In this document: positions 1-64,000 of the stretch, piece by piece | Layout of the letters: every line of letters begins with the position of its first letter | How positions within the stretch are numbered: position 1 is the first letter of the stretch | Source: a virus | IMG/VR virus record: IMGVR_UViG_3300023235_001181 | DNA: 64,000 bases | Strand: one strand, 5' to 3' | Position numbers and translations under genes: made by a program | Notes under the pieces: generated by a model | Database searches by the model: none | What the model was told of the DNA's origin: nothing | Seen by the model: only the letters and a program-made list of their open reading frames with translations

Positions 1-121
1 CTGATGAGGGCGATGAGCTTCTTGAGCTTCTTGAGATCGCCGTGTACGTCACCGAACACGACACAAGGGTTGTCTGACATATAGGCTCCAGGGCTACTCT
101 CGATAGACACCGGAGTATGGG

Positions 122-712
122 TCAGTAGGCCAAAATCCGCTTGAGATGATCTCGTCTTTTGCCCCAGCGAGTACCGAACTCTTCGATACTGTCCGGTGCG
201 GGGTCTGTCATCAGCTCGAGCCAGTGGTCCTCAACCCCCGCCCCGAAGTTTCGGATGTGTCCGTCCTCGATGAGTTGTCGTGCGAACAGTAGGGTCCGAA
301 GGCTGTGCCACACCTTCTTCCGGGCCTTGTCTGGGTCCGCTTGTATCAGCTTGACACCCTTGGCGAAGTCAGCATCGCTTGACGCCACGACACGGGCCTT
401 GAGCTTGTCGCCGTTCAGGGTCCATGCCCACGCCCGCGTACATACCATCCGGTGCGACTCGGGTGCCCAGAGCGCCTCCAGTGCGTAGAGACTCTGCTCG
501 TTGAGGGCAAGCTGGTATTCCAACGGGTTGTAGAGCGTGACGTTGTAGTCCCTGCCGAACAGAAGGTTCTTGATGACCGGCTCTTCGACCACCGCCACGA
601 AGTCCGTGTCACTCCCTTGCGTGGAGCAGCCGTACACCTGTGAGCCAACCCGCGCCGCAAAGACGATGGTCTTCCCAAAGAGGATCCGCTGTAGGTCAGT
701 CGTCGTCAACAT
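122..712 (-). CDS. nucleotidyltransferase (Pol-beta superfamily, PF10127/RlaP-like)
   Basis: 196 aa; GS-x9-DTD motif (GSQVYGCSTQGSDTDFV) typical of minimal NTases. Confidence 0.6.
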   Translation of the reverse strand: MLTTTDLQRILFGKTIVFAARVGSQVYGCSTQGSDTDFVAVVEEPVIKNLLFGRDYNVTLYNPLEYQLALNEQSLYALEALWAPESHRMVCTRAWAWTLNGDKLKARVVASSDADFAKGVKLIQADPDKARKKVWHSLRTLLFARQLIEDGHIRNFGAGVEDHWLELMTDPAPDSIEEFGTRWGKRRDHLKRILAY

Positions 713-1421
713 CGAACAAAATGTCCCAGATGGTCAGGGGTGGAGGTGGTAGTAGGCTACACGGTGTTCCAGGTCCAAGGCTGATCTCGCCACAAGGGTT
801 TCCACCGGGTCCACTCACGTAGCTGACTCTCGGAGGTCCGCCAAGGACGCCCCAGTTGTTTGTCCTCTGCCGCTCCCTCAGCCTTTGGACAAAGGATGCG
901 CGCTCGTTCTGGTCGGCTGCCTCCTCTGCCCGTGCCTCCTGCGTGATCCTCATCTCTTCGAAGCGCTCGCTGAGGCTTACTTGGTGCGCGGGCATGTCAC
1001 GGTTCATGAGTGGCTGGATGTTCAGAGCCTCTCGTATCCCCTCAAGGGTCAGGGGTTCGTGCTCTTCATTCGACACCGTGTTGTTCCAGGGGGAGTCCTC
1101 CCCCGAAGGGGTGACGGTGTTTTCCCACGAGCTCCCCACATCTACGTCGACGTTGATGAAGGCCTCCGCATACCTCTCCATCTCGTCGTGTAGGGCCGCG
1201 AAGTTTGCTTGCACGTCGATGGTCGCTTCAACCAGCGCCTCCATCCTATTGCGGATCAGTGCCGCGACCTCCTCATCCGCTGAGCGAGGGCTGAGATCAA
1301 CCCAGTAGGCTATCTCGTCATGGACGGTGGAGGCGATTGGGGTGATCTCAACGGTAGCTGGGTCGTAGAACCCATTGAGTCCGTAGCCGTCGTCTACGTC
1401 GTCATCACCCGGCATCGTCAT
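696..1421 (-). CDS. hypothetical acidic protein
   Basis: 241-aa ORF in sense with neighbours, stop/start overlap with flanking genes; D/E-rich; start may be internal. Confidence 0.45.
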   Translation of the reverse strand: MTMPGDDDVDDGYGLNGFYDPATVEITPIASTVHDEIAYWVDLSPRSADEEVAALIRNRMEALVEATIDVQANFAALHDEMERYAEAFINVDVDVGSSWENTVTPSGEDSPWNNTVSNEEHEPLTLEGIREALNIQPLMNRDMPAHQVSLSERFEEMRITQEARAEEAADQNERASFVQRLRERQRTNNWGVLGGPPRVSYVSGPGGNPCGEISLGPGTPCSLLPPPPLTIWDILFDVDDD

Positions 1422-2163
1422 TCATCAGCATTCCCAGGCGCGAGCCGGGCAGTGGGTCGGCGTCGGGGTTCATCACCCGGTGAGCGTAGTTCTCCTTCAT
1501 GCGGCGGATGGATGCTGCTGAGCACTCGTCCGGGTGGCGTCCGGCGAGCAGCTCACCTTCCATGTTGAACACCTCGGTGTTCCAGGCTTCGAGCTCTGCC
1601 TGGCTACGGGTCTCGTGTCCACGGTACTCAGCGGGGACGTAGTCGAGGGCGAGGAAGAGGCGGTTGCGGGTCTTCACGATGGCCTTGTGGAACTCAGCGA
1701 AGCGCATGAGGAAGCGGAAGAGCATGATGTTGCCGATGCCCCAAGCAACCACCATCGCCACAACCCAGCCGTAGCTCTCAGGCTGGGCGGTCGTCATCAG
1801 GTAGGCTTCCGCAACAATGACGCCGATGTCGATCACCTTCTTGACGTAGTAGCCCACGGTGTAGAGCTCGTAGCGGCTACGCCATTGGATGATGTTCTCG
1901 TCGTACACCATGTTGATGCGCCACGGACGTCCACGTTCGGCGAGGAGCGGAAGGATCCACTCCTTCACCATGCTGTTCTTGACTCCGTCGTTGAGGTATC
2001 GCTCGGCGGCGTCCCACTGCTCCCGGTCGAACAGGCTACCCAGATCGTTGGACACCTTCGTTGGATCGATCTTGGTGATGGCGAGGATGAGTGCCAAACA
2101 CGCGATGATCAATACGTGCATGACCACGTAGAACTTAGCGACGGTGATGAAGGTGATGACCAC
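1405..2163 (-). CDS. membrane protein (multiple TM helices)
   Basis: 252 aa; several hydrophobic segments (VITFITVAKFYVVMHVLIIACLALILAI; WVVAMVVAWGIGNIMLF). Confidence 0.5.
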   Translation of the reverse strand: MVITFITVAKFYVVMHVLIIACLALILAITKIDPTKVSNDLGSLFDREQWDAAERYLNDGVKNSMVKEWILPLLAERGRPWRINMVYDENIIQWRSRYELYTVGYYVKKVIDIGVIVAEAYLMTTAQPESYGWVVAMVVAWGIGNIMLFRFLMRFAEFHKAIVKTRNRLFLALDYVPAEYRGHETRSQAELEAWNTEVFNMEGELLAGRHPDECSAASIRRMKENYAHRVMNPDADPLPGSRLGMLMNDDAG

Positions 2164-2298
2164 GATGTACTTCTCCGATTGAGGGCTTGATTACTGGAAC
2201 ACGATGATGAGCCCATTCATGCAGAGGCTTCGACACTTCAGAATCCTTTTATAGTTCTTGATGGTGCCTATCGTGGCGAGCCCAATCAAGGAGAAGGC

Positions 2299-2613
2299 AT
2301 GGCTGAAGACAAGACATCGACAGGGGTAGTGATTCCCAAGTGGCTCTTCGGCATTGTGACCTCCGTGGGTACGGTTGTGTTCCTCGCCCTTGGAGGCTGG
2401 GTAGTAAATACCTGGGACAACCCCGCCAAGATTGAGAGCCTCGAAGCCCGTATCGTTGTGCTGGAGTCTGACCGGACGGAGGCAAAGCTCGAGCGCCAGG
2501 CCTCGTTGGGCAAGCTGAACACCACCATCGCCCTCATGCAGAGTGACGTGAACAGGCTGGCTGAATCCAACGCCGAGCTCCGTCCGCTCATCTTGGAGGC
2601 GATTGCACGATGA
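2299..2613 (+). CDS. membrane-anchored coiled-coil protein (i-spanin-like topology)
   Basis: 104 aa; N-terminal TM (WLFGIVTSVGTVVFLALGGWVV) then heptad-like coiled coil; 4-nt overlap with next ORF; first gene of plus-strand island after divergent gap 2164-2298. Confidence 0.5.
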   Translation: MAEDKTSTGVVIPKWLFGIVTSVGTVVFLALGGWVVNTWDNPAKIESLEARIVVLESDRTEAKLERQASLGKLNTTIALMQSDVNRLAESNAELRPLILEAIAR

Positions 2614-3017
2614 GAAACGTACTACCGCTTGCTCTGTTGGCCCTCATGCTGACCTCCTCAAGCGTGAGAGCACAGGAGGAAACCCCTCCCGCATACGCCG
2701 AGCAACGTGAGCAGGTTGAGGCGGTCGCAGAACAGACCAAGGTGGTCGCAGAACAGACCAGCGCTCTCATCTGCTACCTGAAGGACAAGCGTGCCATCGA
2801 CCTGAAGGAATGCGACATCCCTGACGGATGGGTCCAGCCCGTGCTCGACGTCTACGACGTTGAGGGAGCTACCTGCTCACAGATCCCTGCCCGCAAGGCT
2901 TCAGAGCTGATTGCCCGTGCTGCCATCGAGGCTGACATCGTAGCGGTTCAGGCAGCCTGGACCGTAGAAGAGATCTGGAACAATAAGGGTGGACCGCCGC
3001 CCGTACTGCCCGAATAG
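2610..3017 (+). CDS. secreted protein with cleavable signal peptide
   Basis: 135 aa; MRNVLPLALLALMLTSSSVRA-QEE signal peptide; no lipobox Cys. Confidence 0.5.
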   Translation: MRNVLPLALLALMLTSSSVRAQEETPPAYAEQREQVEAVAEQTKVVAEQTSALICYLKDKRAIDLKECDIPDGWVQPVLDVYDVEGATCSQIPARKASELIARAAIEADIVAVQAAWTVEEIWNNKGGPPPVLPE

Positions 3018-3033
3018 GAAGGACATCATGATC

Positions 3034-3819
3034 TCAAAGGACATCCAGAAGCTCGCTCGCAACGTGACGGGTGGTGGAAGTGGAATCGACGGCTACGTGC
3101 CCATCAGCCGTGCCACATCGGCTGAGAAAGCTCATCGTCTACTGGTAGATGATGACCCCAACCGAGGGAGCTACTCGGGCGGGTGGTCCACGGTGAGCTA
3201 CTACGGCAGGACTCACCGTGAGCCCATGACGCTGGACGCTGCCCGAGACTTCTCCGAGCAGCGAATGGATCGGATGGACAAGGGGGACGCCGAGGGCATC
3301 AAGATCATCGAATCCTCGGTGGTAGATGAGCGCTCAGAGGTTGTCAAGGTGAAGGCTGGGAACGCGGGTGATGCCCGTATGCTGGGCGTTGCCAAGGTGA
3401 AAAAGAGCCTTCGCGCCCGCAAGAACGTGGTAGACACTCTCCACGCGGCTCATAGAGCTACGAAGCTTCGGGACGGCGGACGTACTCCCATGGTGGCAGC
3501 GGATTGGGGCAAGAGCGGATGGATTGTCCTGCACACCACTCACGGCTTCCGGTCCAACACCATCTCCGGACAGTTCCTCGCAGGCGGTGCTGTTTTGTCC
3601 AAGGCGAAAGCCAAGCAAGCAATTCAGGAGCACTACGAGACGGACCACTACGCAGGAAAGACCCAGTACCTGATGGTTGACGTGTATCCCGGTGCCGTAC
3701 TCACGCCTTCAGGCACAGCATCCGCACTACCCACCTGGGAAGTGACGGTGTACATCAAGCGAGTGAAGACGGGCACCAAGCCAATCGGCTGGTACATCTT
3801 CGGCATCGCTTCAACATAG
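3034..3819 (+). CDS. hypothetical protein
   Basis: ORF 2989-3819; likely start MISKD at 3034; 261 aa. Confidence 0.45.
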   Translation, partial: SKDIQKLARNVTGGGSGIDGYVPISRATSAEKAHRLLVDDDPNRGSYSGGWSTVSYYGRTHREPMTLDAARDFSEQRMDRMDKGDAEGIKIIESSVVDERSEVVKVKAGNAGDARMLGVAKVKKSLRARKNVVDTLHAAHRATKLRDGGRTPMVAADWGKSGWIVLHTTHGFRSNTISGQFLAGGAVLSKAKAKQAIQEHYETDHYAGKTQYLMVDVYPGAVLTPSGTASALPTWEVTVYIKRVKTGTKPIGWYIFGIAST

Positions 3820-3829
3820 GAAGACACAC

Positions 3830-4123
3830 ATGCCAATCAAGTACATTGATATCGCTGAGTTCACCCGGCTGGGCTACCTACAAGAGCTGAACCGTCAGTT
3901 CCTACATCCCCTGGGCATGGCCCTCGAGGTTGTGGTTGAGGATGACGGCACTGAGCGCCTGGGTGGTGTTTGGGACTACAGAGACGACCCGGACGGAATG
4001 GCCTACGGTGAAGTAGATTCCGGCAAGGTCGCAATGGTGGAAGCCATCCTCCGCGAGAAGCTCCCGAAGCGGATGGCCCGGATGGGCTTCGTAGTGCAGC
4101 CGCCAAGCGCCGTAGTCGATTAG
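3830..4123 (+). CDS. hypothetical protein
   Basis: 97 aa; convergent with minus-strand gene at 4120. Confidence 0.4.
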   Translation: MPIKYIDIAEFTRLGYLQELNRQFLHPLGMALEVVVEDDGTERLGGVWDYRDDPDGMAYGEVDSGKVAMVEAILREKLPKRMARMGFVVQPPSAVVD

Positions 4124-4386
4124 GCCGAAGGCACCTCAGTCACTACAACACCGTCGGGGTCAATGGCCTCAACGACGGGTAGGTCGATCTCCACGAAGCG
4201 GATGCTCTGGATGGTGTCTTGGTACTTCTCCAAGCCAGCCGCAGCGATGACGGCCTTGCGCATGTGCTGTCCTTGGGTGTCGATGTCGGCCCCGTCCCAG
4301 CCCACAATGGCAAGGCGGATGTCATCGCCGTCGAGGTACTGAAGCACGCAGGTCAGAACGGTTACGGGTGCCATGGGAATCTCCAA
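4120..4386 (-). CDS. hypothetical protein
   Basis: 88-aa ORF; start overlaps stop of next gene. Confidence 0.4.
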   Translation of the reverse strand: MEIPMAPVTVLTCVLQYLDGDDIRLAIVGWDGADIDTQGQHMRKAVIAAAGLEKYQDTIQSIRFVEIDLPVVEAIDPDGVVVTEVPSA

Positions 4387-4394
4387 CTCGTCGA

Positions 4395-4892
4395 TTAGAT
4401 CGTGAGGCCCTTGAGGCCCAAGGAGCGAGCAAAGCGGTTGAGGTCGCGCATGTCGCGGCGAAACGCACGCTCTTCCTTGTCACCGCGCCACACCGCTTCA
4501 GCGTGTGCCGGATCCCGCTTCACAAGCAGGCAACCCTTGGGGTGGAGGCGTACAGCCTCCGTGGGGCTCTTGGTGTCCGAGAGGCACCACATGGCGGCGA
4601 GGATCAGGATGTCCTCTTCGGCGGCGAGCTTCTCTGCGGCTTCCAACTCGCGGCGAGCCTGAGCAGAGGCAAGCTGGCGAGCTTCGATGTCGGCCATGGC
4701 GTTGAGCACACGCACCTGATCCTCACTGAGGTCAGCAGCGTCAACTTCATCGTCCATCTCTTCCCAGGCTTGCCCGTTGGGTACGGTGCGTCCAGTGGGA
4801 AGAATGAGTGCGCCGTCATCCAAGCTAACAGCCATGAGGCCGCGCCGGTTGCGGTAGCCAATGATGCTGTCGATGTCTGCTGTAAGGGTCAT
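4395..4892 (-). CDS. hypothetical protein
   Basis: ATG at 4892 preceded by GGAGAGG SD; promoter-like motif 4917-4945 upstream; ORF track extends to TTG at 4913. Confidence 0.5.
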   Translation of the reverse strand: MTLTADIDSIIGYRNRRGLMAVSLDDGALILPTGRTVPNGQAWEEMDDEVDAADLSEDQVRVLNAMADIEARQLASAQARRELEAAEKLAAEEDILILAAMWCLSDTKSPTEAVRLHPKGCLLVKRDPAHAEAVWRGDKEERAFRRDMRDLNRFARSLGLKGLTI

Positions 4893-4916
4893 GTTCCTCT
4901 CCGTGCTACTCAACCA

Positions 4917-4945
4917 ACGAGTTGAGGGCAGAGAGAGTCAGAGCC
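4917..4945 (-). promoter_or_regulatory. bipartite promoter-like motif (GGCTCTGACT-N16-CGTTG) upstream of 4395-4892
   Basis: minus-sense caaaaGGCTCTGACTctctctgccctcaactCGTTGgttgaGTAGCACGGAGaggaacATG. Confidence 0.5.
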
Positions 4946-4957
4946 TTTTGCAGAAAA

Positions 4958-5350
4958 TCAGTTGGACGTCGTTGCACTCACCGGGTCGGGTGCGGTCGCC
5001 GGGTGTACCGAACGGATCATGTCCGGGTAGAAGTCGTGCGTGGAGCCAGCCGGGTGCAGCTTCTTGGTGCCACGGTCCTCGAGCAGTTCCACCTTGACGC
5101 GCTTCTTGTTCACGGTGAGCACTCGGACACGGGTCTTCTGCCCGTGAGAGGTACCGATCATCAGCTCGTCGCCGGAGTTGATCTCAGCGAGGTTCACCGT
5201 GGGAGTTGCCTCCGCGCCGATGATGCCGGGGTGTCCCAAGGCGCGTAGCTTGCGGTCTGCCTTCTTGCAGATCTTCGCGAGCATGTCTTGGTCTTCGATG
5301 CCGCCGACGGCATACAGGATGCCTTCCAGAACCTTGTCCATTGTCTTCAT
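4958..5350 (-). CDS. hypothetical protein
   Basis: 130-aa ORF, K/R-rich centre. Confidence 0.45.
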   Translation of the reverse strand: MKTMDKVLEGILYAVGGIEDQDMLAKICKKADRKLRALGHPGIIGAEATPTVNLAEINSGDELMIGTSHGQKTRVRVLTVNKKRVKVELLEDRGTKKLHPAGSTHDFYPDMIRSVHPATAPDPVSATTSN

Positions 5351-5439
5351 CCTTTTCGGGGGGTTGAGGCATTGTGCCTCTGGTCATGTCCATCAACACT
5401 CACATGATGGCTGGAGTGTGAGTTCGAGTCTCTCGAAAC

Positions 5440-6987
5440 CTACGGAAGTCTGAGAATGTTGATGCCGTCGTCCGTGTGGCGCACCACCTCGTACCCGTGG
5501 CTGATGTAGTAGTCCTTCACCTTGCACAGGTCATGGGCAGCCACCGTGAGTCGCCTTGCAACAAAGGTCTCGGCTACGTGCTTGCCCACACCCATCCCAC
5601 GGTAACCAGGTAGCAGGTACGCGGAGTTCCAGTCCTCATACTGAGCCACGAGCCCGGCGATTCTGCCCCATGCGATCACGGGCGTCAGCTTGCTCTCGGC
5701 AAGGATCTCTTCCTGTCCTACGTCACGGATGTGCTGAGCCCATTCGAGCTTCACGTCTTCCCATTCCGAGCGCATGAACGCTACGTCACCATCACCGAAC
5801 CCGATGAGCGTGCCGTGGTTCACAAGGTCCAGGGTCCAGCTCTGGGAGAGGCGGTACGGTCCGAGGCAGTGCAAGATCTCCTGCGCCTCTTGCACCGTTC
5901 CGCACGGGTACGGGTAGACGGTCTTGGTGTGCGGTACGACGTAGCCACCGTGGAAGTGCAGCAGCGCCTTGAGTCCCTTCATGTCGTGATAAAGGCGCGC
6001 GTGTACCGAGCAGTCGATGGAAGGCTTGACAGTGCCATGAGCGCGCGTCAAACGATCAGAGATGTCAGCACTCGCAAAGATGAACTCGTCCGGCTTCACG
6101 TCACCCTTCTGCACACCGCGCGGGGTAGCCCAGAAGTGGGTGGGGATGGAGCTGATGAGCTGGGTCACGTTGCCGTCAGAGCTGTCAAGGAGGTTGGCCT
6201 CTTGAGCGAAGGCGAGCAGGGCTTGTGCCTCCTCCAAGGAGTCCACGAAGGTGTCCTTGGGGTCAACACCAGGGTAGAGCACGTCTTCGTCGTACAGCTC
6301 GGTCCTGCTCCACTGCACAGCTTGACGGTTGATGCAGAGGTCGACAATGGCTGCGGAAACATCCGTCTTGGAGCCTTCAAGCGGTATGGCCCCTCCCTCT
6401 GGGGTCACCGCGTAGCACGGATGCAGTCCCTTGTTCTCGGGGAGGCTGAGCTTGCTCCAATCGTTCGCGATGGTCAGGTTGATGCGACAGCTCTTCACCT
6501 GCGCCAGTGCCACGCTGATCAACTCATCGTCAGTCACGTCGCTCAGGAGCTTCCACCCTACGATGAAGGGACGGTTGGGCACCCACTCCCTCAGGTTGGC
6601 GAGGATCTTGGGCGTGCGCTTGAGGACGAGCGTCTGCTCGTCGTTCTTGGAGCGGATCTTCCCTTCCACGGGGACGGGAGCGTAGTCGCTGATGGCAGCG
6701 GGCATCAGGATGAAGTCGAAGTCACCCGTGTTTGCCAGGTCCTTCACTTGGTCGTAGAGCTCTTGGTACGTGCGGAACGTGTAGATGCCGCTCACGCCTC
6801 CGACGGTGTCCCCGTACATGCTCAAGGTGCGTTCAGCGGCGAGAAGCGTCACGTTGACACCCCTCGCCGCGAACAGATTGGCGACGGTACACCCGAACCG
6901 ACCCTTGGAGCGGTTGGTGATGACGCGGACGTCGTCGATGTCGACTTCCGTGCCTCCGGTCACGACAAGGGCTCTCAGTTCAGGCAT
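5440..6987 (-). CDS. multidomain enzyme: N-terminal CoaB/DFP-like (phosphopantothenate-cysteine ligase fold) domain + central unknown domain + C-terminal GNAT-like domain
   Basis: 515 aa; ITNRSKGRFGCTVANLFAARGVNVTLL matches CoaB ISNxSSGKMG...GA-VTL signature; C-terminal LLPGYRGMGVGKHV resembles GNAT motif A. Confidence 0.55.
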   Translation of the reverse strand: MPELRALVVTGGTEVDIDDVRVITNRSKGRFGCTVANLFAARGVNVTLLAAERTLSMYGDTVGGVSGIYTFRTYQELYDQVKDLANTGDFDFILMPAAISDYAPVPVEGKIRSKNDEQTLVLKRTPKILANLREWVPNRPFIVGWKLLSDVTDDELISVALAQVKSCRINLTIANDWSKLSLPENKGLHPCYAVTPEGGAIPLEGSKTDVSAAIVDLCINRQAVQWSRTELYDEDVLYPGVDPKDTFVDSLEEAQALLAFAQEANLLDSSDGNVTQLISSIPTHFWATPRGVQKGDVKPDEFIFASADISDRLTRAHGTVKPSIDCSVHARLYHDMKGLKALLHFHGGYVVPHTKTVYPYPCGTVQEAQEILHCLGPYRLSQSWTLDLVNHGTLIGFGDGDVAFMRSEWEDVKLEWAQHIRDVGQEEILAESKLTPVIAWGRIAGLVAQYEDWNSAYLLPGYRGMGVGKHVAETFVARRLTVAAHDLCKVKDYYISHGYEVVRHTDDGINILRLP

Positions 6988-7001
6988 GTCTCTCTCCGTG
7001 G

Positions 7002-7721
7002 CTACTCGCCGTCCATGATCATGTCGAGCCGTGCGTGTCCGGGCTCAGGCCAGTAGGCATCGACGCTCTCCCAGTCCGGGTAGTTCGTGTCGAGGTACTC
7101 CTTGCACTGCCCCTTCATCCAGTCGTTCGTGGTCTTCTCGCGCTGGTACGCGGGGTCGCCGTAGGTGACGGTCAGGGGGATGTCGGGAGGGCACTCTGCA
7201 CGGTTCACCGTGAGCAGCACCGTGTCACCGTCCACCACCTTGCAGGTGAGGTCGTCGCTGTAGTCGTAGTCGATGCTGTAGCGACGGCAGAGGTTTCCAC
7301 GGGCGTAGCGGTCGTAGGACGCTGCCTTGTAGAAGGTCGTGATGCGGGTGCGCCCGTCCTCGTCGACGATCTTGCCTGCTCGAGAGTCTTCTCCGCGCTC
7401 ACGCTTCCACCCCGGAGGGAGCTGCGCATCCTGGAAGATGGGGTCGCTGCCGGGGGACACCTTGATGCCCCACTTGGCGAGGGTCTTGAGTGCGTCGGCC
7501 CCACCGATGTCCACCGGGAGTTGAGTGGAGTTGAGGAACTCTCGGTTGCCTCGTGCTTCCTGAGCGAGGATGGCGTCCGAGCCCCTCCCGCCGATGAAGG
7601 TGTTGAGCATGGTCTCGCGGGCGAGCCGGGCTACTTCTTCCTTGGAGGTGGTGTCACCTACCTTGCGGTGTCCGGCCATCAGATCAGCCCCGCGTTGTTG
7701 AGCAACTCGTAGACGAGCCAC
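7002..7721 (-). CDS. hypothetical protein
   Basis: 239-aa ORF. Confidence 0.45.
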   Translation of the reverse strand: MARLRVAQQRGADLMAGHRKVGDTTSKEEVARLARETMLNTFIGGRGSDAILAQEARGNREFLNSTQLPVDIGGADALKTLAKWGIKVSPGSDPIFQDAQLPPGWKRERGEDSRAGKIVDEDGRTRITTFYKAASYDRYARGNLCRRYSIDYDYSDDLTCKVVDGDTVLLTVNRAECPPDIPLTVTYGDPAYQREKTTNDWMKGQCKEYLDTNYPDWESVDAYWPEPGHARLDMIMDGE

Positions 7722-7918
7722 AAGAAGCCGATGAAGCCTACGAGGCCTCCAAACGAGCCAACGCCAGCGATCTTGCCGTGACGCTTGAAGGTGGTGTCGA
7801 AGCTGGAAAAGGCGTCACCGCCCTTGGAGAAGCTCGAGGTGACGTTGCTGAAGCCAGCGATGCCTGCCCCGATGGCGATGAAGGCTCCAACAGCCATCAA
7901 GATAAAGGGTCCGATCAT
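7679..7918 (-). CDS. small membrane protein (2 TM, Gly-rich)
   Basis: 79 aa; GxxxG-rich hydrophobic helices. Confidence 0.4.
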   Translation of the reverse strand: MIGPFILMAVGAFIAIGAGIAGFSNVTSSFSKGGDAFSSFDTTFKRHGKIAGVGSFGGLVGFIGFLWLVYELLNNAGLI

Positions 7919-7976
7919 GGTGCTCTCCGTTCTTGGTTCATCACCTCAAACGTGAGATCAGGCCTCGAAGGTAAAC

Positions 7977-8564
7977 CTATTCGAGGTCTTCCGCACAATG
8001 GTCACAAGTCCGCTCACCCTTGATGTCCTTGGAGCAGTTGCCGCACACGGGGTCACCACACCCATAGCAGGTGTAGTCAGCCGCTTCGGTACCGTCGATA
8101 ACTCCACCGCCGCTCATGTAGCCAGCAGGGGCCTCGCAGCCATAGTTCACCACGTTGCACGGGTCGCCCACGGGCTCGAAGTCGCCCTGAGCCTCACGCA
8201 TCTCCCGGAAGGAGTCGTACACGGGAGCGTCCATGTCGAGTTCGGAGGGTTTGTAGAGGCCGAGGCGCTCTGCGATCCGCATCATCTGGTTGGGCGCGTT
8301 GCTCTTCTCGAGAAGGATCATGGCACCGGCACAGTGCTGCGCGTTGGGGCCGTCCACCATGTTCGAGGAGCCGTCTTCGTCATCCTCGCCAGCGACGGTG
8401 GTCTTGTGGCAGGTGAATGAGCGCTGCTGCCCAATGAGCTCGGCCTCCATCTCCTGAACGCGTCCTACACGGAGGTAGGGCGTGACGTCAGTGCGGAAAG
8501 GGCAGTTACTGCACGGCTTCTTCAGGGAATATTCGCTCACGTAGCCTCCGTCATATCGTATCAA
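7977..8564 (-). CDS. Cys-rich hypothetical protein
   Basis: 195 aa; CSNCPF..CHK..HCAGA..CYGCGDPVCGNC..CDHC motifs (probable metal binding); TTG start. Confidence 0.45.
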   Translation of the reverse strand: MIRYDGGYVSEYSLKKPCSNCPFRTDVTPYLRVGRVQEMEAELIGQQRSFTCHKTTVAGEDDEDGSSNMVDGPNAQHCAGAMILLEKSNAPNQMMRIAERLGLYKPSELDMDAPVYDSFREMREAQGDFEPVGDPCNVVNYGCEAPAGYMSGGGVIDGTEAADYTCYGCGDPVCGNCSKDIKGERTCDHCAEDLE

Positions 8565-8591
8565 CGGAGGCTACGGGCAAATAGTCAGAGC

Positions 8592-9020
8592 TCAGTCTTC
8601 CTTGTCCTTGATCGCCTTGATGAGGTCTTTGGCGTCGTACACAGGGATGCCATTCTCTTCGAGCTCTTCCTCTGCAAGAGCCTCCGCAATCATGGCCTCT
8701 TCGTCCACAGGCTCGAAGATCACGTCAAGCTTCACCCGCACTTGGTAGACGCCGGGCATGAGGCTTTCATTGGCGAGGTAGGCAGTCTCTTCGTCGGCAT
8801 CAACCCACAACGCAGTCAGAGCTGTCGCGCCGGACATCATCTGACGGAGAGTGGTACCCTCCATGAACTGTCCCTTGAAGGTGTAGCCGAGCTGTCCACG
8901 CTCGTGACCACCGATCACCTCTTCCTCTTCGTCCTCGTCGAGAATGGACTCTACGGCGGTGCGGAGAACGTACTTGGTCACACGATGGAACTGAGTCTTG
9001 ATTAGATCTCGCAACTTCAT
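8592..9020 (-). CDS. hypothetical acidic protein
   Basis: 142-aa ORF. Confidence 0.45.
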   Translation of the reverse strand: MKLRDLIKTQFHRVTKYVLRTAVESILDEDEEEEVIGGHERGQLGYTFKGQFMEGTTLRQMMSGATALTALWVDADEETAYLANESLMPGVYQVRVKLDVIFEPVDEEAMIAEALAEEELEENGIPVYDAKDLIKAIKDKED

Positions 9021-9128
9021 GAGTACTCCGGGGTTGGTGCTTACACACAGAAGAGTAGCCTCTGATCCTGCAGCCTCCGACCCGGAGATTCAATCAATGC
9101 GGGGTGTCCGCTCCCCGAGCCGTGCAGC

Positions 9129-9422
9129 TCAACCCGTCGCTTCATCAGCGGCAACCTGAGGCTGTGCTGACATGCGAATGGCATAAGCGGGACTGATGAA
9201 GGGGCTGAACCCCGTAAGGTCCGCCAGATTGATGCCCGCTCCGGAGCCGGACGTGAAGATGCGCGGTGGCGGCTTGTTGGGGATGCCGGTCATGCTTGCA
9301 CGCTCGTTGCTCTCCCACTCATCGAGAGCTTCCCACGCAGTCAGGAGGTCCCGTCCCTCGTCGGTATCCATCTCGAAGAACCGTTGTGCGCCCGCTCTGT
9401 AGGTGGCTTGGTAGACTGGCAT
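9129..9422 (-). CDS. hypothetical protein
   Basis: 97-aa ORF. Confidence 0.4.
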   Translation of the reverse strand: MPVYQATYRAGAQRFFEMDTDEGRDLLTAWEALDEWESNERASMTGIPNKPPPRIFTSGSGAGINLADLTGFSPFISPAYAIRMSAQPQVAADEATG

Positions 9423-9523
9423 TAGCTCTCCATCGTTGGTGACTGTGTGTCGACCTACAACACCAGACGCTCATCTTCGCCCGTTTGTGCTGATGGAGTG
9501 ATTTCTAAATGCTCAAGTTTATC

Positions 9524-9718
9524 TCAGCGACGCCAAGGCTGTCGAGCCCCGTCCCGTCGCCCGTCTCGCTTGGCGTTGCCCTCGAGGGTCTGGATGAATC
9601 GCCACATCTCTTGAGCAGCTCCTTCACTCATGTCGTCGACGGCCTTGAGGAGCTCAGGCTTGCGGCCCGCACCTTCCCGCGCGATTTTTGCCTTGAGTGC
9701 TTGCTTGATGCTGCCCAT
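9524..9718 (-). CDS. small hypothetical protein
   Basis: 64 aa; preceded by promoter-like motif and ACGGAG SD. Confidence 0.35.
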   Translation of the reverse strand: MGSIKQALKAKIAREGAGRKPELLKAVDDMSEGAAQEMWRFIQTLEGNAKRDGRRDGARQPWRR

Positions 9719-9739
9719 GTGTGTCTCCGTTGTTCAGGC

Positions 9740-9769
9740 AACGTAACGAACAGCTTGATAGTCAGAGTC
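9740..9769 (-). promoter_or_regulatory. bipartite promoter-like motif (CTCTGACT-N14-TACGTTG)
   Basis: minus-sense ggaCTCTGACTatcaagctgttcgtTACGTTGcctgaacaACGGAGacacacATG. Confidence 0.5.
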
Positions 9770-9830
9770 CGTCTCGGGTTTGACCGTGGCCGGGGCTACT
9801 CTTGTCACCGAACACTCACGGAGGTGCCCA

Positions 9831-10442
9831 ATGTCACGATACAACAAGGAAGCCTGGGATAAGCTGGTTGAGACCATGAAGGCCGACATCCCCGGCTTTG
9901 AAGTAGGCTACAAGGACGAGAGCAAGCTCCAGAAGGTGATCGCCAAGATCTCGTTCTGGAACAAGTACGAGGACTACATCACCACGATGTACCCGAAGGT
10001 CTACTTCCCCAACAGGGAGTACGTTGAGACGCATCTGCCCGTGCCCACTCTTGAGCACGAGTGGGTTCACCTCAAGGACCAGAAGACCTTCTTCGGGTTG
10101 CTGCCCAAGCTGCCCGCATGGCTCAACATGACGCTGTTCAGCTTGCTCTACATCTCGCCGCAGATCTTCGCGCTTGGTGCCGTGCTCGCCGTGTTCAGCC
10201 CTTGGTGGCTACTATGCCTGCTGTTCCTTGCGCCTCTGCCCGCTCCGGGCCGCGCATGGGCCGAGGTCCGTGCCTACCGCCGCAGCCTCGAGCACGGTTC
10301 GGACATCGAGCGTATCGCAGACGCGTACGTCGGTGCTGGCTACTACTTCATGTGGCCCTTCCGCAAGCACGTCCTGAAGTGGCTCGATGCCAAGCCTTCG
10401 CCCTACGTGCTGGAGATGGACACCTACATCGCTAAGGACTGA
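9831..10442 (+). CDS. membrane protein
   Basis: ORF 9780-10442, likely ATG at 9831 (cACGGAGGtgcccaATG); 2-3 TM segments in C-terminal half. Confidence 0.45.
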   Translation: MSRYNKEAWDKLVETMKADIPGFEVGYKDESKLQKVIAKISFWNKYEDYITTMYPKVYFPNREYVETHLPVPTLEHEWVHLKDQKTFFGLLPKLPAWLNMTLFSLLYISPQIFALGAVLAVFSPWWLLCLLFLAPLPAPGRAWAEVRAYRRSLEHGSDIERIADAYVGAGYYFMWPFRKHVLKWLDAKPSPYVLEMDTYIAKD

Positions 10443-10738
10443 GGGTGGCTTTCCACCACGATGGCTCGGACGGAGTCCTCGTGGATGTAGATGTCAGAGC
10501 GTAGAGGGCCTGTACCCTTGCGCCGCCCACACCAGTTCTGACGGATGTACCTGCCCTTGAAGGCGACGATCATGTCAAGACCGTTGCCTTCAAGGTGCCA
10601 GTCTTCTACGGCCTCCAGCTTGAGGCGGTTGCCCTTGAAGGTGACCCATATGTCCTCTTCCCCAGCCTCAAGACGGCGGATAGCGTCTGCCATGTTGGCA
10701 CGCTCTCTACCCTTCAGAGGGTTCGCTTTCTGTCCCAT
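10424..10738 (-). CDS. hypothetical protein
   Basis: 104-aa ORF. Confidence 0.4.
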   Translation of the reverse strand: MGQKANPLKGRERANMADAIRRLEAGEEDIWVTFKGNRLKLEAVEDWHLEGNGLDMIVAFKGRYIRQNWCGRRKGTGPLRSDIYIHEDSVRAIVVESHPQSLAM

Positions 10739-11096
10739 TGGATATCTCTCGGTAAGCGATCCGCTCAGGGTCCTCGAAGGAGGATGTCTCTCCGAGGGTA
10801 TCTATGAAGCAGGTCCGGTGGACGGCTGTCCAATAGGAGCTATCAAGAGCGTGGTGGGGCATGACGGCAATCACATCCCCCGCCCGGAGCGTGGCTTGAC
10901 AGTACAGGCACTCCCAAAACTCCAAGAGCGCGGGGTGCCCGTCTGCAAGCTGAACCGGGTGGAACCAACCGCCAGAGTGGTCCTCCATGATGACGGAGAT
11001 CCACTCTGGCGTCACCAACACTCTCCCAGTTTCAGGTACAAGGAGGATGGGGTGAGGCTCCCTGATGCGCACATCGAGGGTAGCCTTCACTTTCAT
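10707..11096 (-). CDS. hypothetical protein
   Basis: 129 aa; stop overlaps AAA gene start region. Confidence 0.4.
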   Translation of the reverse strand: MKVKATLDVRIREPHPILLVPETGRVLVTPEWISVIMEDHSGGWFHPVQLADGHPALLEFWECLYCQATLRAGDVIAVMPHHALDSSYWTAVHRTCFIDTLGETSSFEDPERIAYREISNGTESEPSEG

Positions 11097-13387
11097 CCCA
11101 CTGCCTGCCCGCGAGTGAACATCTGGTGGCTCTGCGCGTAGGTGGTGCGGCAGACGTTGATCTGCTGCCTGATGGCCGCGTTCCCGAGCGTGCTCGTCAG
11201 AGCCGCTTCCACGAGATCAGGAGTGACGCAAGTCTTCTCCGCAACGTGAGCCATCACGGTAGCCTTGACGCCGTCCTGCAAGTCGAACACGTTCATGCCG
11301 TCGAGCATTGCTACCGCCTCCTTGGCGTGCTCCGTGTGGTCCACGATGTAGTTCCGCATCATGGTGAGCCACACCTCGTCGATCACCTTCCGGATCACGT
11401 CGCCGCACGCACCTTCCAAGAGCTCAGCCCACAGCTCGTAGTGCTGGTCCAGGCCGTCCTCAACGGGGAGGAAGTTCTCGATGTAGTGCCGAAGGGTGTT
11501 GGTCCGGTCCTCGAGCGTCATCTCACCCACGATCTCAACGCGGCTGAAGCGGCGCAACATGGGCGTCGGGATGCGCTGCGGGTGGTTGGTGGCTCCCCAG
11601 ATCGTGATGCCGGGGTACGCAACCACACCGTCCATGAGGTTCTGGAACTCCAGGCTCAGGTCAACGCGGCGGCTCAGGTCACCCTGGTCGCTCAGCACCA
11701 TGTCGATCTCGTCAATCAGGATGTGAACCTGCTTGCCGCTCTGCTTCCGGATCTTGATGGCGTGGTCGAAGAGCCGCTTCGGGTTCTTCTGCGCCTCGCC
11801 CATCCAGCAGGTCAGGAAGTCGGAGCCCACCGCGAAGATCGAGATGCTGTCCTCGTGGGTAGCCATGGCCCGCATCACCTGCGTCTTGCCACAGCCCTGA
11901 GGGCCAACGAGAAGGATGTTGTTCTTGTCCGTGCTGCCGGAGGGCGAGGTGATGAGGAAGAGGTTGCCCCACTCGGTCGCGTCCTTCTGTCCTTCCACGA
12001 AGTCCCGTAGGTCGGCATAGCCGGAGCCCCAGATGTTCTCGAGGCTCACGTTGGGACGCTCGCCGGGGATCACCTCCAGTGCGCCGGGTGCTTCGCCGCC
12101 GAACTGGTTGCCCGTGCCAATCTTGCACACGAAGAAGCCGTTGGTGTCGTACAGGAACTTCCGCTCGTCCATCTTGAGGGTGAGTACCTGCTCCACGATG
12201 GCCTTGAGGTCGTCCCCGGTCCAGAGGCACTCGGCTACGGCGCTGAGGCTCGTCTGGAGGTGCTCCTGGGCAAACAGGTCGGTCCGGCTGAGCATCTTGG
12301 TGCCTGGGCGTACCTGAATCTGGCTGAAGTCGAGCAACTCAAGCTCGTCCGCGAGGGTCCGGTACGACTCTCCGGTGCTCTTGCGGTGGATGCTCAGCCG
12401 GTAGAGGTCGATGCCGATGTTGTCCGCGCAAATCTTCGCCACCTCAGAGAGTGTGTCGAGGGTTTCGTGGAGCTGTCCGTAGAGCTGAAGCAGGGCGGCG
12501 ATAGGCTCGAGCAGCAGGTTCCGGTTGACGGGGTTGCGGATCGCTTCGCAGAGGTCAGCCAGCCGCTGCACGGTGAAGGCGGTCAGGTCCTCGCGGGAGG
12601 AGCCGTGGTCGATCTCACCCATCTTGTCGATGTTGTTCCACACCAGCAGAGCGAGGTCCGTGAGTACGGGGTCAGGGTCACGCCAAGTGGCCGTCACCAT
12701 TGCGTGTCCGTCGGCGTGGCGCTTGCGGAGGAGCTGGAAGTAGTTGCTCACCGCCTGAGCAGTCTGCCGGGTGAGTCCGTCGTAGGCAGCCGGTGCCTGC
12801 AACAGCACGTGAACTCCCGCCACGAAGGAGGAGGTCGCGCCACGGTTGAGCTGCTGCTCAAGGGCGAGCTCTCGTAGAGCGTCACCACGTCCCTCGCCCA
12901 ACTTCTTGAGCAGAGCGGCGGCGGTCTCTTCCTTGAGGCCCGCTTCGGCAACCTCGGTTCCGAGCTGGTCCATGGTGTCGTCGAAGCTGACGACGTTGGC
13001 ACCGTTCATCAAGTCCACGGCGCGGATCACACCGTCGTACATCACTTCCATGCCGGTGTACGCTTGGAGCAGGATGGACACGGGGCCGAAGGAGCTTGCG
13101 CCCGCACCCTTGAACATGTCCTCGGGCTCGCCGAAGGTCATCTGCTGGGTGCGTTGGGCGCTGCGGTTGTAGCTCTCGCTACCGAGCCGCTTGGCAATCG
13201 CCTCAAGGCTTTCCTTGCCGAGGCGGATCTGGTCGACGGTGTTGGGCAGGTTGCCCAGCATGTCACGCAAGCCGCCCGCGATCCCCGACTTGATCACCTG
13301 AACGGTCCGGGCGTACCGGATGGGGTCAGAGATGGAGGCTTCGCGGGCCAGTACAGATGCGATGATGCTATCTACGTCGTTGTTCAA
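11093..13387 (-). CDS. AAA+ ATPase (classical AAA clade) with ~470-aa N-terminal extension
   Basis: 764 aa; Walker A GPQGCGKT, Walker B ILIDEID, second region of homology/arginine fingers (GATNHPQRIPTPMLRRF). Confidence 0.8.
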   Translation of the reverse strand: MNNDVDSIIASVLAREASISDPIRYARTVQVIKSGIAGGLRDMLGNLPNTVDQIRLGKESLEAIAKRLGSESYNRSAQRTQQMTFGEPEDMFKGAGASSFGPVSILLQAYTGMEVMYDGVIRAVDLMNGANVVSFDDTMDQLGTEVAEAGLKEETAAALLKKLGEGRGDALRELALEQQLNRGATSSFVAGVHVLLQAPAAYDGLTRQTAQAVSNYFQLLRKRHADGHAMVTATWRDPDPVLTDLALLVWNNIDKMGEIDHGSSREDLTAFTVQRLADLCEAIRNPVNRNLLLEPIAALLQLYGQLHETLDTLSEVAKICADNIGIDLYRLSIHRKSTGESYRTLADELELLDFSQIQVRPGTKMLSRTDLFAQEHLQTSLSAVAECLWTGDDLKAIVEQVLTLKMDERKFLYDTNGFFVCKIGTGNQFGGEAPGALEVIPGERPNVSLENIWGSGYADLRDFVEGQKDATEWGNLFLITSPSGSTDKNNILLVGPQGCGKTQVMRAMATHEDSISIFAVGSDFLTCWMGEAQKNPKRLFDHAIKIRKQSGKQVHILIDEIDMVLSDQGDLSRRVDLSLEFQNLMDGVVAYPGITIWGATNHPQRIPTPMLRRFSRVEIVGEMTLEDRTNTLRHYIENFLPVEDGLDQHYELWAELLEGACGDVIRKVIDEVWLTMMRNYIVDHTEHAKEAVAMLDGMNVFDLQDGVKATVMAHVAEKTCVTPDLVEAALTSTLGNAAIRQQINVCRTTYAQSHQMFTRGQAVG

Positions 13388-13450
13388 GTGGTGCTCCGCA
13401 CTTCAGGGTGTTGGCTCTATGACGCCAAGCAGTTCCTGATTCACGGTTTT

Positions 13451-13909
13451 CTATCTACGGGGGAGCCCCTGATAGAAGACAGCCAAGGGGCCAGTCAGCA
13501 CGTCTGCTACATCGAACGCAGCCGAGGGTGGAGCAGGGAAGCCGTACATGCGCTCACGTAGGCAGGCATCCAACTCCGGCGACCAACGGCTTGTCACAAT
13601 GTCCGCCATCTCCCTCCGGAGGTCAGCGTCAAGCGTGGGGTCGAGGATGGTGATGACGGAGTATAGAGCATTCTCTTGAAGCGACATGGTCTGCAAGGCA
13701 GCACCTACGTCCTCCAGGGTGTCGTACTCAAGGTCGTCAGTGACGAGCCTGTTGTGGGAGTTTGTCATGCGGATGTGCCGTGAGGCGGTCCGTTGGTCCA
13801 CTCCACGCTCATACTCAACCACGCCGCTGCGGAGCCACACGAAGTCGAAGGTCTCACCTGTATCTACTACAGCGAGGCCACCGATCGCGTTGAAACCTGC
13901 CTTCATCAC
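13451..13909 (-). CDS. hypothetical protein
   Basis: 152-aa ORF. Confidence 0.4.
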   Translation of the reverse strand: MMKAGFNAIGGLAVVDTGETFDFVWLRSGVVEYERGVDQRTASRHIRMTNSHNRLVTDDLEYDTLEDVGAALQTMSLQENALYSVITILDPTLDADLRREMADIVTSRWSPELDACLRERMYGFPAPPSAAFDVADVLTGPLAVFYQGLPRR

Positions 13910-13914
13910 TCACC

Positions 13915-14448
13915 TCAAGAAATGGGTACCAACAGCGTACTCATGGAGTTGCCCTGGAACGAGATCTTGCTCTCCACCTTGGCAACGTCGGCCAGGGCCT
14001 CGATCACCTTCATCATCTGCGCTTGACCCACGTCGCGTCTACGCATCTCACGACGGCGGAAGCGTACTTCGACCTTCACCCGACTGCCCTCGCTGATGAA
14101 CTGTCGGATCTTGCGGACCTTGGTGTCAAAGTCGTGGGTGTCCGTAGTGGGACGGAACTTGATCTCACGCACGGAGTTGGCAGCAGAGTTCCTCCGCTGC
14201 TCCTTCTTGGCCTTCTGGCTCGCGTACCGCATCTTCCCGAAGTCGACAATCTTGCAGACGGGCGGGGTGGCATCGGGGGACACTTCAACAAGGTCAAGCC
14301 CTGCGTCCTGCGCGCGGTTGTACGCGTCACGGGTCATGAAGATGCCAAGTTGGCGTCCCGTCTCGTCAATGAGACGTACGCGGGTTGCTCGGATTTCTCG
14401 ATTGCGGCGAGGCCCATTATCGGGACTCTTATCACGGCGAGGGGGCAC
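13915..14448 (-). CDS. infC: translation initiation factor IF-3
   Basis: 177 aa; IRATRVRLIDETGRQLGI...VEVSPDATPPVCKIVDFGK...EIKFRPTTDTHDFDTKVRKIRQFISEGSRVKVEVRFRRREM aligns along full length with bacterial IF-3 N- and C-domains; GTG start after GGAGTAG SD. Confidence 0.8.
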   Translation of the reverse strand: MPPRRDKSPDNGPRRNREIRATRVRLIDETGRQLGIFMTRDAYNRAQDAGLDLVEVSPDATPPVCKIVDFGKMRYASQKAKKEQRRNSAANSVREIKFRPTTDTHDFDTKVRKIRQFISEGSRVKVEVRFRRREMRRRDVGQAQMMKVIEALADVAKVESKISFQGNSMSTLLVPIS

Positions 14449-14530
14449 GAATTCTACTCCTATGTGTCCATCTCACACCCACAGGTGAATCCTGTCGAGT
14501 GGGGGATGGTTTTGGTGTGGTTGCAGTCTC

Positions 14531-15346
14531 TCACGAACTTGCACCAGAGAACACCTGCTGAGGGTTCTCGATGATGCGGCGTTGCCAGGGAGGGATGTGC
14601 GTAGCGGTTACCCAGTGAAGGGAGATCATGATGAGGATTGCGCCGACGTCGTGTGGGCAAAAGTAGTGGATCCAATGTGGGTCCGGTACAGCATACCCGG
14701 CGAATATCGCACTCAGGCGGATCAGAGTAACGGCTATGAAAGAAAGTACCACGACAAACAGGAAGAAGGTGCGCTGTCCCACTGCGCCCCACACTACCTT
14801 CTGGTCTTTCTGACTGATCGCTCCGTTGTAGTTGGCCTCACCCTCATCCTCGAAGGCGCGGCGGTAGAGGTACCTCAGCTCGTCCTTGAGAATAATGGGC
14901 CAGATGATCATGGTGAAGATGGTCAGGCCCCGGACGTATGGCTCTGCACTGATTGACAGGGGTCCGAACACCCACAACAGCAGTCCAGTCACCAGCGTCC
15001 CGAAGGCAATCACCCACTTCGACAGTGTGGTCACCTTCTGGAGAAACGTCGCCACCTTGTCGAGCTGAACGTTGATCTTCACGTCCAGAGAAAGGACCGG
15101 CACCAACACCTTGAAGATGAAGAAGTAGAACGCCTTCTCGCGGAGAGTGTGCGGTACGAGCTGCTCTGTGCCGTTCTCAAGCAACAGGTACGGCTTCTCG
15201 CACGCCGGACACTCGAGTTTGATCGCGCGCACCTTGCCATCGGGTGCGCTGCCTTTGAAGGCTTCTGGACAGTCGAACTTGATCTGAACTTTGCACCGGG
15301 GGCACTCGGCCCCTACGTGTCCATCCTCGTGGAAGCGGAGCATCAC
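14531..15346 (-). CDS. zinc-ribbon membrane protein
   Basis: 271 aa; two CPxC..CPxC pairs at N-terminus, >=5 TM helices after. Confidence 0.45.
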   Translation of the reverse strand: MMLRFHEDGHVGAECPRCKVQIKFDCPEAFKGSAPDGKVRAIKLECPACEKPYLLLENGTEQLVPHTLREKAFYFFIFKVLVPVLSLDVKINVQLDKVATFLQKVTTLSKWVIAFGTLVTGLLLWVFGPLSISAEPYVRGLTIFTMIIWPIILKDELRYLYRRAFEDEGEANYNGAISQKDQKVVWGAVGQRTFFLFVVVLSFIAVTLIRLSAIFAGYAVPDPHWIHYFCPHDVGAILIMISLHWVTATHIPPWQRRIIENPQQVFSGASS

Positions 15347-16026
15347 TCACCTTCGTAGATGTAGCCCTTGTCCTGCTTGCCTTCGATCAGCCGAATGCCG
15401 CAGTTCTTGGGGTTGGGTTCGGCGTTGAGCCATTCAGGGGAGAGGTGCAGCCACATCATCACGAAACAGCGAAGCGTCGTGCCGTGACACACCACGATGA
15501 TGTTGTCGATTCCGTGCCTGTCGCAGTCACGGTGGAACGTGCCGAAGCTCTGATGCACACGAACTGCCACGTCGAAGCGGCTTTCACCACCCCAGGGGCG
15601 AGCGTAGAGCCTGCCTTCAGATGCGAGGCAGCGGTCGTAGTCGTCTGCGATGTGGGGGAAGTGGTCGCGGGTGCTCTCGGAGGCAATGCCGTTGAGGGCT
15701 CCGAACTGCTGCTCAACCAAGAGCAGGTTCTCACGTCGGTCGATGACGTGCTTGGGGTCAAGGCCGCGAACGATGGTGTCCGCCGTCTGACGGGCACGGG
15801 CGTAGGGGCTGTTCCACACGCGGTAGCGGTTGAGGTTGGGCCGCTCATCAAAGCCCTGGCTCTGAGGGTTCTCAGCAAGCCAGGTGTTCAGAGCAACACG
15901 GGCGCGCATAGCCTGAGCCACCCCTTCCTCACTGAGGTCGATGGCGTTGTCGGCAACTCGTCGATACAGCGTCGGGTCGACGTTGCCCTCTGATTCACCG
16001 TGACGGATCAGCAAAATACGCTTCAT
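15343..16026 (-). CDS. histidine phosphatase (phosphoglycerate-mutase family)
   Basis: LLIRHGESEGN catalytic RHG motif; ORF track extends to 16050. Confidence 0.7.
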   Translation of the reverse strand: MKRILLIRHGESEGNVDPTLYRRVADNAIDLSEEGVAQAMRARVALNTWLAENPQSQGFDERPNLNRYRVWNSPYARARQTADTIVRGLDPKHVIDRRENLLLVEQQFGALNGIASESTRDHFPHIADDYDRCLASEGRLYARPWGGESRFDVAVRVHQSFGTFHRDCDRHGIDNIIVVCHGTTLRCFVMMWLHLSPEWLNAEPNPKNCGIRLIEGKQDKGYIYEGE

Positions 16027-16096
16027 GCAAGTTTCCTCTTGTCGGAGCAACGAGTGGTCGCCGTGTGTACTCAGACACCGAACCCAAGGAGGAAGC

Positions 16097-16321
16097 GTGA
16101 AAAGCTCGAAACGTCTCGCAGTCGTACTTACCGATCTGGTGCCCCAACGGGTGTTCCTCTACAAGCTGGACGCCATCACCCTCGAGGTGAAGCAACAGCT
16201 CCGGGCAGACGTGCGCCTCCGCTTGGCTGAGACAGGACTCATCAGCTCCTTTGTGATCCCTACCAACATCTCCAAGATTTGCGACGACATCATGTACGTG
16301 AAGACCGAGGACATCCTATGA
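16097..16321 (+). CDS. small hypothetical protein
   Basis: GTG start after AAGGAGGAAGC SD; first gene of plus-strand island. Confidence 0.4.
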   Translation: MKSSKRLAVVLTDLVPQRVFLYKLDAITLEVKQQLRADVRLRLAETGLISSFVIPTNISKICDDIMYVKTEDIL

Positions 16322-16641
16322 GAATCCCCCTGTTCGCCTTCCACACTCAGCCCGACTTCCCTCAACAGCAGCGCGATCTCGGCTACCCAGTGTTCGCGGC
16401 GGTTGTCCCCACGGACGTCGGCCTGGTTGTCGGACGTGGCTACCGCATCTACAAGGTGGGTGCGGGCAAGTTCCAGGGCACCTGGCAAGCCGTCAACTTT
16501 GTTGAGGGTGCCTGGCTCGAGGAGGGTGACGAGCTCAGCCTCGGGAAGGCCGTCTGGAACGATGACCGGGACGTGTGGACGTGTGAAGACGAGCCACCCG
16601 ACGTAGACCAACACCGCGCAGCAATGGACGCCTCCGAATGA
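16318..16641 (+). CDS. hypothetical protein
   Basis: ATG MRIPLF overlapping previous stop (ATGA); 107 aa. Confidence 0.4.
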   Translation: MRIPLFAFHTQPDFPQQQRDLGYPVFAAVVPTDVGLVVGRGYRIYKVGAGKFQGTWQAVNFVEGAWLEEGDELSLGKAVWNDDRDVWTCEDEPPDVDQHRAAMDASE

Positions 16642-17276
16642 AGCTCAAGCACATCCAGATTCGTATCGAGCAGTGCCTTGCACTCTCCAAAGCCTCCAAC
16701 TGCCCACGCCGCAAGTTCGGAGCCCTCCTACTCGACCCTGAGCGCAATGTCATCCTGATGGACGGCTACAACGGTGCTGCTCGTGGCGGCGGCAAGCTGT
16801 GTGGGGGAGATTGGTGCCACCGAGACGGACTCAAGCCCGAGGACCTGACAGTACACGGCAACGGCGGGGACGATGACATTGAAGACTGCTACATCAAGCA
16901 GTTCGGTGAGCACATCTGCCTTCCTGACGGCCGTCCGATCTACTGGCGTAAGGACGCCAACGAGCACCGTGCCCATCTGCTCGAGAAGTACGCCCCCATC
17001 CAGTCGGGCACTCACATGGAAGTGGGCTGCCACCATGCAGAGATGAACGTCATCTGCAACTCGGCTGCGAGCGGTACGGCTTCCAACGGTGCCTGGCTCA
17101 TCGTCACCGGGGAGCCCTGCCTGATGTGCAGCAAGCTCATCCACCACGCCGGGATCGCCAAGGTGATCGTCGTCGCGAATGGCTACATGGGAGCCAACGG
17201 GGTAGAGTACCTCAAGCAGCACGGTGTCGAAGTGCAGGCCGTTGAAGGACCGACCGACCCACGCTTGGAAACATGA
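16638..17276 (+). CDS. deoxycytidylate (dCMP) deaminase-like, CDA fold
   Basis: 212 aa; zinc-binding HAEMN...PCLMCSKLI motifs. Confidence 0.7.
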   Translation: MKLKHIQIRIEQCLALSKASNCPRRKFGALLLDPERNVILMDGYNGAARGGGKLCGGDWCHRDGLKPEDLTVHGNGGDDDIEDCYIKQFGEHICLPDGRPIYWRKDANEHRAHLLEKYAPIQSGTHMEVGCHHAEMNVICNSAASGTASNGAWLIVTGEPCLMCSKLIHHAGIAKVIVVANGYMGANGVEYLKQHGVEVQAVEGPTDPRLET

Positions 17277-17277
17277 C

Positions 17278-17685
17278 ATGAATGACGCGACGCTGGATGT
17301 CACCGTTGCCCACGTCTTCGAGACGTGGGGTGACAAGCTCCACTCCAGACACGGGGCGAAGCCCTGCTTCATCTGTAAGACGGATACCGAGTGGATCGAC
17401 ATCAGCTTCGAGTGTCGCTTGTGCTCCCCCGAGTGCGATCGGACCCTGACCCGCCAATGGGCAGAGGACTACAACGCGGCGACGGAGGAGTATGGTCCAC
17501 CCACGATGGAGGACGCCTTCGACGCCCTGTTCGAGCTCACCGTGGAAGTGCTAACGGACGAGTCAACGGACCTCGATGGCGAGGCCGTAGACGTGCTGCC
17601 GTCCAGTCCACCCGTTGATGCCGCCCCGGTTGTTCCCAATCTGGAACTCGGCGTCACCGCCCCGGACACCCTTGATGAGGTGTAG
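17278..17685 (+). CDS. hypothetical protein
   Basis: ORF 17224-17685, likely ATG at 17278; 4 Cys (CFIC...CRLCSPEC). Confidence 0.4.
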   Translation: MNDATLDVTVAHVFETWGDKLHSRHGAKPCFICKTDTEWIDISFECRLCSPECDRTLTRQWAEDYNAATEEYGPPTMEDAFDALFELTVEVLTDESTDLDGEAVDVLPSSPPVDAAPVVPNLELGVTAPDTLDEV

Positions 17686-17877
17686 GTAGACCTTGCCCTT
17701 CACCTTGACGAGGACGATGTCGCCCTTGCTCAGCTCGGTGTCTGCCGTGATGGGGGTCAACTCCACCTCAGCTCCGTCCTTCACCTTCGGGTGCATGGAG
17801 CTACCGCGTGGATGAATGACGGCGTTGGCTCCCGTCCCCAGCTTCTCAATCGCTGCTTGTGCCCAATTCCTGCCCAT
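17563..17877 (-). CDS. S24/S26-family peptidase-like protein (LexA/signal-peptidase fold)
   Basis: 104 aa; GSSMHP (Ser nucleophile motif GxSMxP) and downstream KGD..V motif. Confidence 0.45.
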   Translation of the reverse strand: MGRNWAQAAIEKLGTGANAVIHPRGSSMHPKVKDGAEVELTPITADTELSKGDIVLVKVKGKVYLHLIKGVRGGDAEFQIGNNRGGINGWTGRQHVYGLAIEVR

Positions 17878-18592
17878 CTTCGTCCTCCTCTACACCCAAC
17901 AGCAATGTCATGCGGTCGGGTGGGTCAGCTACGGGACCCTCGGCGCGTAGCACCTCAGCCAGTAGTCTGTTCAGTTCATGCGCCCCATCGTCAACGGGGG
18001 CCGATGTTGCCACTTCGTCAAGCAGTGCCGAGCTGATGTTCCTGAGCAGGTTGTTCGCCTGATCAGATCCAAGGTCGAACCTGTAGGTCTGCCCCTCAAG
18101 GCTCGCCGTGACGCGGTTGCGCTCATTCAGTACCCCATTGAGTCTTAGGATCTCTTCTTGGAAGCGGGTGTTGCGTTGACGTAGTCCTTGGTTCTCACCC
18201 GCATACCGCGCCAGTGCCTCAGCGTTCGGGGTAGCGTTCTCACGCAGCGATCTCACCTCTTCAGCAAGCTCATCACCGCGAGAGGCCTCAGCGTCAGCGC
18301 CGGAGACGTAGCCCCGTACCTCCATGGCGAGTCGTGCATCGGGAACGTTCCCGCCGAGTGCTTCACGCACGGCAGCGAGAGTCCCAATCGCCAACTGGGT
18401 CTCTACTACGGAGTCCTCATACCGGTTCATCGCGGACTGAGCTTCCTCGGTCCACAGACTCAGCTCGCTCTGGTGGCGGGCCAGTGCTTGCGTGTGCCTT
18501 CGGTCTGAGATCCGGTACTTCACGTACCAGAACACCAACGCGCACGTCGCAATCCCGTAGATGATCCAGTAACCGTTAGACACCTCCTCCAT
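17846..18592 (-). CDS. membrane-anchored coiled-coil protein
   Basis: 248 aa; N-terminal TM (YWIIYGIATCALVFWYV) then long coiled coil. Confidence 0.45.
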   Translation of the reverse strand: MEEVSNGYWIIYGIATCALVFWYVKYRISDRRHTQALARHQSELSLWTEEAQSAMNRYEDSVVETQLAIGTLAAVREALGGNVPDARLAMEVRGYVSGADAEASRGDELAEEVRSLRENATPNAEALARYAGENQGLRQRNTRFQEEILRLNGVLNERNRVTASLEGQTYRFDLGSDQANNLLRNISSALLDEVATSAPVDDGAHELNRLLAEVLRAEGPVADPPDRMTLLLGVEEDEDGQELGTSSD

Positions 18593-18620
18593 ATCAGTCC
18601 TCCATATCAGTCCTCCATCA
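18585..18620 (-). repeat. 13-bp tandem duplication (tcctccatatcag x2.8) spanning the RBS/start codon
   Basis: duplicates GGAGGA-N5-ATG; first ATG copy hits TGA after 3 codons, second opens MEEVSNGYW. Confidence 0.6.
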
Positions 18621-18737
18621 AGAGGGCTTCACGGCTCAAGGCCACAGGCTCTCTTGCGGGTTAGTACCCCGCGTCCTGGGTGTGAGGATATCGCACCATT
18701 CGGTAGTAGAGAATCAGGAAGACCGGAACCCAGAGCG

Positions 18738-19370
18738 CTACCGTGCCAGCCGCAACCACAGGCCTCGAAGCGAGCTTCGCGCCTTTGCAAACAACCTTCC
18801 GAAGAGTCCGGACCATGTGTCCTCCATGAGATAGTCGTATACCTCAACCATGCGATCGACATCAGTAAGTGCGTCGTGCGCTCCATCATTGGAAACGCCG
18901 TAGTAGGCGCACACATTCCTCAAGGACACCGACTTCATGCCGTTGGTGGAGTCGAAATACGGTACCCAGGCCAGAGTCACAGTGTCAATCTTGTGGTAGT
19001 CCCCGGTCCACTCTACGCCCTCGTGCCGGTCCCACTCCTTCTCGAGCATTCCCCAGTCGAAGGTGATGTTGTGGGCTACGAAGATTGCACCGGCAGTCAT
19101 CTCGCAGTACTCACGCATCGCCGTCTCGTGGCTGACAACGCCGTGCGCTTCCCAAGCCGCGTGCGTGTACCCATTGATCTCCAGCGCCTTGCTGTCGGCC
19201 TTGTCCGGCCACCGAGGGTGCATGAACCACTCCTTGCGGTGGAGCTGTTCACCGGAGGGTGAGCGGACTACTACGCCGATGCTGATGATCTCATGCTCGA
19301 CCGGATCGAGGCCCGTGGTTTCAGTGTCTGTGAATGCAAGGTTGCGGTCCCGTGCAGCGATGTACGCCAT
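18738..19370 (-). CDS. DnaQ-like 3'-5' exonuclease (DEDDh)
   Basis: 210 aa; Exo I FTDTETTGLDP, Exo II HNITFDW, Exo III HDALTD. Confidence 0.75.
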   Translation of the reverse strand: MAYIAARDRNLAFTDTETTGLDPVEHEIISIGVVVRSPSGEQLHRKEWFMHPRWPDKADSKALEINGYTHAAWEAHGVVSHETAMREYCEMTAGAIFVAHNITFDWGMLEKEWDRHEGVEWTGDYHKIDTVTLAWVPYFDSTNGMKSVSLRNVCAYYGVSNDGAHDALTDVDRMVEVYDYLMEDTWSGLFGRLFAKARSSLRGLWLRLAR

Positions 19371-19431
19371 GTGTGTGTCCTCTTTGTTGTTTGAAAGAGG
19401 AACATGGAGTTTCAGCCGACCGCAGCGATTC

Positions 19432-19872
19432 TTAGATCTCCGCTGCGCGTGGGTGGTTGCACACGAGCCTGTTCCCTGTCAGCTCAGATCGGAAGGGGCA
19501 GGAAGCACAGGTCAAGTCGACGAGTACAAACAAGGGTCGCCCGCTCTCTTCAGCGGTCTTGGGGCAGCGCACGCAGTGGAGGAGGGTCATGTCGGTACCC
19601 TCGCCTACCTCAAGCTGGCTCAGCTCGTCGAGGATCTGCTGCCTACGTTCGGAGCTCTCAGGGAACAGCACCGAGATGTCCACGTTGAGGCGGTCAGCCA
19701 TACGCTGAGGAGCTGCCCGCCAGTTGCCGGTGGAGGTGATGGGGTCCTGCTCGCCAATCATGTAGCGCTCGACAGTGCCGTGCCCCGGTCGGGAGAACTT
19801 GCGGACGTAGTCCCGTGCGTTGAAAATGCCTTGCTTTTCCATCTCAAGAACCAGCGTGTTCTTATCCATCAT
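19432..19872 (-). CDS. hypothetical Cys-containing protein
   Basis: likely start MMDKNT; CVRCP...CASCP motifs. Confidence 0.4.
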   Translation of the reverse strand: MMDKNTLVLEMEKQGIFNARDYVRKFSRPGHGTVERYMIGEQDPITSTGNWRAAPQRMADRLNVDISVLFPESSERRQQILDELSQLEVGEGTDMTLLHCVRCPKTAEESGRPLFVLVDLTCASCPFRSELTGNRLVCNHPRAAEI

Positions 19873-20098
19873 GCAGCCGCCTTTTCGTTGGTGCCAAAGC
19901 ACCGGGGTTTCCTCCTAAAACGCTGTCCGGCCCAGGTTCAGGTCCCAGAAATGGAGGAAAAGGCAGCGGGTGGAAAGTCAGACCCACAGCGACGAAACCT
20001 CACCGGAAAACCCATGAGGTTTGTACATCACATGCCGAAGCACACGCTTTCCGGCACCTATACAGATGTATGAATATGGAACGGCCTGCGAGCGGATG

Positions 20099-20127
20099 TG
20101 ACCTCTGATTAGTCATTCCAGAGGTCA
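20099..20127. promoter_or_regulatory. perfect 9-bp inverted repeat TGACCTCTG-N11-CAGAGGTCA (candidate operator)
   Basis: lies in 350-bp non-coding gap; half-sites contain the CTCTGA core on both strands. Confidence 0.45.
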
Positions 20128-20180
20128 TGTGCCGCGCCGATTGTAGCCGGTTCGTCGGGGAAGGACGGACCACGAACGCA

Positions 20181-20244
20181 GAAGCCGCTCCGTCCACCAG
20201 TGCAGGTGGGTTTCGGAGCGGCTTCTTGGGTATTTTGGGTTTTC
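20181..20244 (+). terminator. intrinsic terminator-like hairpin
   Basis: 12-bp perfect stem GAAGCCGCTCCG/CGGAGCGGCTTC with 21-nt loop, followed by TTGGGTATTTTGGGTTTT. Confidence 0.55.
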
Positions 20245-20249
20245 CCGGT

Positions 20250-20438
20250 CTACATCTGGATGGTGTAGTCAACTTCGGTGACGGCAGGCTTCTTGATGCG
20301 CTGCGTCTCTTCGTAGTCGTGGCGGCGGTCTTCCTGATCGATCCACCACTGAGGGGCGAGTGGGATCTGAATCTGAACAGGCGCTCTGCGGCTCTGCTCT
20401 TGCTTACGGCGCTGCTCGATGATGTAGGCGTCCAACAT
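20250..20438 (-). CDS. small hypothetical protein
   Basis: 62-aa ORF, R/Q/E-rich. Confidence 0.3.
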   Translation of the reverse strand: MLDAYIIEQRRKQEQSRRAPVQIQIPLAPQWWIDQEDRRHDYEETQRIKKPAVTEVDYTIQM

Positions 20439-20541
20439 GCTGTGCTCCCGTTCTAATGGGTCAACGTAGCCACGCGCTTCTATCTCAGATGGTATGTGTA
20501 GATGCCTGCCCTCCCTTTCAGTATAGGGAGGTGATCTGTTG

Positions 20542-20868
20542 CTACGCCAGGATGAGAGCTGCTTTCTCTACCAGGCCCATCACCGGCAGAATCTCTTCTG
20601 GTACGACAATCACGTGGGAGAAGGGGTCGACGTCCACATAGGCGTGCTTCACCTTGCGCACCTGAATGTTCATGGCCTCACCGACAGGCACCTTGAAGTA
20701 GATCTTGTCGAAGTTGTTCTGGCAGATGACACGCACGGTGAGCGCGTGGTCTTTCACTTCGACCACGCGCCCGAACCGTTGGCGTCCGTACTTCTTGCCT
20801 GATCCCGCCTTGGAGTAGAAGAGGATCCAAGCCCCAACACTCAAGGTGATGTCGTTGAAGCTCTTCAT
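20542..20868 (-). CDS. hypothetical protein
   Basis: 108-aa ORF; stop overlaps start of phosphatase gene. Confidence 0.45.
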   Translation of the reverse strand: MKSFNDITLSVGAWILFYSKAGSGKKYGRQRFGRVVEVKDHALTVRVICQNNFDKIYFKVPVGEAMNIQVRKVKHAYVDVDPFSHVIVVPEEILPVMGLVEKAALILA

Positions 20869-21641
20869 CGGTTCTCTTCCGTTCGCAGGGTGTACTTGGA
20901 GTTGTAGGTGTCCTCAGCCTTCACCGTGATGCAGTCCACCTCCGCGCCCGTCTCATCAACGATCACGGCGCAGAGCCACCCACCAAATGCACACGCCAGG
21001 TCGATGCCCGTTGCGTACACGTCGCGGATAGGCTCAGGCTGCTTGTACGGCTGGTGGCCGTAGTACACATGTCCGAGGTAGCCGTCGTAGTTGATGGCCC
21101 AGAACTCCAGGCCCGGCTTCATGCTGAACGTGCTGCCCACCATCTTGCCCGTTTCCGAGTCGATGTAGCGCACAAACCAGAGCTGGTTGTACTTGCCCTG
21201 ACGCTTGCGGGAGTAGCCGTCGATGTCCCCTTGCGGAGGCAGGAAGGTCACGTCACGCGGCAGTCCGGCATGAACAACGAGCACGTTGCCCGGCAGCTTG
21301 ATGTAGTGCGGGAAGGCAGCCATCCAGTCCTGGTCCTCTGTGGAGAGGGCAGCGGAGATGGTCGTGATCTCTTGGGAGTTGTGCTCGGGTGCCGGGCGTC
21401 CGTGCGCCACTTCCTGACGTCCTCGCCGAACGTGCCGAACATGCTTGTGGTCGTGGTTGCCCATGACGCACTCAGCTCCAAGGGAGCGGGCCAGCTTCAC
21501 AACAGCGGGGCTGTCGGGGCCACGGTCTACGAGGTCACCTGCGAACACGATCCGGCAGCCCTTGGGCAGCAGAGTGAGCAGAGTCTCGAGTTCGGCGATA
21601 CATCCGTGGACGTCGCCAATGATTGCAGTGAGTTGTCCCAT
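20865..21641 (-). CDS. Ser/Thr protein phosphatase / ApaH-like metallophosphoesterase
   Basis: 258 aa; GDVHGC, GDLVDRGP, GNHD calcineurin-like motifs. Confidence 0.75.
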   Translation of the reverse strand: MGQLTAIIGDVHGCIAELETLLTLLPKGCRIVFAGDLVDRGPDSPAVVKLARSLGAECVMGNHDHKHVRHVRRGRQEVAHGRPAPEHNSQEITTISAALSTEDQDWMAAFPHYIKLPGNVLVVHAGLPRDVTFLPPQGDIDGYSRKRQGKYNQLWFVRYIDSETGKMVGSTFSMKPGLEFWAINYDGYLGHVYYGHQPYKQPEPIRDVYATGIDLACAFGGWLCAVIVDETGAEVDCITVKAEDTYNSKYTLRTEENR

Positions 21642-21649
21642 GTGTCTCT

Positions 21650-21679
21650 AACGCTCCGAGCTGGTCGGAAGTTAGAGAG
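21650..21679 (-). promoter_or_regulatory. bipartite promoter-like motif variant (CTCTAACT-N16-CGTTAG) just upstream of phosphatase ATG
   Basis: minus-sense CTCTCTAACTtccgaccagctcggagCGTTagagacacATG. Confidence 0.4.
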
Positions 21680-21682
21680 GTT

Positions 21683-21985
21683 CTACAACTCTTCTTCCGT
21701 CGGCTCTCTAAAGAAATCGTCGTGGTACCCGTACAGCACACGACCGTCCTTGAGGGCAATGATGTAGTGCCCCTTCATATTCTTGATCTCCCCCAGCACA
21801 AGAACCGTGTCCCCCGCCTTGAAGGGGTACTTGTCCTCGTACCCCTTGGGGAGGGTGTCCACGATCATGAGCACCCGTTCAAGGGGCGGCGAGGTGCCTA
21901 CGTGGCTCATCAGGTCCCTACAACCACAACAGCGTCGACGGAGGTGTCGATGTCGACATGCTTGTCGGTGGATGTTACGCGCCAT
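21683..21985 (-). CDS. hypothetical protein
   Basis: 100-aa ORF. Confidence 0.4.
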   Translation of the reverse strand: MARNIHRQACRHRHLRRRCCGCRDLMSHVGTSPPLERVLMIVDTLPKGYEDKYPFKAGDTVLVLGEIKNMKGHYIIALKDGRVLYGYHDDFFREPTEEEL

Positions 21986-22653
21986 CCATCCGTGGTCTCA
22001 GTGAGTCGGAGGGTCGCCCATCCAGTTCCAACCAGGATGCCGTCACCGTCTGCTACCACGCGGCTCGCGGTGCTGAACATGTGTCGTACAGCGCTCTGAG
22101 TGCATCCGAACTGACGCTTGACGCCCTTGCTTGCAGCGAACAGCTCGTACTGGCTTTGAACGGCAACAGCACGCGCCCAGGTCGCCGCAGGATCAAGCGG
22201 TGGGGCCTCGGGTGCCTCAGCGTGGCGGTAACGAGTTACGGTGGCCGGAGGGGCGTACTTCAGGTACTGGTTGAAGGCCCACTGCTCCATGTTGGTGGTC
22301 GGAGGCCAGTGCTTCCAAGCGAAGTCCTCTTGCTCCCCACCGAACCGGAGGTAGGTGATCACAACTGCAACCATCTCGCCTGTCTCGTTGTGTGGCGAGT
22401 GAACGCACACAAACTCACCACGTCGGTCACGGGCAAGGCGGAAGTAGCTGGTACCTTGGTCCTGTCGTGTGGTCCAGAACCTGCCACACATGGCGCGGCC
22501 AATGTCCTCCCCAACGGGAACGGCGTCGATGAATGCCATGCGGCACCCACGATAGCCTGCGTTGGGCTGATGGATTCGGAACTGGTCTCGTGCGTGAGCC
22601 GTGATGATCACCGACATCTCGTGCTCTTCTACGCTTCTTCCATCGTTGGACAT
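21910..22653 (-). CDS. hypothetical protein
   Basis: ORF to 22713; likely start MSNDGRS. Confidence 0.45.
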   Translation of the reverse strand: MSNDGRSVEEHEMSVIITAHARDQFRIHQPNAGYRGCRMAFIDAVPVGEDIGRAMCGRFWTTRQDQGTSYFRLARDRRGEFVCVHSPHNETGEMVAVVITYLRFGGEQEDFAWKHWPPTTNMEQWAFNQYLKYAPPATVTRYRHAEAPEAPPLDPAATWARAVAVQSQYELFAASKGVKRQFGCTQSAVRHMFSTASRVVADGDGILVGTGWATLRLTETTDGWRVTSTDKHVDIDTSVDAVVVVGT

Positions 22654-22688
22654 TGACTTAGCCTCCCGTACCTCGAATTGTACCAGCC

Positions 22689-23900
22689 CTATGCGGCTGG
22701 AGCGACTGCCCATCCGATTTGCGGGGTCAGGTAGCGTCCCACAAACTCACTTCCCAGTACACCGGAGATCAGCTTCATGTTGCGTTCTGGAATTCCGGAA
22801 GGTCCGTCGGCATCGATGATGAACTCAACCTGGCTCACGTTGGCCGGGTAGCTGTTGGCGACGTAGCGGAGATCTACTCCCTCTTGGACGTCGGGTACCG
22901 CGCGGTCGTACTGCTCGGCGTAGGCTTGAACCGCAGCCTCGTCGAAGGTCTGACGCATCTCGGAGGGGTACTGGGCCACGCCGGGGATCTGCCAGGGCTC
23001 GTCGGGGTTGTCGTAGCTGTAGTTGGGGTTCCGAACCATGGCGGTGCCGGGGCGCGGGGAGTGAGCGAAGAAGGCGTTGATCCATCCGGAGATGTACGGG
23101 CCACCCGATCCTCCGTGCTCCTTGAAGAAGGAGCGCCAGAAGGTCAGATCCTCTTCGCCGTTGGCCGCAGCCTTGAGCTTGGCAGTCACACCACCGAGGG
23201 TCTCTACCCACCGCGCGAGGCCGGGGAACTTGGTCCCGATGGTCTTGACGCCGTCGTGGATCTTGTCCCAATCCTCGGGAGTTCCGCCAAGGTTGAAGGC
23301 CGGGATGCCGCACATGGTCCCGCCACGGTACTCGAAGTAGTCGCTGGCGACGTCCATGAAGGTGATGAGCAGAGCGGTCCGGCTCTCGTCGGTGTCGGTG
23401 CTGAAGGAGGGGAGCAGGTCATCGCTGAACCCGCCCGGCACCTTCTCACGGAGGAGGTCACGGAACACGGGGATGGTCGCGGCCCAATCGGGCGTCAGGG
23501 TGCCGAAACTGTCGTCGAGCACCTTCAGAACCTGCTTCTCGCCGGGCTTGGTGGTGAAGAGGTGTGCGCAGGCCTCCGTGTTGAGGTGGACGTGGATTGC
23601 CACCTCGTGAAGGATCATGTACCACACAACCTCGGGGTCGATGCCGAAGGGGATGTGTTGGTCGAAGGCGTGATGCGCGGCCTGCACGAACACGGAGGTC
23701 TTGGGGGCACCACGGTAGTGCTCACGGGCCTCGATGAAGGTCTGGTTCGGGCGGCTCACAAACACGGGCGTCAGGCCGGTGATGCCGTTGATGAAGTCTG
23801 CCGTCGACTCGGTCGCGGGCTTCCAGCTCTTCTCGTCTTCCCACAGAAGGGTCAGACGGGAGTCGGACTCAACGGATGGATCGGTGATCACTACGGACAT
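22689..23900 (-). CDS. hypothetical protein (403 aa, conserved-looking globular)
   Basis: long ORF, no recognisable motif. Confidence 0.5.
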   Translation of the reverse strand: MSVVITDPSVESDSRLTLLWEDEKSWKPATESTADFINGITGLTPVFVSRPNQTFIEAREHYRGAPKTSVFVQAAHHAFDQHIPFGIDPEVVWYMILHEVAIHVHLNTEACAHLFTTKPGEKQVLKVLDDSFGTLTPDWAATIPVFRDLLREKVPGGFSDDLLPSFSTDTDESRTALLITFMDVASDYFEYRGGTMCGIPAFNLGGTPEDWDKIHDGVKTIGTKFPGLARWVETLGGVTAKLKAAANGEEDLTFWRSFFKEHGGSGGPYISGWINAFFAHSPRPGTAMVRNPNYSYDNPDEPWQIPGVAQYPSEMRQTFDEAAVQAYAEQYDRAVPDVQEGVDLRYVANSYPANVSQVEFIIDADGPSGIPERNMKLISGVLGSEFVGRYLTPQIGWAVAPAA

Positions 23901-23975
23901 TAGCGCGCCTCGGTAAGTTGGGGTCTACATCCCTCCAACCACTATGAGCCCTAAGTCGTGCGGTTCGGAACCGAA

Positions 23976-24473
23976 TCAACCGTAGTCGAGCCAGTAGAGC
24001 TCAAGGGAGTCATCAGGGCAGAAGATCACCCGCGCCGCTTCCATCTGAGCCACGTTCGAGCACCAGTGGTCGAAGTGGTAGTGGTACTGACACCGGAAGG
24101 TGTGGCGTGGCTGGTCGGGCTTGCACCACTCGTTCCAGATGCGCGCTGCGTCCTCTACGGTCCCGTCTCCGTAGGCCACCTGACGGCTACGGTCACATCC
24201 ACCATTGGTGAGGAGTCCTTTGGAATGGCCGTAGGGACAGACGTTGACGTACATCTTGCCGTCCACGATCTCGATGCCGATCCAGTAGGTGTGGGTCTCC
24301 CAATCCCACCACGCCATGAGGCAGCGCGGCCCACTGCCGGGGTCCTGGTCAGGCTTGTCCCACCGCTCCTGTAGATCCGCTCCCGTCATCAACGGGCGAG
24401 GCTTGATCTGTACCTTGTCGAACATCCACTGCGGGGGTGCTCTGTAGGTCTCAGGCTCGGAGGTTTCTGCCAT
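23976..24473 (-). CDS. hypothetical Cys/Trp-rich protein
   Basis: ORF to 24548; likely internal start MAETSEP. Confidence 0.4.
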   Translation of the reverse strand: MAETSEPETYRAPPQWMFDKVQIKPRPLMTGADLQERWDKPDQDPGSGPRCLMAWWDWETHTYWIGIEIVDGKMYVNVCPYGHSKGLLTNGGCDRSRQVAYGDGTVEDAARIWNEWCKPDQPRHTFRCQYHYHFDHWCSNVAQMEAARVIFCPDDSLELYWLDYG

Positions 24474-24869
24474 CAGGACACAAGTTCCCGTACTCGCTGG
24501 TTGTACTGAGCGAAGGGGCCACGGGCCAACACGTCCCAGCCAACCCAATCCACCTTCCCCTCGGAGGGGTCGGTGGGAATCCAGGTGGCACGCTTCAGGT
24601 CCAGGTACTCCACCCGGAAGGTGACGCAGTCGTAGTCCTGATCTCCCTCACACACCGCGCGGTACACCTCGGTCAGCTCGGTGTCGATGGGGAGTTGGTA
24701 GCCGGTCTCCTCAGCGGCTTCACGGAGTGCTGCCTGCTCGGGGGTCTCTCCGGGGTCCACCTTCCCACCAGGCAGTCCGAAGGCGGTGTGGTCGTTGCGT
24801 CGGCTACAGGCCAGCACCTCACCCTCGGGGTTGACAACGATGATGCAAACGGCAATCGGTAGGCTCATG
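24473..24869 (-). CDS. Nudix hydrolase
   Basis: Nudix box [26 protein letters not shown]; start MSLPIAV (ORF to 24964). Confidence 0.7.
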
Positions 24870-25206
24870 GGGCGTCCTTCTTCTTCGGTGGGATCAAGCC
24901 CACCAGGTCCCAGTACACTGAATGTGTTCGGTTGTGGTTGATTTCCAGCCACACGCGGAAGCACTCAGTGTCCAGAGCGAATCGCCCTCCTCTGAGTACT
25001 TTCCCGTCGCGGGTGATCTCCATGGTACGTCCACCCTTGAGCTTCCTACCCCGGCTCGCTGCCACACGACGCACGAACATGATGTCGCGCTCGGCCTTGA
25101 GTACCGTCTCGGTTCCCTTGGGTCCGTGGATGTAGAGGCAGTAGGAGTAGTTCTTGGGCACGCTCACCCCATAGGCTGTGGGTTGATGGTCGGAGGGCGG
25201 TCCCAC
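24865..25206 (-). CDS. hypothetical basic protein
   Basis: 113-aa ORF. Confidence 0.4.
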
Positions 25207-25535
25207 TCGTCAGGCACGGTGCCCAACTGTTCCGTCCAATCAACGCCTCGAGCTATGCAGACGTCAGAGTAGTTCTTGAGGTAGTAGGGAGCCATCAGGG
25301 GGCTGATCCACGGAAGGTTGTCGGCCACGTCTTTCGCGTCCTTCATGCCCATCCCCAGGTCCCGCATGGTCCGGATGACTTCCATCCGGTCACCGCCTGT
25401 GATGGTGACCGTTCCACGGTCGTCAGGGACCATCTTCTGAACCCAGCCACGCTGGAGCACCTCGTTGCAGAGGTCGGTCATCTCCTCGAAATCGAGGGTG
25501 GCAAGGTAGTCTGCTACTTCTTCACGGGTCGGCAT
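25164..25535 (-). CDS. ribosomal protein L7/L12 C-terminal-domain-like protein (paralog 2)
   Basis: MPTREEVADYL...RMEVIRTMRDLGMGMKDAKDVADNLP resembles bL12 CTD ([24 protein letters not shown]); paralog of upstream gene. Confidence 0.5.
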   Translation of the reverse strand: MPTREEVADYLATLDFEEMTDLCNEVLQRGWVQKMVPDDRGTVTITGGDRMEVIRTMRDLGMGMKDAKDVADNLPWISPLMAPYYLKNYSDVCIARGVDWTEQLGTVPDEWDRPPTINPQPMG

Positions 25536-25538
25536 GGT

Positions 25539-25976
25539 TCAGCCCTCGTCGAATAGAAGAGTGGTTCGGTTCAGCGGTCCGGGCTCAACGTACTCAGCCT
25601 CGGCCTCGGGGATTTGTCCCTGTTCACCACCCGGCGTCAGGTCGTAGCGCGCACCGATCCTGTCGAGGATCCCAACAATCTCCGGCTCACGGTCTACGCC
25701 GTCTCGGTCCGTAGGGATCGGGAAAGTCCAGGGGTTGCGGGCAAGGTCCTCGGAGCGTACCTTGGATTCCTTGAGGCCCTCTCCAGTCACGGATCGGATC
25801 AGCTTGATGAGCTGGATCTTGTTGTCACCGAAGGTGTGTACCGTGAGGGTGGTCGGACCGAACTTCTTCACCTTGATCTGCTGCCACCCCGCGCGGATAG
25901 CCTCGTTGCAGATGTCCTCGATGTCGAGGATCTCACACTGAGCGAGGTAGCTGACCACTTCTTCACGGGTTGTCAT
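25539..25976 (-). CDS. ribosomal protein L7/L12 C-terminal-domain-like protein (paralog 1)
   Basis: MTTREEVVSYL...NKIQLIKLIRSVTGEGLKESKVRSEDLARNP matches bL12 CTD helix-turn pattern. Confidence 0.55.
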   Translation of the reverse strand: MTTREEVVSYLAQCEILDIEDICNEAIRAGWQQIKVKKFGPTTLTVHTFGDNKIQLIKLIRSVTGEGLKESKVRSEDLARNPWTFPIPTDRDGVDREPEIVGILDRIGARYDLTPGGEQGQIPEAEAEYVEPGPLNRTTLLFDEG

Positions 25977-26225
25977 CTACATAGTCCAGAGGAAGAAGGA
26001 GCCGGACGCCAGGATGGTGAACACCAGACGCCAGCCCCAACCCAACGTGACGAGGGCCTGCGTGCGCTGGTAGAAGGTCACGTTGCGGAAGGATGCGGGC
26101 TGGTTGGAGTGCAGCCATGCGTAGGCGAAGAAGCTGAACAGGTAGGAGGCGAGGATCACCGCGAAGATTTGAGCATCCGAGGCTCCAGCAGTGATTTGGG
26201 TGGCGGTGTCTAAGTCCATGTCCAT
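25977..26225 (-). CDS. small membrane protein
   Basis: likely start MDMDLD (ORF extends to 26372 through implausible R/G-rich N-term); 2 TM. Confidence 0.4.
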   Translation of the reverse strand: MDMDLDTATQITAGASDAQIFAVILASYLFSFFAYAWLHSNQPASFRNVTFYQRTQALVTLGWGWRLVFTILASGSFFLWTM

Positions 26226-26227
26226 GT

Positions 26228-26473
26228 CTACCTCATCAGAGCTGATGCGCTCATTCGGGTGCGGATGCGGCCCCAACGGGCCTTCTGGAATTTGTAGGAG
26301 GCAGCGATGTAGTCGGTACAGAGCTCGCGCACCACGTCGTATCCGAGGTCGAACGCCGCTGCCCCCTGCCATGCCTCGTCGGCCTTGCGCATTGCTGCGT
26401 GGAGATCGAGGAGGGTCTGGTCGCCACCGAAGTAGGCGAGGTCTCGAGGTGCGATGGCGGTGTACTTATACAA
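26228..26473 (-). CDS. hypothetical protein
   Basis: 81 aa; TTG start preceded by GTAGCACGGAGCACGAA and promoter-like motif. Confidence 0.4.
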   Translation of the reverse strand: MYKYTAIAPRDLAYFGGDQTLLDLHAAMRKADEAWQGAAAFDLGYDVVRELCTDYIAASYKFQKARWGRIRTRMSASALMR

Positions 26474-26495
26474 TTCGTGCTCCGTGCTACTCCTT

Positions 26496-26526
26496 CAACG
26501 CCTTTCGTAGCGTGAAAGTCAGAGCC
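26496..26526 (-). promoter_or_regulatory. bipartite promoter-like motif (GGCTCTGACT-N16-GCGTTG); TGA of upstream gene lies inside CTCTGA
   Basis: minus-sense cgaaaGGCTCTGACTttcacgctacgaaaggCGTTGaaggaGTAGCACGGAGcacgaaTTG. Confidence 0.5.
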
Positions 26527-27025
26527 TTTCGGAATAGATTGCGACACTGGCTCGAACAGCGTCTTCTTCGTCCGCCCGTCGGAGGGTGAGCAGTAGGCGG
26601 ACGTGACCATCTACATGCCCTTTGAATCCACTTGCCTGATCGGCTTCTTTCCGGGCACTGATGAGCGCGTTAGCCATCCCACGGGAGGTCTCGCCACGCA
26701 AGGAGCGTATAGAGATCATGAGGACTGAGTGGGCTCCACGCACCCGTTCGAACTTACCGATACTGAATCCCTTCAGGTTACTTGAGTCCCACCCGTCGAT
26801 GAGTAGCTCCCTTCGGTCCACGGATATCAGGGAGATAGCCCATGAGGTGTGAGTGTACGCTTCGAGCTTCGCCCACACCTCAACCTGACGCAGCAACCCG
26901 CTGAGCTTCAGGGCAGTCAAGGGCGGCGTGAACACAAGGTCTGGGAACTCTGGAGGCGGGACGGGCTCGCCGTCTTCCCCCATCAGCTCTTCGAGCCTCG
27001 CATGTTGCTCTGATTCTTCAGGCAT
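26519..27025 (-). CDS. hypothetical protein (paralog of 27033-27512)
   Basis: MPEESEQHARLEELMG.. vs MEETEQHSRLDELMG.. shared N-termini. Confidence 0.5.
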   Translation of the reverse strand: MPEESEQHARLEELMGEDGEPVPPPEFPDLVFTPPLTALKLSGLLRQVEVWAKLEAYTHTSWAISLISVDRRELLIDGWDSSNLKGFSIGKFERVRGAHSVLMISIRSLRGETSRGMANALISARKEADQASGFKGHVDGHVRLLLTLRRADEEDAVRASVAIYSERL

Positions 27026-27032
27026 GTGGTCC

Positions 27033-27512
27033 TCAATAGAGTGGCTTGGATCCGAAGCCCACGAAAGCGGGGCGCACTTCTTCCTCGTCCCTTGCCACGT
27101 AGAGCAGGAGTCGGGGGTGTGGATACTTCTCAAGGTCTGGGGGCTTGTCTCTCTTGGACTTAGCCGTCAGGGCTCGCACGGCGGCTTTCGCCTTGGGGTC
27201 CTTGTAGAGGCTGGTGCGAACGGCAAGATAGAACCGGTTGGCTGCCGATGACCATGCCAGCTCACCAAGGCCGGGGAGGGTCAGTAGGCGTTCCTCATCC
27301 CATCCCGCCACTACCAACTCACGGCGAATCGCGTTGGGCATTCCCACCTTGAAGTTCAAGCTACGTCCAGTCCAGAGCTCCACCTCGTAAAGGATCGCAA
27401 GGAGCTGCTCGATGGTCATGGGAGACGTGTAGCGAAGATCGGGGAACGGATGGGGATCCGGGGTGTCGCCCATCAACTCGTCGAGTCGACTATGCTGTTC
27501 GGTCTCTTCCAT
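27033..27512 (-). CDS. hypothetical protein (paralog of 26519-27025)
   Basis: 159 aa. Confidence 0.5.
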   Translation of the reverse strand: MEETEQHSRLDELMGDTPDPHPFPDLRYTSPMTIEQLLAILYEVELWTGRSLNFKVGMPNAIRRELVVAGWDEERLLTLPGLGELAWSSAANRFYLAVRTSLYKDPKAKAAVRALTAKSKRDKPPDLEKYPHPRLLLYVARDEEEVRPAFVGFGSKPLY

Positions 27513-27542
27513 GTGAGCTCAACGTGCCTACTTGCACGGAAC

Positions 27543-27968
27543 TCAGGCAGCCATTTCATCTCTTGCTTCGGCGTAGTGGAGCGGGCACTCAACCACGCCA
27601 TACACGGGGTCGCACCGGACGTAGCCCATGTCGGAGGTCGGGTTGATGGTCAGCGACACGCCGAACAGGGTGCTTGCCGCCGCGTCCGTGAACTCTACGA
27701 ACCGGTTCTCGTCAGAGTTGACGAGATCGCGATACATGCGGGAGCTGAGCTCCACGGAGTCCACACGGAGGTCCCACCGCTCAATCTGAGCGAATGCGGT
27801 AGCCATCACCTCAACGGTCAGAACATCAAAGACCATCGGGTCAGGACGGCGCTCCAACTCCCGAATCAGGGCGCGGCGGGTGTCGCTCATTGGAGGCTGG
27901 TTCAGGTATACGGCAGGGGAAGGGACCGTCTGCCGTACTTGAACATCTATGCTGACTACAGAGTACAT
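27543..27968 (-). CDS. hypothetical protein
   Basis: 141-aa ORF. Confidence 0.45.
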   Translation of the reverse strand: MYSVVSIDVQVRQTVPSPAVYLNQPPMSDTRRALIRELERRPDPMVFDVLTVEVMATAFAQIERWDLRVDSVELSSRMYRDLVNSDENRFVEFTDAAASTLFGVSLTINPTSDMGYVRCDPVYGVVECPLHYAEARDEMAA

Positions 27969-28007
27969 GAGCCCTCGAACAGCCCATGCACCCCGCAGCC
28001 CGCAAAT

Positions 28008-29195
28008 CTACACGGAGAGTTCTGGGCGCTCACCCTCGGGGATCGCCCTCCAGTGCCTCTTGATGGTAGCTACCAGCGCCGAGTCGTCGAAGTTGGTGTA
28101 CTTCTCAGGGTAGTCGGCGGCGAGCTTGTGGAGCCTACCGAGGTACTCAACGGTCTGGTCGTAGAGCTTCCGCGCGGGCGGGCGCTCCCACAGCACGGAG
28201 ATCTTGCGACGCTCTGCCTCAGAGGTGTCACCCTCGTCCACCATATCCTCGAGCCGGTCGTACTCCTCGTCGGTGATGATGCGGTTGCCGTCCGCGTCCT
28301 CAAGGTCGTGGTCGTAGGCCGTCTCGACATCCACCTCATCGCTCAGGCGGATGAGGCGTGTGGCACCCACAAGGAAGGATGCGTCGTCCTCCTGCCACCC
28401 GTGACACTCCTCGTGCTCACCGCTGTTGCCGATGGGCATGGGTGGCATGGTCATGTCGGTCCAGTCGTAGAACTGCACGAAGTAGGGTCCGCCCCAATGG
28501 CATCCTTCAGCCGCAATCATGGTGCCGTCCTTGTTGGGCGTAGCGTTCACCCAGCAGAAGCCGCCACCGAAGTAGGCTTCGGAAGGGCTGAAGCTGTACT
28601 TCTCGTGCGTTGCGAGGTTGATGGACGTCTGTCCCATGTAGCTCTCGCCGCTGAGCAGCCAGTTCCCATCCTCGCGGTACACCCACTCATGCCACAGGCT
28701 CGAGTAGTTCCGGCGCACCTCGTTGACGTAGAGCCACGTCCCGAGTGCCATCTTGAACACGGTGCCCTTGGTGTAGGCCCAGCATCCGGGCGTGGTCTTG
28801 TGGCTGGTGATGACAATCTTGTAGGCACCGTCCGGGCTCAGTACCTCCTTGGGGTCATCCGAGGCGTTGGCATCGCTGAAGTAGAAGTCGTTCCACGCGG
28901 CGTCGTACTTCTCCTTCTCGTCCTTGCTGACGATCAGGGTCCAGAGCTCCTTCAGGCTGTCACGCCAAGGGCTTCCGCTACGTGCGGCAGATGCAGCCTC
29001 GTACTCCACCCGGCGAGGGTCGTCCTCGGGGAGGCTGCTGCTGTTGGTGATGCCATTGTCGAAGATGGCAGAGCGAGCGGTGTTGAAGCGCTCGTACTTG
29101 GCTTGCGCGTCTGCTCGGCTCTCGAGCTTGTGCTTGTGGTACTGAGCCAGTGGAAGGCTCATCTTGAAGTCAAAGTGCGGGGTCAGGTTGTCCAT
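28008..29195 (-). CDS. hypothetical protein (395 aa, W/Y-rich, acidic C-terminus)
   Basis: long ORF. Confidence 0.5.
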   Translation of the reverse strand: MDNLTPHFDFKMSLPLAQYHKHKLESRADAQAKYERFNTARSAIFDNGITNSSSLPEDDPRRVEYEAASAARSGSPWRDSLKELWTLIVSKDEKEKYDAAWNDFYFSDANASDDPKEVLSPDGAYKIVITSHKTTPGCWAYTKGTVFKMALGTWLYVNEVRRNYSSLWHEWVYREDGNWLLSGESYMGQTSINLATHEKYSFSPSEAYFGGGFCWVNATPNKDGTMIAAEGCHWGGPYFVQFYDWTDMTMPPMPIGNSGEHEECHGWQEDDASFLVGATRLIRLSDEVDVETAYDHDLEDADGNRIITDEEYDRLEDMVDEGDTSEAERRKISVLWERPPARKLYDQTVEYLGRLHKLAADYPEKYTNFDDSALVATIKRHWRAIPEGERPELSV

Positions 29196-29278
29196 TAGGA
29201 TCTCCGTAGTTGGTTGAGTGTTCTCAGCGTTTTTCGGGTGGAGATCCTCGGGAGGGTCTCGAGCTTAGGTGTGGGGCA

Positions 29279-29575
29279 TCAGTCATCCTCAAACAGCACG
29301 AAGGGCTGCCAGTCAGCGGCGTGGAACTTGGAGTGAAGGGTCTGTTCGTAGCAGGGAGGGCTACAGCGCCCACACCTGCCGCTCGTCACCCACACCTTGT
29401 AGACACCAGGCTTGGTGAACTCAAAGTCGGTGAAGTCTGCGTAGTGGTCAATGCTGCGGAAATCAGCCTTGGAGCTGAAGCGGTAGAGCCGGTGCTCGCC
29501 TGTCTGCAAGCTGTCGTTCTCCCAATCTTCCTCGTCTTCGTTGGTTTCCCACGAGCTGTCGTACAAGGGCTTCAC
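29279..29575 (-). CDS. hypothetical protein
   Basis: 98-aa ORF. Confidence 0.4.
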   Translation of the reverse strand: MKPLYDSSWETNEDEEDWENDSLQTGEHRLYRFSSKADFRSIDHYADFTDFEFTKPGVYKVWVTSGRCGRCSPPCYEQTLHSKFHAADWQPFVLFEDD

Positions 29576-29931
29576 GATGTGCTCCCGTACTTGCGCTGAA
29601 GGGTGGCGAGCTGGCTACGCTCACGGCGCTCCTCGGCTTTCTTCTGGTCAGCCGCACGCTGCTCCCTCTCCTCTTGTGCCTTGCGCTCACGGGCCTCTCT
29701 CGCGACGTGAGCACGCTGCATGTCGTGGTCGAGCAGGTCAGCGATGCTGATGTACTCGGTACGGGTCTCGGGTCCACAACAGGAGCACTGGTACTCCTGA
29801 GTGGTCAGCGTGGCTCCACCCTCGTCAATCTCGTCGATGTCCCAATAGGCAGGGAACTCACTGTCGACGTCGTGGCGTGTGCGGGTGTAGCTCTGGATGA
29901 GAGTGTCGAGATCGGAGGCGGCTTGGAACAT
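29572..29931 (-). CDS. hypothetical protein with CxxC pair and coiled-coil tail
   Basis: likely ATG MFQAAS at 29931 (ORF track extends to 30096 through R/P-rich junk); CTCTGAGT motif 29956-29965 upstream. Confidence 0.4.
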   Translation of the reverse strand: MFQAASDLDTLIQSYTRTRHDVDSEFPAYWDIDEIDEGGATLTTQEYQCSCCGPETRTEYISIADLLDHDMQRAHVAREARERKAQEEREQRAADQKKAEERRERSQLATLQRKYGSTS

Positions 29932-29960
29932 CGCCTCGAGCTGGGCTTCGGTGTGGATGC

Positions 29961-30599
29961 TCACTTCGCACCTCCACTCAGAGCCTGCCGAATGGCCTGG
30001 CTGTCGAGATCCTCTTCGAGGAGCATCTCGAGGCGCTGCATGTTGCCGGGGTTGCCGAGGATCGCGTTGGCGGCTGCTGCCGCTCCAGTACCACAAGCCT
30101 CGTTCAACCGGCCACGGAGGGCGTACTCATCGTCGCACCCGTCGAGCAACTCCTCGAGCTTGGCGCTCTTCATGGAGGCACGGGCAAGCTGAGCTGCGGT
30201 ACGTCCGAAGGCTTGGCGCACTTGCTCACGGATGAGCTCGCGCATCTCGGTCTTGATCCACTGTTCGTTCGCGATCGTGCTCAAGGAACCCCACCGGCTA
30301 CCGATCTCTCGGGTCAGCTTGTCCTTGGCAGCCTTTTCGGCATCCTTCGTGGCTTGGGAGATCGCGTCGGTGGTGGCGGTGTTGATCCGCTTGGTGGCTT
30401 CGGCAACGGCCTCCGTGCGGAGGGTGCGAAGCTCGGAGCGCGCCTCGGAGCTCTCAGCGAGGGTTTCGTTGCGGTAGTCCGCACCGATGTCCTTCTTGAG
30501 TTCGTCCCAGAACTGGCGGCTCTTACAGAGGTTGGCAGAGATGTCGGCGGCAGCGAGAGTTTCGATCTTGTCGCTGTCGAGGGTGAAGTTGGCGTCCAT
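29961..30599 (-). CDS. hypothetical coiled-coil protein
   Basis: 212 aa, A/E/R-rich. Confidence 0.45.
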   Translation of the reverse strand: MDANFTLDSDKIETLAAADISANLCKSRQFWDELKKDIGADYRNETLAESSEARSELRTLRTEAVAEATKRINTATTDAISQATKDAEKAAKDKLTREIGSRWGSLSTIANEQWIKTEMRELIREQVRQAFGRTAAQLARASMKSAKLEELLDGCDDEYALRGRLNEACGTGAAAAANAILGNPGNMQRLEMLLEEDLDSQAIRQALSGGAK

Positions 30600-30730
30600 T
30601 TTGAAGTATCCGTAGTAGTGAGTGAAGGTGTAGCTTGTGAAAACTGCACGATCCTCTACGGAGGCTTCTTGTGGGGTCCTTACGTCTCTGCGATCCGGGT
30701 CATTGGTCTGCCTCTTGTTGTGTCCCCTCT

Positions 30731-30770
30731 AACGGGGAGCGGCACTCAGAAGTTAGAGGCCGTTCACGAA
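30731..30770 (-). promoter_or_regulatory. bipartite promoter-like motif variant (CCTCTAACT-N15-CCGTTAG) with long 5' leader
   Basis: in 180-bp intergenic gap upstream of 29961-30599; overlaps small hairpin CCCCtctaacGGGG. Confidence 0.4.
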
Positions 30771-30782
30771 GTTCGAACTCTT

Positions 30783-31037
30783 TCAGGGTAGCGCGGCGAT
30801 CTCTTCATCGTTCAGGAAGAGGCTGCACCCGTCAGAGTCCCACCCGAGCTTCCGAAGCGCCTCTTCGGTCTCAAGGTGGATGGTCACACGGTCCTCAAGA
30901 GAGCCACCCGCTATGAAGGCGTGGATCCTGTCGGAGTGTTGGCCCGCGTCGGAAGGGTCGTCGGGGTCGCGCTGAACGCACTCCGCTCCAATGCCTTCCT
31001 TGCACCGTGGGCAAGCAATGTGGTCTGAAATCGGCAT
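30783..31037 (-). CDS. hypothetical protein
   Basis: 84 aa; CPRC...C. Confidence 0.4.
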   Translation of the reverse strand: MPISDHIACPRCKEGIGAECVQRDPDDPSDAGQHSDRIHAFIAGGSLEDRVTIHLETEEALRKLGWDSDGCSLFLNDEEIAALP

Positions 31038-31259
31038 CTATCCCTCAGCCACCGCGCCACTGATGAGCACGATGGGACACAGGTTGCACTGCTTGATGTT
31101 CACTATGTCACCTTCAGGCCCGAAGTTGATCTCCCAGCGAGTGCCCGTGGGCTCCGCTACGACACGACGTTGGCTGATGGCGCTGAAGTGGTGTACGCCG
31201 GTCCGCTTGAGTTCTTCGGCGGTCCAGTGATGGCCGCATCCTTGGCATGTAGTGGTCAT
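31038..31259 (-). CDS. hypothetical protein
   Basis: 73 aa; CQGCGHHW...C zinc-ribbon-like. Confidence 0.4.
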   Translation of the reverse strand: MTTTCQGCGHHWTAEELKRTGVHHFSAISQRRVVAEPTGTRWEINFGPEGDIVNIKQCNLCPIVLISGAVAEG

Positions 31260-31277
31260 GGTCTCTCAAACAAGCTG

Positions 31278-31550
31278 TCAGGCTGAAGGTTGCGTGCCGC
31301 CCGGCTTTTCTTGCTCCACCAGCTTGTAGTGCTTCATGTTCGTCATGAAGTTGTTGTAGAGAGCCCAGTTGTCCTGCTTGGACTTGATAAGGGTTCGCTC
31401 TTTCATCCGCTTGATCAAACCGGCAATCTCGGGCCTTGTGAGTGGCCGGTCGAAGTGCGTCTGCGCCGCCATGACGTTTCCGAAGATGATGGCGTTGATT
31501 GAGCGTGCTGATTTGAACGGCGACGGGCCGCTGATCCAGAAGGTTTTCAT
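31278..31550 (-). CDS. hypothetical protein
   Basis: 90-aa ORF. Confidence 0.4.
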   Translation of the reverse strand: MKTFWISGPSPFKSARSINAIIFGNVMAAQTHFDRPLTRPEIAGLIKRMKERTLIKSKQDNWALYNNFMTNMKHYKLVEQEKPGGTQPSA

Positions 31551-31628
31551 CGTTTTCTACTCCCTGTTGGTCGTAGAACGTGTGAACCTCCATGAGATCG
31601 GCGAACCCGGTTCGCGGTCATACTGGTT

Positions 31629-33380
31629 TCAGGCTGCAGCCGCCGCCACACACTGCTCGGGGTACCACTTGCGGAGCGTGTTGAGGAACTGGTAGCTGAG
31701 TTGGTCAGCGGGGCGTCGGCTCTTCGCCATGCCGGAGGCAACCACCGCAGCGGCAATCCGCTCCACGTCGGCTTCCGTCCACGCGCCTTGGGTCACGAGG
31801 GTCACCCAGATGCTGTGGTTGATGCCGCGCCTGTAGGGGTTCTCACCCTTCAGGAGGTAGGAGGCAGAGGCCGGGTCAACAGCCGCAACGGGCGGGGCAG
31901 CAACCGGCTTGTCGCCGTCCACTTCCTTGTAGAGGCCCGCGTAGTCCTTGAGGTTGTTGTAGAACTGGTACCCGATCTGGTCAGCGGGTCGCCGGGTCTT
32001 GATCGTGCCCGCGTCAATCAACTGCTGAGTCACCGCGTCCACGTCGTCCCGTGTCCACGTACCCAGCGCAACCAACGCAGCCCAGATGCTGAAGTTGATG
32101 CCCCGTCGGTACGGGCTCGCTCCACAGAAGGCGTAGCGCACGGGCGTCGGCACGTTCACCGCGAGGCCTGTGATCACGGTCGCACGGGTCACCGCTGCTG
32201 CAACCACGTCACCCGGCATCACCGGGTTCTCTTCGGCACGCTCGATGGCCTTGTAGCCACGGGCGGTCTCGATGAACCCCCAGGCAATGCCGTCAGCCGG
32301 GCGTCGGGATTTGATCGCGCCGCTGTCGAGCAGTGCGTCCACCGTGGTCAGGAGGTCGTTGAAGTCGAAGGTGCCACGGGTCACGAGGGCGTCGTAGATG
32401 GGGTGGCTACCTGCCCAATGCTTGTACGGGTTCGGGATGCCTACGAAGCGGTAGCGTGTGCGCGCAGCGTGCTGAACTGCGCGGCCCCCTCGGGTATTAC
32501 CGTTGGGGGCCGCTGTCTCTCCGATTGCTTCCTTCTCAAGTGCCACTGCCACGAAGGTTCCAGCTACCTCTTCGGGGCTGCGGCGGGAGGCGAACTTGCC
32601 TTGATCCATCAGTCGCCCGGTGATCACCACAATCTCCCGCATCGTCACTGGGTTCCCGATGGCGTTCAGGGTGTCCCACAACACGTAGCACGAGCCTCGC
32701 TGGAAGGGGTTGTCGCCCTTCACGAGGTACACCGGGCCGACGGAGGTGCTTGTGCGCTTCCGCTTGCTCGGCTTGGCTCCGTCCCTGGTCACCGCGAGGT
32801 ACTCGGTGATGAGGGCGTGGAGGCTCTTCACGCGGTAGTGGATGGTCTCCTTGCGCTTGCCGATGATCCGGCTGATGTCTGCCGGGCGGTAGCCCATGGT
32901 CCGCAGGATGAAGGTGGGGAGGAACGCGGGCTTGCGCTCCGCGATGTACCGAATGAGATCCGATTCCACCACCTCTGCCGGAATGCTGAGCTCCGAGAGG
33001 TTGCTGGTCTGCTGCAACCGGTCGAGGTCCACCGTGCCGCGAGCGGGCTCGGAGTCGTCCGAGGGCACCGAGAGGCTCATGGCGTTGGTGTTGGCGTCCC
33101 GGTTGTCCTTCTTCCAGCCGTTCACGAGGCAGTTCCGGATGGTCGTACCGAGGTACGAACGGAACTGACGCGGAGTCATCAGCCCCGCATCTACCTTCTC
33201 CTTCACACGGGGGAAGAAGTTGGACGCCATGCAGTGAATGATGATGTCCTGGAACTTGTCGTCGATGTCCTCTTCGGGAACCTTCTGTCCACGCAGTCCA
33301 CCGATGATGTACTTGCGGAATGCCATGAGCTGGTTGACGTCCGTCGGGACGAAGTCCGTCTCGGTGTGTGTGCGTGCCAT
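31629..33380 (-). CDS. ECF-sigma-factor-like N-terminal domain (sigma2/sigma4) fused to four ~65-aa tandem repeats
   Basis: 583 aa; aa 70-95 FRSYLGTTIRNCLVNGWKK resembles ECF region 2.2-2.4; aa 150-195 LPTFILRTMGYRPADISRIIGKRKETIHYRVKSLHALITEYL resembles region 4 HTH; repeats NPFQRGSCYVLW.., NPYKHWAGSHPIY.., SPYRRGINFSIW.., NPYRRGINHSIW.. each ending in SRRPAD/TRRPAD. Confidence 0.55.
   Translation of the reverse strand: MARTHTETDFVPTDVNQLMAFRKYIIGGLRGQKVPEEDIDDKFQDIIIHCMASNFFPRVKEKVDAGLMTPRQFRSYLGTTIRNCLVNGWKKDNRDANTNAMSLSVPSDDSEPARGTVDLDRLQQTSNLSELSIPAEVVESDLIRYIAERKPAFLPTFILRTMGYRPADISRIIGKRKETIHYRVKSLHALITEYLAVTRDGAKPSKRKRTSTSVGPVYLVKGDNPFQRGSCYVLWDTLNAIGNPVTMREIVVITGRLMDQGKFASRRSPEEVAGTFVAVALEKEAIGETAAPNGNTRGGRAVQHAARTRYRFVGIPNPYKHWAGSHPIYDALVTRGTFDFNDLLTTVDALLDSGAIKSRRPADGIAWGFIETARGYKAIERAEENPVMPGDVVAAAVTRATVITGLAVNVPTPVRYAFCGASPYRRGINFSIWAALVALGTWTRDDVDAVTQQLIDAGTIKTRRPADQIGYQFYNNLKDYAGLYKEVDGDKPVAAPPVAAVDPASASYLLKGENPYRRGINHSIWVTLVTQGAWTEADVERIAAAVVASGMAKSRRPADQLSYQFLNTLRKWYPEQCVAAAAA
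31632..32735 (-). repeat. four in-frame ~195-bp tandem repeats within the sigma-like gene
   Basis: protein-level repeats (consensus NPYRRGxxxSIW..L...G.W...D.....L...G..K.RRPAD...YQF). Confidence 0.55.
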
Positions 33381-33416
33381 TGAATCTGTACCCCTTTTTC
33401 GGTCTTGTCACAGCGT

Positions 33417-33447
33417 AACGAACTGAGCCTACGAGAAACTCAGAGCC
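33417..33447 (-). promoter_or_regulatory. bipartite promoter-like motif (GGCTCTGAGT-N16-TCGTTA) upstream of sigma-like gene
   Basis: minus-sense aataaaGGCTCTGAGTttctcgtaggctcagtTCGTTAcgctg...ATG. Confidence 0.45.
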
Positions 33448-33543
33448 TTTATTGCCCAACCACAGGCATCGTCACACAGGTTTGTCGGGTGGCGCAGTAT
33501 TGTAACGGCATGACCCGTTTCACAAAAGCGCATTCTATGAAGT

Positions 33544-33783
33544 CTACTGAAGTTTCACCCCTTGTGCAACCCAAAAACCGGCACGCCAGTTCTCGATGGA
33601 CAGGGCCTTGATCTCTCTGCCTGTCTCGAGTGGGAAGTCCAAGCCGTCCGCAAGCAATGTGGGCACGAATACCCGGTAGAGCTTGGTGAAGGATTGAAGG
33701 TTCAGGAACACACCATCGTCGGCGGAATCTACCTTGACGATGTTGCCCTTGATTTCGATCGGGTTCGAGTGCTTGGTTGGCAT
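33544..33783 (-). CDS. hypothetical protein
   Basis: 79-aa ORF. Confidence 0.4.
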   Translation of the reverse strand: MPTKHSNPIEIKGNIVKVDSADDGVFLNLQSFTKLYRVFVPTLLADGLDFPLETGREIKALSIENWRAGFWVAQGVKLQ

Positions 33784-34665
33784 TCAGTCGTTCTCCACTA
33801 CGTTGAGCCTGCCCAGCGCAGCCTTCTTCTTACCCTCTTCGAGGATCCGCGCCTTTTCGATGTTGGCGGGAGCTGCGTAGCAGTAGGTGCAGGCGTGTGG
33901 GCAGGCAAGTGATGTCTGGGTAGCTACCTCAATGGCGGCTGAGCAACGGCAGTCGTCAACCTTGGGGTGCATCAGCCCCAGGTTGTCTATACCATAGATC
34001 TGGTCGATCCAGTAGGCGTTGACACACGTAGCCGGTCCAAAGTTGTCCGCAACTCCCCTGAAGGAGTCGTCGTCCCAGCACCCGAGGAGCATCATGTCGT
34101 GCTTGTCGAGGATGGCGCACATCTGCCGCAAGATCTCCCGGCGCTCGTTTTCGTCACGGGTCTCGGGGATCGCGGTCTCGCTGTGGAGGAAGCTGAAGTA
34201 GCACTCCCGCACGCCCAGGTCGGCCATGAATTGAGCCACCCGCTCGAACTCGCTCCAGTCAGCAGGCACGGGGGAGTAGCGCCACTGCATCTTCTCGACG
34301 CCGTACTCTGCCACCATGTCAGCGAAGCACTGGAGCTGAATGTCCAGCGCAGGCACCTTGAGCTCGGTGGAGGGGTCGCCGCAGATGGTCATCGCAAAGA
34401 ACTGTCGGTAGTTCGCGTCCAGCTCGGCGCGTCGTGGGTTCTTGAGGAAGCGTCGGTAGTCCTTGGAGTACCAGAACAGGGAGTGCATGTCCTCGGGAGC
34501 GAGGCTCCACCGTGCGGGCATCCCAGTCTGAGGGTGTGGCGCGTCGATGTACCCACGGTCCAACCACCGGAAGAATCGCTTCATCCAGAAGGCGGGGATG
34601 TCGGTGTTGCGGCTCAAAGTGATGGGGAATCCCCACTCGAGCGGCTTCAGGATTTCGGTTGACAT
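33784..34665 (-). CDS. DUF1848-like protein with C-terminal radical-SAM-type CxxxCxxC cluster
   Basis: 293 aa; C-terminal ACPHACTYCYA (C-x3-C-x2-C); overall W/Y/C-rich. Confidence 0.5.
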   Translation of the reverse strand: MSTEILKPLEWGFPITLSRNTDIPAFWMKRFFRWLDRGYIDAPHPQTGMPARWSLAPEDMHSLFWYSKDYRRFLKNPRRAELDANYRQFFAMTICGDPSTELKVPALDIQLQCFADMVAEYGVEKMQWRYSPVPADWSEFERVAQFMADLGVRECYFSFLHSETAIPETRDENERREILRQMCAILDKHDMMLLGCWDDDSFRGVADNFGPATCVNAYWIDQIYGIDNLGLMHPKVDDCRCSAAIEVATQTSLACPHACTYCYAAPANIEKARILEEGKKKAALGRLNVVEND

Positions 34666-34687
34666 GGCACCTCCGTTACCTCATGAT

Positions 34688-34717
34688 AACGTACCCAAGG
34701 GGGAGGTACTCAGAGGC
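34688..34717 (-). promoter_or_regulatory. bipartite promoter-like motif (GCCTCTGAGT-N14-TACGTTA)
   Basis: minus-sense gtgaaaaGCCTCTGAGTacctcccccttgggTACGTTatcatgaggtaACGGAGGtgccATG; stop TGA of 34710-34925 inside CTCTGA. Confidence 0.5.
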
Positions 34718-34925
34718 TTTTCACGATTTCAAGTAGAAGAAGCACGGTGGCTCCTACACCTATTACCACGAACACGGCGGCGAACAGGAACCTGCCCCGT
34801 TTCTCCTTGGCGATCTCCTCATGGAACATCGCGTCGGTGATGTAGCCGTTGGCGGTGTTACCGAGCTCATCGAGCTGTCGCTTAACGGCCCGGTCCCAGC
34901 ACCCTTGGTAGCCTCGGGCTTCCAT
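34710..34925 (-). CDS. small membrane protein (C-terminal TM)
   Basis: 71 aa; FLFAAVFVVIGVGATVLLLL. Confidence 0.4.
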   Translation of the reverse strand: MEARGYQGCWDRAVKRQLDELGNTANGYITDAMFHEEIAKEKRGRFLFAAVFVVIGVGATVLLLLEIVKSL

Positions 34926-35503
34926 TATACCGTCATCATCGCGAGGATTGCCATGCCGTCACGCACGATGTCCCCGTGGTCGAAGCCGAAGATGATCTTG
35001 CCGGAGCGGATGTCCTCCTCATGGATCCAGGCGGTCCAGAAGGCGTCGTCGTCTCCCCGAGCCTTGCGGGCCTCAGCGGGCGTCACACGGCAGCAGTAGG
35101 CGAGGCTGACAACGTGGCGGCGGGGGTCACGGTCGGTGGCTCCGTACACGTCGATGAGCGTCATGAAGTCCCGCTCGAGGCCGGTCTCTTCCTTGAGCTC
35201 GCGCGGGGCACAGTCCTTGGGGTCCTCGCCGTAGTCCACGAACCCGCCCGGAGTGCAGACGAAGCCGTCGGTGTGGCAGTAGGGAGGGTTCGCACGCCCG
35301 ATGAGCAGGAAGTGTCGTCCCGCGCGGGTGGGAGCGGGGCCACGACGGTCCACCATCGTGTCGCCCAGCAGAGCGCGTCCCTCTTCCTGCCAGCCCTCCC
35401 AGTTGGGCAGGTCGTCCTCGGGGATGTCGGTAGCGACGAGGATGTCGGTGCAGAGGCTGGAGGTGCGGTAGGTCGGAGCTTCGAGCTGTTCAACGGTTGG
35501 CAT
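34925..35503 (-). CDS. Nudix hydrolase
   Basis: 192 aa; Nudix box GG.VDYGEDPKDCAPRELKEETG. Confidence 0.65.
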   Translation of the reverse strand: MPTVEQLEAPTYRTSSLCTDILVATDIPEDDLPNWEGWQEEGRALLGDTMVDRRGPAPTRAGRHFLLIGRANPPYCHTDGFVCTPGGFVDYGEDPKDCAPRELKEETGLERDFMTLIDVYGATDRDPRRHVVSLAYCCRVTPAEARKARGDDDAFWTAWIHEEDIRSGKIIFGFDHGDIVRDGMAILAMMTV

Positions 35504-36044
35504 TGTAGTCCTTGATGTTCAGGTTCTTCTGGTCGAAGATGTGTGCGTAGGGGCTGTCAGGCGGTAGGGCTTGAGCCTTGATTGATGCTGCCTTGAAGGC
35601 TCTCTCCATGTGGGAGCTCTCGTCGAGCGCATCGGAGCAGAGTACAAGGATGAAGCGGTCCGTCAGGGGGATACCAGGGCGTGCGGGGATCGCGGCCCAC
35701 ATCTGGAGGAAGGTGCGAGCACTGAGCGTCCGGAAGAGGGTCTCCTGATGGTAGTACCCCATGTCCATTTCCATGTAGTCGCTCTTGCGGAGGCTCGGGG
35801 CCGCATCAATACCCTTGGTCTTGAAGTCCTTCAGGGTGAAGTCGGCCGTCGGAATGTAGTGGGCTTGAGTCCGGTACTGATGCCAACTACGAGAGCTTGA
35901 AACCTCCATGCTCTCGGTGTCGAGGCTGTGCGAGGTGGTTGTCCACCGCATTTCACCCCACACCATCTCTTCACGGCTGATCCAGATGTTGAGCCACCGT
36001 CCGTCAAGGGACGCACTCCTACCTCGATACACACTCGAACCCAT
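35490..36044 (-). CDS. hypothetical protein
   Basis: 184-aa ORF. Confidence 0.45.
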   Translation of the reverse strand: MGSSVYRGRSASLDGRWLNIWISREEMVWGEMRWTTTSHSLDTESMEVSSSRSWHQYRTQAHYIPTADFTLKDFKTKGIDAAPSLRKSDYMEMDMGYYHQETLFRTLSARTFLQMWAAIPARPGIPLTDRFILVLCSDALDESSHMERAFKAASIKAQALPPDSPYAHIFDQKNLNIKDYNANR

Positions 36045-36056
36045 GTTCCTGGCCTC

Positions 36057-36995
36057 CTATGACCCACTAACGAGGCTGATGCCGAATTCCTCAACTGCAA
36101 TCTCAGAGTTTGCCGGGGTGCCAGGTCCGCCACCGCCGATGCGGAACACTGCCTGCCCCATCACACGGGAGCCGAGCATCACCCTGACGCCCCAGTTGCC
36201 GGGCTCCGAGGATGGGAAGTGGTCTTCCACCATCACCTTGTAGCCAGCAAGGCGAGCAAGCGGTCCGGTCTCGGTGTAGTAGATCCCGCCCGAACCGGGT
36301 CGGTGAATCTCCATTGAGAACTCGATGCCGTCCGTGTCGAAGTCATCAGGGATGTCAGGCCACAGCACCGCAATGCAGAAGTCCTCCACATCGGGGCCGT
36401 ACATCGGCTCCTCATTCGGAGGTCCGGGCTGGATGGCGATGCACCCCAGCCGGTCCAGCACTCCATCAGCTTCTGCAAACCGGATGTCCACCCGTCCGAG
36501 GGATTCGGCCAACCACTCCACGCTGAGCTCAAGCTCGAAGTCGGAGGTGTGGAGCAGGCTCATGTCCGTGGCGTCCAACAGCGTCGCCGTCCACGTCCCG
36601 TGCTTCTGAGTGATGTCGGTCACCGGAATGACCACGTTCCGCTCGGCCACCTTCGCGCCATACACACCATCACTGTCGGAGTGGGTGAGGAACACGATGT
36701 AGGTGGTGTCCGTGTTGTTGAGGATCTCCACATGCACGCCATCGGGCGTGGGAGTGGTAGTCACGCGCAAGGACTCGTGCCGTGTCTGCGCTGGCTTGGG
36801 AGCCGGGGCCGGTGTCCGCCCGTCAGCAACAGGGGCGACAGGCGCGGGTTCTGGGGCCGCTGTGGGCACGTCCACGTCAAGGTCAATCTCTACCTTGACC
36901 TTGCGGGGGCGGACTGCGCCAGGGCGGACGGGAGTGCGGGAATTCCACTTGGGCATTGTTGGTCCTCTTTCAGTCAAAAGACAAAGCTGGACCAA
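36057..36995 (-). CDS. hypothetical protein with Pro/Ala-rich linker
   Basis: 312 aa; PAPVAPVADGRTPAPAPKPAQ linker then beta-rich domain. Confidence 0.45.
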   Translation of the reverse strand: MVQLCLLTERGPTMPKWNSRTPVRPGAVRPRKVKVEIDLDVDVPTAAPEPAPVAPVADGRTPAPAPKPAQTRHESLRVTTTPTPDGVHVEILNNTDTTYIVFLTHSDSDGVYGAKVAERNVVIPVTDITQKHGTWTATLLDATDMSLLHTSDFELELSVEWLAESLGRVDIRFAEADGVLDRLGCIAIQPGPPNEEPMYGPDVEDFCIAVLWPDIPDDFDTDGIEFSMEIHRPGSGGIYYTETGPLARLAGYKVMVEDHFPSSEPGNWGVRVMLGSRVMGQAVFRIGGGGPGTPANSEIAVEEFGISLVSGS

Positions 36996-37023
36996 GAAAG
37001 GGCGAGGAGTTCGAAACCCTCAC

Positions 37024-37419
37024 CTACGCTTCAAGAAGCAGCTCGATCCGGTCCACGTCAGTTTCGTTCCACGGGTTGATGTCCACGTCTTGAATCAGAC
37101 GCCACCTACGCGGAGGCCAGTTGGTGGCGACACGTCCATAGTCGCAGCCACCTTCATCGTTGCGCTCAAACGTGTAGATGTTCCGGGCGGTTACGCACGC
37201 TCCAGTCCGATAGGACCCAGAGGGAGCCACGTGAGTCACAATGCCGTAGCCTTCACCGTATCCGGTCCCCATGAACCACATCTGTCCGGGGCGGGGTAGG
37301 TCGGTGAACTCAGGAGCGCGGGAGCAGAGCTCGAACCTCTCTTGAGGCATGGCGTCCCGGTGCTTGTTGCAGAACACACAGGTCCAATCTGTCGATCGGA
37401 TGTGGTGGGGTCCTCTCAT
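37024..37419 (-). CDS. hypothetical protein
   Basis: 131 aa. Confidence 0.4.
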   Translation of the reverse strand: MRGPHHIRSTDWTCVFCNKHRDAMPQERFELCSRAPEFTDLPRPGQMWFMGTGYGEGYGIVTHVAPSGSYRTGACVTARNIYTFERNDEGGCDYGRVATNWPPRRWRLIQDVDINPWNETDVDRIELLLEA

Positions 37420-37739
37420 TCAGGGTCCTCCGAGCGTTTCGGCCACTTGAGCCAGTAGATGACTTGAACAAAGGCAACGACAAGCAGCGGTAGGCTGAAC
37501 ACCATCCGATTCTCTTCCATGATGGTCGCTCGGTCGTTCCCGCGCAAGTCGTCCAGACGCAGCATCACCACCAAATAGAACACCGTCAGAAGGGCTATGG
37601 GCACTGCGAGTCCCGCTACTACCTGCCAGGGCAAAAGCTCTACGACATACACGAAGCCGAAGAGAGACAGGACGAGCATCCCGATGCACCAAACGGTCCG
37701 GCACGCGATGATCAGCGTTTTGGCCAGGAACTCGGTCAT
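37416..37739 (-). CDS. membrane protein (3 TM)
   Basis: 107 aa hydrophobic. Confidence 0.45.
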   Translation of the reverse strand: MTEFLAKTLIIACRTVWCIGMLVLSLFGFVYVVELLPWQVVAGLAVPIALLTVFYLVVMLRLDDLRGNDRATIMEENRMVFSLPLLVVAFVQVIYWLKWPKRSEDPE

Positions 37740-38215
37740 GCCGAGGCTTCTCCGTAGGCAGTGCAGAAGTGCTGGATGAGGCTGGTGATCGCAACCTGCT
37801 GGATGTCGGGGCAGCTACCCCACACGGGACACCACTGGTGACACGGGTGTCCGACCTTGCCGTAGTCGGGGGCGTAGAAGGAGGCGATCTTCACGAGTGC
37901 CTCTGCCACGTCAGCGACGGTGTTCACGTCCGATACCTGACGCCTGAACCTCCGGATGTTGAACTTGCGCCCGACACCCTTCTGCTGGCCGTCAACCACC
38001 CGGATGGAAGTCACCTCGACGCCTTGAAGGTCGGGCTCGTAGTCGGTCACCATTCCGAGCAGCGTGGCGCGTACCACGTCACGGGTCATGGGAGCCGCAA
38101 CCTCAAACTCCTCGGGGAGGTCCAGGTTCTGTTCACGTCCCGCGAGTAGCCGGTCAATCTCCTTGGGGAGCTCACCGTGCCAAAATGCGGGTCCTGTCAT
38201 GCCGTTGATGCGCAT
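37736..38215 (-). CDS. hypothetical protein
   Basis: 159 aa. Confidence 0.45.
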   Translation of the reverse strand: MRINGMTGPAFWHGELPKEIDRLLAGREQNLDLPEEFEVAAPMTRDVVRATLLGMVTDYEPDLQGVEVTSIRVVDGQQKGVGRKFNIRRFRRQVSDVNTVADVAEALVKIASFYAPDYGKVGHPCHQWCPVWGSCPDIQQVAITSLIQHFCTAYGEASA

Positions 38216-38218
38216 AGC

Positions 38219-38728
38219 TCATCCTTCCATCAGTAGTGTCATCCTATCAGGATGAGACGCTTCTTGAGCGCGGTTCGCGGCTACGAGATAGTGAGCGTAG
38301 TCGCCGCCAGCCCTCTCGATGATTCCAACCCAATCGCCGTGATAGATCACAGCCGCCCTTCGGTACGCCTCATCCTTCTTCATGAGCCGGGTGACTGTAC
38401 CGGGAACGGTGCGCCACTCGCAGCTCTCGGGTCCGGTGTCCCACCTACACTCAATCCGAAGGTTGAGCAGGTCCTCGTGACCCATGTGAGCGTAGCGGTT
38501 GCGGATGATCACCCGGACGATGTTGTTCGCCCCCCGGATGTGCCAACGCTTCTCGGTGATGTCAGGATTCTCAGGTAAGTCCAAGGGCATCAACTCTCTC
38601 CTGTTCGGCTTCGTCATCCCAGTGCATGTGCAGAAGGCGGCGGGAAGGGCTTGACTCATCGAGCCCTTTGGCGTCCATCTCCTCCACCATTGCCCAGGTG
38701 AAGCTGCATGTGCCGTGTCCTTCTGCAT
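38219..38728 (-). CDS. hypothetical protein
   Basis: 169 aa. Confidence 0.45.
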   Translation of the reverse strand: MQKDTAHAASPGQWWRRWTPKGSMSQALPAAFCTCTGMTKPNRRELMPLDLPENPDITEKRWHIRGANNIVRVIIRNRYAHMGHEDLLNLRIECRWDTGPESCEWRTVPGTVTRLMKKDEAYRRAAVIYHGDWVGIIERAGGDYAHYLVAANRAQEASHPDRMTLLMEG

Positions 38729-38819
38729 ACACGGTCACACCCTCGGGAATCTCCTCGATGATCTCTGCCATCACGAAGTCGTTGATGGGGTTCCAGAACA
38801 CCCGTACCATTCGTGCCAC

Positions 38820-39050
38820 TCAAACCTCCATCAACAGTTCAAGACGGTCGACGGGGTCAGCCCACCCTATGAACTCCCAGCCGTGCTCATAGTTCCCCAT
38901 GGGCAGGTCACCTACGCACCAGTAGTCACCGTTCGCATCCCTAATCCGAGCACCGAAGTTCTCGGGATAGGTCAACACGACTGTTCCGGTAAGGTCGTGC
39001 CATGGTCCCACGAAGTGAATGATCATGCCCACCTCAGGTCCACGCTCCAT
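38820..39050 (-). CDS. hypothetical protein
   Basis: 76 aa. Confidence 0.35.
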   Translation of the reverse strand: MERGPEVGMIIHFVGPWHDLTGTVVLTYPENFGARIRDANGDYWCVGDLPMGNYEHGWEFIGWADPVDRLELLMEV

Positions 39051-39488
39051 TCAGTCCTCCTCGTCGTCAGCGAACAGCATCTTCAGCCTGAAGGCGTTGC
39101 CGTCCCGACATGCGGTACAGAGGCCTTCACCATCGTCCATGAAGGTCGTGCCGCACTTGCACTCGTTGATCTCGAGTCTTGTGGATCGGGCAGCACGTAG
39201 ACGTGGCTCGAAGGGGTGCTTGTTGTACGGGCCTGGCTTCCACTCAGAGTCTCCGCACTCGTGCTTGTCAGAGTTGAAGATGGTCTCGTTGCAGAGCTCA
39301 CACTCCCTGACGTTGATGCCTACCGCCGTGCGGATCTGATAGAACTTCTGGCACTTGCCGCAGTACCCGTTCTCCACGTCGCCGGGTGACCATGAAGTCA
39401 TCTTGCAGACGCCACAAAGGATAGCCTGCCCATCCTCAACGATTGTCATCCAATCGTCGTAGGGCTGCCGTCCCAGAGATTGCACCAT
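39051..39488 (-). CDS. Cys-rich zinc-finger-like protein
   Basis: likely start MVQSLG; CGVC..CGKC, CELC, C..C, CKCG..CTAC pairs; ORF track N-term (to 39752) is A/S/T/R-rich junk overlapping 39529-39822. Confidence 0.4.
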   Translation of the reverse strand: MVQSLGRQPYDDWMTIVEDGQAILCGVCKMTSWSPGDVENGYCGKCQKFYQIRTAVGINVRECELCNETIFNSDKHECGDSEWKPGPYNKHPFEPRLRAARSTRLEINECKCGTTFMDDGEGLCTACRDGNAFRLKMLFADDEED

Positions 39489-39528
39489 GAAGGGTCTTCG
39501 CCTTCGGTGTGGTGGGTCGTTGGGCATC

Positions 39529-39822
39529 TCAGAACTCGTTCCCGAATCGGCTCCGTCGGTTGCGTTGAGCCTCTTCGTGGTCACGGGCGCGCTCTGCCTT
39601 CTCTTCAGCGGCTTCGGCTGCAGCCGCTTCGACGGCCTCAAGGCCGGGCCAGTTGAGGATCTGCCCGGTAGCAGCGTTGATCTCCAGCTCGAGGTAGTCA
39701 CCGCCACCGATGCCAATGCCAGAGGGCACGTAGCCGTCATGGTCACTGCCATCGGGCCAGGTGATGCCGCACATGTCGCTCACCTTGCCGTTCACATGAA
39801 TGGTCTTGATCTCGTCGCTCAT
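39529..39822 (-). CDS. hypothetical protein
   Basis: 97 aa; start overlaps stop of upstream gene. Confidence 0.4.
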   Translation of the reverse strand: MSDEIKTIHVNGKVSDMCGITWPDGSDHDGYVPSGIGIGGGDYLELEINAATGQILNWPGLEAVEAAAAEAAEEKAERARDHEEAQRNRRSRFGNEF

Positions 39823-40550
39823 CCTCTCACCTCAGCGGGCAGTCCTGCGGGGATGCCCAGAAGGTCGCAGAGCTCACTCTCGGAGCTCACGACGTTGACG
39901 CCCCATGCTGGAAACACGTTGCGAAGGAAGTTGTTGTGGTGGATGCGCTTGAAGTCACCCACCAGGAAGCTGGGCACCACAACCTGATAGCCCATGGCGG
40001 TCGCCCGCTGCACGATGGAGCTCACCACGATGTGCGTCACGAAGCCGCCCACAACCACGCACACCTGGAGCGGGTGAAGGCCTTCATGCAAGCCCTCGAG
40101 CTGCTCCTTCAGGTCGGTCTCGAAGAAGCTGTCGAAGGTGGTCTTGGCGATTCGGTAGTCGATGTAGGGCGCAACGGCGTCCACCACTTCGGCCTCGAAG
40201 GAGTTCTCGTCAGCGTGCTCGCCGTACACGGCAAGCTCCTTCATCTGGAGCGGGTCGTTCCAGTTGTGGCTGTCGATGGTGGCGAGCTGGGGAATGTCCG
40301 CACGCTTCAACGTCTGCGCCCACACCCCGAGGTGGTCACCCATCAGAGCGAGGTTGCGCTCACCGATGTGGAGCGCCGGGTAGCCGTCACCGCGCATCTT
40401 GCTCTTCTCAGAGTCAGGGATCTCAGCAGCGGTGCAAGCGAACGCCTTGGTGGCATCTGCCCAAACCATGATGGTCATCTGCGGGCTCACCGGCCCACCC
40501 ATGGAGGGGATGTTGAGGTCGGGGAAGTACTCAGCGTTGGGCGTGGGCAT
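39819..40550 (-). CDS. isochorismatase/cysteine-hydrolase-family protein (nicotinamidase-like, tentative)
   Basis: 243 aa; VCVVVGGFVTHIVVSSIVQRATAMGYQVVV resembles isochorismatase core (GxxTHxCV). Confidence 0.4.
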   Translation of the reverse strand: MPTPNAEYFPDLNIPSMGGPVSPQMTIMVWADATKAFACTAAEIPDSEKSKMRGDGYPALHIGERNLALMGDHLGVWAQTLKRADIPQLATIDSHNWNDPLQMKELAVYGEHADENSFEAEVVDAVAPYIDYRIAKTTFDSFFETDLKEQLEGLHEGLHPLQVCVVVGGFVTHIVVSSIVQRATAMGYQVVVPSFLVGDFKRIHHNNFLRNVFPAWGVNVVSSESELCDLLGIPAGLPAEVRG

Positions 40551-40558
40551 TGTTGCTC

Positions 40559-40816
40559 CTACAGCAGTTCGGTGAGGAACCGTGGATCTTCGTTGTCGGT
40601 TTTGGGTGAAGGGAACTCCACCTCTACATCCAGGGACACCTGGATGATGGAGATTCGGGAGGGGTCAACCTCTTCGAAAGCTTCAGAATCGAAGTGACGC
40701 CCGTTCTGCTCCTCGAGGTAGTGCTCCAAAGGAGTGCGAGTGCCATGCACCACACGCCCCTTCACACGGATGAGGTCTCGGGTCTTCAGGTCGATGAGTG
40801 CGTAGCCGTCAGTCAT
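40559..40816 (-). CDS. hypothetical protein
   Basis: 85 aa. Confidence 0.4.
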   Translation of the reverse strand: MTDGYALIDLKTRDLIRVKGRVVHGTRTPLEHYLEEQNGRHFDSEAFEEVDPSRISIIQVSLDVEVEFPSPKTDNEDPRFLTELL

Positions 40817-41100
40817 TCGAATTCCACCTCGTTGTCGGCATTCTCAGCCCACAACTCTGCAATCTCAGCACGGTCTTCAGCAGACAGGCCGAGGGTTTCC
40901 CACAAAGACTCCGGTACAGAGTCCAGCTCTTCGCCCTCACCGCTGTCGTAGATGTTGTCAAGCAACGACCACTCCGAAACTTGTAGGTGATTGGGGTCTT
41001 CATCAACACACCACCCCTGACGGAGGTAAGCCCTTCCGGCATCTGATAGTGCATCCAGCCCGAATACGAGCTTCTTGCTACGTGACATGCTTCCCTCAGT
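40813..41100 (-). CDS. hypothetical acidic protein
   Basis: ORF to 41196, upstream part overlaps VWA gene so start probably internal. Confidence 0.35.
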   Translation of the reverse strand, partial: TEGSMSRSKKLVFGLDALSDAGRAYLRQGWCVDEDPNHLQVSEWSLLDNIYDSGEGEELDSVPESLWETLGLSAEDRAEIAELWAENADNEVEFE

Positions 41101-41842
41101 CGTGGCAGGTTGCTCCGAGATCAACGAGGATCTCTTCCATCTCAGCATCCGCGCCGCCCTCGCGGAGCTCATCAGCGTACTCGTCCAGTCCGCCACCGGC
41201 AGCCTTGGCTACGGCGATCATCGTGGTCGCGAGGTTGTTGATGTTGCGGATGTCGATCATCACGCCACCGGAGTCGGTAGCCATCGTGGTCCACGTCGCC
41301 CGAGCCGCTGGGTCAGGACCACACAGCGCCATGTAGAAGGTCGCATCGTCCTTGACGGCGGCGAGCTCTGTCTGCCAGTTGAGGCCGTGGGGGTTGTTCC
41401 CGTAGGGTCCATTGCTCAGCGCGTGCGGAGGTGCGTCGCCTACCCACATGACGATCAGCTCGTCGCCCGCAGCCTTGGCGTGGGGCACATGGTAGGAGCG
41501 GAGGTAGCGGAGCACGTACTCCACGCACTCAGGGTGGTCACCGCCGCTGGTCGAGCGGTTGGCGGCGAGCCAGCGCTCGATGGAGCTCGAGTCGTAGAAG
41601 AAGCTCAGGTCTGCGGTCTCTGCCTCGCCCGGTACCTGTCCCGTGTAGGAGAAGGATGGGTTGGTGGAGTCCTGGATCATGTTGGTCCGGTCGCAGTAGT
41701 CACCGTAGGCCAGGAAGCCTACCTCTGCATCTTCATCCTCGTCGAGGACACGGCCAGCGATCAGTGCGACGTTGTTGCGCACCTCTCGGATCCAGGAGTT
41801 CATGGAACCCGTGGTGTCGAACACAAACAGAAAGCGTCTCAT
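41096..41842 (-). CDS. von Willebrand factor A (VWA) domain protein
   Basis: 248 aa; MIDAS motif VFDTTGSM (DxSxS-type) at N-terminus. Confidence 0.6.
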   Translation of the reverse strand: MRRFLFVFDTTGSMNSWIREVRNNVALIAGRVLDEDEDAEVGFLAYGDYCDRTNMIQDSTNPSFSYTGQVPGEAETADLSFFYDSSSIERWLAANRSTSGGDHPECVEYVLRYLRSYHVPHAKAAGDELIVMWVGDAPPHALSNGPYGNNPHGLNWQTELAAVKDDATFYMALCGPDPAARATWTTMATDSGGVMIDIRNINNLATTMIAVAKAAGGGLDEYADELREGGADAEMEEILVDLGATCHD

Positions 41843-42165
41843 GAAACTACCTCGTCGCGGGTCGCCAGCACATGGGTAGCCGCCTTGATCTTGAACAGGG
41901 AGATGTCACGCAGCTCATCGGGGAGCTGCTCGGCCTTGGTGCAGAAGTAAGCCGACACGGTGTCAAGGTCCTTGCCCGTGATCGCGCGGCTGTTCTCCAG
42001 CAGTGTGAGCTCGTCGCGGAGTGCGTCCACCACAATCTCACCAAAGGTCTTCTGAGGGTCGCCAATGGAAGGCTTCCCTTCCAGGCTACCGGTCACTTGT
42101 CCGAAGATCAGGCTGTGATAGCAGTTGGCGGGCGTCATTTCCCGCACGGTCTTGTAGTCGAGCAC
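41839..42165 (-). CDS. hypothetical protein
   Basis: 108 aa. Confidence 0.4.
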   Translation of the reverse strand: MLDYKTVREMTPANCYHSLIFGQVTGSLEGKPSIGDPQKTFGEIVVDALRDELTLLENSRAITGKDLDTVSAYFCTKAEQLPDELRDISLFKIKAATHVLATRDEVVS

Positions 42166-42205
42166 ATGGCCTCCATTTGGTCACAGGACGTGCCTGACTT
42201 GCGTT

Positions 42206-42892
42206 TCAGGCCTCGAATTCTGCGTTGTGATCGTACTCGGGGCTACCCGGAGGGTGGCTGGCCTCGATGATCTGCTGCAAAGCGTTCGGCTCGATCTCAT
42301 AGACGGGGTCGTGGATGATCACGGTCACCACACGCCGTCCACCGAACCAGCGCGCCTTCTTCTGAGTGGGCTCACCGTCCTTGCGGCTCCAATGCGAGCC
42401 CCACAACCCTGAGATCGTCACCGGGAGCACTGGGGCCACGTATCCGCCGTCGTGCATGGTGGGTCTCATGTAGTTGTAGCCCTGTCGCATCTGCTGGATG
42501 CCCGTAGCCTCCTCTCGGAGCCCGCCTTCGGGGAACACCACGATGCACTCACCGTCCATCAGGCGCTCTTGGGCAGTCTGGATGGTCTGGTTGCAGAGGA
42601 ACCGGTCCACGCTTCGGGGCACAGCGGGTAGACAGCCAGCCAAGGAGAACAGCCACTTGGCTCGGTCGTAGTGGACGTGCCACAAGAGCGAGGTGACGGG
42701 TACCTTGAAAGCTGCCATCACGAACAAGAAGTCCGCGTAGGTGACGTGGTTCGGCGCAATGACGAACGGACGCCCCTTGGGAACCTTGTCCCGCCCCTTG
42801 ACGTCCACCTTGTAGAAGGGGATCATGAGCAGTCGAAGTACGGGCCACACCATCCAGAAGAAGGCGAGACGTGCAAAGCGGCGTCGGTCCAT
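42206..42892 (-). CDS. lysophospholipid (1-acyl-glycerol-3-phosphate) acyltransferase, PlsC-like
   Basis: 228 aa; N-terminal TM, HX4D motif APNHVTYADF, FPEGG motif. Confidence 0.65.
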   Translation of the reverse strand: MDRRRFARLAFFWMVWPVLRLLMIPFYKVDVKGRDKVPKGRPFVIAPNHVTYADFLFVMAAFKVPVTSLLWHVHYDRAKWLFSLAGCLPAVPRSVDRFLCNQTIQTAQERLMDGECIVVFPEGGLREEATGIQQMRQGYNYMRPTMHDGGYVAPVLPVTISGLWGSHWSRKDGEPTQKKARWFGGRRVVTVIIHDPVYEIEPNALQQIIEASHPPGSPEYDHNAEFEA

Positions 42893-43079
42893 GATCTCTC
42901 AGTCTCCTTGAACAATCAACAGCAGAGCAGCAAGCGAAGAGAAGGGGATGTGGCCCTCCTCACAGTCCTTGACTGAGTTCCGTATGAGGAGGGCAACGCC
43001 ACCCCCATGAACCACAGCCCGCTTCTCAAGGAGCGACAAGATGGCCTCGTTGGATACCACCACAAGTTCGGTGCCGGTC

Positions 43080-44051
43080 TCAATCACCGAAGAAGTCCTT
43101 CGCCCACTCGAACTGGAAGCCCGCCCGTGCCGCAAAGGTCTGGTCGCTCTTCATGTCGCCCACGTAGATGCAGGCGTCCGGGTTGAGCTTGTACTTCTCG
43201 ATGAACACGACGCCCATGCCTGCCATCGGCTTGCGCCAGTAGGAGCTCGGGGGTCCACCACGGTCAGGGGCGAACAGGTACTCGATGTCATGTCCGAGCT
43301 GCCGGTTGGTCTCATCGAAGCAGTCGCGGCAGGTGACGTCGCTGACGTACTTGGGGCTGTCCGAGGCTTGGCTCACACCGCTCTGGTTGCTGATGCCCAG
43401 GATCCGGTAGCCCTTGTCGATGTACTCCTGGATGATGGCGGTACGTCCCTCCAGAGCGCGCACGTCCCCGATCTCCTTGGGGTAGTGGTCACCACTGTTG
43501 GTCAGGCGCAACGTGCCGTCGTAGTCGAGCAGCAGAGCCTTCCCCGTGTACTCGGAGCCGAAGTCGGTCACCACGTCCACTTCTTCGATGCTGTCGAAGC
43601 CCTCGGCCATGGTCGGGTCTTCGAACTGCTTCCAGTACGCAAACTGAGCCATGGGCGGGAACATGTTCGGGTTCTTGCGGTGCTTCTTGTACTCGGCCTT
43701 GCCGAAGAGCACACCGAACTTCTGGATCTGACGCCGGGCCGCAAAGAGCTGAGCCTGCTCACGGGTGGTCTGTAGCCACAGCACGCGGACAGGTAGGTTG
43801 AGCTGCCTTGCGTTCACCATCAGGCCCCGGCGTGCGGCGACGTTCCGGTAGGTGTTGTCAAGCACGAAGCGGCGCTTCCCGCGCTTGTACTGCTCCTGCA
43901 TCACCTTGTAGATCTTGCTGTCGGGACTGTTCAGCTTCCCGCCGATCTCGTCACGGTTGATGCGGGTGTAGCCCTGCTTCACGAGGGATTGGACGTGCGT
44001 GGTCTTCCCGCCGCCCGGAGGTCCCATGACAATGACGATTTCGTGTTCCAT
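43080..44051 (-). CDS. pnk: polynucleotide 5'-kinase/3'-phosphatase (T4 Pnk-like)
   Basis: 323 aa; P-loop GPPGGGKTT kinase N-domain; HAD phosphatase C-domain with LLDYDGTL (DxDGT) and GDMKSD motifs. Confidence 0.75.
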   Translation of the reverse strand: MEHEIVIVMGPPGGGKTTHVQSLVKQGYTRINRDEIGGKLNSPDSKIYKVMQEQYKRGKRRFVLDNTYRNVAARRGLMVNARQLNLPVRVLWLQTTREQAQLFAARRQIQKFGVLFGKAEYKKHRKNPNMFPPMAQFAYWKQFEDPTMAEGFDSIEEVDVVTDFGSEYTGKALLLDYDGTLRLTNSGDHYPKEIGDVRALEGRTAIIQEYIDKGYRILGISNQSGVSQASDSPKYVSDVTCRDCFDETNRQLGHDIEYLFAPDRGGPPSSYWRKPMAGMGVVFIEKYKLNPDACIYVGDMKSDQTFAARAGFQFEWAKDFFGD

Positions 44052-44309
44052 TCAATCCTCGAGTAGTAGCGCGAGCCTGTCCACTTCTTGTACAGGTGGT
44101 TCAACAACCTCAGGAGCCAGTTCGCGCGGTTCGTAATAGCCCGTCGTCCCGTCGTCATGACGGACGGTGAACACCGCGCCGTGCCCGTTCTTCAATCGGG
44201 TGATAATTCCGTACACGCCCCACTTCCTCGAGAGGAGTGCTTCGGGCATCCAGTCATTCGATATGGACTCAGGGCGCACGGTGAGCACGCGGTCGTTCAC
44301 GGCAATCAT
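44052..44309 (-). CDS. hypothetical protein
   Basis: 85 aa. Confidence 0.4.
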   Translation of the reverse strand: MIAVNDRVLTVRPESISNDWMPEALLSRKWGVYGIITRLKNGHGAVFTVRHDDGTTGYYEPRELAPEVVEPPVQEVDRLALLLED

Positions 44310-44720
44310 ACTCCAATCTCCAGGTATGGGTTCTGAGGATCATTCGTGTTGGTGATGGCGATGATGCCGTCCAAATCTCTGAAAATGGTAGCCATCACTT
44401 CGTCGTAGGTGTTCCGGTTGATGATCTGGTCCCTGTGCTTGAGGCACTGACCCTCCGCGAGGAGGATGTCAGGGGTGTACCGCTCCATGGTGGAGGGCCT
44501 CCTGTCCAAGACGAGGAGCAGCCTCTTGTCCTCGTTGTTCGCCAGTTCGCGCCACCGAAGCAGGTACGCTGACCGGACCTGGTACATGGACAGCAACGAG
44601 GTCATTTCGACGTTGAGGTCTGCCCTTGCAGCCTCGGTAGCTGCAAGGGTTTGCATGGCTCCTTCTGACACCCCCTCTTCCGGAGGGGGGTCAATCTCAA
44701 GTAGGAGGTGAAGCCTATCG
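44306..44720 (-). CDS. hypothetical protein
   Basis: ORF to 44821 overlaps Prs gene; true start likely internal. Confidence 0.4.
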
Positions 44721-45701
44721 AGAGCCACCCCAGCCTCGCGGGAGGTGGTGAAGCACGGAGTCCACCAACACCGGAGCGCATCGCATGATGCGGAAGATGC
44801 CGGAGGTGCCTGGCTTGTCAAGGGTGTTCACCATCTTCACGGCGCGCGGGTGGCTGTCAAAGGAGTACACCGCGTCGAGTACGCCGTCGAACATGGCGTG
44901 CGTGTCGGCGGGGCTCTTGGTGTAGACGCCGTGGCTCAGGATCGCGCTGACGCCAATGGCACCCGCGTCCATGTAGCTCTTCGCTCCACCCACGAGGCTG
45001 CTACCGCTCCGGGTCATGTCGTCCACGAGGATCACGTACTTGCCCTTGACGTCGGCGCTGACGTTGGTCACCTCGGTGGTCCCGCCGTCGATGCGTCGCT
45101 TGCCGATGAAGGCAGGGAGCCAGCCACCCATCTCGGAGGCGATGTACTCCACACGCTTCGCACCACCGGCATCAGCGGAGCCAATCACGGCATCAGCGAC
45201 GCCCTGCTCAGCCACGATCTCGCGGATCGCGTCGAGGATGATCGGCTGTCCACGAGAGTGGATCTGGTGGGCTCGGTCTCCGAAGTAGTGGGGGATGCCC
45301 TCTGCATGGAGATCGAGGAACACGATCCGGTTGCCGTTGTAGGCCTCGGGGATGGCGCTGAGCAGCCGGGCGCGCGTCTTGGCAGTCACCACCTCACGCG
45401 TCTTGGGCTTGGCGCGCTCCATGGTGCTGTACCCGAAGTAGGGGATCACGATGGTCAGAGAGCGAGCTCCGTAGGCCACAATCGCGCAGCAAGCGTCGAA
45501 CATCTCCATCGTGTCGTTGTCGTTGATGGTGCCGCCGAGGTACACCACGTCACGGTCACGCACTGAGGTTTCGATGCGCTGGTACCGCTCCCCGTCAGGG
45601 AAGGTCTTGATCAGCACCTCGCCCCGGTCGAAGCAGGGGTCTACGTCAACAAACGTAGGGGCGAGGTACTCGTAGCTTCGGGTAGCAAAGAGAAGAGGCA
45701 C
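44715..45701 (-). CDS. ribose-phosphate pyrophosphokinase (PRPP synthetase) family protein; could be an ADPR-PP-synthetase-type Prs homolog
   Basis: 328 aa; N-domain GEVLIKTFPDGE...RDVVYLGG, DLHAEGI, PRPP loop VILVDDMTRSGSS. Confidence 0.75.
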   Translation of the reverse strand: MPLLFATRSYEYLAPTFVDVDPCFDRGEVLIKTFPDGERYQRIETSVRDRDVVYLGGTINDNDTMEMFDACCAIVAYGARSLTIVIPYFGYSTMERAKPKTREVVTAKTRARLLSAIPEAYNGNRIVFLDLHAEGIPHYFGDRAHQIHSRGQPIILDAIREIVAEQGVADAVIGSADAGGAKRVEYIASEMGGWLPAFIGKRRIDGGTTEVTNVSADVKGKYVILVDDMTRSGSSLVGGAKSYMDAGAIGVSAILSHGVYTKSPADTHAMFDGVLDAVYSFDSHPRAVKMVNTLDKPGTSGIFRIMRCAPVLVDSVLHHLPRGWGGSR

Positions 45702-45714
45702 GTTGGTTCTCCTT

Positions 45715-46902
45715 TTAGAGGACGCTCTCTACGATACGAACGTAGAGGTCATCCAGCTTGTCCATGTCGGGGCTGTAAGGTAGCACGGGAGTGAGCTCGG
45801 GAAGGGGCTCGAGGCCCTTCTTCACCCGCGCAGTCACACGCTGCTTCTCGGTACCGTAGTACGATGTGTAGATGTCACCGAGAGCGGCGTTCTCGCGATC
45901 AGCCCAGTCCACCAACTCGTCGTAGGTCCAGGCACCCTTGCGGATAGCGAGGAGCTCTTCACGGTCGATCCCGCCGCGCCACACATGCACCTTGCCCGTC
46001 GTCAAGATCTCCCGTCCCATGCGGAGCAGGCGAACGAGGTGGGCACCGTGCTTGGTGTCGTAGCCGGAGGCAGCTTCCAGCGCAGCCCGCTTGGGGTTCC
46101 GCTGACGCTTCCAGGTCTCGAAGCTCTTCCAGTTCTTTTGGGCGTCCTTGTACCGCTTCTCACCCTTGAGGGCCTCGAGCAGTCCTTCGTCGATCCCGAT
46201 GGAGCGTGCGGCAGCAATCCACAGTTCATCGTCGGTGGTCACGCCGATGGTGGCGAGGGTCTCAGCGATGTTGTCCTTGGCGCGGATCTTCTCGCTGTCG
46301 GCCATTTCGCCGAAGTCCCACTTCCACTCGTCAAGCTGCTTGTCGATGGCGGCGAGGAGCACGTTGCGCTGATGCTGCGTCACCACTTCCTCACCGAGGC
46401 CAAACTCCTCGCGGGTCGGCTTGTGGGTCGGAGGGTTGAGCAACCAGGCCCGGTGTCCCTTGATGCGCTTGAGCTGCTGGAAGGCGTAGCCGGTGAAGCG
46501 GTGCTTGGCGGCTCCACTCAGGAAGAGGTCCCGGTGTTCGCGGAGCAACTGCCCGGCCCAGTTGTGCATGAGCAGCTCTTCGTCGCGGCAGAAGAGCACG
46601 TCGAGCATTCCGGGGTTGCAGTCGGCGGTCAGCTTCATGAACTTGCCGAGGCCGTACACGACGCCCTCGAGCTTCTCGCGTTCGGCGGCGTCCATCTGCT
46701 CGGCGTCGAGGTACTTGCGGAAGGGTTCCATCTGCCCAGGCTTGTCGCACTGGTCGAAACGCTTGCGGAAGGTCAAGTGGTACGGACGTGGAGGTAGGCA
46801 GACGCCCTTGAGGTCTACGTCCGAAGTGTCGGTGTGGAGCCCGTAAGCTCGGGAACCAGCCACTCCAACGAGGATCGCAGAGTCATGTAGGTCGAAATCC
46901 AT
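45715..46902 (-). CDS. nucleotidyltransferase (Pol-beta superfamily) with C-terminal extension
   Basis: 395 aa; GSRAYGLHTDTSDVDLKGV; second copy of the family in the window. Confidence 0.6.
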   Translation of the reverse strand: MDFDLHDSAILVGVAGSRAYGLHTDTSDVDLKGVCLPPRPYHLTFRKRFDQCDKPGQMEPFRKYLDAEQMDAAEREKLEGVVYGLGKFMKLTADCNPGMLDVLFCRDEELLMHNWAGQLLREHRDLFLSGAAKHRFTGYAFQQLKRIKGHRAWLLNPPTHKPTREEFGLGEEVVTQHQRNVLLAAIDKQLDEWKWDFGEMADSEKIRAKDNIAETLATIGVTTDDELWIAAARSIGIDEGLLEALKGEKRYKDAQKNWKSFETWKRQRNPKRAALEAASGYDTKHGAHLVRLLRMGREILTTGKVHVWRGGIDREELLAIRKGAWTYDELVDWADRENAALGDIYTSYYGTEKQRVTARVKKGLEPLPELTPVLPYSPDMDKLDDLYVRIVESVL

Positions 46903-46926
46903 TGTGGCCTCCTTGCACAGCTATAC

Positions 46927-46956
46927 AACGCCACGAAGGCCCTGAAAGTCAGATAC
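46927..46956 (-). promoter_or_regulatory. bipartite promoter-like motif variant (TATCTGACT-N16-CGTTG)
   Basis: minus-sense gtATCTGACTttcagggccttcgtggCGTTGtatagctgtgcaAGGAGGccacaATG. Confidence 0.4.
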
Positions 46957-46966
46957 GTTCTTCTAT

Positions 46967-47476
46967 TCAGATGTGTCGCATGGTGTCAGTGTTGCGGCGC
47001 TTGGCTTCCGCCTCGTTGAAATCCCGGTTGCGCCAACTGAACTCGTAGATGCTGAGGCGGCGCTTCTTCTCGTTCTGTCCATCAGGCTGGATGGTCACCG
47101 TCTTGTTGGTGATGCCCGTGATGGTGCCGATGTAGCTGAGGTTGTAGCTGTGGTACTCGGCTCGGTCACCCACATGGAAGGTGCGGCGGTACTCAGCGGC
47201 CCCGTCTACGCGGTTGGAGTTGATGCCGTGTAGGCGGATGAAGGTGTACTCGTCCACGTAGGCGTGATGGCCTTCAGCCACTTCACCCACGATCATCACC
47301 CCACCGCTGCGCCGATTCTTGGCCCGCACGTTGTAGATCTGGTACAGGCCGAGCTTGCGGCTGACGGTCAACATGCGGTGAGCGGGGTCGGCGCACTCTG
47401 CTGCTTCGGTGCGTCCGGCAACCTCGTTGTCGCGGTCGTCGTCATCATCCATCAGCAGTGCAAGTCGGTCGATCAT
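46967..47476 (-). CDS. hypothetical protein
   Basis: 169 aa. Confidence 0.45.
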   Translation of the reverse strand: MIDRLALLMDDDDDRDNEVAGRTEAAECADPAHRMLTVSRKLGLYQIYNVRAKNRRSGGVMIVGEVAEGHHAYVDEYTFIRLHGINSNRVDGAAEYRRTFHVGDRAEYHSYNLSYIGTITGITNKTVTIQPDGQNEKKRRLSIYEFSWRNRDFNEAEAKRRNTDTMRHI

Positions 47477-47650
47477 TGAGCGCTCCTATACTCGGACAAC
47501 GTAGCGACAGGGGGAGATCTCAGAGAGGAACTCGCCCATTTTCACGCCTTGTCGCGGGTCACCTTCTTGTAGATGAGGCGGGCCATGGCTCCTCCGACAC
47601 CTACGTCCTTGATTGGAGGGGCCTTGAGCGGCTTGGTGTTGGCGGGGATC

Positions 47651-48094
47651 TTAGCTGGCATCTGGGCTCCAAACTGGAAGGAAGCGTGCTTCCTCAAAGG
47701 TGTAGTCCCCTTCGACGGGGATGTTGTAGTTGTGGCTGAAGTGCATGACGTTGATACGTCCACGCTCATCAGCACGTCGGTCGATGTTGGCCTGAGCAGC
47801 CTCAGGGTCGTTGGCGAAGTACACCCACTCCCACTGGAAGCTCGTCCCTCGCGGGAGCCACTTCATGATGGAGCCGAGTGCCCGGCCACGGTGGAGCGGT
47901 CCGATGAGATGTGGGTCGGTGATCACCACTCCGACACCTTCAGCGTAGGCGGTCAGAACCTCGGCGCGGACAACTGAGATGGTGCGGGGGTCGTCAATGA
48001 GGGTGTAGCCCTGCGTGACGTACTCGCGCCTTGCCAGTTCTGTCTTGCCGGAGCCCGGTAGGCCCACGATGAAGGTGACGTTCACTCGATCCAC
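47651..48094 (-). CDS. P-loop NTPase/kinase-like protein
   Basis: 147 aa; Walker A GLPGSGKT at residue 11. Confidence 0.5.
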   Translation of the reverse strand: MDRVNVTFIVGLPGSGKTELARREYVTQGYTLIDDPRTISVVRAEVLTAYAEGVGVVITDPHLIGPLHRGRALGSIMKWLPRGTSFQWEWVYFANDPEAAQANIDRRADERGRINVMHFSHNYNIPVEGDYTFEEARFLPVWSPDAS

Positions 48095-48735
48095 CCCTTG
48101 TTCCGGAAGTAGGAGAACAGGTCCTCCACCTTGCAGAGCTTGTAGGCGTAGTTGGTGCAGTTGCCGTAGTACTCGTTCTCTTCACGCGTCCCCGTCTTCA
48201 CTACGGAGTGGAGCAGGCTCTTGTACTGCAAGAAGCTGAGATCAGGCTTGATCTCCTCAAGCACCTTGTCCAGAGCTACCAACTCTTCGGGCTGGTTGCC
48301 GGTGGAGTAGCCGGTCGATTCTGCATCATCCCAGCACGAGCCCCCACTCATGCCTCCGGTCTCCCATTCACAGAACAGGTACGCATCCTTCGTGGTCTTG
48401 GTCGCCTTGCGTCCATAGCCGTAGGATGCCCGGAAGGTGGGGTCCTGCTCACGGAAGCCGTTGCCCCAGTTGCCGACACTGATGTCAGCCTCCTCGCAGA
48501 TCCGCTTCACACGGGTCACGAACACAGCGAGTGGGGACATGCTCCGGGTACTGACGTCCAGCCAGCCTTCGGAGACGCAGTAGTCCCTACCCTGTTCGGT
48601 CAGGACGCCGTCGTCGGTGATGAGGCACTTGCGAACGAGCGCGTCCTTGGTCGCCTTGGGAGCGTCGAAAACGTCTCCCTCACACAACCGTCGCAGGATG
48701 CGGTCTTGTGCGTCTGTGGTCTTGATTCGCGGCAT
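48082..48735 (-). CDS. hypothetical protein
   Basis: 217 aa; promoter-like variant motif 48747-48775 upstream. Confidence 0.45.
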   Translation of the reverse strand: MPRIKTTDAQDRILRRLCEGDVFDAPKATKDALVRKCLITDDGVLTEQGRDYCVSEGWLDVSTRSMSPLAVFVTRVKRICEEADISVGNWGNGFREQDPTFRASYGYGRKATKTTKDAYLFCEWETGGMSGGSCWDDAESTGYSTGNQPEELVALDKVLEEIKPDLSFLQYKSLLHSVVKTGTREENEYYGNCTNYAYKLCKVEDLFSYFRNKGWIE

Positions 48736-48792
48736 AGTGTCCTCCAGAGTCCTTCCAACACTTTTCGTCCTTGGAAGTTAGAGGGCTTCCAA

Positions 48793-49170
48793 TCAGATGA
48801 GTCCGGCCTTCACGGTCGCTACGGGAAACTTGTACTTGCCGCCGCGCGGCCCAGTAGCACTCACCGGGTACTTGTAGCGGGTGAGCTTGAAGCCGGTCAC
48901 CGTGTAGGTGGTCGGCCCCGATTTGAACGTCCGGCCCATGAGGTCCTCGGGGAGGCCAAAGCCACGGCACGCGCTCAGGAAGGCTGCGCTAACGGCGGGC
49001 TTCCCATCATCACCGTTCACGGCGATGGTTTCGATGCGGAACTTGGCAGTGAGGCTGTCGAGGCCCAAGCTGCCACCGTCCGAAGTGATCGTCACCCCAT
49101 GCTTGCGAGCAACCTCGGCGCAGGCGGCTTCCATATCTGCGGTGATCATGCGGGCGATTGCTCTGTTCAT
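48793..49170 (-). CDS. hypothetical protein
   Basis: 125 aa; ACGGAGCACCAC-ATG context. Confidence 0.45.
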   Translation of the reverse strand: MNRAIARMITADMEAACAEVARKHGVTITSDGGSLGLDSLTAKFRIETIAVNGDDGKPAVSAAFLSACRGFGLPEDLMGRTFKSGPTTYTVTGFKLTRYKYPVSATGPRGGKYKFPVATVKAGLI

Positions 49171-49205
49171 GTGGTGCTCCGTGCGTGGTTGCTTGCTACA
49201 TACCT

Positions 49206-49235
49206 AACGCCCGCTGCCCCCACGAACTCAGAGAG
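49206..49235 (-). promoter_or_regulatory. bipartite promoter-like motif (CTCTGAGT-N16-GCGTTA)
   Basis: minus-sense cctCTCTGAGTtcgtgggggcagcggGCGTTAggtatg...ACGGAGcaccacATG. Confidence 0.45.
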
Positions 49236-49239
49236 GACT

Positions 49240-49452
49240 CTAAGCCGAGCCGTACTTGTACGACTTGAACATCTGGTACTCGGTGTCCTCAATGAAGCCA
49301 AGCGCCCCGAGGGCCTTCTTGTCCTCGTCACTCACCGAGTCGTACTCCACGCCCACCTGCATCACGTCGTGTTCACAGTGAGTGGGCCACTTCGTGTCGG
49401 TGTACTTCCCAAAGATGGTGAAGGCAGCGATCAGTTCTTCGCATCCGGTCAT
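49240..49452 (-). CDS. small hypothetical protein
   Basis: 70 aa. Confidence 0.35.
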   Translation of the reverse strand: MTGCEELIAAFTIFGKYTDTKWPTHCEHDVMQVGVEYDSVSDEDKKALGALGFIEDTEYQMFKSYKYGSA

Positions 49453-50270
49453 GGCGAGATCTCCTCAGTCACTCGGTTCACCTCTGCTACGAGCAGGTCA
49501 GTGTCACAGGCGTAGAGGCCTGCGGAGCTGAAGCTGCCCACTTCGAGGATGTGGTAGTTGCCCGCCTTGGTCTGACACATGTCGAGCACCCAAACGTGGT
49601 CAGGCTCGTACTTCTGCTCCAAGCAGTAGTCCACGAACTCCTGGCCACGTCGTAGGGCGTCAGCCGTGGCAAGCTCGCGGGGGTGGTTGTACCCGCGTCG
49701 ATACAGAGAGCCGGTGACAACGCGCCCCTGGGCCACGAAGAAACGCCACTCCACCTCTACGTTGATGGGTCGAGCGACAACCACCATCGTTTCGGGCTTC
49801 ACCACGTCGTCGTAGAAGCCCATCAGCTCGATGTCCCTGTCCCACGTCTCCCTCTTCAACAACTGTCCGCTGAAGAGCTTCCGGTTGCTGTCAGGGCGCA
49901 CGAACAGGCACCCGTCCTCGCCCAACGCGGCGAAGAGCATCTCCTTGTGTGCAGTCAGGAGGCCGAACGGCATGAAGATGTGGTCGCGGTTGAGCAGACG
50001 GTCCCTGATGCGCGGGTAGTAGAAGGAGCACATGAGCTGGTCGGCGTTCTCGTAGACCGTCCATCCTTGCTCCCGCGCCATTTCCACTGCCTGAAGAGAG
50101 CCGTGGAACACCATCGGGTAGACGCCGTTCGTGGCGGCGAGCATCTCGAACCCTCCGTCCATCGGCATGAACTTGGGAGCGTAAACACTCCACCCCAATG
50201 CCTCAGCGGAGGCAGCGAGCTTGCTCTCGTACTCAGGCTCGATGCCCGTTTCGATCACCCAACCGGGCAT
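49449..50270 (-). CDS. hypothetical protein, possibly ATP-grasp-fold
   Basis: 273 aa; alternating beta-like segments (LFVRPDS, VVVARPINVEVEWRFFV, WVLDMCQTKAGNYHILEV) weakly resemble ATP-grasp central/C domains. Confidence 0.3.
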   Translation of the reverse strand: MPGWVIETGIEPEYESKLAASAEALGWSVYAPKFMPMDGGFEMLAATNGVYPMVFHGSLQAVEMAREQGWTVYENADQLMCSFYYPRIRDRLLNRDHIFMPFGLLTAHKEMLFAALGEDGCLFVRPDSNRKLFSGQLLKRETWDRDIELMGFYDDVVKPETMVVVARPINVEVEWRFFVAQGRVVTGSLYRRGYNHPRELATADALRRGQEFVDYCLEQKYEPDHVWVLDMCQTKAGNYHILEVGSFSSAGLYACDTDLLVAEVNRVTEEISP

Positions 50271-50327
50271 GTAAGACTCCGTAGTAGTTTCTCGCCCTCA
50301 AACGGCGGCAGAGGGCGAGAAGTGCAA

Positions 50328-52541
50328 TCAGCTCTTGAACATGTCGTAGCTCATGTTCTTATCTACATCGCTCAGGAAGTGAGTGATGGCCGTCTCCACG
50401 GAGTCCCACTCAAGCGCTGCACCTTGACGCCCTTCGAGGTTCGCCTGAATGTACTCAGCCGCCTCCTTGAAGGAGCTCGCCTCGATGAGGGCCAGTGCCT
50501 CCCTGAAGGCGCTCACTGTGATGAACTCCAGCCGTCCGGCTTGCATCAGGATGTCGCTGATGCCGATGTGGCGGTACTCCTGACCCCGCTTCTTGGAGTA
50601 CTCGGGGAGCAGGTTCGGGTCGGCGAAGTACCACTCAAAAGAGCCTGGGTTCTCGTACAGCAGCACCTCGTCGGGTCGGGAGGGGTCGTCGAGCTGGTAG
50701 TTCAGCACCCAAGTCATCCAGCACCCGCCGTTCATCCACCGGTCGAAGGCCACGTCCATCACGGGGACGTCAGGGTTGCGCTCGCGGAGCCTCAGGTACG
50801 TCACGGCTGCCAGGAACATCCGCTTGCGCACGGGAGCTACCCAGCGTGCCGTGGGCTTGACACCCTCGTCGTTCTTGTCCCACTCGTAGCCCTCGCTCTC
50901 ACGGGGGGTGACGCCGTAGCTCAGAATCGATTGGAGCACGTTGTAGCTGAGGCGGATCCAGTCCGGGTGGAGCTTGTCGCCCGCTGTGCCGAACCTCATC
51001 GAAGTCCTGAGTCCGGCAGCGATTGTGGGCATACAGAAGCCCGCACTGTCGCAGGTGCTCCAATGGCTCTGCTGGAAGAGGAACTGAGGGATCTCGTACT
51101 CGGGGAGGTCGAACTCGGGTGCTTCGTACCGAGGCTGTCCGGTCTCGTGCCAATCGTCCTCGCGGGAGTTGAGGATGCGGTCCGCCGAGTAGGCAAGGCT
51201 CTGAGCCTTGGCGTCGTCGTCCATGGCATTCCACTTCGCCAGGATCTCCTCGCGGGGCTTGTCGCGGAAGCTGTACCCGTTGAAGAACGCGGCCACAAGC
51301 ACCTTCTCGGGCGGTGCCTCGAGTCCTGCTTCGCGGGTCACATAGTCGGTCAACTCGTCCGGGGCACGCACCCACTCGAAGGTCGCGTACTCGGTGGTGT
51401 CGTCGTCACGGGCGTTGTTGTGAACGAACTTGTAGACGCCTGGCTTCACGTCCACGACGCTCACGGTCCACCCGTCGAGCTCTTCCTTCACACGCCTCGC
51501 TGAATCCTCGCCAAACACGAACGCGCTGCGCCGGATGTACTCGTCGTAGTCCACGATGCTGTACCACCACAGGTCCGTACAGATGGAAGCCACATCCTCG
51601 CCCATGGCCTCTACGGCAGCTTCGTACTCGCCTTCAGCCCACTCCACGTTCTCGTACTTGTACTCGTCACCTTCTTTGCCGAGGTACGTGCTGCTCTTGT
51701 ACTCCTCGGGCACGCCTCCGGAGATGGTGTAGTGCTCTGCGTCCCTGCGGTACACGCTGGGGCAGGAGTTGCCGACGCTTGCGTGGCTCATGCCTACACG
51801 GCTGTAGGCCAGGGCGGTCTCGTGCTGTCCGAGGATCATGTTCACGGAGCTGACGGACTCGCTCATGGGGAACACGTCCCGCAGGTCGTTGGCGACAACG
51901 AGCTTGCCGCTTGGGACGTTGAGTTCCCAGGTGGTCGTGGGCAGTCCCTCGGGGTACTTGCAGGGAGCGCCCACTACCTTCCAGGTGCCGTCGAAGGACA
52001 CCTTGTAGCCTTTGCCGCAGTAGGTGCATTCGCTCGACATGCCGATGCGGATGATCTCAGGCTCGAGGGTCCACTCTCCGGTGTCGATGAAGTGCTGGTA
52101 GGCTACTGCCTGCTCCTTGGTGATCACCCGGAACCGGAAGTCCTCCTTGAGGCCACGGTCCAGCCAGAACTCCTTGCTGTAGGAGGAGATTGGCAGAGCC
52201 GTTCCGGAACCCCAGTGACCATTCCAGTCCTTGCACTCCAGCAGGGATGGCATCTTCTCCATCAGTGCTGCGCTCAGCGTCAAAGCCTCCGCGAAGTCGA
52301 GGAGCGGGCTGTCACCGCGCGCCTCCTTCTCCGCTTCACGCTTGGCTGCTCGAGCGATGCCGTCAGGGCTTTCCTTCTCTTTCTCAAGCCACGAACGTCG
52401 GTCGGTGGCAAGGGCGGGACGCACGAAACGGTCGTGGGGGAAACTCTCCCCATTGACTACAATCATGCCATCGACCACCGCCTCAACGAGCACGTCGCAC
52501 TTGAGGAGTAGGTCGTAGGCGGTTTCACCGGATCTAAGCAA
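50328..52541 (-). CDS. large hypothetical protein (737 aa)
   Basis: long uninterrupted ORF. Confidence 0.55.
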   Translation of the reverse strand: MLRSGETAYDLLLKCDVLVEAVVDGMIVVNGESFPHDRFVRPALATDRRSWLEKEKESPDGIARAAKREAEKEARGDSPLLDFAEALTLSAALMEKMPSLLECKDWNGHWGSGTALPISSYSKEFWLDRGLKEDFRFRVITKEQAVAYQHFIDTGEWTLEPEIIRIGMSSECTYCGKGYKVSFDGTWKVVGAPCKYPEGLPTTTWELNVPSGKLVVANDLRDVFPMSESVSSVNMILGQHETALAYSRVGMSHASVGNSCPSVYRRDAEHYTISGGVPEEYKSSTYLGKEGDEYKYENVEWAEGEYEAAVEAMGEDVASICTDLWWYSIVDYDEYIRRSAFVFGEDSARRVKEELDGWTVSVVDVKPGVYKFVHNNARDDDTTEYATFEWVRAPDELTDYVTREAGLEAPPEKVLVAAFFNGYSFRDKPREEILAKWNAMDDDAKAQSLAYSADRILNSREDDWHETGQPRYEAPEFDLPEYEIPQFLFQQSHWSTCDSAGFCMPTIAAGLRTSMRFGTAGDKLHPDWIRLSYNVLQSILSYGVTPRESEGYEWDKNDEGVKPTARWVAPVRKRMFLAAVTYLRLRERNPDVPVMDVAFDRWMNGGCWMTWVLNYQLDDPSRPDEVLLYENPGSFEWYFADPNLLPEYSKKRGQEYRHIGISDILMQAGRLEFITVSAFREALALIEASSFKEAAEYIQANLEGRQGAALEWDSVETAITHFLSDVDKNMSYDMFKS

Positions 52542-52544
52542 TGG

Positions 52545-54038
52545 TCACCTCATTGTCGGGAACAGAATCACGTCCCGAATTGATTGTGTGTCTGTCAACA
52601 GCATCACGAGCCGGTCGATGCCAATCCCCTCACCGGAGGTGGGAGGCATACCGAAGCTCAACGCGTCGATGTAGTCCTGGTCGAAGTACATGGCTTCATC
52701 GTCCCCGCGTGCCTTGGCAGCAGCCTGGGCCTGGAAACGAGCAGCCTGCTCAACGGGGTCGTTCAGCTCTTGGAAGCCGTTGGCGATTTCCATACCGGCG
52801 ATGTAGAGCTCGAAGCGGTCTGCTACCTCTGGGTCATCAGCAGATGCTCGAGAGAGTGGGCTGATGTCCAAGGGGAATCCGGTCACGAAGGTCGGCTGGA
52901 TCAGCTTGTCCTCAACGTACTCGTCGAAGTAGAGCTGGAACCACCGCCCGATGGTCCGGGGGAGCTTGGTAGCGTCCGGGTGGTCCTGTACCCACCTCGA
53001 GCGCATCTCGGGCATGGAGAAGGGGTCGTTGATGCCCGCGTGCTCCATGATCAGGTCGGCCATGCTCACGCGCCTGAAGGTGGTCAGGTCAAGCTCGTGC
53101 CCGTCGTAGGTGCAGACGTCCATCGGAAGGAACTCGCCAACCCGGCAGGCTTCCTCGTAGATGACGCGGTTGTTGGCACCACGGATGATGGCTTCGGTGG
53201 TGTCCATCAGGTCAGCCGGTGTGGCGTGGGCCTGATAGAACTCCAGCATGGTGAACTCGGGGTTGTGCGTCCCGTCCACTCCCTCGTTCCGGAAGTTGCG
53301 GTTCAGCTCGAACACTCGCTCGTAGCCACCCACGATGAGCCTCTTGAGGTAGAGCTCAGGGGCGATGCGTAGGTAGAGGTCCTTGTCGAGAGCGTTGTGG
53401 TGCGTCACGAATGGTCGTGCGTTCGCACCGCCTGGGAGCGTCTGCATCATCGGCGTCTCCACCTCCATGAACCGATGGTCTTCAAAGTACCTCCGGATGT
53501 AGGATACGATGGTGCTGCGCGCACGGAACCGGTCGCGAGTGTCTTGGCTCACGATGAGGTCGAGGTACCGCTGACGGCGCTGCTGCTCCACGTCGGTGAA
53601 CCCCGCGTGCTTGTCCGGCAGGCTCTTGATGCACTTGGAGTAGAGCGCAAGGCTGTCCACCTTGAGGCTCAGGTCACCGCGTCGGGTACGGATGAGCTGC
53701 GCTTCTGCGTACACCCAGTCGCCGATGTCCAACTTCTTCCACACGTCGGCGTACATGACGGGGCCGATGCCCGCACGGCGCACGAACAACTGCATCCGGC
53801 TTTCGCCATCCTCGATGAAGGCGAAGCCAATCTTGCCCATCTCGTTCTTCTGGACGATGCGTCCGGCCACACGGTAGACGGTGGTCTGCGCCTCCAACTC
53901 CTCCGCGCTCAGATCAGCACCGATGCGCAAGATCTCGAGCAGCCGGTGGCTGAGGTCCTTGGAGACGGGATAGGGATCTACGCCTTCAGCGCGTAGTGCG
54001 TCCAACTTTTCCAGCCGTGCTGGTTCAAATTCGCTCAC
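52545..54038 (-). CDS. lysS: lysyl-tRNA synthetase, class II
   Basis: 497 aa; motif 2 FRNEG..HNPEFTMLEFY, motif 3 GEGIGIDRLVMLLTDTQSIRDVILFPTMR, N-terminal OB anticodon-binding domain. Confidence 0.85.
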   Translation of the reverse strand: MSEFEPARLEKLDALRAEGVDPYPVSKDLSHRLLEILRIGADLSAEELEAQTTVYRVAGRIVQKNEMGKIGFAFIEDGESRMQLFVRRAGIGPVMYADVWKKLDIGDWVYAEAQLIRTRRGDLSLKVDSLALYSKCIKSLPDKHAGFTDVEQQRRQRYLDLIVSQDTRDRFRARSTIVSYIRRYFEDHRFMEVETPMMQTLPGGANARPFVTHHNALDKDLYLRIAPELYLKRLIVGGYERVFELNRNFRNEGVDGTHNPEFTMLEFYQAHATPADLMDTTEAIIRGANNRVIYEEACRVGEFLPMDVCTYDGHELDLTTFRRVSMADLIMEHAGINDPFSMPEMRSRWVQDHPDATKLPRTIGRWFQLYFDEYVEDKLIQPTFVTGFPLDISPLSRASADDPEVADRFELYIAGMEIANGFQELNDPVEQAARFQAQAAAKARGDDEAMYFDQDYIDALSFGMPPTSGEGIGIDRLVMLLTDTQSIRDVILFPTMR

Positions 54039-54164
54039 GGAGCCCTCCGTAGGTCTGCATTACCCCTGGGACGGGGACAGAGTGTTATTCGTGCGAACCC
54101 TATCTCAGTCGAGCAGTAGACTGATCACAGTAGTCTCTTCGCCATTCGAGTGTGATGTGTGGCA

Positions 54165-55736
54165 TTAGGCTGCCGCAGCCACCGCTTCCGCGCGGGCTCG
54201 GGTACACGTCTCGATCAAGCTCAGGGTGATGCCGTCCACGGCGGGTCGGTGTTCGAAGCCGTCACGTCGCGCCGAGTCACCGGGTCCGTACACACGCCAG
54301 CCCTTCGGGAGGTTGCCGTACTGACACACCATCGTAGCGGGTCCGTGTGAGGGGTGAGCAGCGTTCTCGCGCACGGCGAGTACCGGGATGCCGGGGAGGC
54401 TCTGCTTCCCGCTCCAACCCTCTTCCAGCTCATCGCCGAACTTCATGGTCGGTCCGTACTTGGACGTCCAGGCGAGCTTGTAAACCATGCTCACCAAGCC
54501 ACGTCGGTAGCCGGTGGGCTCCGGGCGGTCGATGAAGTAGCCGCCCGCGCCAAACAGCGTCACCTCTTCGGGGTAGTCAACCTCGATGCGGAGCGCCTCG
54601 TACCGTGCAACGTCCTTGTCGTCGATGCCGTCTTCAAATACCCACGGGCGGGGTCGGATGCCGCGTGCCTTGATCTCGCTCACGATGTAGCGGAACTGCT
54701 CCTCAAGGGAGCCGCTGTCGGGTCGCATCCCGTCGTTCCGGTCCGGAAACTCTTCCATGAGCTTCAGGGCGGTCGGGATGCCCACCTTCATCGTGTCGTT
54801 GGTGTCGAGCAGCATGATCACGAGGGGCATTGCGGCGATGTGTGCGCGGAAGGCGCGTTCGTCGTTGCCACCGTGGCGCATGATGCCCTCATGGCCCAGC
54901 GTGCCAACTGCCTTGATGTCCAGCACGTAGGCACCGTAGGCGTTGGAGGTCAGCGTGAAGCCGAGGTCCTTCAGAGCCTTGAGCGCGATGAGGTGCTGCT
55001 CCATGCAGGTTGCGGCGCGGAGGCCAACCTCGAAGATGCGGTTCGGGCTCACGCCGGAGGCCAGCATCTTGATGCCCTGCAACTGCACCGCGTTGTAGTA
55101 GCTGAGCTCGTCCACGGTGATGCCGTTTTCGATGTCCCGCAGCTCCTGTCGGAAGTCGGCATCGCCGAAGTCCCTGCCCTTGTGGGCACCGAGGATCGCC
55201 TCCATGGTGAGCTCCTTCTGGCGCTCACAGGTCACGGTGCGGATGGTCTCGAGGAAGGCGGGCATCGTGTCGCCCTCGCGGGCCTTGATGTAGGCGGTCG
55301 CTACCTGCATCTGGTAGCTGAAGCGTCCCGAAACCAACGGCTCGAGCCAGCTTGCGATGGCCTGAGGAGCTCGCACGGTAGCCACGGGCTCACGGGGAGC
55401 AGCGTACTCGCCAAAGGGTGTCGCGTAGAGCACCTCAAGGCTGGAGCCGTCCACGGAGTCCCACAGCATCTTCTCGGTCACGTTGAAGCCGAAGTGCTGC
55501 AGTAGCGCGCACTCTTCCTTCACGGTCGCTGAGGTGGGGTTGGGGATCATCTCGCGGATCGCCGTCTCGGGATCCACAGGCATGAACATGAGCCCGCCGC
55601 GTCGGAAGCTCAGATAGAACACTTCCTTCTCTTCGGGGCGTCCGCCAGCCATCATGGGCCACTTGTAGCCGTCCGATCCGAGGGTGCTTTCGCGCCAGGA
55701 TCGCTTGCCTGCAAGTAGTTGTCGTAGAATGCTCAT
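54165..55736 (-). CDS. nadV: nicotinamide phosphoribosyltransferase family protein (NadV/Nampt-like; alternatively a Namat-type transferase)
   Basis: 523 aa; GSDGYKWPM (cf. TDSYKVTH), GIRPDSGSLEE (cf. RPDSGNP), FGAGGYF (cf. FGSGGGL). Confidence 0.75.
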   Translation of the reverse strand: MSILRQLLAGKRSWRESTLGSDGYKWPMMAGGRPEEKEVFYLSFRRGGLMFMPVDPETAIREMIPNPTSATVKEECALLQHFGFNVTEKMLWDSVDGSSLEVLYATPFGEYAAPREPVATVRAPQAIASWLEPLVSGRFSYQMQVATAYIKAREGDTMPAFLETIRTVTCERQKELTMEAILGAHKGRDFGDADFRQELRDIENGITVDELSYYNAVQLQGIKMLASGVSPNRIFEVGLRAATCMEQHLIALKALKDLGFTLTSNAYGAYVLDIKAVGTLGHEGIMRHGGNDERAFRAHIAAMPLVIMLLDTNDTMKVGIPTALKLMEEFPDRNDGMRPDSGSLEEQFRYIVSEIKARGIRPRPWVFEDGIDDKDVARYEALRIEVDYPEEVTLFGAGGYFIDRPEPTGYRRGLVSMVYKLAWTSKYGPTMKFGDELEEGWSGKQSLPGIPVLAVRENAAHPSHGPATMVCQYGNLPKGWRVYGPGDSARRDGFEHRPAVDGITLSLIETCTRARAEAVAAAA

Positions 55737-55764
55737 AATTCCTCGGGTGTCCAGTTACTCCATC

Positions 55765-55794
55765 AACGACGGATACCCCGAGGAAGTTAGAGAG
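55765..55794 (-). promoter_or_regulatory. bipartite promoter-like motif variant (CTCTCTAACT-N16-CGTTGA) upstream of nadV-like gene
   Basis: minus-sense gttCTCTCTAACTtcctcggggtatccgtCGTTGAtggag...gaggaattATG. Confidence 0.4.
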
Positions 55795-55812
55795 AACTTG
55801 TAGGTTTCGAAC

Positions 55813-56733
55813 TCAGCGGCGGGTACCAGTACGCACCATCAGGTTGAGGGTCTTCCCGCTCACTTTGAAGGTGGCTGTCTGTCCCCATGCGAACTCCAGC
55901 CGGTCAGATTCGATGCCGTCCCCGAAGATGACTCCACCTTCCTGCATACGCGACGTCACCTTGAGAGGAGCATCCGGCTCCACATACCCTTGCTGGATTG
56001 AAACGCCTGAGAAGGGGCTGTCCCAAGCCTCTCTCACCTGAAAGATCAGCACTCCCTCTTCGGGATCTGGGAAGGGCAGAGGGTTCCGGCGCTGTGATGC
56101 GACGGAGCTTGCCCAACCCGTACAACCCGTACCGGAGCTGATGATCATACCAGAGGAGCTCTGGTACTCGGTGTGCTGCTCGTAGGCGATGTCGTACTTG
56201 GCGCTCTGATGGGAGTGGTGTCCGCAGAACAGCTCGTTGAGGGCGATGATCTTCCGTCCCTCCTCTTGCGTTTCGTCGTCCTTGATCTCCACCTCCACCA
56301 TTGAGCGGCGCTGAAGCTTGGCGGTGTTGTTCTTGAGGTAGCCGTAGAGCAAGGGGATCTCCCGCTCACGCCACACCATCATCTTCGCCTTGTAGGAGGT
56401 GTCGGGGTTGATCCCGGCGACAGTCTGCCCGTCCAGGTACTTGGCTACGTTCGGGACCAAGCCGTCCTGCCCCACAGCAACGATGATGTCACCGGGCTGA
56501 AAGACAAACCTGTCCAGATCGCTCCGGAGGCAGCTCGTCTTTCGCCAGGTGTGTGGTACATCGCGGAGGGCACGGGCAGCAACTTTCAAGGTGACGGCGT
56601 GCATCCGTTCCACCTTGTCCATCGACTGCCCCATCAGCTCAAGCCTGAACCTCGCCATCTGAACGGTCCCGTGCTCTACGAGCAGAGATTCGTACTCGGT
56701 GGTTCTGCGAACCACTACTACTCGAGGTTCCAC
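55813..56733 (-). CDS. NAD kinase-like protein
   Basis: 306 aa; GDIIVAVGQDGLV (GGDG-type), IALNELF (NE/D motif), SGMIISSGTGCTGWASS (cf. [20 protein letters not shown]). Confidence 0.55.
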   Translation of the reverse strand: MEPRVVVVRRTTEYESLLVEHGTVQMARFRLELMGQSMDKVERMHAVTLKVAARALRDVPHTWRKTSCLRSDLDRFVFQPGDIIVAVGQDGLVPNVAKYLDGQTVAGINPDTSYKAKMMVWREREIPLLYGYLKNNTAKLQRRSMVEVEIKDDETQEEGRKIIALNELFCGHHSHQSAKYDIAYEQHTEYQSSSGMIISSGTGCTGWASSVASQRRNPLPFPDPEEGVLIFQVREAWDSPFSGVSIQQGYVEPDAPLKVTSRMQEGGVIFGDGIESDRLEFAWGQTATFKVSGKTLNLMVRTGTRR

Positions 56734-56742
56734 GGCTGCCTC

Positions 56743-57861
56743 CTACTTGCTGAGCTGCTGCACAGCTTCCAGCAGTCCGCCACCAATGGTCACGGAGCTG
56801 AGGTTGCTGAGGCCTGCGGGGATGCCCTGGATGGCCAGTGCGAGTGCGGCTTCACCCTTCTCCTCGAAGGCTGCGAGCTGAGCCTCAACCTCGGCCACGC
56901 GGGCTTCACCGAGCGCCTCTTCCTGAGCGACGGTCTGAGCGTCCACGGAGATCCGAATGGCGAGTGCCTGCTCGTCGGAAGCAGCCTTGTTCTCGAGGCG
57001 CTGGGCCTCGGCGTTGGCGGCGTCCTCGAGCTGACGTGCGGAGGTGAGCTCCTGAGCCCTGAGGTTGGCCTCAGTCTTCTTGCGCCCCTGCTCCAACTCG
57101 GCGTCCGTGCGGATGCTCACAACAGCAGCGGAGCTGGCTTCCGAGGCCTCACTGTTCACGCGGTCCTGAGCGATCAGGGCCTCGCGCTGCTTGGCGAGCA
57201 GAAGCTTGTTGTTCAGTGCCGCTTCCTCGATGGCACGCTCCTTCTCAGTAGCGTTGGCACGCCGGTCGAAGGTGGCCTCGTCAGCTTCCTGCTTGAGGCG
57301 CTCGTTGGTCTTGGTCTGGAGGGCCTGAGCAACGTCCCGGTTGGGCTTGATGCTGGTCACGCTTGCGGCGAACACCTCGATGCCGATGTCCAGCGCCTGG
57401 AGGGCGGCAAGCACAACGTCGGAGATGGCCTTGGGGTCATCCACAAGCAGCGGCTCGAGCTCCTGCTGGGAGATGTAGCTCCACGCCGCCTGCTGCGCCG
57501 TGTTGGTCAGCACCGTGGCGATGTCCGTGGAAGGGTCGCCCAGCGGAGTGCCGGTGTCGGTGTCCACAGCGAAGTTGAAGCGGGAGGCGATGTTGAGCGC
57601 CGCTTCAACTCCTACGCGCCACTGGCCCGTCGCGCTGACGGTGACGTCCTGGAAGTCCTTGGTGCGGCAGTTGAAGGTCAGCGGGACGGTCTGGTCCACG
57701 ACGGGTACCTCAGAGAGGCTCGTGCCCTTGGTCCAGAACCACAGCCAGAAGCTGAGGCCGGTGCCGCTCTTGGTGACCTTGCCACCTGCAGATGCGATCA
57801 GAAAAGTGTGAGCCTCGCCACGCACGTTGCGTAGAGGCCCGAAGGTTGAGATGGTTGCCAT
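56743..57861 (-). CDS. SPFH/band-7 (flotillin-like) protein
   Basis: 372 aa; N-terminal SPFH-like region then ~200-aa A/E/Q-rich coiled coil with EA repeats. Confidence 0.65.
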   Translation of the reverse strand: MATISTFGPLRNVRGEAHTFLIASAGGKVTKSGTGLSFWLWFWTKGTSLSEVPVVDQTVPLTFNCRTKDFQDVTVSATGQWRVGVEAALNIASRFNFAVDTDTGTPLGDPSTDIATVLTNTAQQAAWSYISQQELEPLLVDDPKAISDVVLAALQALDIGIEVFAASVTSIKPNRDVAQALQTKTNERLKQEADEATFDRRANATEKERAIEEAALNNKLLLAKQREALIAQDRVNSEASEASSAAVVSIRTDAELEQGRKKTEANLRAQELTSARQLEDAANAEAQRLENKAASDEQALAIRISVDAQTVAQEEALGEARVAEVEAQLAAFEEKGEAALALAIQGIPAGLSNLSSVTIGGGLLEAVQQLSK

Positions 57862-57958
57862 CTTGTGTCTCCGTGATTGGGCTTGTCGCCCTTGGGTTCA
57901 TACCCTCCTACTGTTCACGGTTGAAGGCGGGATAGGTTCCCGCCGACGCACATACTTT

Positions 57959-58177
57959 TCAAACGCCCTTGATGTCCCGTAGTCGCTTGAGCTCAAACGG
58001 GCTCGCGTGTTCGGTCCAATGGGTCCACGGGTCCACACCCAGTTCCTTGCCGACGTACTCGATGTTCTCGAGCTCCTTGCCCAGATCCGTTTCCCCGACG
58101 CCATGTGGGTCGTCGGAGAAGAGGTCGAGGTAGAGCTCGAACAGCTCGGCAACGAATTCCTGGGTGCGTGGTGTCAC
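57959..58177 (-). CDS. small hypothetical protein
   Basis: 72 aa. Confidence 0.35.
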   Translation of the reverse strand: MTPRTQEFVAELFELYLDLFSDDPHGVGETDLGKELENIEYVGKELGVDPWTHWTEHASPFELKRLRDIKGV

Positions 58178-58818
58178 TCGGCAGTCTCCCGCGCGGCGAG
58201 CATTCCCTTGCCGTTCCAGAAGGTCACGGCAGCACGCAGGGCAGCTTCAAACTGCACGGCGTCCATGTTGGTGCTCGAGCCGCCGTCGAGGCCGAAGTGG
58301 TTCGCCATGAGCGTACCCGGCGTCATCGGCTGGTCGCCTTCGGTCAGCTTGCCGAGAAGTGTCACCACCTCCCACTCGCTGCCGTTCAGCTCGTCCAGAC
58401 GCTCCGTGTCCTCTTCGAGAACCGAGCGGTTGTAGAGCACCACATCCACCCACATCGCCGCAGAAGGGATGCGCGGGCTTCCCAGCTTGTTGATGCGAGC
58501 CACCTTGGAGCTCTTGCGGGGCTTCTCACCCTCGCGCCGAGCCTTGTACTCCACCACGAAGCGGTCGTCCGGGGTGATGTCCACCACGGGGCAGGTGAAG
58601 AAGGTCTCGTCGAACAGCGCGAACACGTTCAGCGGTACGATGATCACACCGTCCCGGTAGCCCTCACGCTGAGCCGCCCATTCGAGCTGCACTGCCTCCA
58701 CAAGGATGTCCCACCGCTGGGTGCCCGCGTCGTCCAAGCACAGGAACTCCGTGAAAGAGGTTCCGGTGCGGTGGTGGTTCTTGCAGAAGCCACTGACGGT
58801 GATATCTTGTTTCGGCAT
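58174..58818 (-). CDS. hypothetical protein
   Basis: likely ATG MPKQDIT (ORF to 58860). Confidence 0.45.
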   Translation of the reverse strand: MPKQDITVSGFCKNHHRTGTSFTEFLCLDDAGTQRWDILVEAVQLEWAAQREGYRDGVIIVPLNVFALFDETFFTCPVVDITPDDRFVVEYKARREGEKPRKSSKVARINKLGSPRIPSAAMWVDVVLYNRSVLEEDTERLDELNGSEWEVVTLLGKLTEGDQPMTPGTLMANHFGLDGGSSTNMDAVQFEAALRAAVTFWNGKGMLAARETAE

Positions 58819-58858
58819 TTGGGTCCGTTCCTTGGGTCGTTGTCCGTAGTGCTCCCCC

Positions 58859-58887
58859 AACGCATCACGCGGGGGAGCACTCAGAGG
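58859..58887 (-). promoter_or_regulatory. bipartite promoter-like motif (CCTCTGAGT-N14-TGCGTTG) overlapping a 10-bp-stem hairpin GTGCTCCCCC/GGGGGAGCAC
   Basis: minus-sense gagaaaaCCTCTGAGTgctcccccgcgtgaTGCGTTGggggagcac; lies between clpP stop and next gene. Confidence 0.45.
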
Positions 58888-58893
58888 TTTTCT

Positions 58894-59583
58894 CTACTCG
58901 TCGGCCTCGGCTGCAGCGGCAGCAGCTTCCCGCGCGGTCTTGTTGGCGCGGTCGCAGCCTTCGATCTTGTCGATGAGCCCGTACTCCAGAGCCTCCTCGG
59001 CGGTCATCCAGTTGTCGAGCTGCATGTCGGCTTCGAGCTTCTCGAAGCTCTGGCCGCAGTTCTCGGCCAGCAGCCGGGTCAGCTTCTGGTGGAGGCGGTC
59101 TGTGTGCGCCATCGCCGCCTTCATGTCCTTGTACTTGCCCTGGTTGCCCGAGCTCAGCTCGTGGATCATGATCTCGCTGTTGGGGAGCGCCGAGCGGTTG
59201 CCCGCCGAGCCCGCACTGAGCAGGAAGCTACCCATGGAAGCCGCCATACCCACGACGGTCGTGTGGACGGGGCTGTCGATGAGCTGCATGGTGTCGTAGA
59301 GCGCGAGGCCGTCGATCACCGAGCCACCGGGGCTGTTGATGTACATCATGATGGGCTTGCCGGGAGCGTCCGCCTCGAGGAAGAGGAGCTGCCCAATGGC
59401 GATGCGCATCGAAACGCTGTCCACCTGGGTGCCGACGTAGATGATGCGGTCCCGCATGAGCCGGGAGAACAGGTCGAAACTCCGCTCCATTCGGCCATCG
59501 GATTCCACCACGACGGGGATGTTGTAGTTGGCAGGCAGTCCGCCGAGGGAGGCGAGTACTTCGAGCTGTTCACGAGTGGGCAT
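58894..59583 (-). CDS. clpP: ATP-dependent Clp protease proteolytic subunit ClpP (S14)
   Basis: YINSPGGSV, GMAASMGSFLL (Ser), MIHEL (His) catalytic motifs; likely ATG MPTREQL preceded by ACGGAGCACCAA; ORF track extends to TTG at 59631. Confidence 0.8.
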   Translation of the reverse strand: MPTREQLEVLASLGGLPANYNIPVVVESDGRMERSFDLFSRLMRDRIIYVGTQVDSVSMRIAIGQLLFLEADAPGKPIMMYINSPGGSVIDGLALYDTMQLIDSPVHTTVVGMAASMGSFLLSAGSAGNRSALPNSEIMIHELSSGNQGKYKDMKAAMAHTDRLHQKLTRLLAENCGQSFEKLEADMQLDNWMTAEEALEYGLIDKIEGCDRANKTAREAAAAAAEADE

Positions 59584-59637
59584 TTGGTGCTCCGTTGAGG
59601 TCATTTTCACAGGACGGTGATCGGGTTTCAATAGTGC

Positions 59638-59668
59638 AACGAGTTCAACCGGCGTCGAACTCAGAGCG
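59638..59668 (-). promoter_or_regulatory. bipartite promoter-like motif (CGCTCTGAGT-N16-TCGTTG) with GAGTTC/GAACTC inverted repeat
   Basis: minus-sense agaaacgCTCTGAGTtcgacgccggttgaacTCGTTGcac...ACGGAGcaccaaATG. Confidence 0.45.
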
Positions 59669-59676
59669 TTTCTGGA

Positions 59677-60402
59677 TCAGCCCGTCGCCCGAGCCTTGTC
59701 GCCCAACACGCTGTCGGCCGTCACGAAGGTTGCGCCCGCATCACCGAGGGTGCGGAGGCTGAAGTTCATGCCACCCTCGTCACCGCTCACGGGAGGCACA
59801 TCGAGCGCCACACAGGCGTCGGTCACCACTTCCACGGTGTAGCCACGCTCGAGCAGTCCGGTCACGAAGCCGTCAACGCAGAAGCCGCCGAGGCAGTAGC
59901 CAAACACGCGGAAGATCACGTTGTCCTTGCCGCCCATCTCTTCCACGAGGTGTGCGATGTACGCCTCAGCGATGGGGTTGCTGAAGGCGCTGTACACCTC
60001 CTTCTCGAAGTAGAGGCCGACGCCCGCAAGAGCCTCGGTCGTGAACTCCGTGGAGCCGTACACGCGGGGGCCGTTCCCAGCCTTGTCCTCGCCGATGCAG
60101 CCGTCGCCACCCCAGCTCATGGGGAGGAAGCGGAAGCGGGGAGGCAGCGTGCCGTCGAGCTTCAGCCAGTCCCAGGTGCCCTTGACGGCGTGGGTGGGGA
60201 AGATGCCACCGTTGTCGATGAACTCCCAAGCGTCGTAGCTGTGGCTGTCCACGCAGCCAATGAGGGGCTCGTTGGTGGCAAGGGCGCGAGCCACAAGGCC
60301 ACGAATGCGGTCGTTGACGGTGTCGTCAGCGACGGAGAGGTTGCCGTCCTTGTGTGCGAAGGCGTTGGCGGTGTCGACGTCGACGTTGATGTAGCGGGCC
60401 AT
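59677..60402 (-). CDS. nicotinamidase/isochorismatase-family hydrolase (PncA-like)
   Basis: 241 aa; N-terminal INVDVDTANAF, KEVYSAFSN, VFGYCLGGFCVDGFVTGLLERGYTVEVVTDACVA (catalytic Cys region). Confidence 0.6.
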   Translation of the reverse strand: MARYINVDVDTANAFAHKDGNLSVADDTVNDRIRGLVARALATNEPLIGCVDSHSYDAWEFIDNGGIFPTHAVKGTWDWLKLDGTLPPRFRFLPMSWGGDGCIGEDKAGNGPRVYGSTEFTTEALAGVGLYFEKEVYSAFSNPIAEAYIAHLVEEMGGKDNVIFRVFGYCLGGFCVDGFVTGLLERGYTVEVVTDACVALDVPPVSGDEGGMNFSLRTLGDAGATFVTADSVLGDKARATG

Positions 60403-60404
60403 GA

Positions 60405-61064
60405 TCAGGTCTCCTTGGAGAAGCGGTAGGTTGTTCGTCGGCCTTTGCTCTGCTCAGTCACCGGTTCGATGACGCCCAGCGCAGTAGCCTTCTTTCTCAA
60501 GTTCGAGCTGTCTTCCGCCTTGCCCGTGATGTGTCCCATCAGGTCGCGGTAGTCGCTCATGTTGAAGTTCATGTAGAGGAAGCCCGCAACCACGTCCGGG
60601 TCGTAGCGGTGCTTCTTGAGGAATTCCTGAGCGAACTCAAGGATGCCCCGATGGTCGAATGCAAGGTCCATGTTCAGCGCAGCGGCGAGTGGCGTCCACC
60701 CGTCGTGTCCCCTGAATACGTGGGAGATCGGGCAGATGTGCGCCACGCTGAGCACCTTGTCGCGGGTGTCCCGGTCGAAGCCGTCAAAGACGTGCATCTG
60801 TACCGGTTGAACCTGCGCGTGTGCCTCGGGCACGTAGCGTCGTAGGGAGCGGCGTACCGCATCAAAGAGGAGTTCGTTGGGCTTCACAAACGCGCCGGGG
60901 AGCGCCAACTGGCCCATCGCCGGAGGGTTGCGCCGCCTGATGAGCTTCACGCGGAGCTCAGGGTCTACCACTACAACGTCCACCGCCAGAGGCGGGTTCT
61001 TGTACTGCGAACGGTCGTAGTCCGCAAAGTACTCTTCGTCGGTGATGTGGGTTTCGTCGGGCAC
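60405..61064 (-). CDS. NrtR-like protein: degenerate Nudix domain + C-terminal winged-HTH
   Basis: 219 aa; Nudix-like GQLALPGAFVKPNELLFDAVRRSLRRYV with degenerate REx2EE; C-terminal NLRKKATALGVIEPV...GRRTTYRF matches NrtR wHTH pattern; 3-nt gap to PncA-like gene. Confidence 0.5.
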   Translation of the reverse strand: MPDETHITDEEYFADYDRSQYKNPPLAVDVVVVDPELRVKLIRRRNPPAMGQLALPGAFVKPNELLFDAVRRSLRRYVPEAHAQVQPVQMHVFDGFDRDTRDKVLSVAHICPISHVFRGHDGWTPLAAALNMDLAFDHRGILEFAQEFLKKHRYDPDVVAGFLYMNFNMSDYRDLMGHITGKAEDSSNLRKKATALGVIEPVTEQSKGRRTTYRFSKET

Positions 61065-61154
61065 GCTGGTTATTCCTACTTGTTACTTGGTACGTTTTAC
61101 CTTGTTGTCAGTATAACGCCAGCGATGTGCAGAAAGTTAGACTTTCATTTCGAA

Positions 61155-61490
61155 CTATTCGCCATCCAATTCGCTCTTGAGGTAGGAGATGGTGCGGTCG
61201 ATGTCCGGGTCGGCCAGGTAGAACCGAGCCGTGTGGTAGGGAGTGGCGTCATGGTGGCGATACATCACCACGAACCAGCCTTGTGCCTCGAAATACGTCC
61301 GGAAGCCCTCATGGTCAGGGGGCCGCAGCGACACGTCTCGGTCGCTGTACCCTCGCTCTCGGAGTCGGGCCACCCAACTGGGGTAGCGAGAGAATCCCTG
61401 GATAGTGCTCTGCGCGGCTTGGTGAGCCTCTACGGTCAGTCCCACGATCTCCGGAATGAACGGGATCGGTACCTCACAGGTGTCAAGCAT
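61155..61490 (-). CDS. hypothetical protein
   Basis: likely ATG MLDTCEV at 61490 (ORF track extends into upstream gene). Confidence 0.4.
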   Translation of the reverse strand: MLDTCEVPIPFIPEIVGLTVEAHQAAQSTIQGFSRYPSWVARLRERGYSDRDVSLRPPDHEGFRTYFEAQGWFVVMYRHHDATPYHTARFYLADPDIDRTISYLKSELDGE

Positions 61491-61511
61491 GTACTCCCCT
61501 TCTAAGCACTC

Positions 61512-61541
61512 AACGTGGTCAGGTACGGAATACTCAGAGGT
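61512..61541 (-). promoter_or_regulatory. bipartite promoter-like motif (CCTCTGAGT-N14-CACGTTGA); stop of upstream gene inside CTCTGA
   Basis: minus-sense gaaataCCTCTGAGTattccgtacctgacCACGTTGAgtgcttagaaggggagtacATG. Confidence 0.45.
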
Positions 61542-61848
61542 ATTTCGGGTCCTGCCACCAGTCCTGGCTTTCCAAATCAAGCATCTCGTAGAGGCGGTCT
61601 GGAAGTTCCGACAGCCCTTCCTCCCTGAACCACTCCCCACGCCACCGAATGCGGTAGCTGCGAAGTCGCCCATGGATGTAGAACTCGGTGGGTCCCTCTT
61701 TGGGGACGAGCAGGATGACCTTCAGCGTGTAGGGGTTCCCGGTCTGAAGCTCGTTGAGGCGGCGCTCAATGTCCTTGGTGCGTCCGATCTTCACCACCCC
61801 GGTCACCGCCGCTTGGATGATGTACAGGTCCTCCCCAAACGATTTCAC
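61534..61848 (-). CDS. T5orf172/GIY-YIG-like domain protein
   Basis: 104 aa; LYIIQAAVTGVVKIGRTKDIERRLNELQTGNP matches T5orf172 (MUG113) signature. Confidence 0.5.
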   Translation of the reverse strand: MKSFGEDLYIIQAAVTGVVKIGRTKDIERRLNELQTGNPYTLKVILLVPKEGPTEFYIHGRLRSYRIRWRGEWFREEGLSELPDRLYEMLDLESQDWWQDPKYL

Positions 61849-62801
61849 AGGAAGAACGGGCTCTCCTCTACTACCGGCTGAGCAGGCAGGAGGAAAGAGA
61901 CGTAGCGGGGTGAGGGGTCGAACGGATTGAACTTGCGCTTGTAGGTCGCGTTGAAGCCATGCTTGCCACCTTCACCGATGGCTACTCCATCAGCTACGTG
62001 GGTCACACCCTGTCGCGCCATGTCGGCAAAGCAGTCGTGTTGAGCCCATGCACTCAGGTTCGGTATGCCTCTGTCACATGCCATGCCTGTCGTGTGGCCC
62101 CAGCACGTTTCTGTCATGGGTTGGTTGAGGTGGATCACGAGCGGCTCTCCGTCAATGCGGTAGAGCCGGTTGATGCCGTCCTCGTAGTGCCGGTCGAGAA
62201 TGTACTCGTATTTCCGGTAGTTGATGTTCATGCCGCCGCGCTCCTTGGACTCCTTGACCCAACGCTTCATCACCGCGCGGGCCTCCTCCAGGTTTCCGGA
62301 GTCGATGGGCTCAGCCGTGTAGCCGGTGGTGGTCCGCTTGAAGGCGTTGATGTCAGCTCGGAGGCGACGCCACTTCTTTCCAGAGAGTGTGTCGATCCCT
62401 GCAATGTCGTAGGTGTACTCGCCGTACTCACTGAATTTCCCAGGAGTGAGCTTGACGCCCTCTGCCATGAAGGCCGCAGCGATATCAGCGGCCCAGGAGG
62501 CTGGGACGTTCTCAATCTTGAGGTTCTTGTCCGTGCTTCCCTTGTACGCCTGCCACCACGCAACCAACTCGGGAATGACTGCGTCCTTGTCACCGTAGGC
62601 TCGGTAGACACGGTAGTATTTCCCGTACTTCACACTGAAGAGGAGAAGCGTGTCCTCGCTGACGACCTTGTTGCCCTTGAACACTCCGTGGTTGATGAAC
62701 CCGTAAGTGTAGGGGAGGCAGTCGGTCATTGTAGCTACACCGTCCATACGTGAACGGATGAAGGGGATGTCTGCCGTGGTCAGCGGGGTAGTTTCACTCA
62801 T
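61845..62801 (-). CDS. hypothetical protein (318 aa), paralog of 63519-63923
   Basis: shared C-terminal module ETCWGHTTGMACDRG...QGVTHVADGVAIGEGGKHGFNATYKRKFNPF vs DTCWAHTLGIALGTE...RGVTHIADGQRVANFKNKDKFRPI. Confidence 0.5.
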   Translation of the reverse strand: MSETTPLTTADIPFIRSRMDGVATMTDCLPYTYGFINHGVFKGNKVVSEDTLLLFSVKYGKYYRVYRAYGDKDAVIPELVAWWQAYKGSTDKNLKIENVPASWAADIAAAFMAEGVKLTPGKFSEYGEYTYDIAGIDTLSGKKWRRLRADINAFKRTTTGYTAEPIDSGNLEEARAVMKRWVKESKERGGMNINYRKYEYILDRHYEDGINRLYRIDGEPLVIHLNQPMTETCWGHTTGMACDRGIPNLSAWAQHDCFADMARQGVTHVADGVAIGEGGKHGFNATYKRKFNPFDPSPRYVSFLLPAQPVVEESPFFL

Positions 62802-63537
62802 CGAAGAGGCTCATGTATTCGTGGTCATCACCACCCAAGATGTCCGGGTGGATCAGGCGCTCGGGAACGTCGGGAGCTTCTGCGCCGCCTGAGGTCTCCC
62901 GGTGAAGGTAGAAGGGCCGGTTGTACTTGAGAACCGTCGTAGGGAGGAAGTCCCTCGGGCCTGTGTAGTAGAAACCGTCCACGCCGGTAGATGCAGCGAT
63001 GGCTGCTTCCATGCGCGGGTCAAGAGTGGCAACCGGAATGCCCTGGCTCTTGAACTTGAGCGTGATGACTGCGTAGCCCTTCTCGGCCTTGGCGTTCAAG
63101 AGGTCGAACAGCATCCCAACGTCTTCGGGTCCGGTGGTGGTGAACAGCACGCCGCAAGAGAGGACGAAGTCCCACGTCGGGGCCTTGTTCAGCTCTTCCC
63201 AGTAGTTCCCGATGCGGAAGTCGTACTCCGGCACTCGGGTTCGGGCGTCCAGCACGTTGGCAGGGACGATGTCGAACCCTTGGTACTTCAGCTCGGGCCT
63301 CTGGTCGCGTAGCATCTCAGCCAGCGTGCCCGTGCCGCACCCACACTCGAGAATGGAGGTGGCGTTGGCTGGGATCAGGTCGATGAGGCCCTGCCAATGA
63401 GCAACCATGTCCTCGGGAGAGTACTTGTACCACTTGAAGCGGGTGGTGTCGTCAGGGTCCTCGTACTTCCCGGCTGACCGAGTGTAGGAGTCCCGCCAAC
63501 GGAGGATCGTTTCATCTGCTACTGGAATGGAAGACAT
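62794..63537 (-). CDS. class I SAM-dependent methyltransferase
   Basis: 247 aa; motif I ILECGCGTGTL, motif post-I QGFDIVP. Confidence 0.7.
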   Translation of the reverse strand: MSSIPVADETILRWRDSYTRSAGKYEDPDDTTRFKWYKYSPEDMVAHWQGLIDLIPANATSILECGCGTGTLAEMLRDQRPELKYQGFDIVPANVLDARTRVPEYDFRIGNYWEELNKAPTWDFVLSCGVLFTTTGPEDVGMLFDLLNAKAEKGYAVITLKFKSQGIPVATLDPRMEAAIAASTGVDGFYYTGPRDFLPTTVLKYNRPFYLHRETSGGAEAPDVPERLIHPDILGGDDHEYMSLFDE

Positions 63538-63923
63538 TCATCATCCTCATACTTGCCGTCAATGGCCAGCCTGACACCGGACACGGCACCCTCGATAGGG
63601 CGGAATTTGTCCTTGTTCTTGAAGTTGGCGACACGCTGTCCATCTGCGATGTGCGTGACGCCGCGTTGCTGAAGAAGGCAGAACGCCTCCCAGCTTGACC
63701 ACTCCCACAGGCCTCGGGGCCTGAACAGCGTGCCGTCTTCCTGCTCGGTGCCCAAAGCAATCCCAAGAGTGTGAGCCCAGCACGTGTCGGTGATCTTGTG
63801 CATGATCTGAAGGGCTACGGGCTCTCCCGCCACCTTGTAGAGCAGATGCATACAATCGTCGGTCCTGAAGTTGTCGAAGGCGTAGGTGTACTGCTTGAAG
63901 TTGAGGTTGAAGACGTTCCTCAC
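63519..63923 (-). CDS. hypothetical protein, shorter paralog of 61845-62801
   Basis: 134 aa; conserved TCWxHT..G and GVTHxADG motifs. Confidence 0.45.
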   Translation of the reverse strand: MRNVFNLNFKQYTYAFDNFRTDDCMHLLYKVAGEPVALQIMHKITDTCWAHTLGIALGTEQEDGTLFRPRGLWEWSSWEAFCLLQQRGVTHIADGQRVANFKNKDKFRPIEGAVSGVRLAIDGKYEDDECLPFQ

Positions 63924-64000
63924 CTTCCTTGCCTGACGTGCCCACTCCTTGATGACGTACCATGCCTCCGTGTGCGTGACGTCCTCTACAACCTGGATCA

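Follow-up and report, generated by a model that had tools for sequence, protein, structure and literature searches.

The window analyzed here, a 64,000-nucleotide (64 kb) stretch of viral DNA from a huge-phage-like source genome, carries five co-oriented and tightly packed genes on its minus strand, in the order RlaP, Prs, 116-aa ORF, 85-aa ORF and Pnkp, which are probably co-transcribed. The two adjacent ORFs that a sequence-only reading had placed at 44715–46902 were both recovered there: a 395-aa RlaP-family Pol-beta nucleotidyltransferase (45715..46902, minus strand; ATG start; Pfam PF10127, PHROG_388) and a 328-aa protein assigned as a Class IV PRPP synthase, Prs (44715..45701, minus strand; GTG start preceded by an AAGGAG Shine-Dalgarno sequence). 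Both start codons are supported by alignment of the N-termini (MPLLFA... for Prs, MDFD... for the nucleotidyltransferase) with those of relatives. The interval between Prs and Pnkp is filled by two small genes. The 116-aa ORF (44306..44656, minus strand) was delimited by reading of the sequence and begins at an ATG at 44656 that follows AAGGAG; the 171-aa ORF listed around it overlaps Prs at its N-terminal end, a part that is probably untranslated, and this enclosing ORF had no Pfam or PHROG match. The 85-aa ORF (44052..44309, minus strand) overlaps the ORF upstream through ATGA and Pnkp through TGAATG, and returned zero family matches in Pfam and PHROG searches. A T4-type polynucleotide kinase-phosphatase with AAA_33 and PNK3P domains (Pnkp; 43080..44051, minus strand) completes the array. 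A dCMP deaminase and further nucleotide-related enzymes are also encoded in the window.

Prs scored 146.9 bits against the NCBIfam model TIGR01251 (cutoff 113) and matched Pfam Pribosyltran_N (1e-16, 61.2 bits; cutoff 25) as well as Pribosyltran, and a sequence search of the PDB returned PRPS matches at 1e-26. An AlphaFold (AF2) model of Prs (pLDDT 87.5, pTM 0.86) was compared with the PDB by Foldseek and aligned over ~325 columns with the human, E. coli, B. subtilis and Legionella PRPS (TM 0.78–0.86); C-terminal helices at 285–294 and 309–318 of the model aligned with PRPS C-termini. The above-cutoff TIGR01251 score and this full-length fold bear out the earlier claim of a full PRPP-synthetase architecture. 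The motifs FPDGE (residues 34–38), YSTMER (residues 91–96, RF loop), DLH, DAGG, KRR and DDMTRSGSS were all present, and the catalytic residues E38 (FLAG), H132, D177, K201/R203 and D227/D228 were invariant in alignments.

Class IV PRPS are diagnosed by STMER in the RF loop together with a retained FLAG-region Glu; Class II enzymes, by contrast, carry TTMER and have lost the Glu (PMC13252144, bioRxiv 2026). The window Prs has the FPDGE Glu, the catalytic His/Asp/KRR/DD residues and the two-domain PRPS fold in common with the class so described, and differs in being phage-encoded, in its HHLPRGWG C-terminal tail, in an insertion after ~residue 165 and in having DAGG for DAGR. These differences belong to the Prs proteins of its phage clade, in which the tail is invariant and phage-specific, the insertion is variable, and DAGG stands against the DAGR of cellular members. 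Judged by sequence, Prs is a Class IV PRPP synthase that would make PRPP from ribose-5-phosphate (R5P) and ATP, the reaction carried out by a recombinant eukaryotic Class IV enzyme (PMC13252144). The defining paper leaves the physiological role of the class open and gives neither an NAD-operon nor a phage context for it.

The PRPP loop described earlier as divergent (VILVDDMTRSGSS) is present at residues 223–235 of Prs, not as a phage-specific change but as a class-wide hallmark of Class IV. DDM-x-R-[ST]-G-x-S and YSTMER are invariant across a large cellular subfamily, and the divergence of the loop is not a phage invention, because it is common to hundreds of chromosomal Class IV genes. Identity of the window Prs was 40–54% to cellular members (hundreds, bacterial), 26–29% to canonical Prs and 17–25% to Adps. 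In an NJ tree that included two Adps references (ICP1 and ChuuTotoro), the STMER proteins formed a group apart from both canonical Prs and Adps in 200/200 bootstraps. Class IV is further marked by an altered ATP pocket and by an R5P loop in which Asp is changed to Arg.

Gene neighborhoods were surveyed at 168 loci of this subfamily, the phage clade being left out. NAD-salvage neighbors were found at 96 of them (57%; contigs often short), comprising PncB (60 loci), NadE (50), NrtR/Nudix (40), PncA (22) and Nampt (16), with the order pncB-prs-nadE in Rhodocytophaga. Second prs paralogs under NrtR regulation have been described (Rodionov et al. 2008, PMC2330246), and the likeness lies in the grouping of a dedicated Prs paralog with nadV or pncB, nadE and nrtR, a neighborhood that matches the Class IV subfamily loci and, in relatives of the window, the phage prs. 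The paralogs of that study may not all be Class IV, and some prs-nadV pairs (Shewanella) may be nearer to Adps-Namat; the window also differs from those operons in that its NAD genes are spread over ~25 kb.

The partner candidate in the window is a divergent, PncB-like phosphoribosyltransferase of the NAPRTase family (523 aa; 54165..55736, minus strand; NCBIfam, PDB and BLASTP), which lies 8.46 kb and ~10 genes upstream of Prs and is the sole NAPRTase-superfamily gene seen in the window. In NCBIfam it matched NAPRT models only (TIGR01513 at 1e-24, below cutoff), and it fell under all curated cutoffs; it matched the NAPRT structure 2f7f in the PDB at 1e-9, and BLASTP gave 2e-8 to canonical PncB and 0.22 to ICP1 Namat. 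The Nampt homolog previously placed 9 kb away is therefore a NAPRTase-superfamily gene at about that distance, but a PncB-like one, resembling neither Nampt nor Namat. Next to it, a 306-aa ORF (55813..56733, minus strand) is weakly NAD kinase-like (9e-5 to the NAD kinase models of NCBIfam, far under their cutoffs), and Marivirga tractuosa (locus L081) has a homolog of it, with 31% identity, beside its Class IV prs. Two further genes are syntenic with the close relative L001: an isochorismatase-family protein that is a candidate nicotinamidase PncA (59677..60402, minus strand; Pfam Isochorismatase 5e-8) and a Nudix protein with an NrtR-type winged helix (60405..61064, minus strand; Pfam NUDIX 3e-5, NrtR_WHD 9e-4), a candidate ADPR-binding regulator or ADPR pyrophosphatase by its domains. 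A second isochorismatase-family protein (39819..40550, minus strand; Pfam 4e-15) has orthologs with 74% identity in L001 and L003, and a second Nudix hydrolase (34925..35503, minus strand; Pfam NUDIX 1.5e-16) is syntenic in L001, L003 and L099. The 64 kb window has neither NadD nor NadE, so the NAD route within it is incomplete.

Among the relatives, NAPRT-like orthologs adjoin NadE-Prs contiguously in L001 and L099; in L003 a NadD-like gene stands beside the NAPRT-like gene as well. This contiguity of NAPRT-like gene, NadE and Prs upholds the proposal that Prs is tied to NAD+ metabolism and to a NAPRTase-family gene. Jumbo-phage Preiss-Handler NAD+ clusters (pncB-nadD-nadE) are already known (PMC11662467), from a paper in which Prs and PRPP go unmentioned. 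The deamidated route is common to both, with NAPRT-like and NadE proteins in L001, L003 and L099 and a NadD-like protein in L003; the clade of the window differs by adding a Class IV PRPP synthase, isochorismatases and Nudix/NrtR-like genes.

It might nevertheless be that Prs provides PRPP for nucleotide synthesis by the phage in general and that its nearness to NAD genes is incidental. PRPP feeds the synthesis of purines, pyrimidines, His, Trp and NAD, the dCMP deaminase and other nucleotide-related enzymes share the window, Prs stands 8.5 kb from the NAPRT-like gene, and ~43% of the cellular Class IV loci (many on short contigs) have no NAD neighbor. We regard this account as unlikely: in relatives Prs forms an unbroken run with NadE and the NAPRT-like gene, NAD neighbors occur at 57% of loci despite the short contigs, and unbiased clustering of the neighbors contained no recurrent purine or pyrimidine genes.

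Prs and Adps belong to one superfamily, and phage Adps enzymes act in NARP1 (Osterman et al.; ICP1 structure, PMC13586617), which, like the locus described here, joins a phage PRPS-fold enzyme to NAD+ reconstitution and a NAPRTase-superfamily partner. The window Prs was accordingly considered as an Adps and rejected, falling in a separate clade, having another PP loop and keeping DLH/KRR and the C-terminus. The PP loops read DDMTRSGSSLVG in the window, DDICDGAASFKF in ICP1 Adps and DDIADGGATFIH in ChuuTotoro Adps; the Adps donor-site loop is DDI(C/A)DG(A/G)A(S/T)F, against DDMTRSGSS in the window Prs. DLH and KRR in the latter stand against DPH and K-x-R in Adps, and Adps proteins are 280–287 aa long, having lost C-terminal alpha11-alpha12, a region that is present in the 328-aa window protein. 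As a criterion for Adps we took the nearby Namat homolog, which is found within 10 genes for 97% of Adps; tblastn of ICP1 Namat against the window gave zero matches at E<1e-4, and the partner is PncB-like and ~10 genes off as against the adjacent Namat of NARP1.

On these grounds the suggestion that Prs acts as an ADP-ribose pyrophosphokinase fares poorly, the protein lying outside the Adps clade at 17–25% identity and lacking the Adps donor-site loop. In that account Prs would supply ADPR-PP to the transferase of the NAPRTase family encoded 8.5 kb away, in the fashion of NARP1, or, in a deamidated variant, nicotinate and ADPR-PP would give NaAD, to be finished by NadE with NadD bypassed. Several features could be accommodated by it: a NAPRTase-superfamily gene sits ~10 genes upstream and its product is far diverged from canonical PncB, neither the window nor L001 or L099 has NadD in its NAD cluster while NadE adjoins Prs in relatives, an NrtR-like protein (of an ADPR-sensing family) and Nudix genes are co-located, and Class IV has its altered ATP pocket and Asp-to-Arg change in the R5P loop. 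We nonetheless hold both forms to be improbable. The 200/200 bootstrap split from Adps and the retention of DLH, KRR and the C-terminal region count against them, the NAPRT-like protein lacks similarity to Namat, the partners of cellular Class IV members are PncB or Nampt of clearly canonical type, and R5P serves as substrate for a Class IV enzyme (PMC13252144). The NadD-like gene adjoining the NAPRT-like gene in L003 also counts against them, since it implies a NaMN intermediate. A full deamidated analogue of NARP1, perhaps also involving RlaP, would have the Class IV Prs-like enzyme make ADPR-PP, the divergent NAPRT-like transferase join it to nicotinate from the PncA-like isochorismatase to give NaAD, and NadE amidate NaAD to NAD+ without NadD; that most of these clusters lack NadD would fit such a scheme, which we set down as a speculative and very unlikely possibility at each of its steps.

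The 395-aa nucleotidyltransferase matched Pfam PF10127 RlaP at 1.1e-16 (61.7 bits; cutoff 23) and PHROG_388 at 7e-51 over residues 8–335. The GS...DxD signature reported for it was confirmed: G16-S17 and D28-x-D30 are invariant, and the third acidic position, 101, is D (E in L104) within L-[DE]-x-L-F. A sequence search of the PDB found no RlaP entry, and the protein is at most 46% identical to any GenBank phage protein. RlaP enzymes add 1–2 NMPs to RNA 3'-OH ends and restore tRNA function, as described for Pseudomonas RlaPs; the characterized members act on RNA 3'-OH only, with no action on DNA or protein, and T4 NrdC.11 belongs to the family (PMC12776372). RlaP is the most prevalent RNA-repair nucleotidyltransferase among jumbo phages (PMC7824862). 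By family membership, the window protein is an RlaP, predicted to repair RNA by adding nucleotides to 3' ends. The earlier suggestion that it is instead an antitoxin-like minimal nucleotidyltransferase of MNT/HEPN type, unrelated to its neighbors, draws on the generic GS...DxD Pol-beta signature. That suggestion is effectively refuted by the assignment to RlaP, well over the Pfam cutoff and with PHROG_388 matched over 330 residues; the protein, which has a large C-terminal domain, runs to 395 aa as against ~100–150 aa for MNT, and Pfam and PHROG searches of its neighbors gave no HEPN partner.

Pnkp, three genes downstream of RlaP in the same array, combines an N-terminal P-loop kinase (AAA_33, 1e-12) with a C-terminal HAD 3'-phosphatase (PNK3P, 1e-10) in Pfam, matched both domains of the PDB PNKP entries 1yj5 and 3zvl at 2e-19, and has a visible GPPGGGKT P-loop and DYDGT motif. 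The window RlaP agrees with PfRlaP/PaRlaP and T4 NrdC.11 (PMC12776372) in its Pol-beta core, three acidic residues, long C-terminal region, above-cutoff Pfam score, frequency of the family in large phages and nearness to an RNA end-healing enzyme. It differs in its genomic setting, its gene being wedged in this clade between those for NadE and Prs, and in that an RNA ligase, the usual RlaP partner, was not found within 64 kb.

RlaP adjoins Prs in 5/6 lineages of one syntenic huge-phage clade, in which Prs has diverged to ~50% identity, with NadE, where present, on the other side of RlaP (L003, L099). Pnkp accompanies RlaP in 4/5 RlaP-bearing lineages, L099 having RlaP without Pnkp. RlaP-Prs is the more persistent pairing, since the two are adjacent in 5/6 lineages and L099 has no Pnkp, and the two may yet be functionally linked. 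Outside the phage clade, both RlaP and PNKP were absent from the subfamily loci (0/168 each), and around the nearest GenBank RlaP (L104) neither Prs nor NAD genes occur in the 12 kb on each side. The linkage of Prs and nucleotidyltransferase proposed from the window accordingly holds within one clade and not at the 168 loci beyond it. L001 has NadE-Prs with NAD genes and lacks both RlaP and Pnkp at the locus, and is nested within the RlaP-bearing lineages (184/200 bootstraps). L001, L104 and the wide spacing of Adps and RlaP in ChuuTotoro speak for two modules that are independent of each other.

These distributions bear on whether RlaP is part of the NAD module, either as a non-canonical NaMN/NMN adenylyltransferase replacing NadD or as a user of PRPP or another activated ribose. 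The placement of RlaP in L003 and L099, with NadE to one side and Prs to the other, the adjacency to Prs in 5/6 lineages, the lack of a canonical NadD in most of these clusters and the lack of an RNA ligase in the window could be read in favor of such a role. However, RlaP and a NadD-like gene are both present in L003, the NAD module is kept without RlaP in L001, RlaP occurs at none of the 168 Class IV loci outside the clade, and Pnkp is found alongside RlaP in 4/5 lineages. Pol-beta nucleotidyltransferases normally transfer to hydroxyl, not phosphate, acceptors. With characterized RlaPs confined to RNA 3'-OH (PMC12776372), the earlier idea of an activated-ribose user gives way to the RlaP assignment, and a place for RlaP in NAD synthesis appears highly improbable.

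We favor, with a probability of roughly 0.7, the reading that two known phage counter-defense toolkits are juxtaposed here, one for NAD+ salvage (Prs) and one for RNA repair (RlaP, Pnkp), with no new Prs-nucleotidyltransferase pathway. The adjacency of Prs and RlaP would then be synteny inherited in one phage clade; that the two have no common biochemical pathway is inferred and carries the same probability. The activities of RlaP and Class IV PRPS are taken from the literature on other family members, and the flow of metabolites is deduced from them. Nudix enzymes of the phage possibly free ribose-5-phosphate from ADP-ribose. Prs would convert ribose-5-phosphate and ATP to PRPP, an isochorismatase/PncA-like enzyme would convert nicotinamide to nicotinate, and the PncB-like phosphoribosyltransferase would join PRPP and nicotinate as NaMN. 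NaMN would reach NAD+ via NadD and NadE, which are encoded in relatives and would here come from the rest of the genome or from the host, while RlaP and Pnkp would mend cut RNA. Weighing against the two-toolkit reading are the persistence of RlaP-Prs, the RNA ligase not found and the absence of NadD and NadE, and also the eukaryotic source of the Class IV activity, the Asp-to-Arg loop change, the HHLPRGWG tail and the divergent NAPRT-like protein.

If the two-toolkit reading is correct, the locus is mostly housekeeping, and three likely mis-annotations are corrected (Prs is not Adps, the partner is not Nampt, and the nucleotidyltransferase is not an orphan). Class IV PRPS would be the Prs paralog of bacterial pncB-prs-nadE-nrtR salvage operons, captured by a huge-phage clade and extending its Preiss-Handler-type NAD+ reconstitution module, which could recycle ADP-ribose-derived ribose-5-P. 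The sequence rules that separate Adps from true PRPS would be useful for cataloguing anti-defense genes in phage genomes. The persistent RlaP-Prs-Pnkp array is a candidate operon that may combine two counter-defense functions, against NADases and against anticodon nucleases.

The ORF at 122..712 (minus strand), put forward earlier as a second member of the nucleotidyltransferase family, encodes a 196-aa minimal nucleotidyltransferase with the RlaP GS..DxD core only. It scored 21.7 bits against Pfam RlaP (1.8e-4), under the 23-bit cutoff, and matched the 395-aa protein at 4e-4 over 43 aa in pairwise BLASTP; the GS..DxD core alone is common to the two, so that its membership is weakly supported. 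In the rV5-like phage ChuuTotoro, Adps and RlaP are both present, ~32 kb apart.

The presence of both open reading frames on the minus strand was confirmed: a 328-aa Prs homolog (PRPP synthase, PRPS; 44715-45701) and a 395-aa Pol-beta nucleotidyltransferase, RlaP (45715-46902). The Prs loop VILVDDMTRSGSS and the nucleotidyltransferase GS...DxD signature quoted in the sequence-only reading were both found. RlaP and Prs are separated by 13 nt, and the AAGGAG Shine-Dalgarno sequence before the Prs GTG start contains the RlaP TAA stop. ORFs of 116, 85 and 323 aa follow 3' of Prs, with junctions consisting of a short spacer with a Shine-Dalgarno sequence, then ATGA and TGAATG overlaps. A sigma-70 promoter scan returned no promoter; terminator-like matches were confined to the non-coding strand at or below shuffle expectation, with none on the array strand. 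Given this tight packing and the absence of a same-strand terminator-like site, RlaP, Prs, the 116-aa and 85-aa ORFs and Pnkp (the 323-aa ORF) are probably one transcription unit. Our preferred reading, with a probability of roughly 0.7, is that two counter-defence modules, one for NAD+ and one for RNA repair, were placed side by side in this array.

Prs matched the full PRPS architecture in Pfam, PHROG_619 and NCBIfam (TIGR01251, 146.9 bits vs cutoff 113), and its AlphaFold model (pLDDT 87.5) aligned to PRPS structures with TM 0.78-0.86 across ~325 columns. FPDGE, DLH, the Mg-site Asp, the KRR catalytic loop and the DD pair of canonical PRPS are retained, whereas YSTMER replaces YARQDR and DDMTRSGSS replaces DDMIDTGGT. 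Homology searches recovered a large family of ~306-aa chromosomal proteins 45-53% identical to Prs (E. coli Prs, for comparison, ~28%) from Cytophagales, Sphingobacteriales, Myxococcota, Planctomycetota and others. Phage and cellular members share T93-M94-E95-R96 and D227-D228-M229-x-R231-x-G233-x-S235 without exception. A 2026 survey of PRPS evolution defined Class IV by an STMER RF loop (R96-equivalent to Thr) with the FLAG-region glutamate kept; a recombinant Class IV enzyme was a hexamer converting R5P and ATP to PRPP, and Class I was also present in 74% of bacterial species having Class IV (PMC13252144). Because STMER loop and FLAG glutamate are both present in the window Prs, it is classified, by sequence, as a predicted Class IV PRPS. 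The loop divergence noted earlier is common to phage and chromosomal Class IV members, and the idea of a phage-specific substrate change was rejected on the strength of that invariance in the chromosomal homologs.

Prs had been proposed to act like Adps, the ADP-ribose pyrophosphokinase of NARP1, feeding a Nampt homolog ~9 kb away. Adps forms a separate phage-specific clade with Namat, its partner transferase, within 10 genes in 97% of cases (bioRxiv 2024.02.11.579819); its remodelled PP loop binds the ATP donor, its alpha11-alpha12 C-terminal helices are lost, and the loop sequence is conserved family-wide (PMC13586617). Reference proteins were the Adps and Namat of ICP1, an rV5-like Adps and the Prs of E. 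coli. Window Prs was 17-25% identical to the Adps proteins and carries DLH and KRR where these have DPH and K-x-R; the Adps loop DDI(C/A)DG(A/G)A(S/T)F is absent and, unlike in Adps, the C-terminus is present. The STMER subfamily was split from the Adps pair and canonical sequences in 200/200 bootstraps of a 34-sequence tree (Poisson-corrected distances; references limited to two Adps and three canonical sequences). Measured against these two Adps and three canonical references, window Prs showed none of the Adps features that could be tested. No Adps or RlaP structure turned up in the PDB copies searched. In Vibrio phage ICP1, the small ORF223 (L096 2402-2815), annotated 'nucleotidyltransferase', lies ~1.7 kb upstream of the Adps-Namat pair.

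The supposed Nampt homolog (523 aa; NAPRTase superfamily; 54165-55736, minus strand) matched nicotinate-PRT models only (TIGR01513 1e-24, below cutoff) and, among structures, NAPRT of E. faecalis. Its alignment to canonical PncB spanned the active-site region (E 2e-8), and the comparison with ICP1 Namat gave no significant match (E 0.22); the protein is reassigned as a predicted, divergent PncB-like enzyme. Directly upstream is a 306-aa ORF (55813-56733, minus) with weak NAD-kinase matches (E ~1e-4), a 31% identical homolog of which lies immediately upstream of Class IV prs in Marivirga tractuosa (L081 5030-5947). Genes for SPFH/Band-7 (56743-57861), DUF3228 (58174-58860) and ClpP (58894-59631; all minus) are consecutive between the isochorismatase and NAPRT-like genes; in the relative contig L099, ClpP directly precedes the NAPRT-like gene.

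The phage-clade sample comprised six lineages. The window has a syntenic backbone in common with three longer contigs (L001, 478 kb; L003, 71 kb; L099, 34 kb); the order they share includes LPG-synthase-like, methyltransferase, NrtR-like Nudix, isochorismatase, NAPRT-like, Prs, VWA-like, isochorismatase, Nudix and DUF1848. L001 and L099 have the NAPRT-like gene, NadE and Prs in a contiguous or almost contiguous run, and L003 has an extra NadD-like gene. In the window, an insertion of ~8.5 kb (an aminoacyl-tRNA synthetase, a 737-aa unknown, an R2K ATP-grasp and small ORFs) separates the NAPRT-like gene from RlaP-Prs, and neither NadE nor NadD was found in the whole 64 kb by Pfam, PHROG, NCBIfam or tblastn; the genome from which the window comes is plainly far larger than this stretch. 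An Adps-like role, one version of which is a deamidated NARP1 analogue that would make NaAD for NadE, is suggested by the high divergence of the NAPRT-like partner, the lack of NadD in most clusters, and the altered Class IV ATP pocket with its Asp-to-Arg change in the R5P loop. However, all Adps sequence criteria fail and the NadD-like gene of L003 adjoins the NAPRT-like gene, and we consider this role quite improbable.

Gene neighbourhoods were surveyed by clustering all ORFs within 3.5 kb of Class IV prs at 88 loci, with no preset queries. Recurrent neighbours were PncB (30, all adjacent), NadE (17), NrtR-like Nudix (13), PncA (10), Nampt (9) and PfkB sugar kinase (8). At least one NAD-related neighbour was present at 96 of the 168 Class IV loci outside the phage clade, and 93/160 bacterial loci (L015-L094, L105-L184) were NAD-salvage neighbourhoods, in which pncB lies upstream of prs and nadE downstream, with nrtR-like Nudix, pncA, nampt or PfkB kinase close by; the Rhodocytophaga homolog lies within a pncB-prs-nadE operon. 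These neighbourhoods agree with a 2008 description of NrtR-regulated second prs paralogs, which left the purpose of these paralogs open (PMC2330246). The NAD context suggests a physiological role for bacterial Class IV, undiscussed in the class-defining paper (PMC13252144). That the window Prs is instead a general PRPP supply, with no NAD specificity, is judged unlikely.

The nucleotidyltransferase was assigned to RlaP (PF10127, 61.7 bits vs cutoff 23; PHROG_388, 7e-51, residues 8-335), and its relatives conserve G16-S17, D28-x-D30 and, at position 101, an acidic residue. The suggestion of an antitoxin-like (MNT) enzyme was rejected on size and family assignment. RlaP takes its name from a link with RNA ligases and is the most prevalent RNA-repair nucleotidyltransferase of jumbo phages (PMC7824862). 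The family, which includes T4 NrdC.11, adds one or two NMPs to RNA 3'-OH, not to DNA or protein, and prefers damaged-tRNA mimics; over-trimmed tRNA regains aminoacylation (PMC12776372). The 323-aa ORF, three genes downstream of RlaP-Prs, is a T4-type Pnkp (N-terminal P-loop kinase, C-terminal HAD phosphatase), with PNKP structures matching both domains. Within the 64 kb window, no RNA ligase was found by Pfam, PHROG, NCBIfam or tblastn, and no tRNA gene by tRNA scan. A PDB sequence search with RlaP gave chance matches only. A 196-aa minimal nucleotidyltransferase (122-712, minus) has only the GSxxYG..SDxD core in common with RlaP, and its score lies slightly below the Pfam RlaP cutoff.

Gene order was compared across the clade, with the window (RlaP-Prs-x-x-Pnkp) as reference: L102 (Prs 77% identical) has RlaP-185aa-Prs-x-Pnkp, L100 (57%) RlaP-Prs-x-x-Pnkp, L003 (55%) NadE-x-RlaP-Prs-x-Pnkp, L099 (50%) NadE-RlaP-x-Prs with no Pnkp, and L001 (63%) NadE-Prs without RlaP or Pnkp. 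The last state is most simply a loss, because L001 is nested within RlaP-bearing lineages (184/200 bootstraps). The expectation of a conserved Prs-nucleotidyltransferase pair held in part: the linkage is largely conserved within the clade, and RlaP or PNKP stood beside Class IV prs at 0/168 loci outside it. Within the clade the linkage is confounded by gene-order conservation throughout the region; it arose once in evolution and did not recur independently. The nearest GenBank RlaP (43-46% identical) is from a 485 kb uncultured phage and has neither Prs nor NAD genes within 12 kb, and rV5-like ChuuTotoro carries both an Adps-Namat pair and RlaP, ~32 kb apart. Position alone points to RlaP working within the NAD module; L001 shows that this module, Prs included, stands without RlaP and Pnkp, and such a role is very improbable.

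In the preferred reading of adjacent NAD+ and RNA-repair modules, the present analysis supplies the identities of the genes, their motifs, phylogeny and contexts, and the enzymes would have the activities of other family members. NADase-type defences release nicotinamide and ADP-ribose; nicotinate would come from the isochorismatase/PncA-like enzyme, and AMP and ribose-5-P from Nudix enzymes. Class IV Prs would then make PRPP, from which the PncB-like enzyme would form NaMN. NadD and NadE, phage-encoded in relatives and here presumably supplied from outside the window, would complete NAD+. In the other module, Pnkp would heal cleaved-tRNA ends, RlaP would refill nucleotides taken by "smart" ribotoxins, and some ligase would seal. 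We infer both that metabolites take this route and that the two modules are independent.

Both protein families were recently characterised, NAD+ salvage and RNA repair by phages are well documented, and complete Preiss-Handler clusters in jumbo phages have been described without mention of Prs (PMC11662467). Modestly new are the tie between Class IV PRPS and NAD-salvage operons, the capture of Class IV PRPS by a clade of huge phages together with a Preiss-Handler-type gene set, and a phage-specific C-terminal tail, HHLPRGWG (within the C-terminal Prs codons, 44715-44780), invariant in 6/6 phage-clade Prs and missing from cellular Class IV. Phage-clade Prs also have DAGG vs DAGR in cellular Class IV, and a variable insertion past ~residue 165. 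Alignment-based IMG/VR and metagenome scans returned solely canonical Prs and Class IV enzymes of the cellular type and added no member to the phage clade; an IMG/VR search with the single Prs protein, and a 12 kb megablast against GenBank phages, returned nothing.

Several further genes were recorded, on the minus strand unless stated. The 737-aa ORF (50328-52541) matched PHROG_33592 (function unknown) and nothing in Pfam, NCBIfam or PDB sequences; a 607-aa homolog (4968-6791) lies inside the L003 NAD cluster, flanked by the NAPRT-like gene and NadE. Neither the 737-aa ORF nor a 583-aa unknown ORF gave anything usable in PDB searches. Translation-related genes include a class II Asp/Lys/Asn-type aminoacyl-tRNA synthetase (52545-54038) and full-length IF-3 (13915-14448; IF3_N 3e-29, IF3_C 2e-28). 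The R2K-clade ATP-grasp enzyme lies at 49449-50270, and there are two LPG_synthase_C-like genes (aminoacyl-tRNA-dependent transferase-like), one complete (61845-62801) and one partial (~63615-63989). Other auxiliary genes encode a DFP (CoaB-like) and class II aldolase fusion (5440-6987), a 764-aa AAA ATPase (11093-13387), a histidine phosphatase (15343-16050), an RNase T-like exonuclease (18738-19370), a metallophosphoesterase (20865-21641) and, on the opposite (plus) strand, a dCMP deaminase (16638-17276).

Follow-up and report, generated by a model that had tools for sequence, protein, structure and literature searches.

A bacterial-type lysyl-tRNA synthetase gene apparently inserted into an NAD-salvage and RNA-repair block of a putative huge phage

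Why a virus should carry a single aminoacyl-tRNA synthetase (aaRS) is the question raised by lysS, a gene found in a 64,000-nt stretch of the IMG/VR virus record IMGVR_UViG_3300023235_001181 (the whole of this stretch is termed the window). The answer that we favour, and judge slightly more probable than improbable, is that lysS encodes an intact, bacterial-type lysyl-tRNA synthetase (LysRS), and is a horizontally acquired accessory gene of a huge phage that keeps Lys-tRNA(Lys) charged for phage translation. As such, lysS is a well-documented addition to the catalogue of huge-phage translation genes, of a kind already known.

The gene occupies 52545..54038 on the minus strand (the coding strand was not given in the preliminary description). 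It is an unbroken ORF with a GTG start at 54038 and a TGA stop, coding for a class IIb LysRS of 497 aa. Direct reading of the sequence places a Shine-Dalgarno motif, GGAGGG, at 54043..54048 (minus strand), 4 nt 5' of the GTG. GC content by codon position (GC1 0.63, GC2 0.39, GC3 0.81) has the pattern of a real gene, and the plus-strand ORFs that overlap lysS are high-GC shadows.

The protein had been described as a complete class II LysRS with three motifs and an N-terminal OB domain, and domain models and structure-based alignment agree on this. Pfam recognises the tRNA_anti-codon OB fold (PF01336, residues 56-130, 40.1 bits against a cut-off of 27) and tRNA-synt_2 (PF00152, residues 150-496, 291 bits), while among NCBIfam models PRK00484 scores 614.5 bits (cut-off 468) and TIGR00499 lysS_bact 568.4 bits (cut-off 427.6). 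LysRS can be aligned over its full length to the solved structures 3A74 and 4EX5 (E about 1e-137), and motifs 1, 2 and 3 (MEVETPMM, FRNEG..HNPEFTMLEFY and GEGIGIDRLVMLL) are intact and match both. The conserved positions of the OB domain (G-R, F, Q, T..G(E/D)LS) are also present. When near-invariant columns were defined as those at least 95% conserved among 119 aligned homologues, 132 of 138 were unchanged, and all six substitutions are conservative (G113A, E122D, I201L, E391D, D430E, A468S). Neither a frameshift or internal stop (by ORF reading and alignment) nor an inactive motif 2 or 3 (by alignment) was found. The phage LysRS thus belongs, on sequence criteria, to the LysS/LysU type, and it is predicted to be catalytically intact and apparently active.

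Two related identities were considered and rejected. EpmA/PoxA/GenX, the lysyl ligase of EF-P, is a LysRS paralogue that consists of the catalytic core without the anticodon-binding domain; here the OB domain is present, and the score with TIGR00462, 250.8 bits, does not reach the cut-off of 286.9. The match to LysX is confined to the LysRS part of that model (620-1099) and, at 499.8 bits, falls short of the cut-off of 742.

The surroundings of lysS appear to be viral rather than chromosomal, and its carrier to be an uncultivated huge (jumbo) phage. Small ORFans are densely packed around lysS, and about two thirds of the neighbouring genes have no Pfam match. Those that can be recognised are typical of phages: T5orf172, a T4-type dNMP kinase, Pnk, RlaP, R2K, IF3 and an endolysin-like gene. 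Bacterial core genes on the flanks would have told against the phage-like character proposed earlier, and the flanks consist largely of ORFans and phage-typical genes. Of the contigs read, the longest spans 113.6 kb; proteins of the window turn up again on contigs of up to 0.2-1 Mb, with one 0.2-1 Mb contig carrying a window protein, and syntenic relatives of the region are found on contigs of 129 kb and 478 kb. The genome is present in the ENA samples ERZ27316044 (contig k141_124603), ERZ27315390 and ERZ27315625 and in the SRA samples SRR7528202, SRR7528804 and SRR7528855, and one of these gives a contig of 0.2-1 Mb. When 17 kb around lysS was compared by megablast with 50,697 phage records no match was returned, and there is therefore no close described relative.

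That the region is instead bacterial chromosome, megaplasmid or mis-assembly, with lysS as a cell's own gene, is very improbable. This reading could draw on the presence of cellular-type genes (ClpP, IF3, LysRS) and on the lack of any gene for capsid, portal or terminase across the 82 kb read. However, real chromosomal lysS loci look quite different, with a Pfam match on nearly every gene (prfB, lolCD, bamA, lpxD), whereas most genes here are ORFans. Furthermore, the same gene arrangement was assembled independently in several samples, rRNA genes (Rfam) and tRNA genes (ARAGORN, Rfam) are absent from the window, and orf737 and RlaP tie the region to cultured or curated jumbo phages.

The first of these tying genes, orf737 (50328..52541, minus strand), directly follows lysS and encodes a conserved huge-phage protein with 246 homologues of about 700 aa. 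Many of these homologues are on contigs of 370-660 kb, and the jumbo phages XacN1 and D479 each carry one. No Pfam domain was found in the 246 homologues, the AF2 model (pLDDT 75) had no structural match, and a search of viral_contigs for orf737 found nothing. RlaP, an RNA-repair associated nucleotidyltransferase (45715..46902, minus strand; PF10127, phrog_388), is 46% identical to its counterpart in the huge phage LR745208 and 58% identical to that in the relative L028.

The remaining recognisable neighbours include genes for NAD salvage, nucleotides and RNA repair, and all the genes that follow are on the minus strand unless only their positions are given. Upstream of lysS lies a NAPRTase/Nampt-like gene (54165..55736, called as 54165-55655, 496 aa; phrog_448), which matches the NCBIfam NAPRTase models below cut-off, is 53-58% identical to orthologues in the relatives L023 and L028, and is a candidate Namat-type NAD+ reconstitution enzyme. 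A Prs-like ribose-phosphate diphosphokinase (44715..45701; TIGR01251 146.9 bits, cut-off 113; phrog_619), with orthologues 55-63% identical in relatives, is a candidate for the Adps protein of NARP1. Pnk (43080..44051; AAA_33 and PNK3P, phrog_505, HAD-IIIA above cut-off) is a bifunctional polynucleotide kinase/3'-phosphatase. Also present are an R2K-clade ATP-grasp protein (49449..50270; PF18299/PF14243, phrog_7313 at E=2e-40), a predicted peptide or amino-acid ligase; a PlsC-type lipid acyltransferase (42206-42892); and Nudix genes. Besides lysS, the window contains a second translation gene, a homologue of initiation factor IF3 (13915..14337; TIGR00168 154 bits, equivalog cut-off 60; phrog_9787).

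Comparison with relatives indicates how lysS came to be in this block. In L028/L029 the order is NAPRT-like gene (58% identical), genes for proteins of 87 aa and 80 aa, orf737 (37%), NadE, RlaP (58%), Prs (55%) and Pnk (59%), and lysS is absent; neither is there a lysS in L023, which has the NAPRT-like gene, NadE and Prs. Since syntenic relatives do not have lysS in the conserved block, it is a lineage-specific insertion of a single gene between the NAPRT-like gene and orf737, within an NAD-salvage/RNA-repair block. Because these close relatives manage without it, lysS is dispensable for the clade.

The source of the gene was a bacterium, as judged from the resemblance of its product to LysRS enzymes of Myxococcota and Alphaproteobacteria. 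The best matches (P0002 and P0005, 59-61% identity) come from Myxococcota-type bacteria, where the gene is an ordinary chromosomal lysS in a prfB-lysS-lolCD-bamA-skp-lpx neighbourhood. Their contigs, 470-490 kb in length and labelled as Myxococcota MAGs, were considered as mis-binned huge phages, but both proved to be genuine chromosomal loci. Among 5.8e9 protein clusters, no relative exceeded 61% identity. The phage LysRS is thus related to, but distinct from, the bacterial (host-lineage) enzymes. It shares with bacterial LysS/LysU (TIGR00499; 3A74, 1BBU, 1LYL) the N-terminal OB domain and a class II core with motifs 1-3, and is 46-47% identical to the solved enzymes; unlike theirs, its gene lies among ORFans, outside the prfB-lysS-lolCD context, and in the tree the protein forms a long isolated branch, yet one on which the near-invariant residues were largely kept. 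The source lineage gives a hint of the host, which might be Myxococcota-like or a related Gram-negative.

The gene is already adapted to phage codon usage, and its product has retained every catalytic and anticodon-binding residue. GC3 of lysS is 0.81; window genes have 0.76 +/- 0.06 and lysS genes of bacteria 0.94-0.95, and the correlation of RSCU between lysS and the window is 0.95. With a located insertion, a named bacterial source and adaptation to the new genome, this locus is well suited to experiments on the benefit that a phage draws from a lone aaRS.

The junctions of the insertion bear on expression. The upstream junction is a spacer of 126 nt between the NAPRT-like gene and lysS (54039..54164, minus strand) with no recognisable RNA element: Rfam has no match to a T-box, riboswitch or other element upstream of lysS, folding of the spacer indicates no structured leader (z-score 0.6), and a promoter/terminator scan of it gave no match and did no better than on shuffled sequence. 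Downstream, the TTG start of orf737 is 3 nt past the lysS stop, and the two genes are therefore probably co-transcribed.

For lysS expression, the substrate tRNA and the physiological benefit we infer the following. The gene is most likely expressed together with its neighbours, and its product would aminoacylate tRNA-Lys, either that of the host or a phage tRNA encoded elsewhere in the genome. The pool of Lys-tRNA(Lys) would thereby stay charged during infection, when the host enzyme may have ceased to be produced, be in short supply or be attacked, and LysRS together with phage IF3 would sustain phage protein synthesis. As for demand, the lysine content of the window ORFs is 4.1%, against 2.9% in two Myxococcota-type loci, a small sample. 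As had been noted, no tRNA-Lys gene is visible in the window (no tRNA gene of any kind by ARAGORN or Rfam), and none was found in about 82 kb. In a distant cultured relative, XacN1, two phage tRNA-Lys genes lie 2 kb from the orf737 homologue. The 82 kb showed a single aaRS, and there is therefore no broad translation module.

Genomes of huge phages can encode up to 15 aaRS, for which a role in supporting or redirecting translation has been proposed (Al-Shayeb et al. 2020, PMC7162821). The present case resembles those in that a divergent relative of the bacterial aaRS is found, together with another translation gene (here IF3), on what is probably a very large phage genome. It differs in that the 82 kb accessible showed a lone aaRS and no tRNA, and in that synteny here pins lysS down as a single-gene insertion. 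The earlier remark that aaRS are very unusual in phages is valid for cultured and small phages, there being no LysRS family in PHROGs, but not for huge phages (PMC7162821), and at least 9 viral contigs in IMG/VR carry a LysRS.

The LysRS proteins of other viral contigs are 30-51% identical to that described here and are not orthologous. The nine IMG/VR loci have no other gene in common with the window, no DUF2156-cluster gene within 10 kb and no Myxococcota-type lysS neighbours; they represent independent acquisitions and are uninformative on this lineage. In GenBank phages, tblastn with LysRS gave matches at about 46% in records labelled as phages of Listeria, Staphylococcus, Salmonella, Enterococcus and similar genera. 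Nearly all of these look like host-contig contamination, and LR756504 (636 kb, 37%) is the only match that looks genuinely viral. A 2026 jumbo-phage review and a myxophage preprint yielded nothing on aaRS beyond references.

Counter-defence-type functions (NAD reconstitution, RNA repair) are over-represented in the island around lysS, and lysS could have a more specific role than general translation. In one such role, the phage LysRS would take over from a host LysRS that a toxin has inactivated, charge a nuclease-resistant phage tRNA-Lys, or shield the anticodon from PrrC or PARIS. Anti-phage nucleases repeatedly target tRNA-Lys (PrrC, PARIS AriB), and phages counter them with enzymes of repair or with variant tRNAs (PMC10264068; also PMC11464382 and PMC12409363), and lysS lies within an island of Pnk, RlaP and NAD-reconstitution-type genes; the tRNA-Lys genes near orf737 in XacN1 would fit as well. 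The preliminary description suggested that LysRS acts in concert with Pnk against PrrC-type nucleases, which gains no support here. The order of Pnk, RlaP and Prs is kept in a relative that has no lysS, and Pnk and RlaP are therefore no co-inherited unit with it. A search for tRNA genes and an RNA ligase, as had been proposed, found neither in the 82 kb (for the ligase, no Pfam domain among the called genes), and a cleaved anticodon loop is beyond mending by a synthetase. The bifunctional Pnk and RlaP, 6-10 kb from lysS, do recall the repair of PrrC-cleaved tRNA-Lys by T4 Pnk and Rnl1, but that pathway includes an RNA ligase and has no part for LysRS. To our knowledge there is no published case of an aaRS as an anti-defence protein, and we regard counter-defence as an unlikely main role. 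A signalling role is far less probable still. Class II LysRS enzymes, such as E. coli LysU, produce Ap4A (diadenosine tetraphosphate), and the phage LysRS, placed among NAD-salvage and Nudix genes, might mainly be an Ap4A synthase tied to them. However, the anticodon-binding OB domain, which is not needed for Ap4A synthesis, is wholly kept, no sequence feature distinguishes such an enzyme, and the NAD genes are conserved in relatives that do not have lysS.

The remaining alternative concerns an operon 8-10 kb upstream of lysS on the same strand, and to it we give a small probability, a little below that for counter-defence. Here the Lys-tRNA(Lys) made by LysRS would serve as donor for one or both of two soluble DUF2156 proteins, which would aminoacylate a lipid, a sugar or sugar-nucleotide, or a small molecule, as in a split LysX-like or VlmL/VlmA-like system. 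Both genes exceed the PF09924 cut-off of 27.5 bits: DUF2156_B (61845..62801, minus strand; 40.2 bits), a tandem-GNAT protein of the aa-tRNA-dependent transferase superfamily, and DUF2156_A (63519..64000, minus strand; 322 aa; 37.6 bits in L016, 9051-10019), which is cut by the window end and runs to about 64487. The operon also has a PLP enzyme, a methyltransferase and an RmlA-like nucleotidyltransferase, and the PlsC-type acyltransferase mentioned above could be taken as a further point in favour. An aaRS dedicated to a DUF2156 enzyme has precedents in LysX of Mycobacterium (LysRS-MprF) and ErdS of fungi (AspRS-DUF2156) (PMC9437257). As in those, LysRS and DUF2156-fold genes are found here on one replicon, but they are neither fused nor adjacent, some 10 unrelated genes (ClpP, Band 7 and NAD genes among them) lying between them, and the DUF2156 proteins lack a flippase or transmembrane domain and most resemble the 2HQY type. 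In this phage DUF2156 is duplicated and lysS is present, while the stretch of L023 that was fetched has a single DUF2156 gene and lacks lysS. Nevertheless, L022 and L023 keep the module of PALP, DUF2156 and methyltransferase, and the flanks retrieved for them (for L022 only a 2-kb contig) contain no lysS; DUF2156 genes are absent within 10 kb of all nine viral LysRS loci from IMG/VR, and by its scores LysRS is of the housekeeping type and not LysX. Of the earlier suggestion of Lys-tRNA-dependent modification, what stands is the proximity of the two DUF2156 genes; as relatives have their module with no lysS in the flanks retrieved, the link is tentative. Were the link true, the phage would possess a tRNA-dependent, non-ribosomal route of aminoacylation, encoded by the virus together with a synthetase of its own.

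Irrespective of the charging of Lys-tRNA(Lys) for translation that we favour for lysS, the conserved DUF2156 operon is a more novel lead than lysS itself. A search of viral_contigs for the phage DUF2156 subfamily found nothing, and in the literature searched there was nothing on a phage operon of DUF2156, PLP enzyme and methyltransferase. A word-indexed homology search with DUF2156_B returned the query alone, and exhaustive HMMER found only 21 relatives among 1.84e9 representative proteins. Its AF2 model has a pLDDT of 88.6, and the top Foldseek matches of this model are almost all aa-tRNA-dependent transferases: 2HQY, L-PGS (4V36), A-PGS (4V35), MprF (7F47/7DUW), FemX and Sba18/Sbb17. TM scores are 0.6-0.79 to 2HQY, L-PGS, MprF and FemX, and 0.71-0.79 to 2HQY, which the DUF2156 profile also matches at 2e-8; this nearest solved relative is uncharacterised. 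Between the two DUF2156 genes is a SAM-dependent methyltransferase (62794..63537, minus strand; Methyltransf_25/12) with orthologues 46-51% identical in L022 and L023, and PALP and RmlA-like genes precede DUF2156_A, outside the window.

The lysyl-tRNA synthetase gene lysS is an uninterrupted open reading frame of 497 codons on the minus strand (52545-54038). It begins with GTG at 54038, ends with TGA at 52547-52545 and is preceded, at a distance of 4 nt, by a Shine-Dalgarno sequence, GGAGGG (54048-54043). Its GC content by codon position (0.63, 0.39 and 0.81) is that of the other window genes, and the long plus-strand ORFs lying over it are the usual shadows of 60% GC sequence. At residues 56-130 Pfam places an OB-fold anticodon-binding domain (PF01336), followed at residues 150-496 by the class II D/K/N core (PF00152, E = 1e-86). 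Two curated NCBIfam lysine-tRNA ligase models, PRK00484 (614.5 bits, cut-off 468) and TIGR00499 (568.4 bits, cut-off 427.6), match well above threshold. The identities LysX, EpmA/GenX, AspRS and AsnRS were rejected, as each NCBIfam model scored below its own cut-off. Over its whole length the protein can be aligned to the solved bacterial LysRS structures 3A74, 4EX5, 1BBU and 1LYL (E ~1e-130 to 1e-137), and this alignment shows class II motifs 1 (MEVETPMM), 2 (FRNEG...HNPEFTMLEFY) and 3 (GEGIGIDRLVMLL) to be present. When it is aligned with 119 homologues, the window enzyme is identical at 132 of the 138 columns whose conservation reaches 95% or more, and the remaining six hold conservative replacements only (G113A, E122D, I201L, E391D, D430E, A468S). 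The complete class II enzyme claimed in the preliminary description is thus borne out by reading frame, domain models, structures and conserved columns, and neither a frameshift nor a decayed motif was found. The absence of a visible tRNA-Lys gene was confirmed as well (ARAGORN, 0 tRNA in the window), and Rfam detected no RNA families there.

Six metagenomic contigs, assembled from several samples, carry exactly this LysRS protein. On the longest contig examined, ENA ERZ27316044 k141_124603 (113.6 kb), window coordinate w lies at position 9310 + w, and look-ups from other window genes covered contig positions 715-82847 (~82 kb). One window protein was also found on a larger contig (0.2-1 Mb). 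Genes in the region are tightly spaced and nearly all share a strand; roughly two in three called genes lack a Pfam match, and the recognisable ones are of large-phage type. These include translation initiation factor IF3 (13915-14337, minus; TIGR00168, 154 bits, equivalog cut-off 60), dCMP deaminase, RNase T, a T4-type dNMP kinase, T5orf172, the polynucleotide kinase Pnk, the nucleotidyltransferase RlaP, an R2K ATP-grasp, ClpP, Band 7, topoisomerase IA, a large NAD-salvage gene set and, 5 kb left of the window, an endolysin-like gene. A small protein at 25539-25976 (minus) contains a stretch that weakly resembles L7/L12 (27.6 bits, short of the cut-off). The RNA-repair enzyme RlaP shares 46% identity with its counterpart in LR745208, a curated huge phage of 485 kb. 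Homologues of orf737 (50328-52541, minus), the protein encoded next to lysS, occur in two cultured jumbo phages, XacN1 and Vibrio D479; that of XacN1 lies within a tRNA island after a Band 7 gene. No capsid, portal or terminase genes were found in the ~82 kb. As a control, the chromosomal neighbourhoods of the two best placeable bacterial LysRS matches were examined. These read relA or fusA ... phoH-ybeY-prfB-lysS-lolC-lolD-bamA-skp-lpxD, with a Pfam match for nearly every gene. Because these textbook lysS loci differ from the window, where host core genes were not found on the flanks, the earlier assignment to a phage-like region stands. We regard a phage origin of this DNA as nearly certain, and a non-phage origin as extremely improbable.

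The best database matches to the enzyme (59-61% identity) come from metagenome-assembled genomes of Myxococcota and Alphaproteobacteria. It is equidistant (58-61%) from a broad bacterial set, whose members are 70-89% identical to one another, and a neighbour-joining tree puts it alone on a long branch; nothing closer was found among 5.8 billion clusters. Codon usage and GC3 of lysS match the window (RSCU r = 0.95 against the rest of the window; GC3 0.81 versus 0.76 +/- 0.06) and not bacterial lysS genes (GC3 0.94-0.95). Therefore, either the gene was not transferred recently or its donor is unsampled.

Gene order in relatives pinpoints the site of insertion. One relative, on two contigs of 129 kb and 71 kb (L028/L029, GC 40%, the latter from groundwater), carries an NAPRT-like gene (58% identity), ORFs of 87 and 80 aa, an orf737 homologue (37%), NAD synthase, an ORF of 175 aa, RlaP (58%), the ribose-phosphate diphosphokinase-like gene Prs (55%), an ORF of 134 aa and the polynucleotide kinase/3'-phosphatase Pnk (59%). 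In the window the order is NAPRT-like, lysS, orf737, R2K ATP-grasp, small ORFs, RlaP, Prs, two small ORFs and Pnk. A second relative, a 478-kb scaffold (L023, GC 56%), has DUF2156, PALP, methyltransferase, T5orf172, NrtR-like, isochorismatase, NAPRT-like, NAD synthase and Prs genes. Since lysS is absent from the compared block in both relatives, it is a lineage-specific, single-gene insertion between the NAPRT-like gene and orf737. The horizontally acquired gene thus sits in a conserved accessory block of an uncultivated, probably huge phage. The orf737 start lies 3 nt past the lysS stop and its ribosome-binding site is within the lysS 3' end, so the two genes are likely to be co-transcribed.

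The suggestion that such an enzyme is very unusual in phages holds in part. PHROGs v4 has no LysRS family, and nearly all LysRS matches among 50,697 GenBank phage records look like contaminating host contigs, apart from a copy (37% identity) in one 636-kb huge phage. For example, many records named as phages of Listeria, Staphylococcus, Salmonella or Enterococcus (OR846589, OR848248, OR851006, OR845007 and others) contain LysRS, GenX and AspRS genes on unannotated contigs of ~1.4 kb to 386 kb that look like host-genome contamination; such records would inflate any count of phage synthetases. Against rarity, at least nine IMG/VR viral contigs of up to 448 kb encode LysRS (30-51% identity). LysRS on viral contigs is therefore already known, and the window adds another. 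None of the nine shares any other gene with the window, which points to repeated, independent captures. In jumbo phages the synthetase complement is not conserved, and IF3, R2K ATP-grasp and RlaP are carried sporadically (Iyer et al., PMC7824862); the window has homologues of all three.

The region's more original features are its NAD-reconstitution/RNA-repair island and an operon of DUF2156 genes. The NAD module (39051-39752, 44715-45701, 54165-56733 and 59677-61064, all minus) includes the Prs-like kinase (candidate Adps), an NAPRT/Nampt-like gene (candidate Namat), NAD-kinase-like and NrtR-like Nudix-wHTH genes, two isochorismatase/nicotinamidase-like genes and further Nudix genes. It is similar to the phage NAD+ reconstitution counter-defence NARP1. 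The NAPRT-like, NAD synthase and Prs genes are adjacent in L023 and close together in the 40% GC relative L028; in the window the module is split by the lysS-containing block. A bifunctional Pnk (kinase plus HAD phosphatase, 43080-44051, minus) and RlaP (45715-46902, minus) form a conserved RNA-repair pair, one on either side of Prs. No RNA ligase was detectable in the ~82 kb, so a ligase would have to come from the host or from another part of the phage genome.

The second feature is an operon of overlapping genes 8-10 kb upstream of lysS and on the same strand (61534-64000 and on past the window end; 7091-12004 of contig stretch L016). It encodes an RmlA-like nucleotidyltransferase, orf109, PALP (a PLP enzyme resembling ACC deaminase/D-Cys desulfhydrase), DUF2156_A, a SAM methyltransferase, DUF2156_B and T5orf172. 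Both DUF2156 proteins (soluble, ~320 aa each) score above the Pfam threshold of PF09924, which is the catalytic domain in phosphatidylglycerol lysyltransferase, an enzyme that depends on Lys-tRNA. The family is tiny and divergent (21 matches among 1.84 billion representative proteins). A confident structural model (pLDDT 88.6) finds its best matches in 2HQY, L-PGS, A-PGS, MprF, FemX and Sba18/Sbb17, the last being aminoacyl-tRNA-dependent peptide synthases; the predicted fold is that of an aminoacyl-tRNA transferase. The operon may represent a viral tRNA-dependent modification pathway. The same phage encodes a lipid-modifying enzyme, a PlsC-type acyl-ACP/phospholipid acyltransferase (PF01553; 42206-42892, minus).

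As to function, LysRS is intact, has been under purifying selection through a long independent history, has adapted to phage codon usage and is accompanied by a bona fide IF3. On balance we lean towards an active enzyme that would keep tRNA-Lys charged for phage translation; expression, tRNA substrate and benefit to the phage are what we infer. Lysine makes up 4.1% of window ORFs versus 2.9% in the two GC-rich bacterial loci with the closest LysRS, which weakly supports this role. The Lys-tRNA-dependent modification proposed earlier has gained candidate partners in the DUF2156 proteins, through their position, strand and modelled resemblance to aminoacyl-tRNA transferases. Synthetases fused to DUF2156 domains (LysX, ErdS) are precedents for a dedicated aminoacyl-tRNA supply (PMC9437257). 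However, lysS and the operon lie some ten unrelated genes apart, and LysRS resembles a housekeeping enzyme. Moreover, relatives L022 and L023 retain PALP (72% identity), the methyltransferase and one DUF2156 gene, and the flanks fetched for them show no lysS. We therefore consider the link rather improbable.

The proposal that LysRS acts with Pnk against PrrC-type anticodon nucleases gained no support. Pnk is real, but a synthetase cannot mend a cleaved anticodon loop, Pnk and RlaP are kept in a relative without lysS, and neither an RNA ligase domain nor tRNA-Lys was found in the ~82 kb. In a looser form of counter-defence, LysRS might replace a poisoned host LysRS or charge a nuclease-resistant phage tRNA-Lys. 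Among the preferred targets of PrrC and PARIS is tRNA-Lys, and lysS lies in an island of counter-defence-type functions; this version, which overlaps the translational explanation, seems unlikely. Ap4A signalling by LysRS is very improbable.

Two genes downstream of lysS lies the R2K-clade ATP-grasp (49449-50270, minus; phrog_7313, E = 2e-40), a predicted amino-acid/peptide ligase acting on proteins, near a small HicB/Y4mA_C-like protein (48793-49170, minus). The stretch 56743-59583 (minus), which is flanked by NAD genes, encodes a Band 7/SPFH protein, DUF3228 and ClpP, the last being near-canonical (239.7 bits, below the cut-off of 249). At 5440-6987 (minus), a 515-aa protein joins a CoaB-like phosphopantothenate-cysteine ligase domain (DFP) to a class II aldolase/adducin-like domain; such a fusion is unusual in phages.
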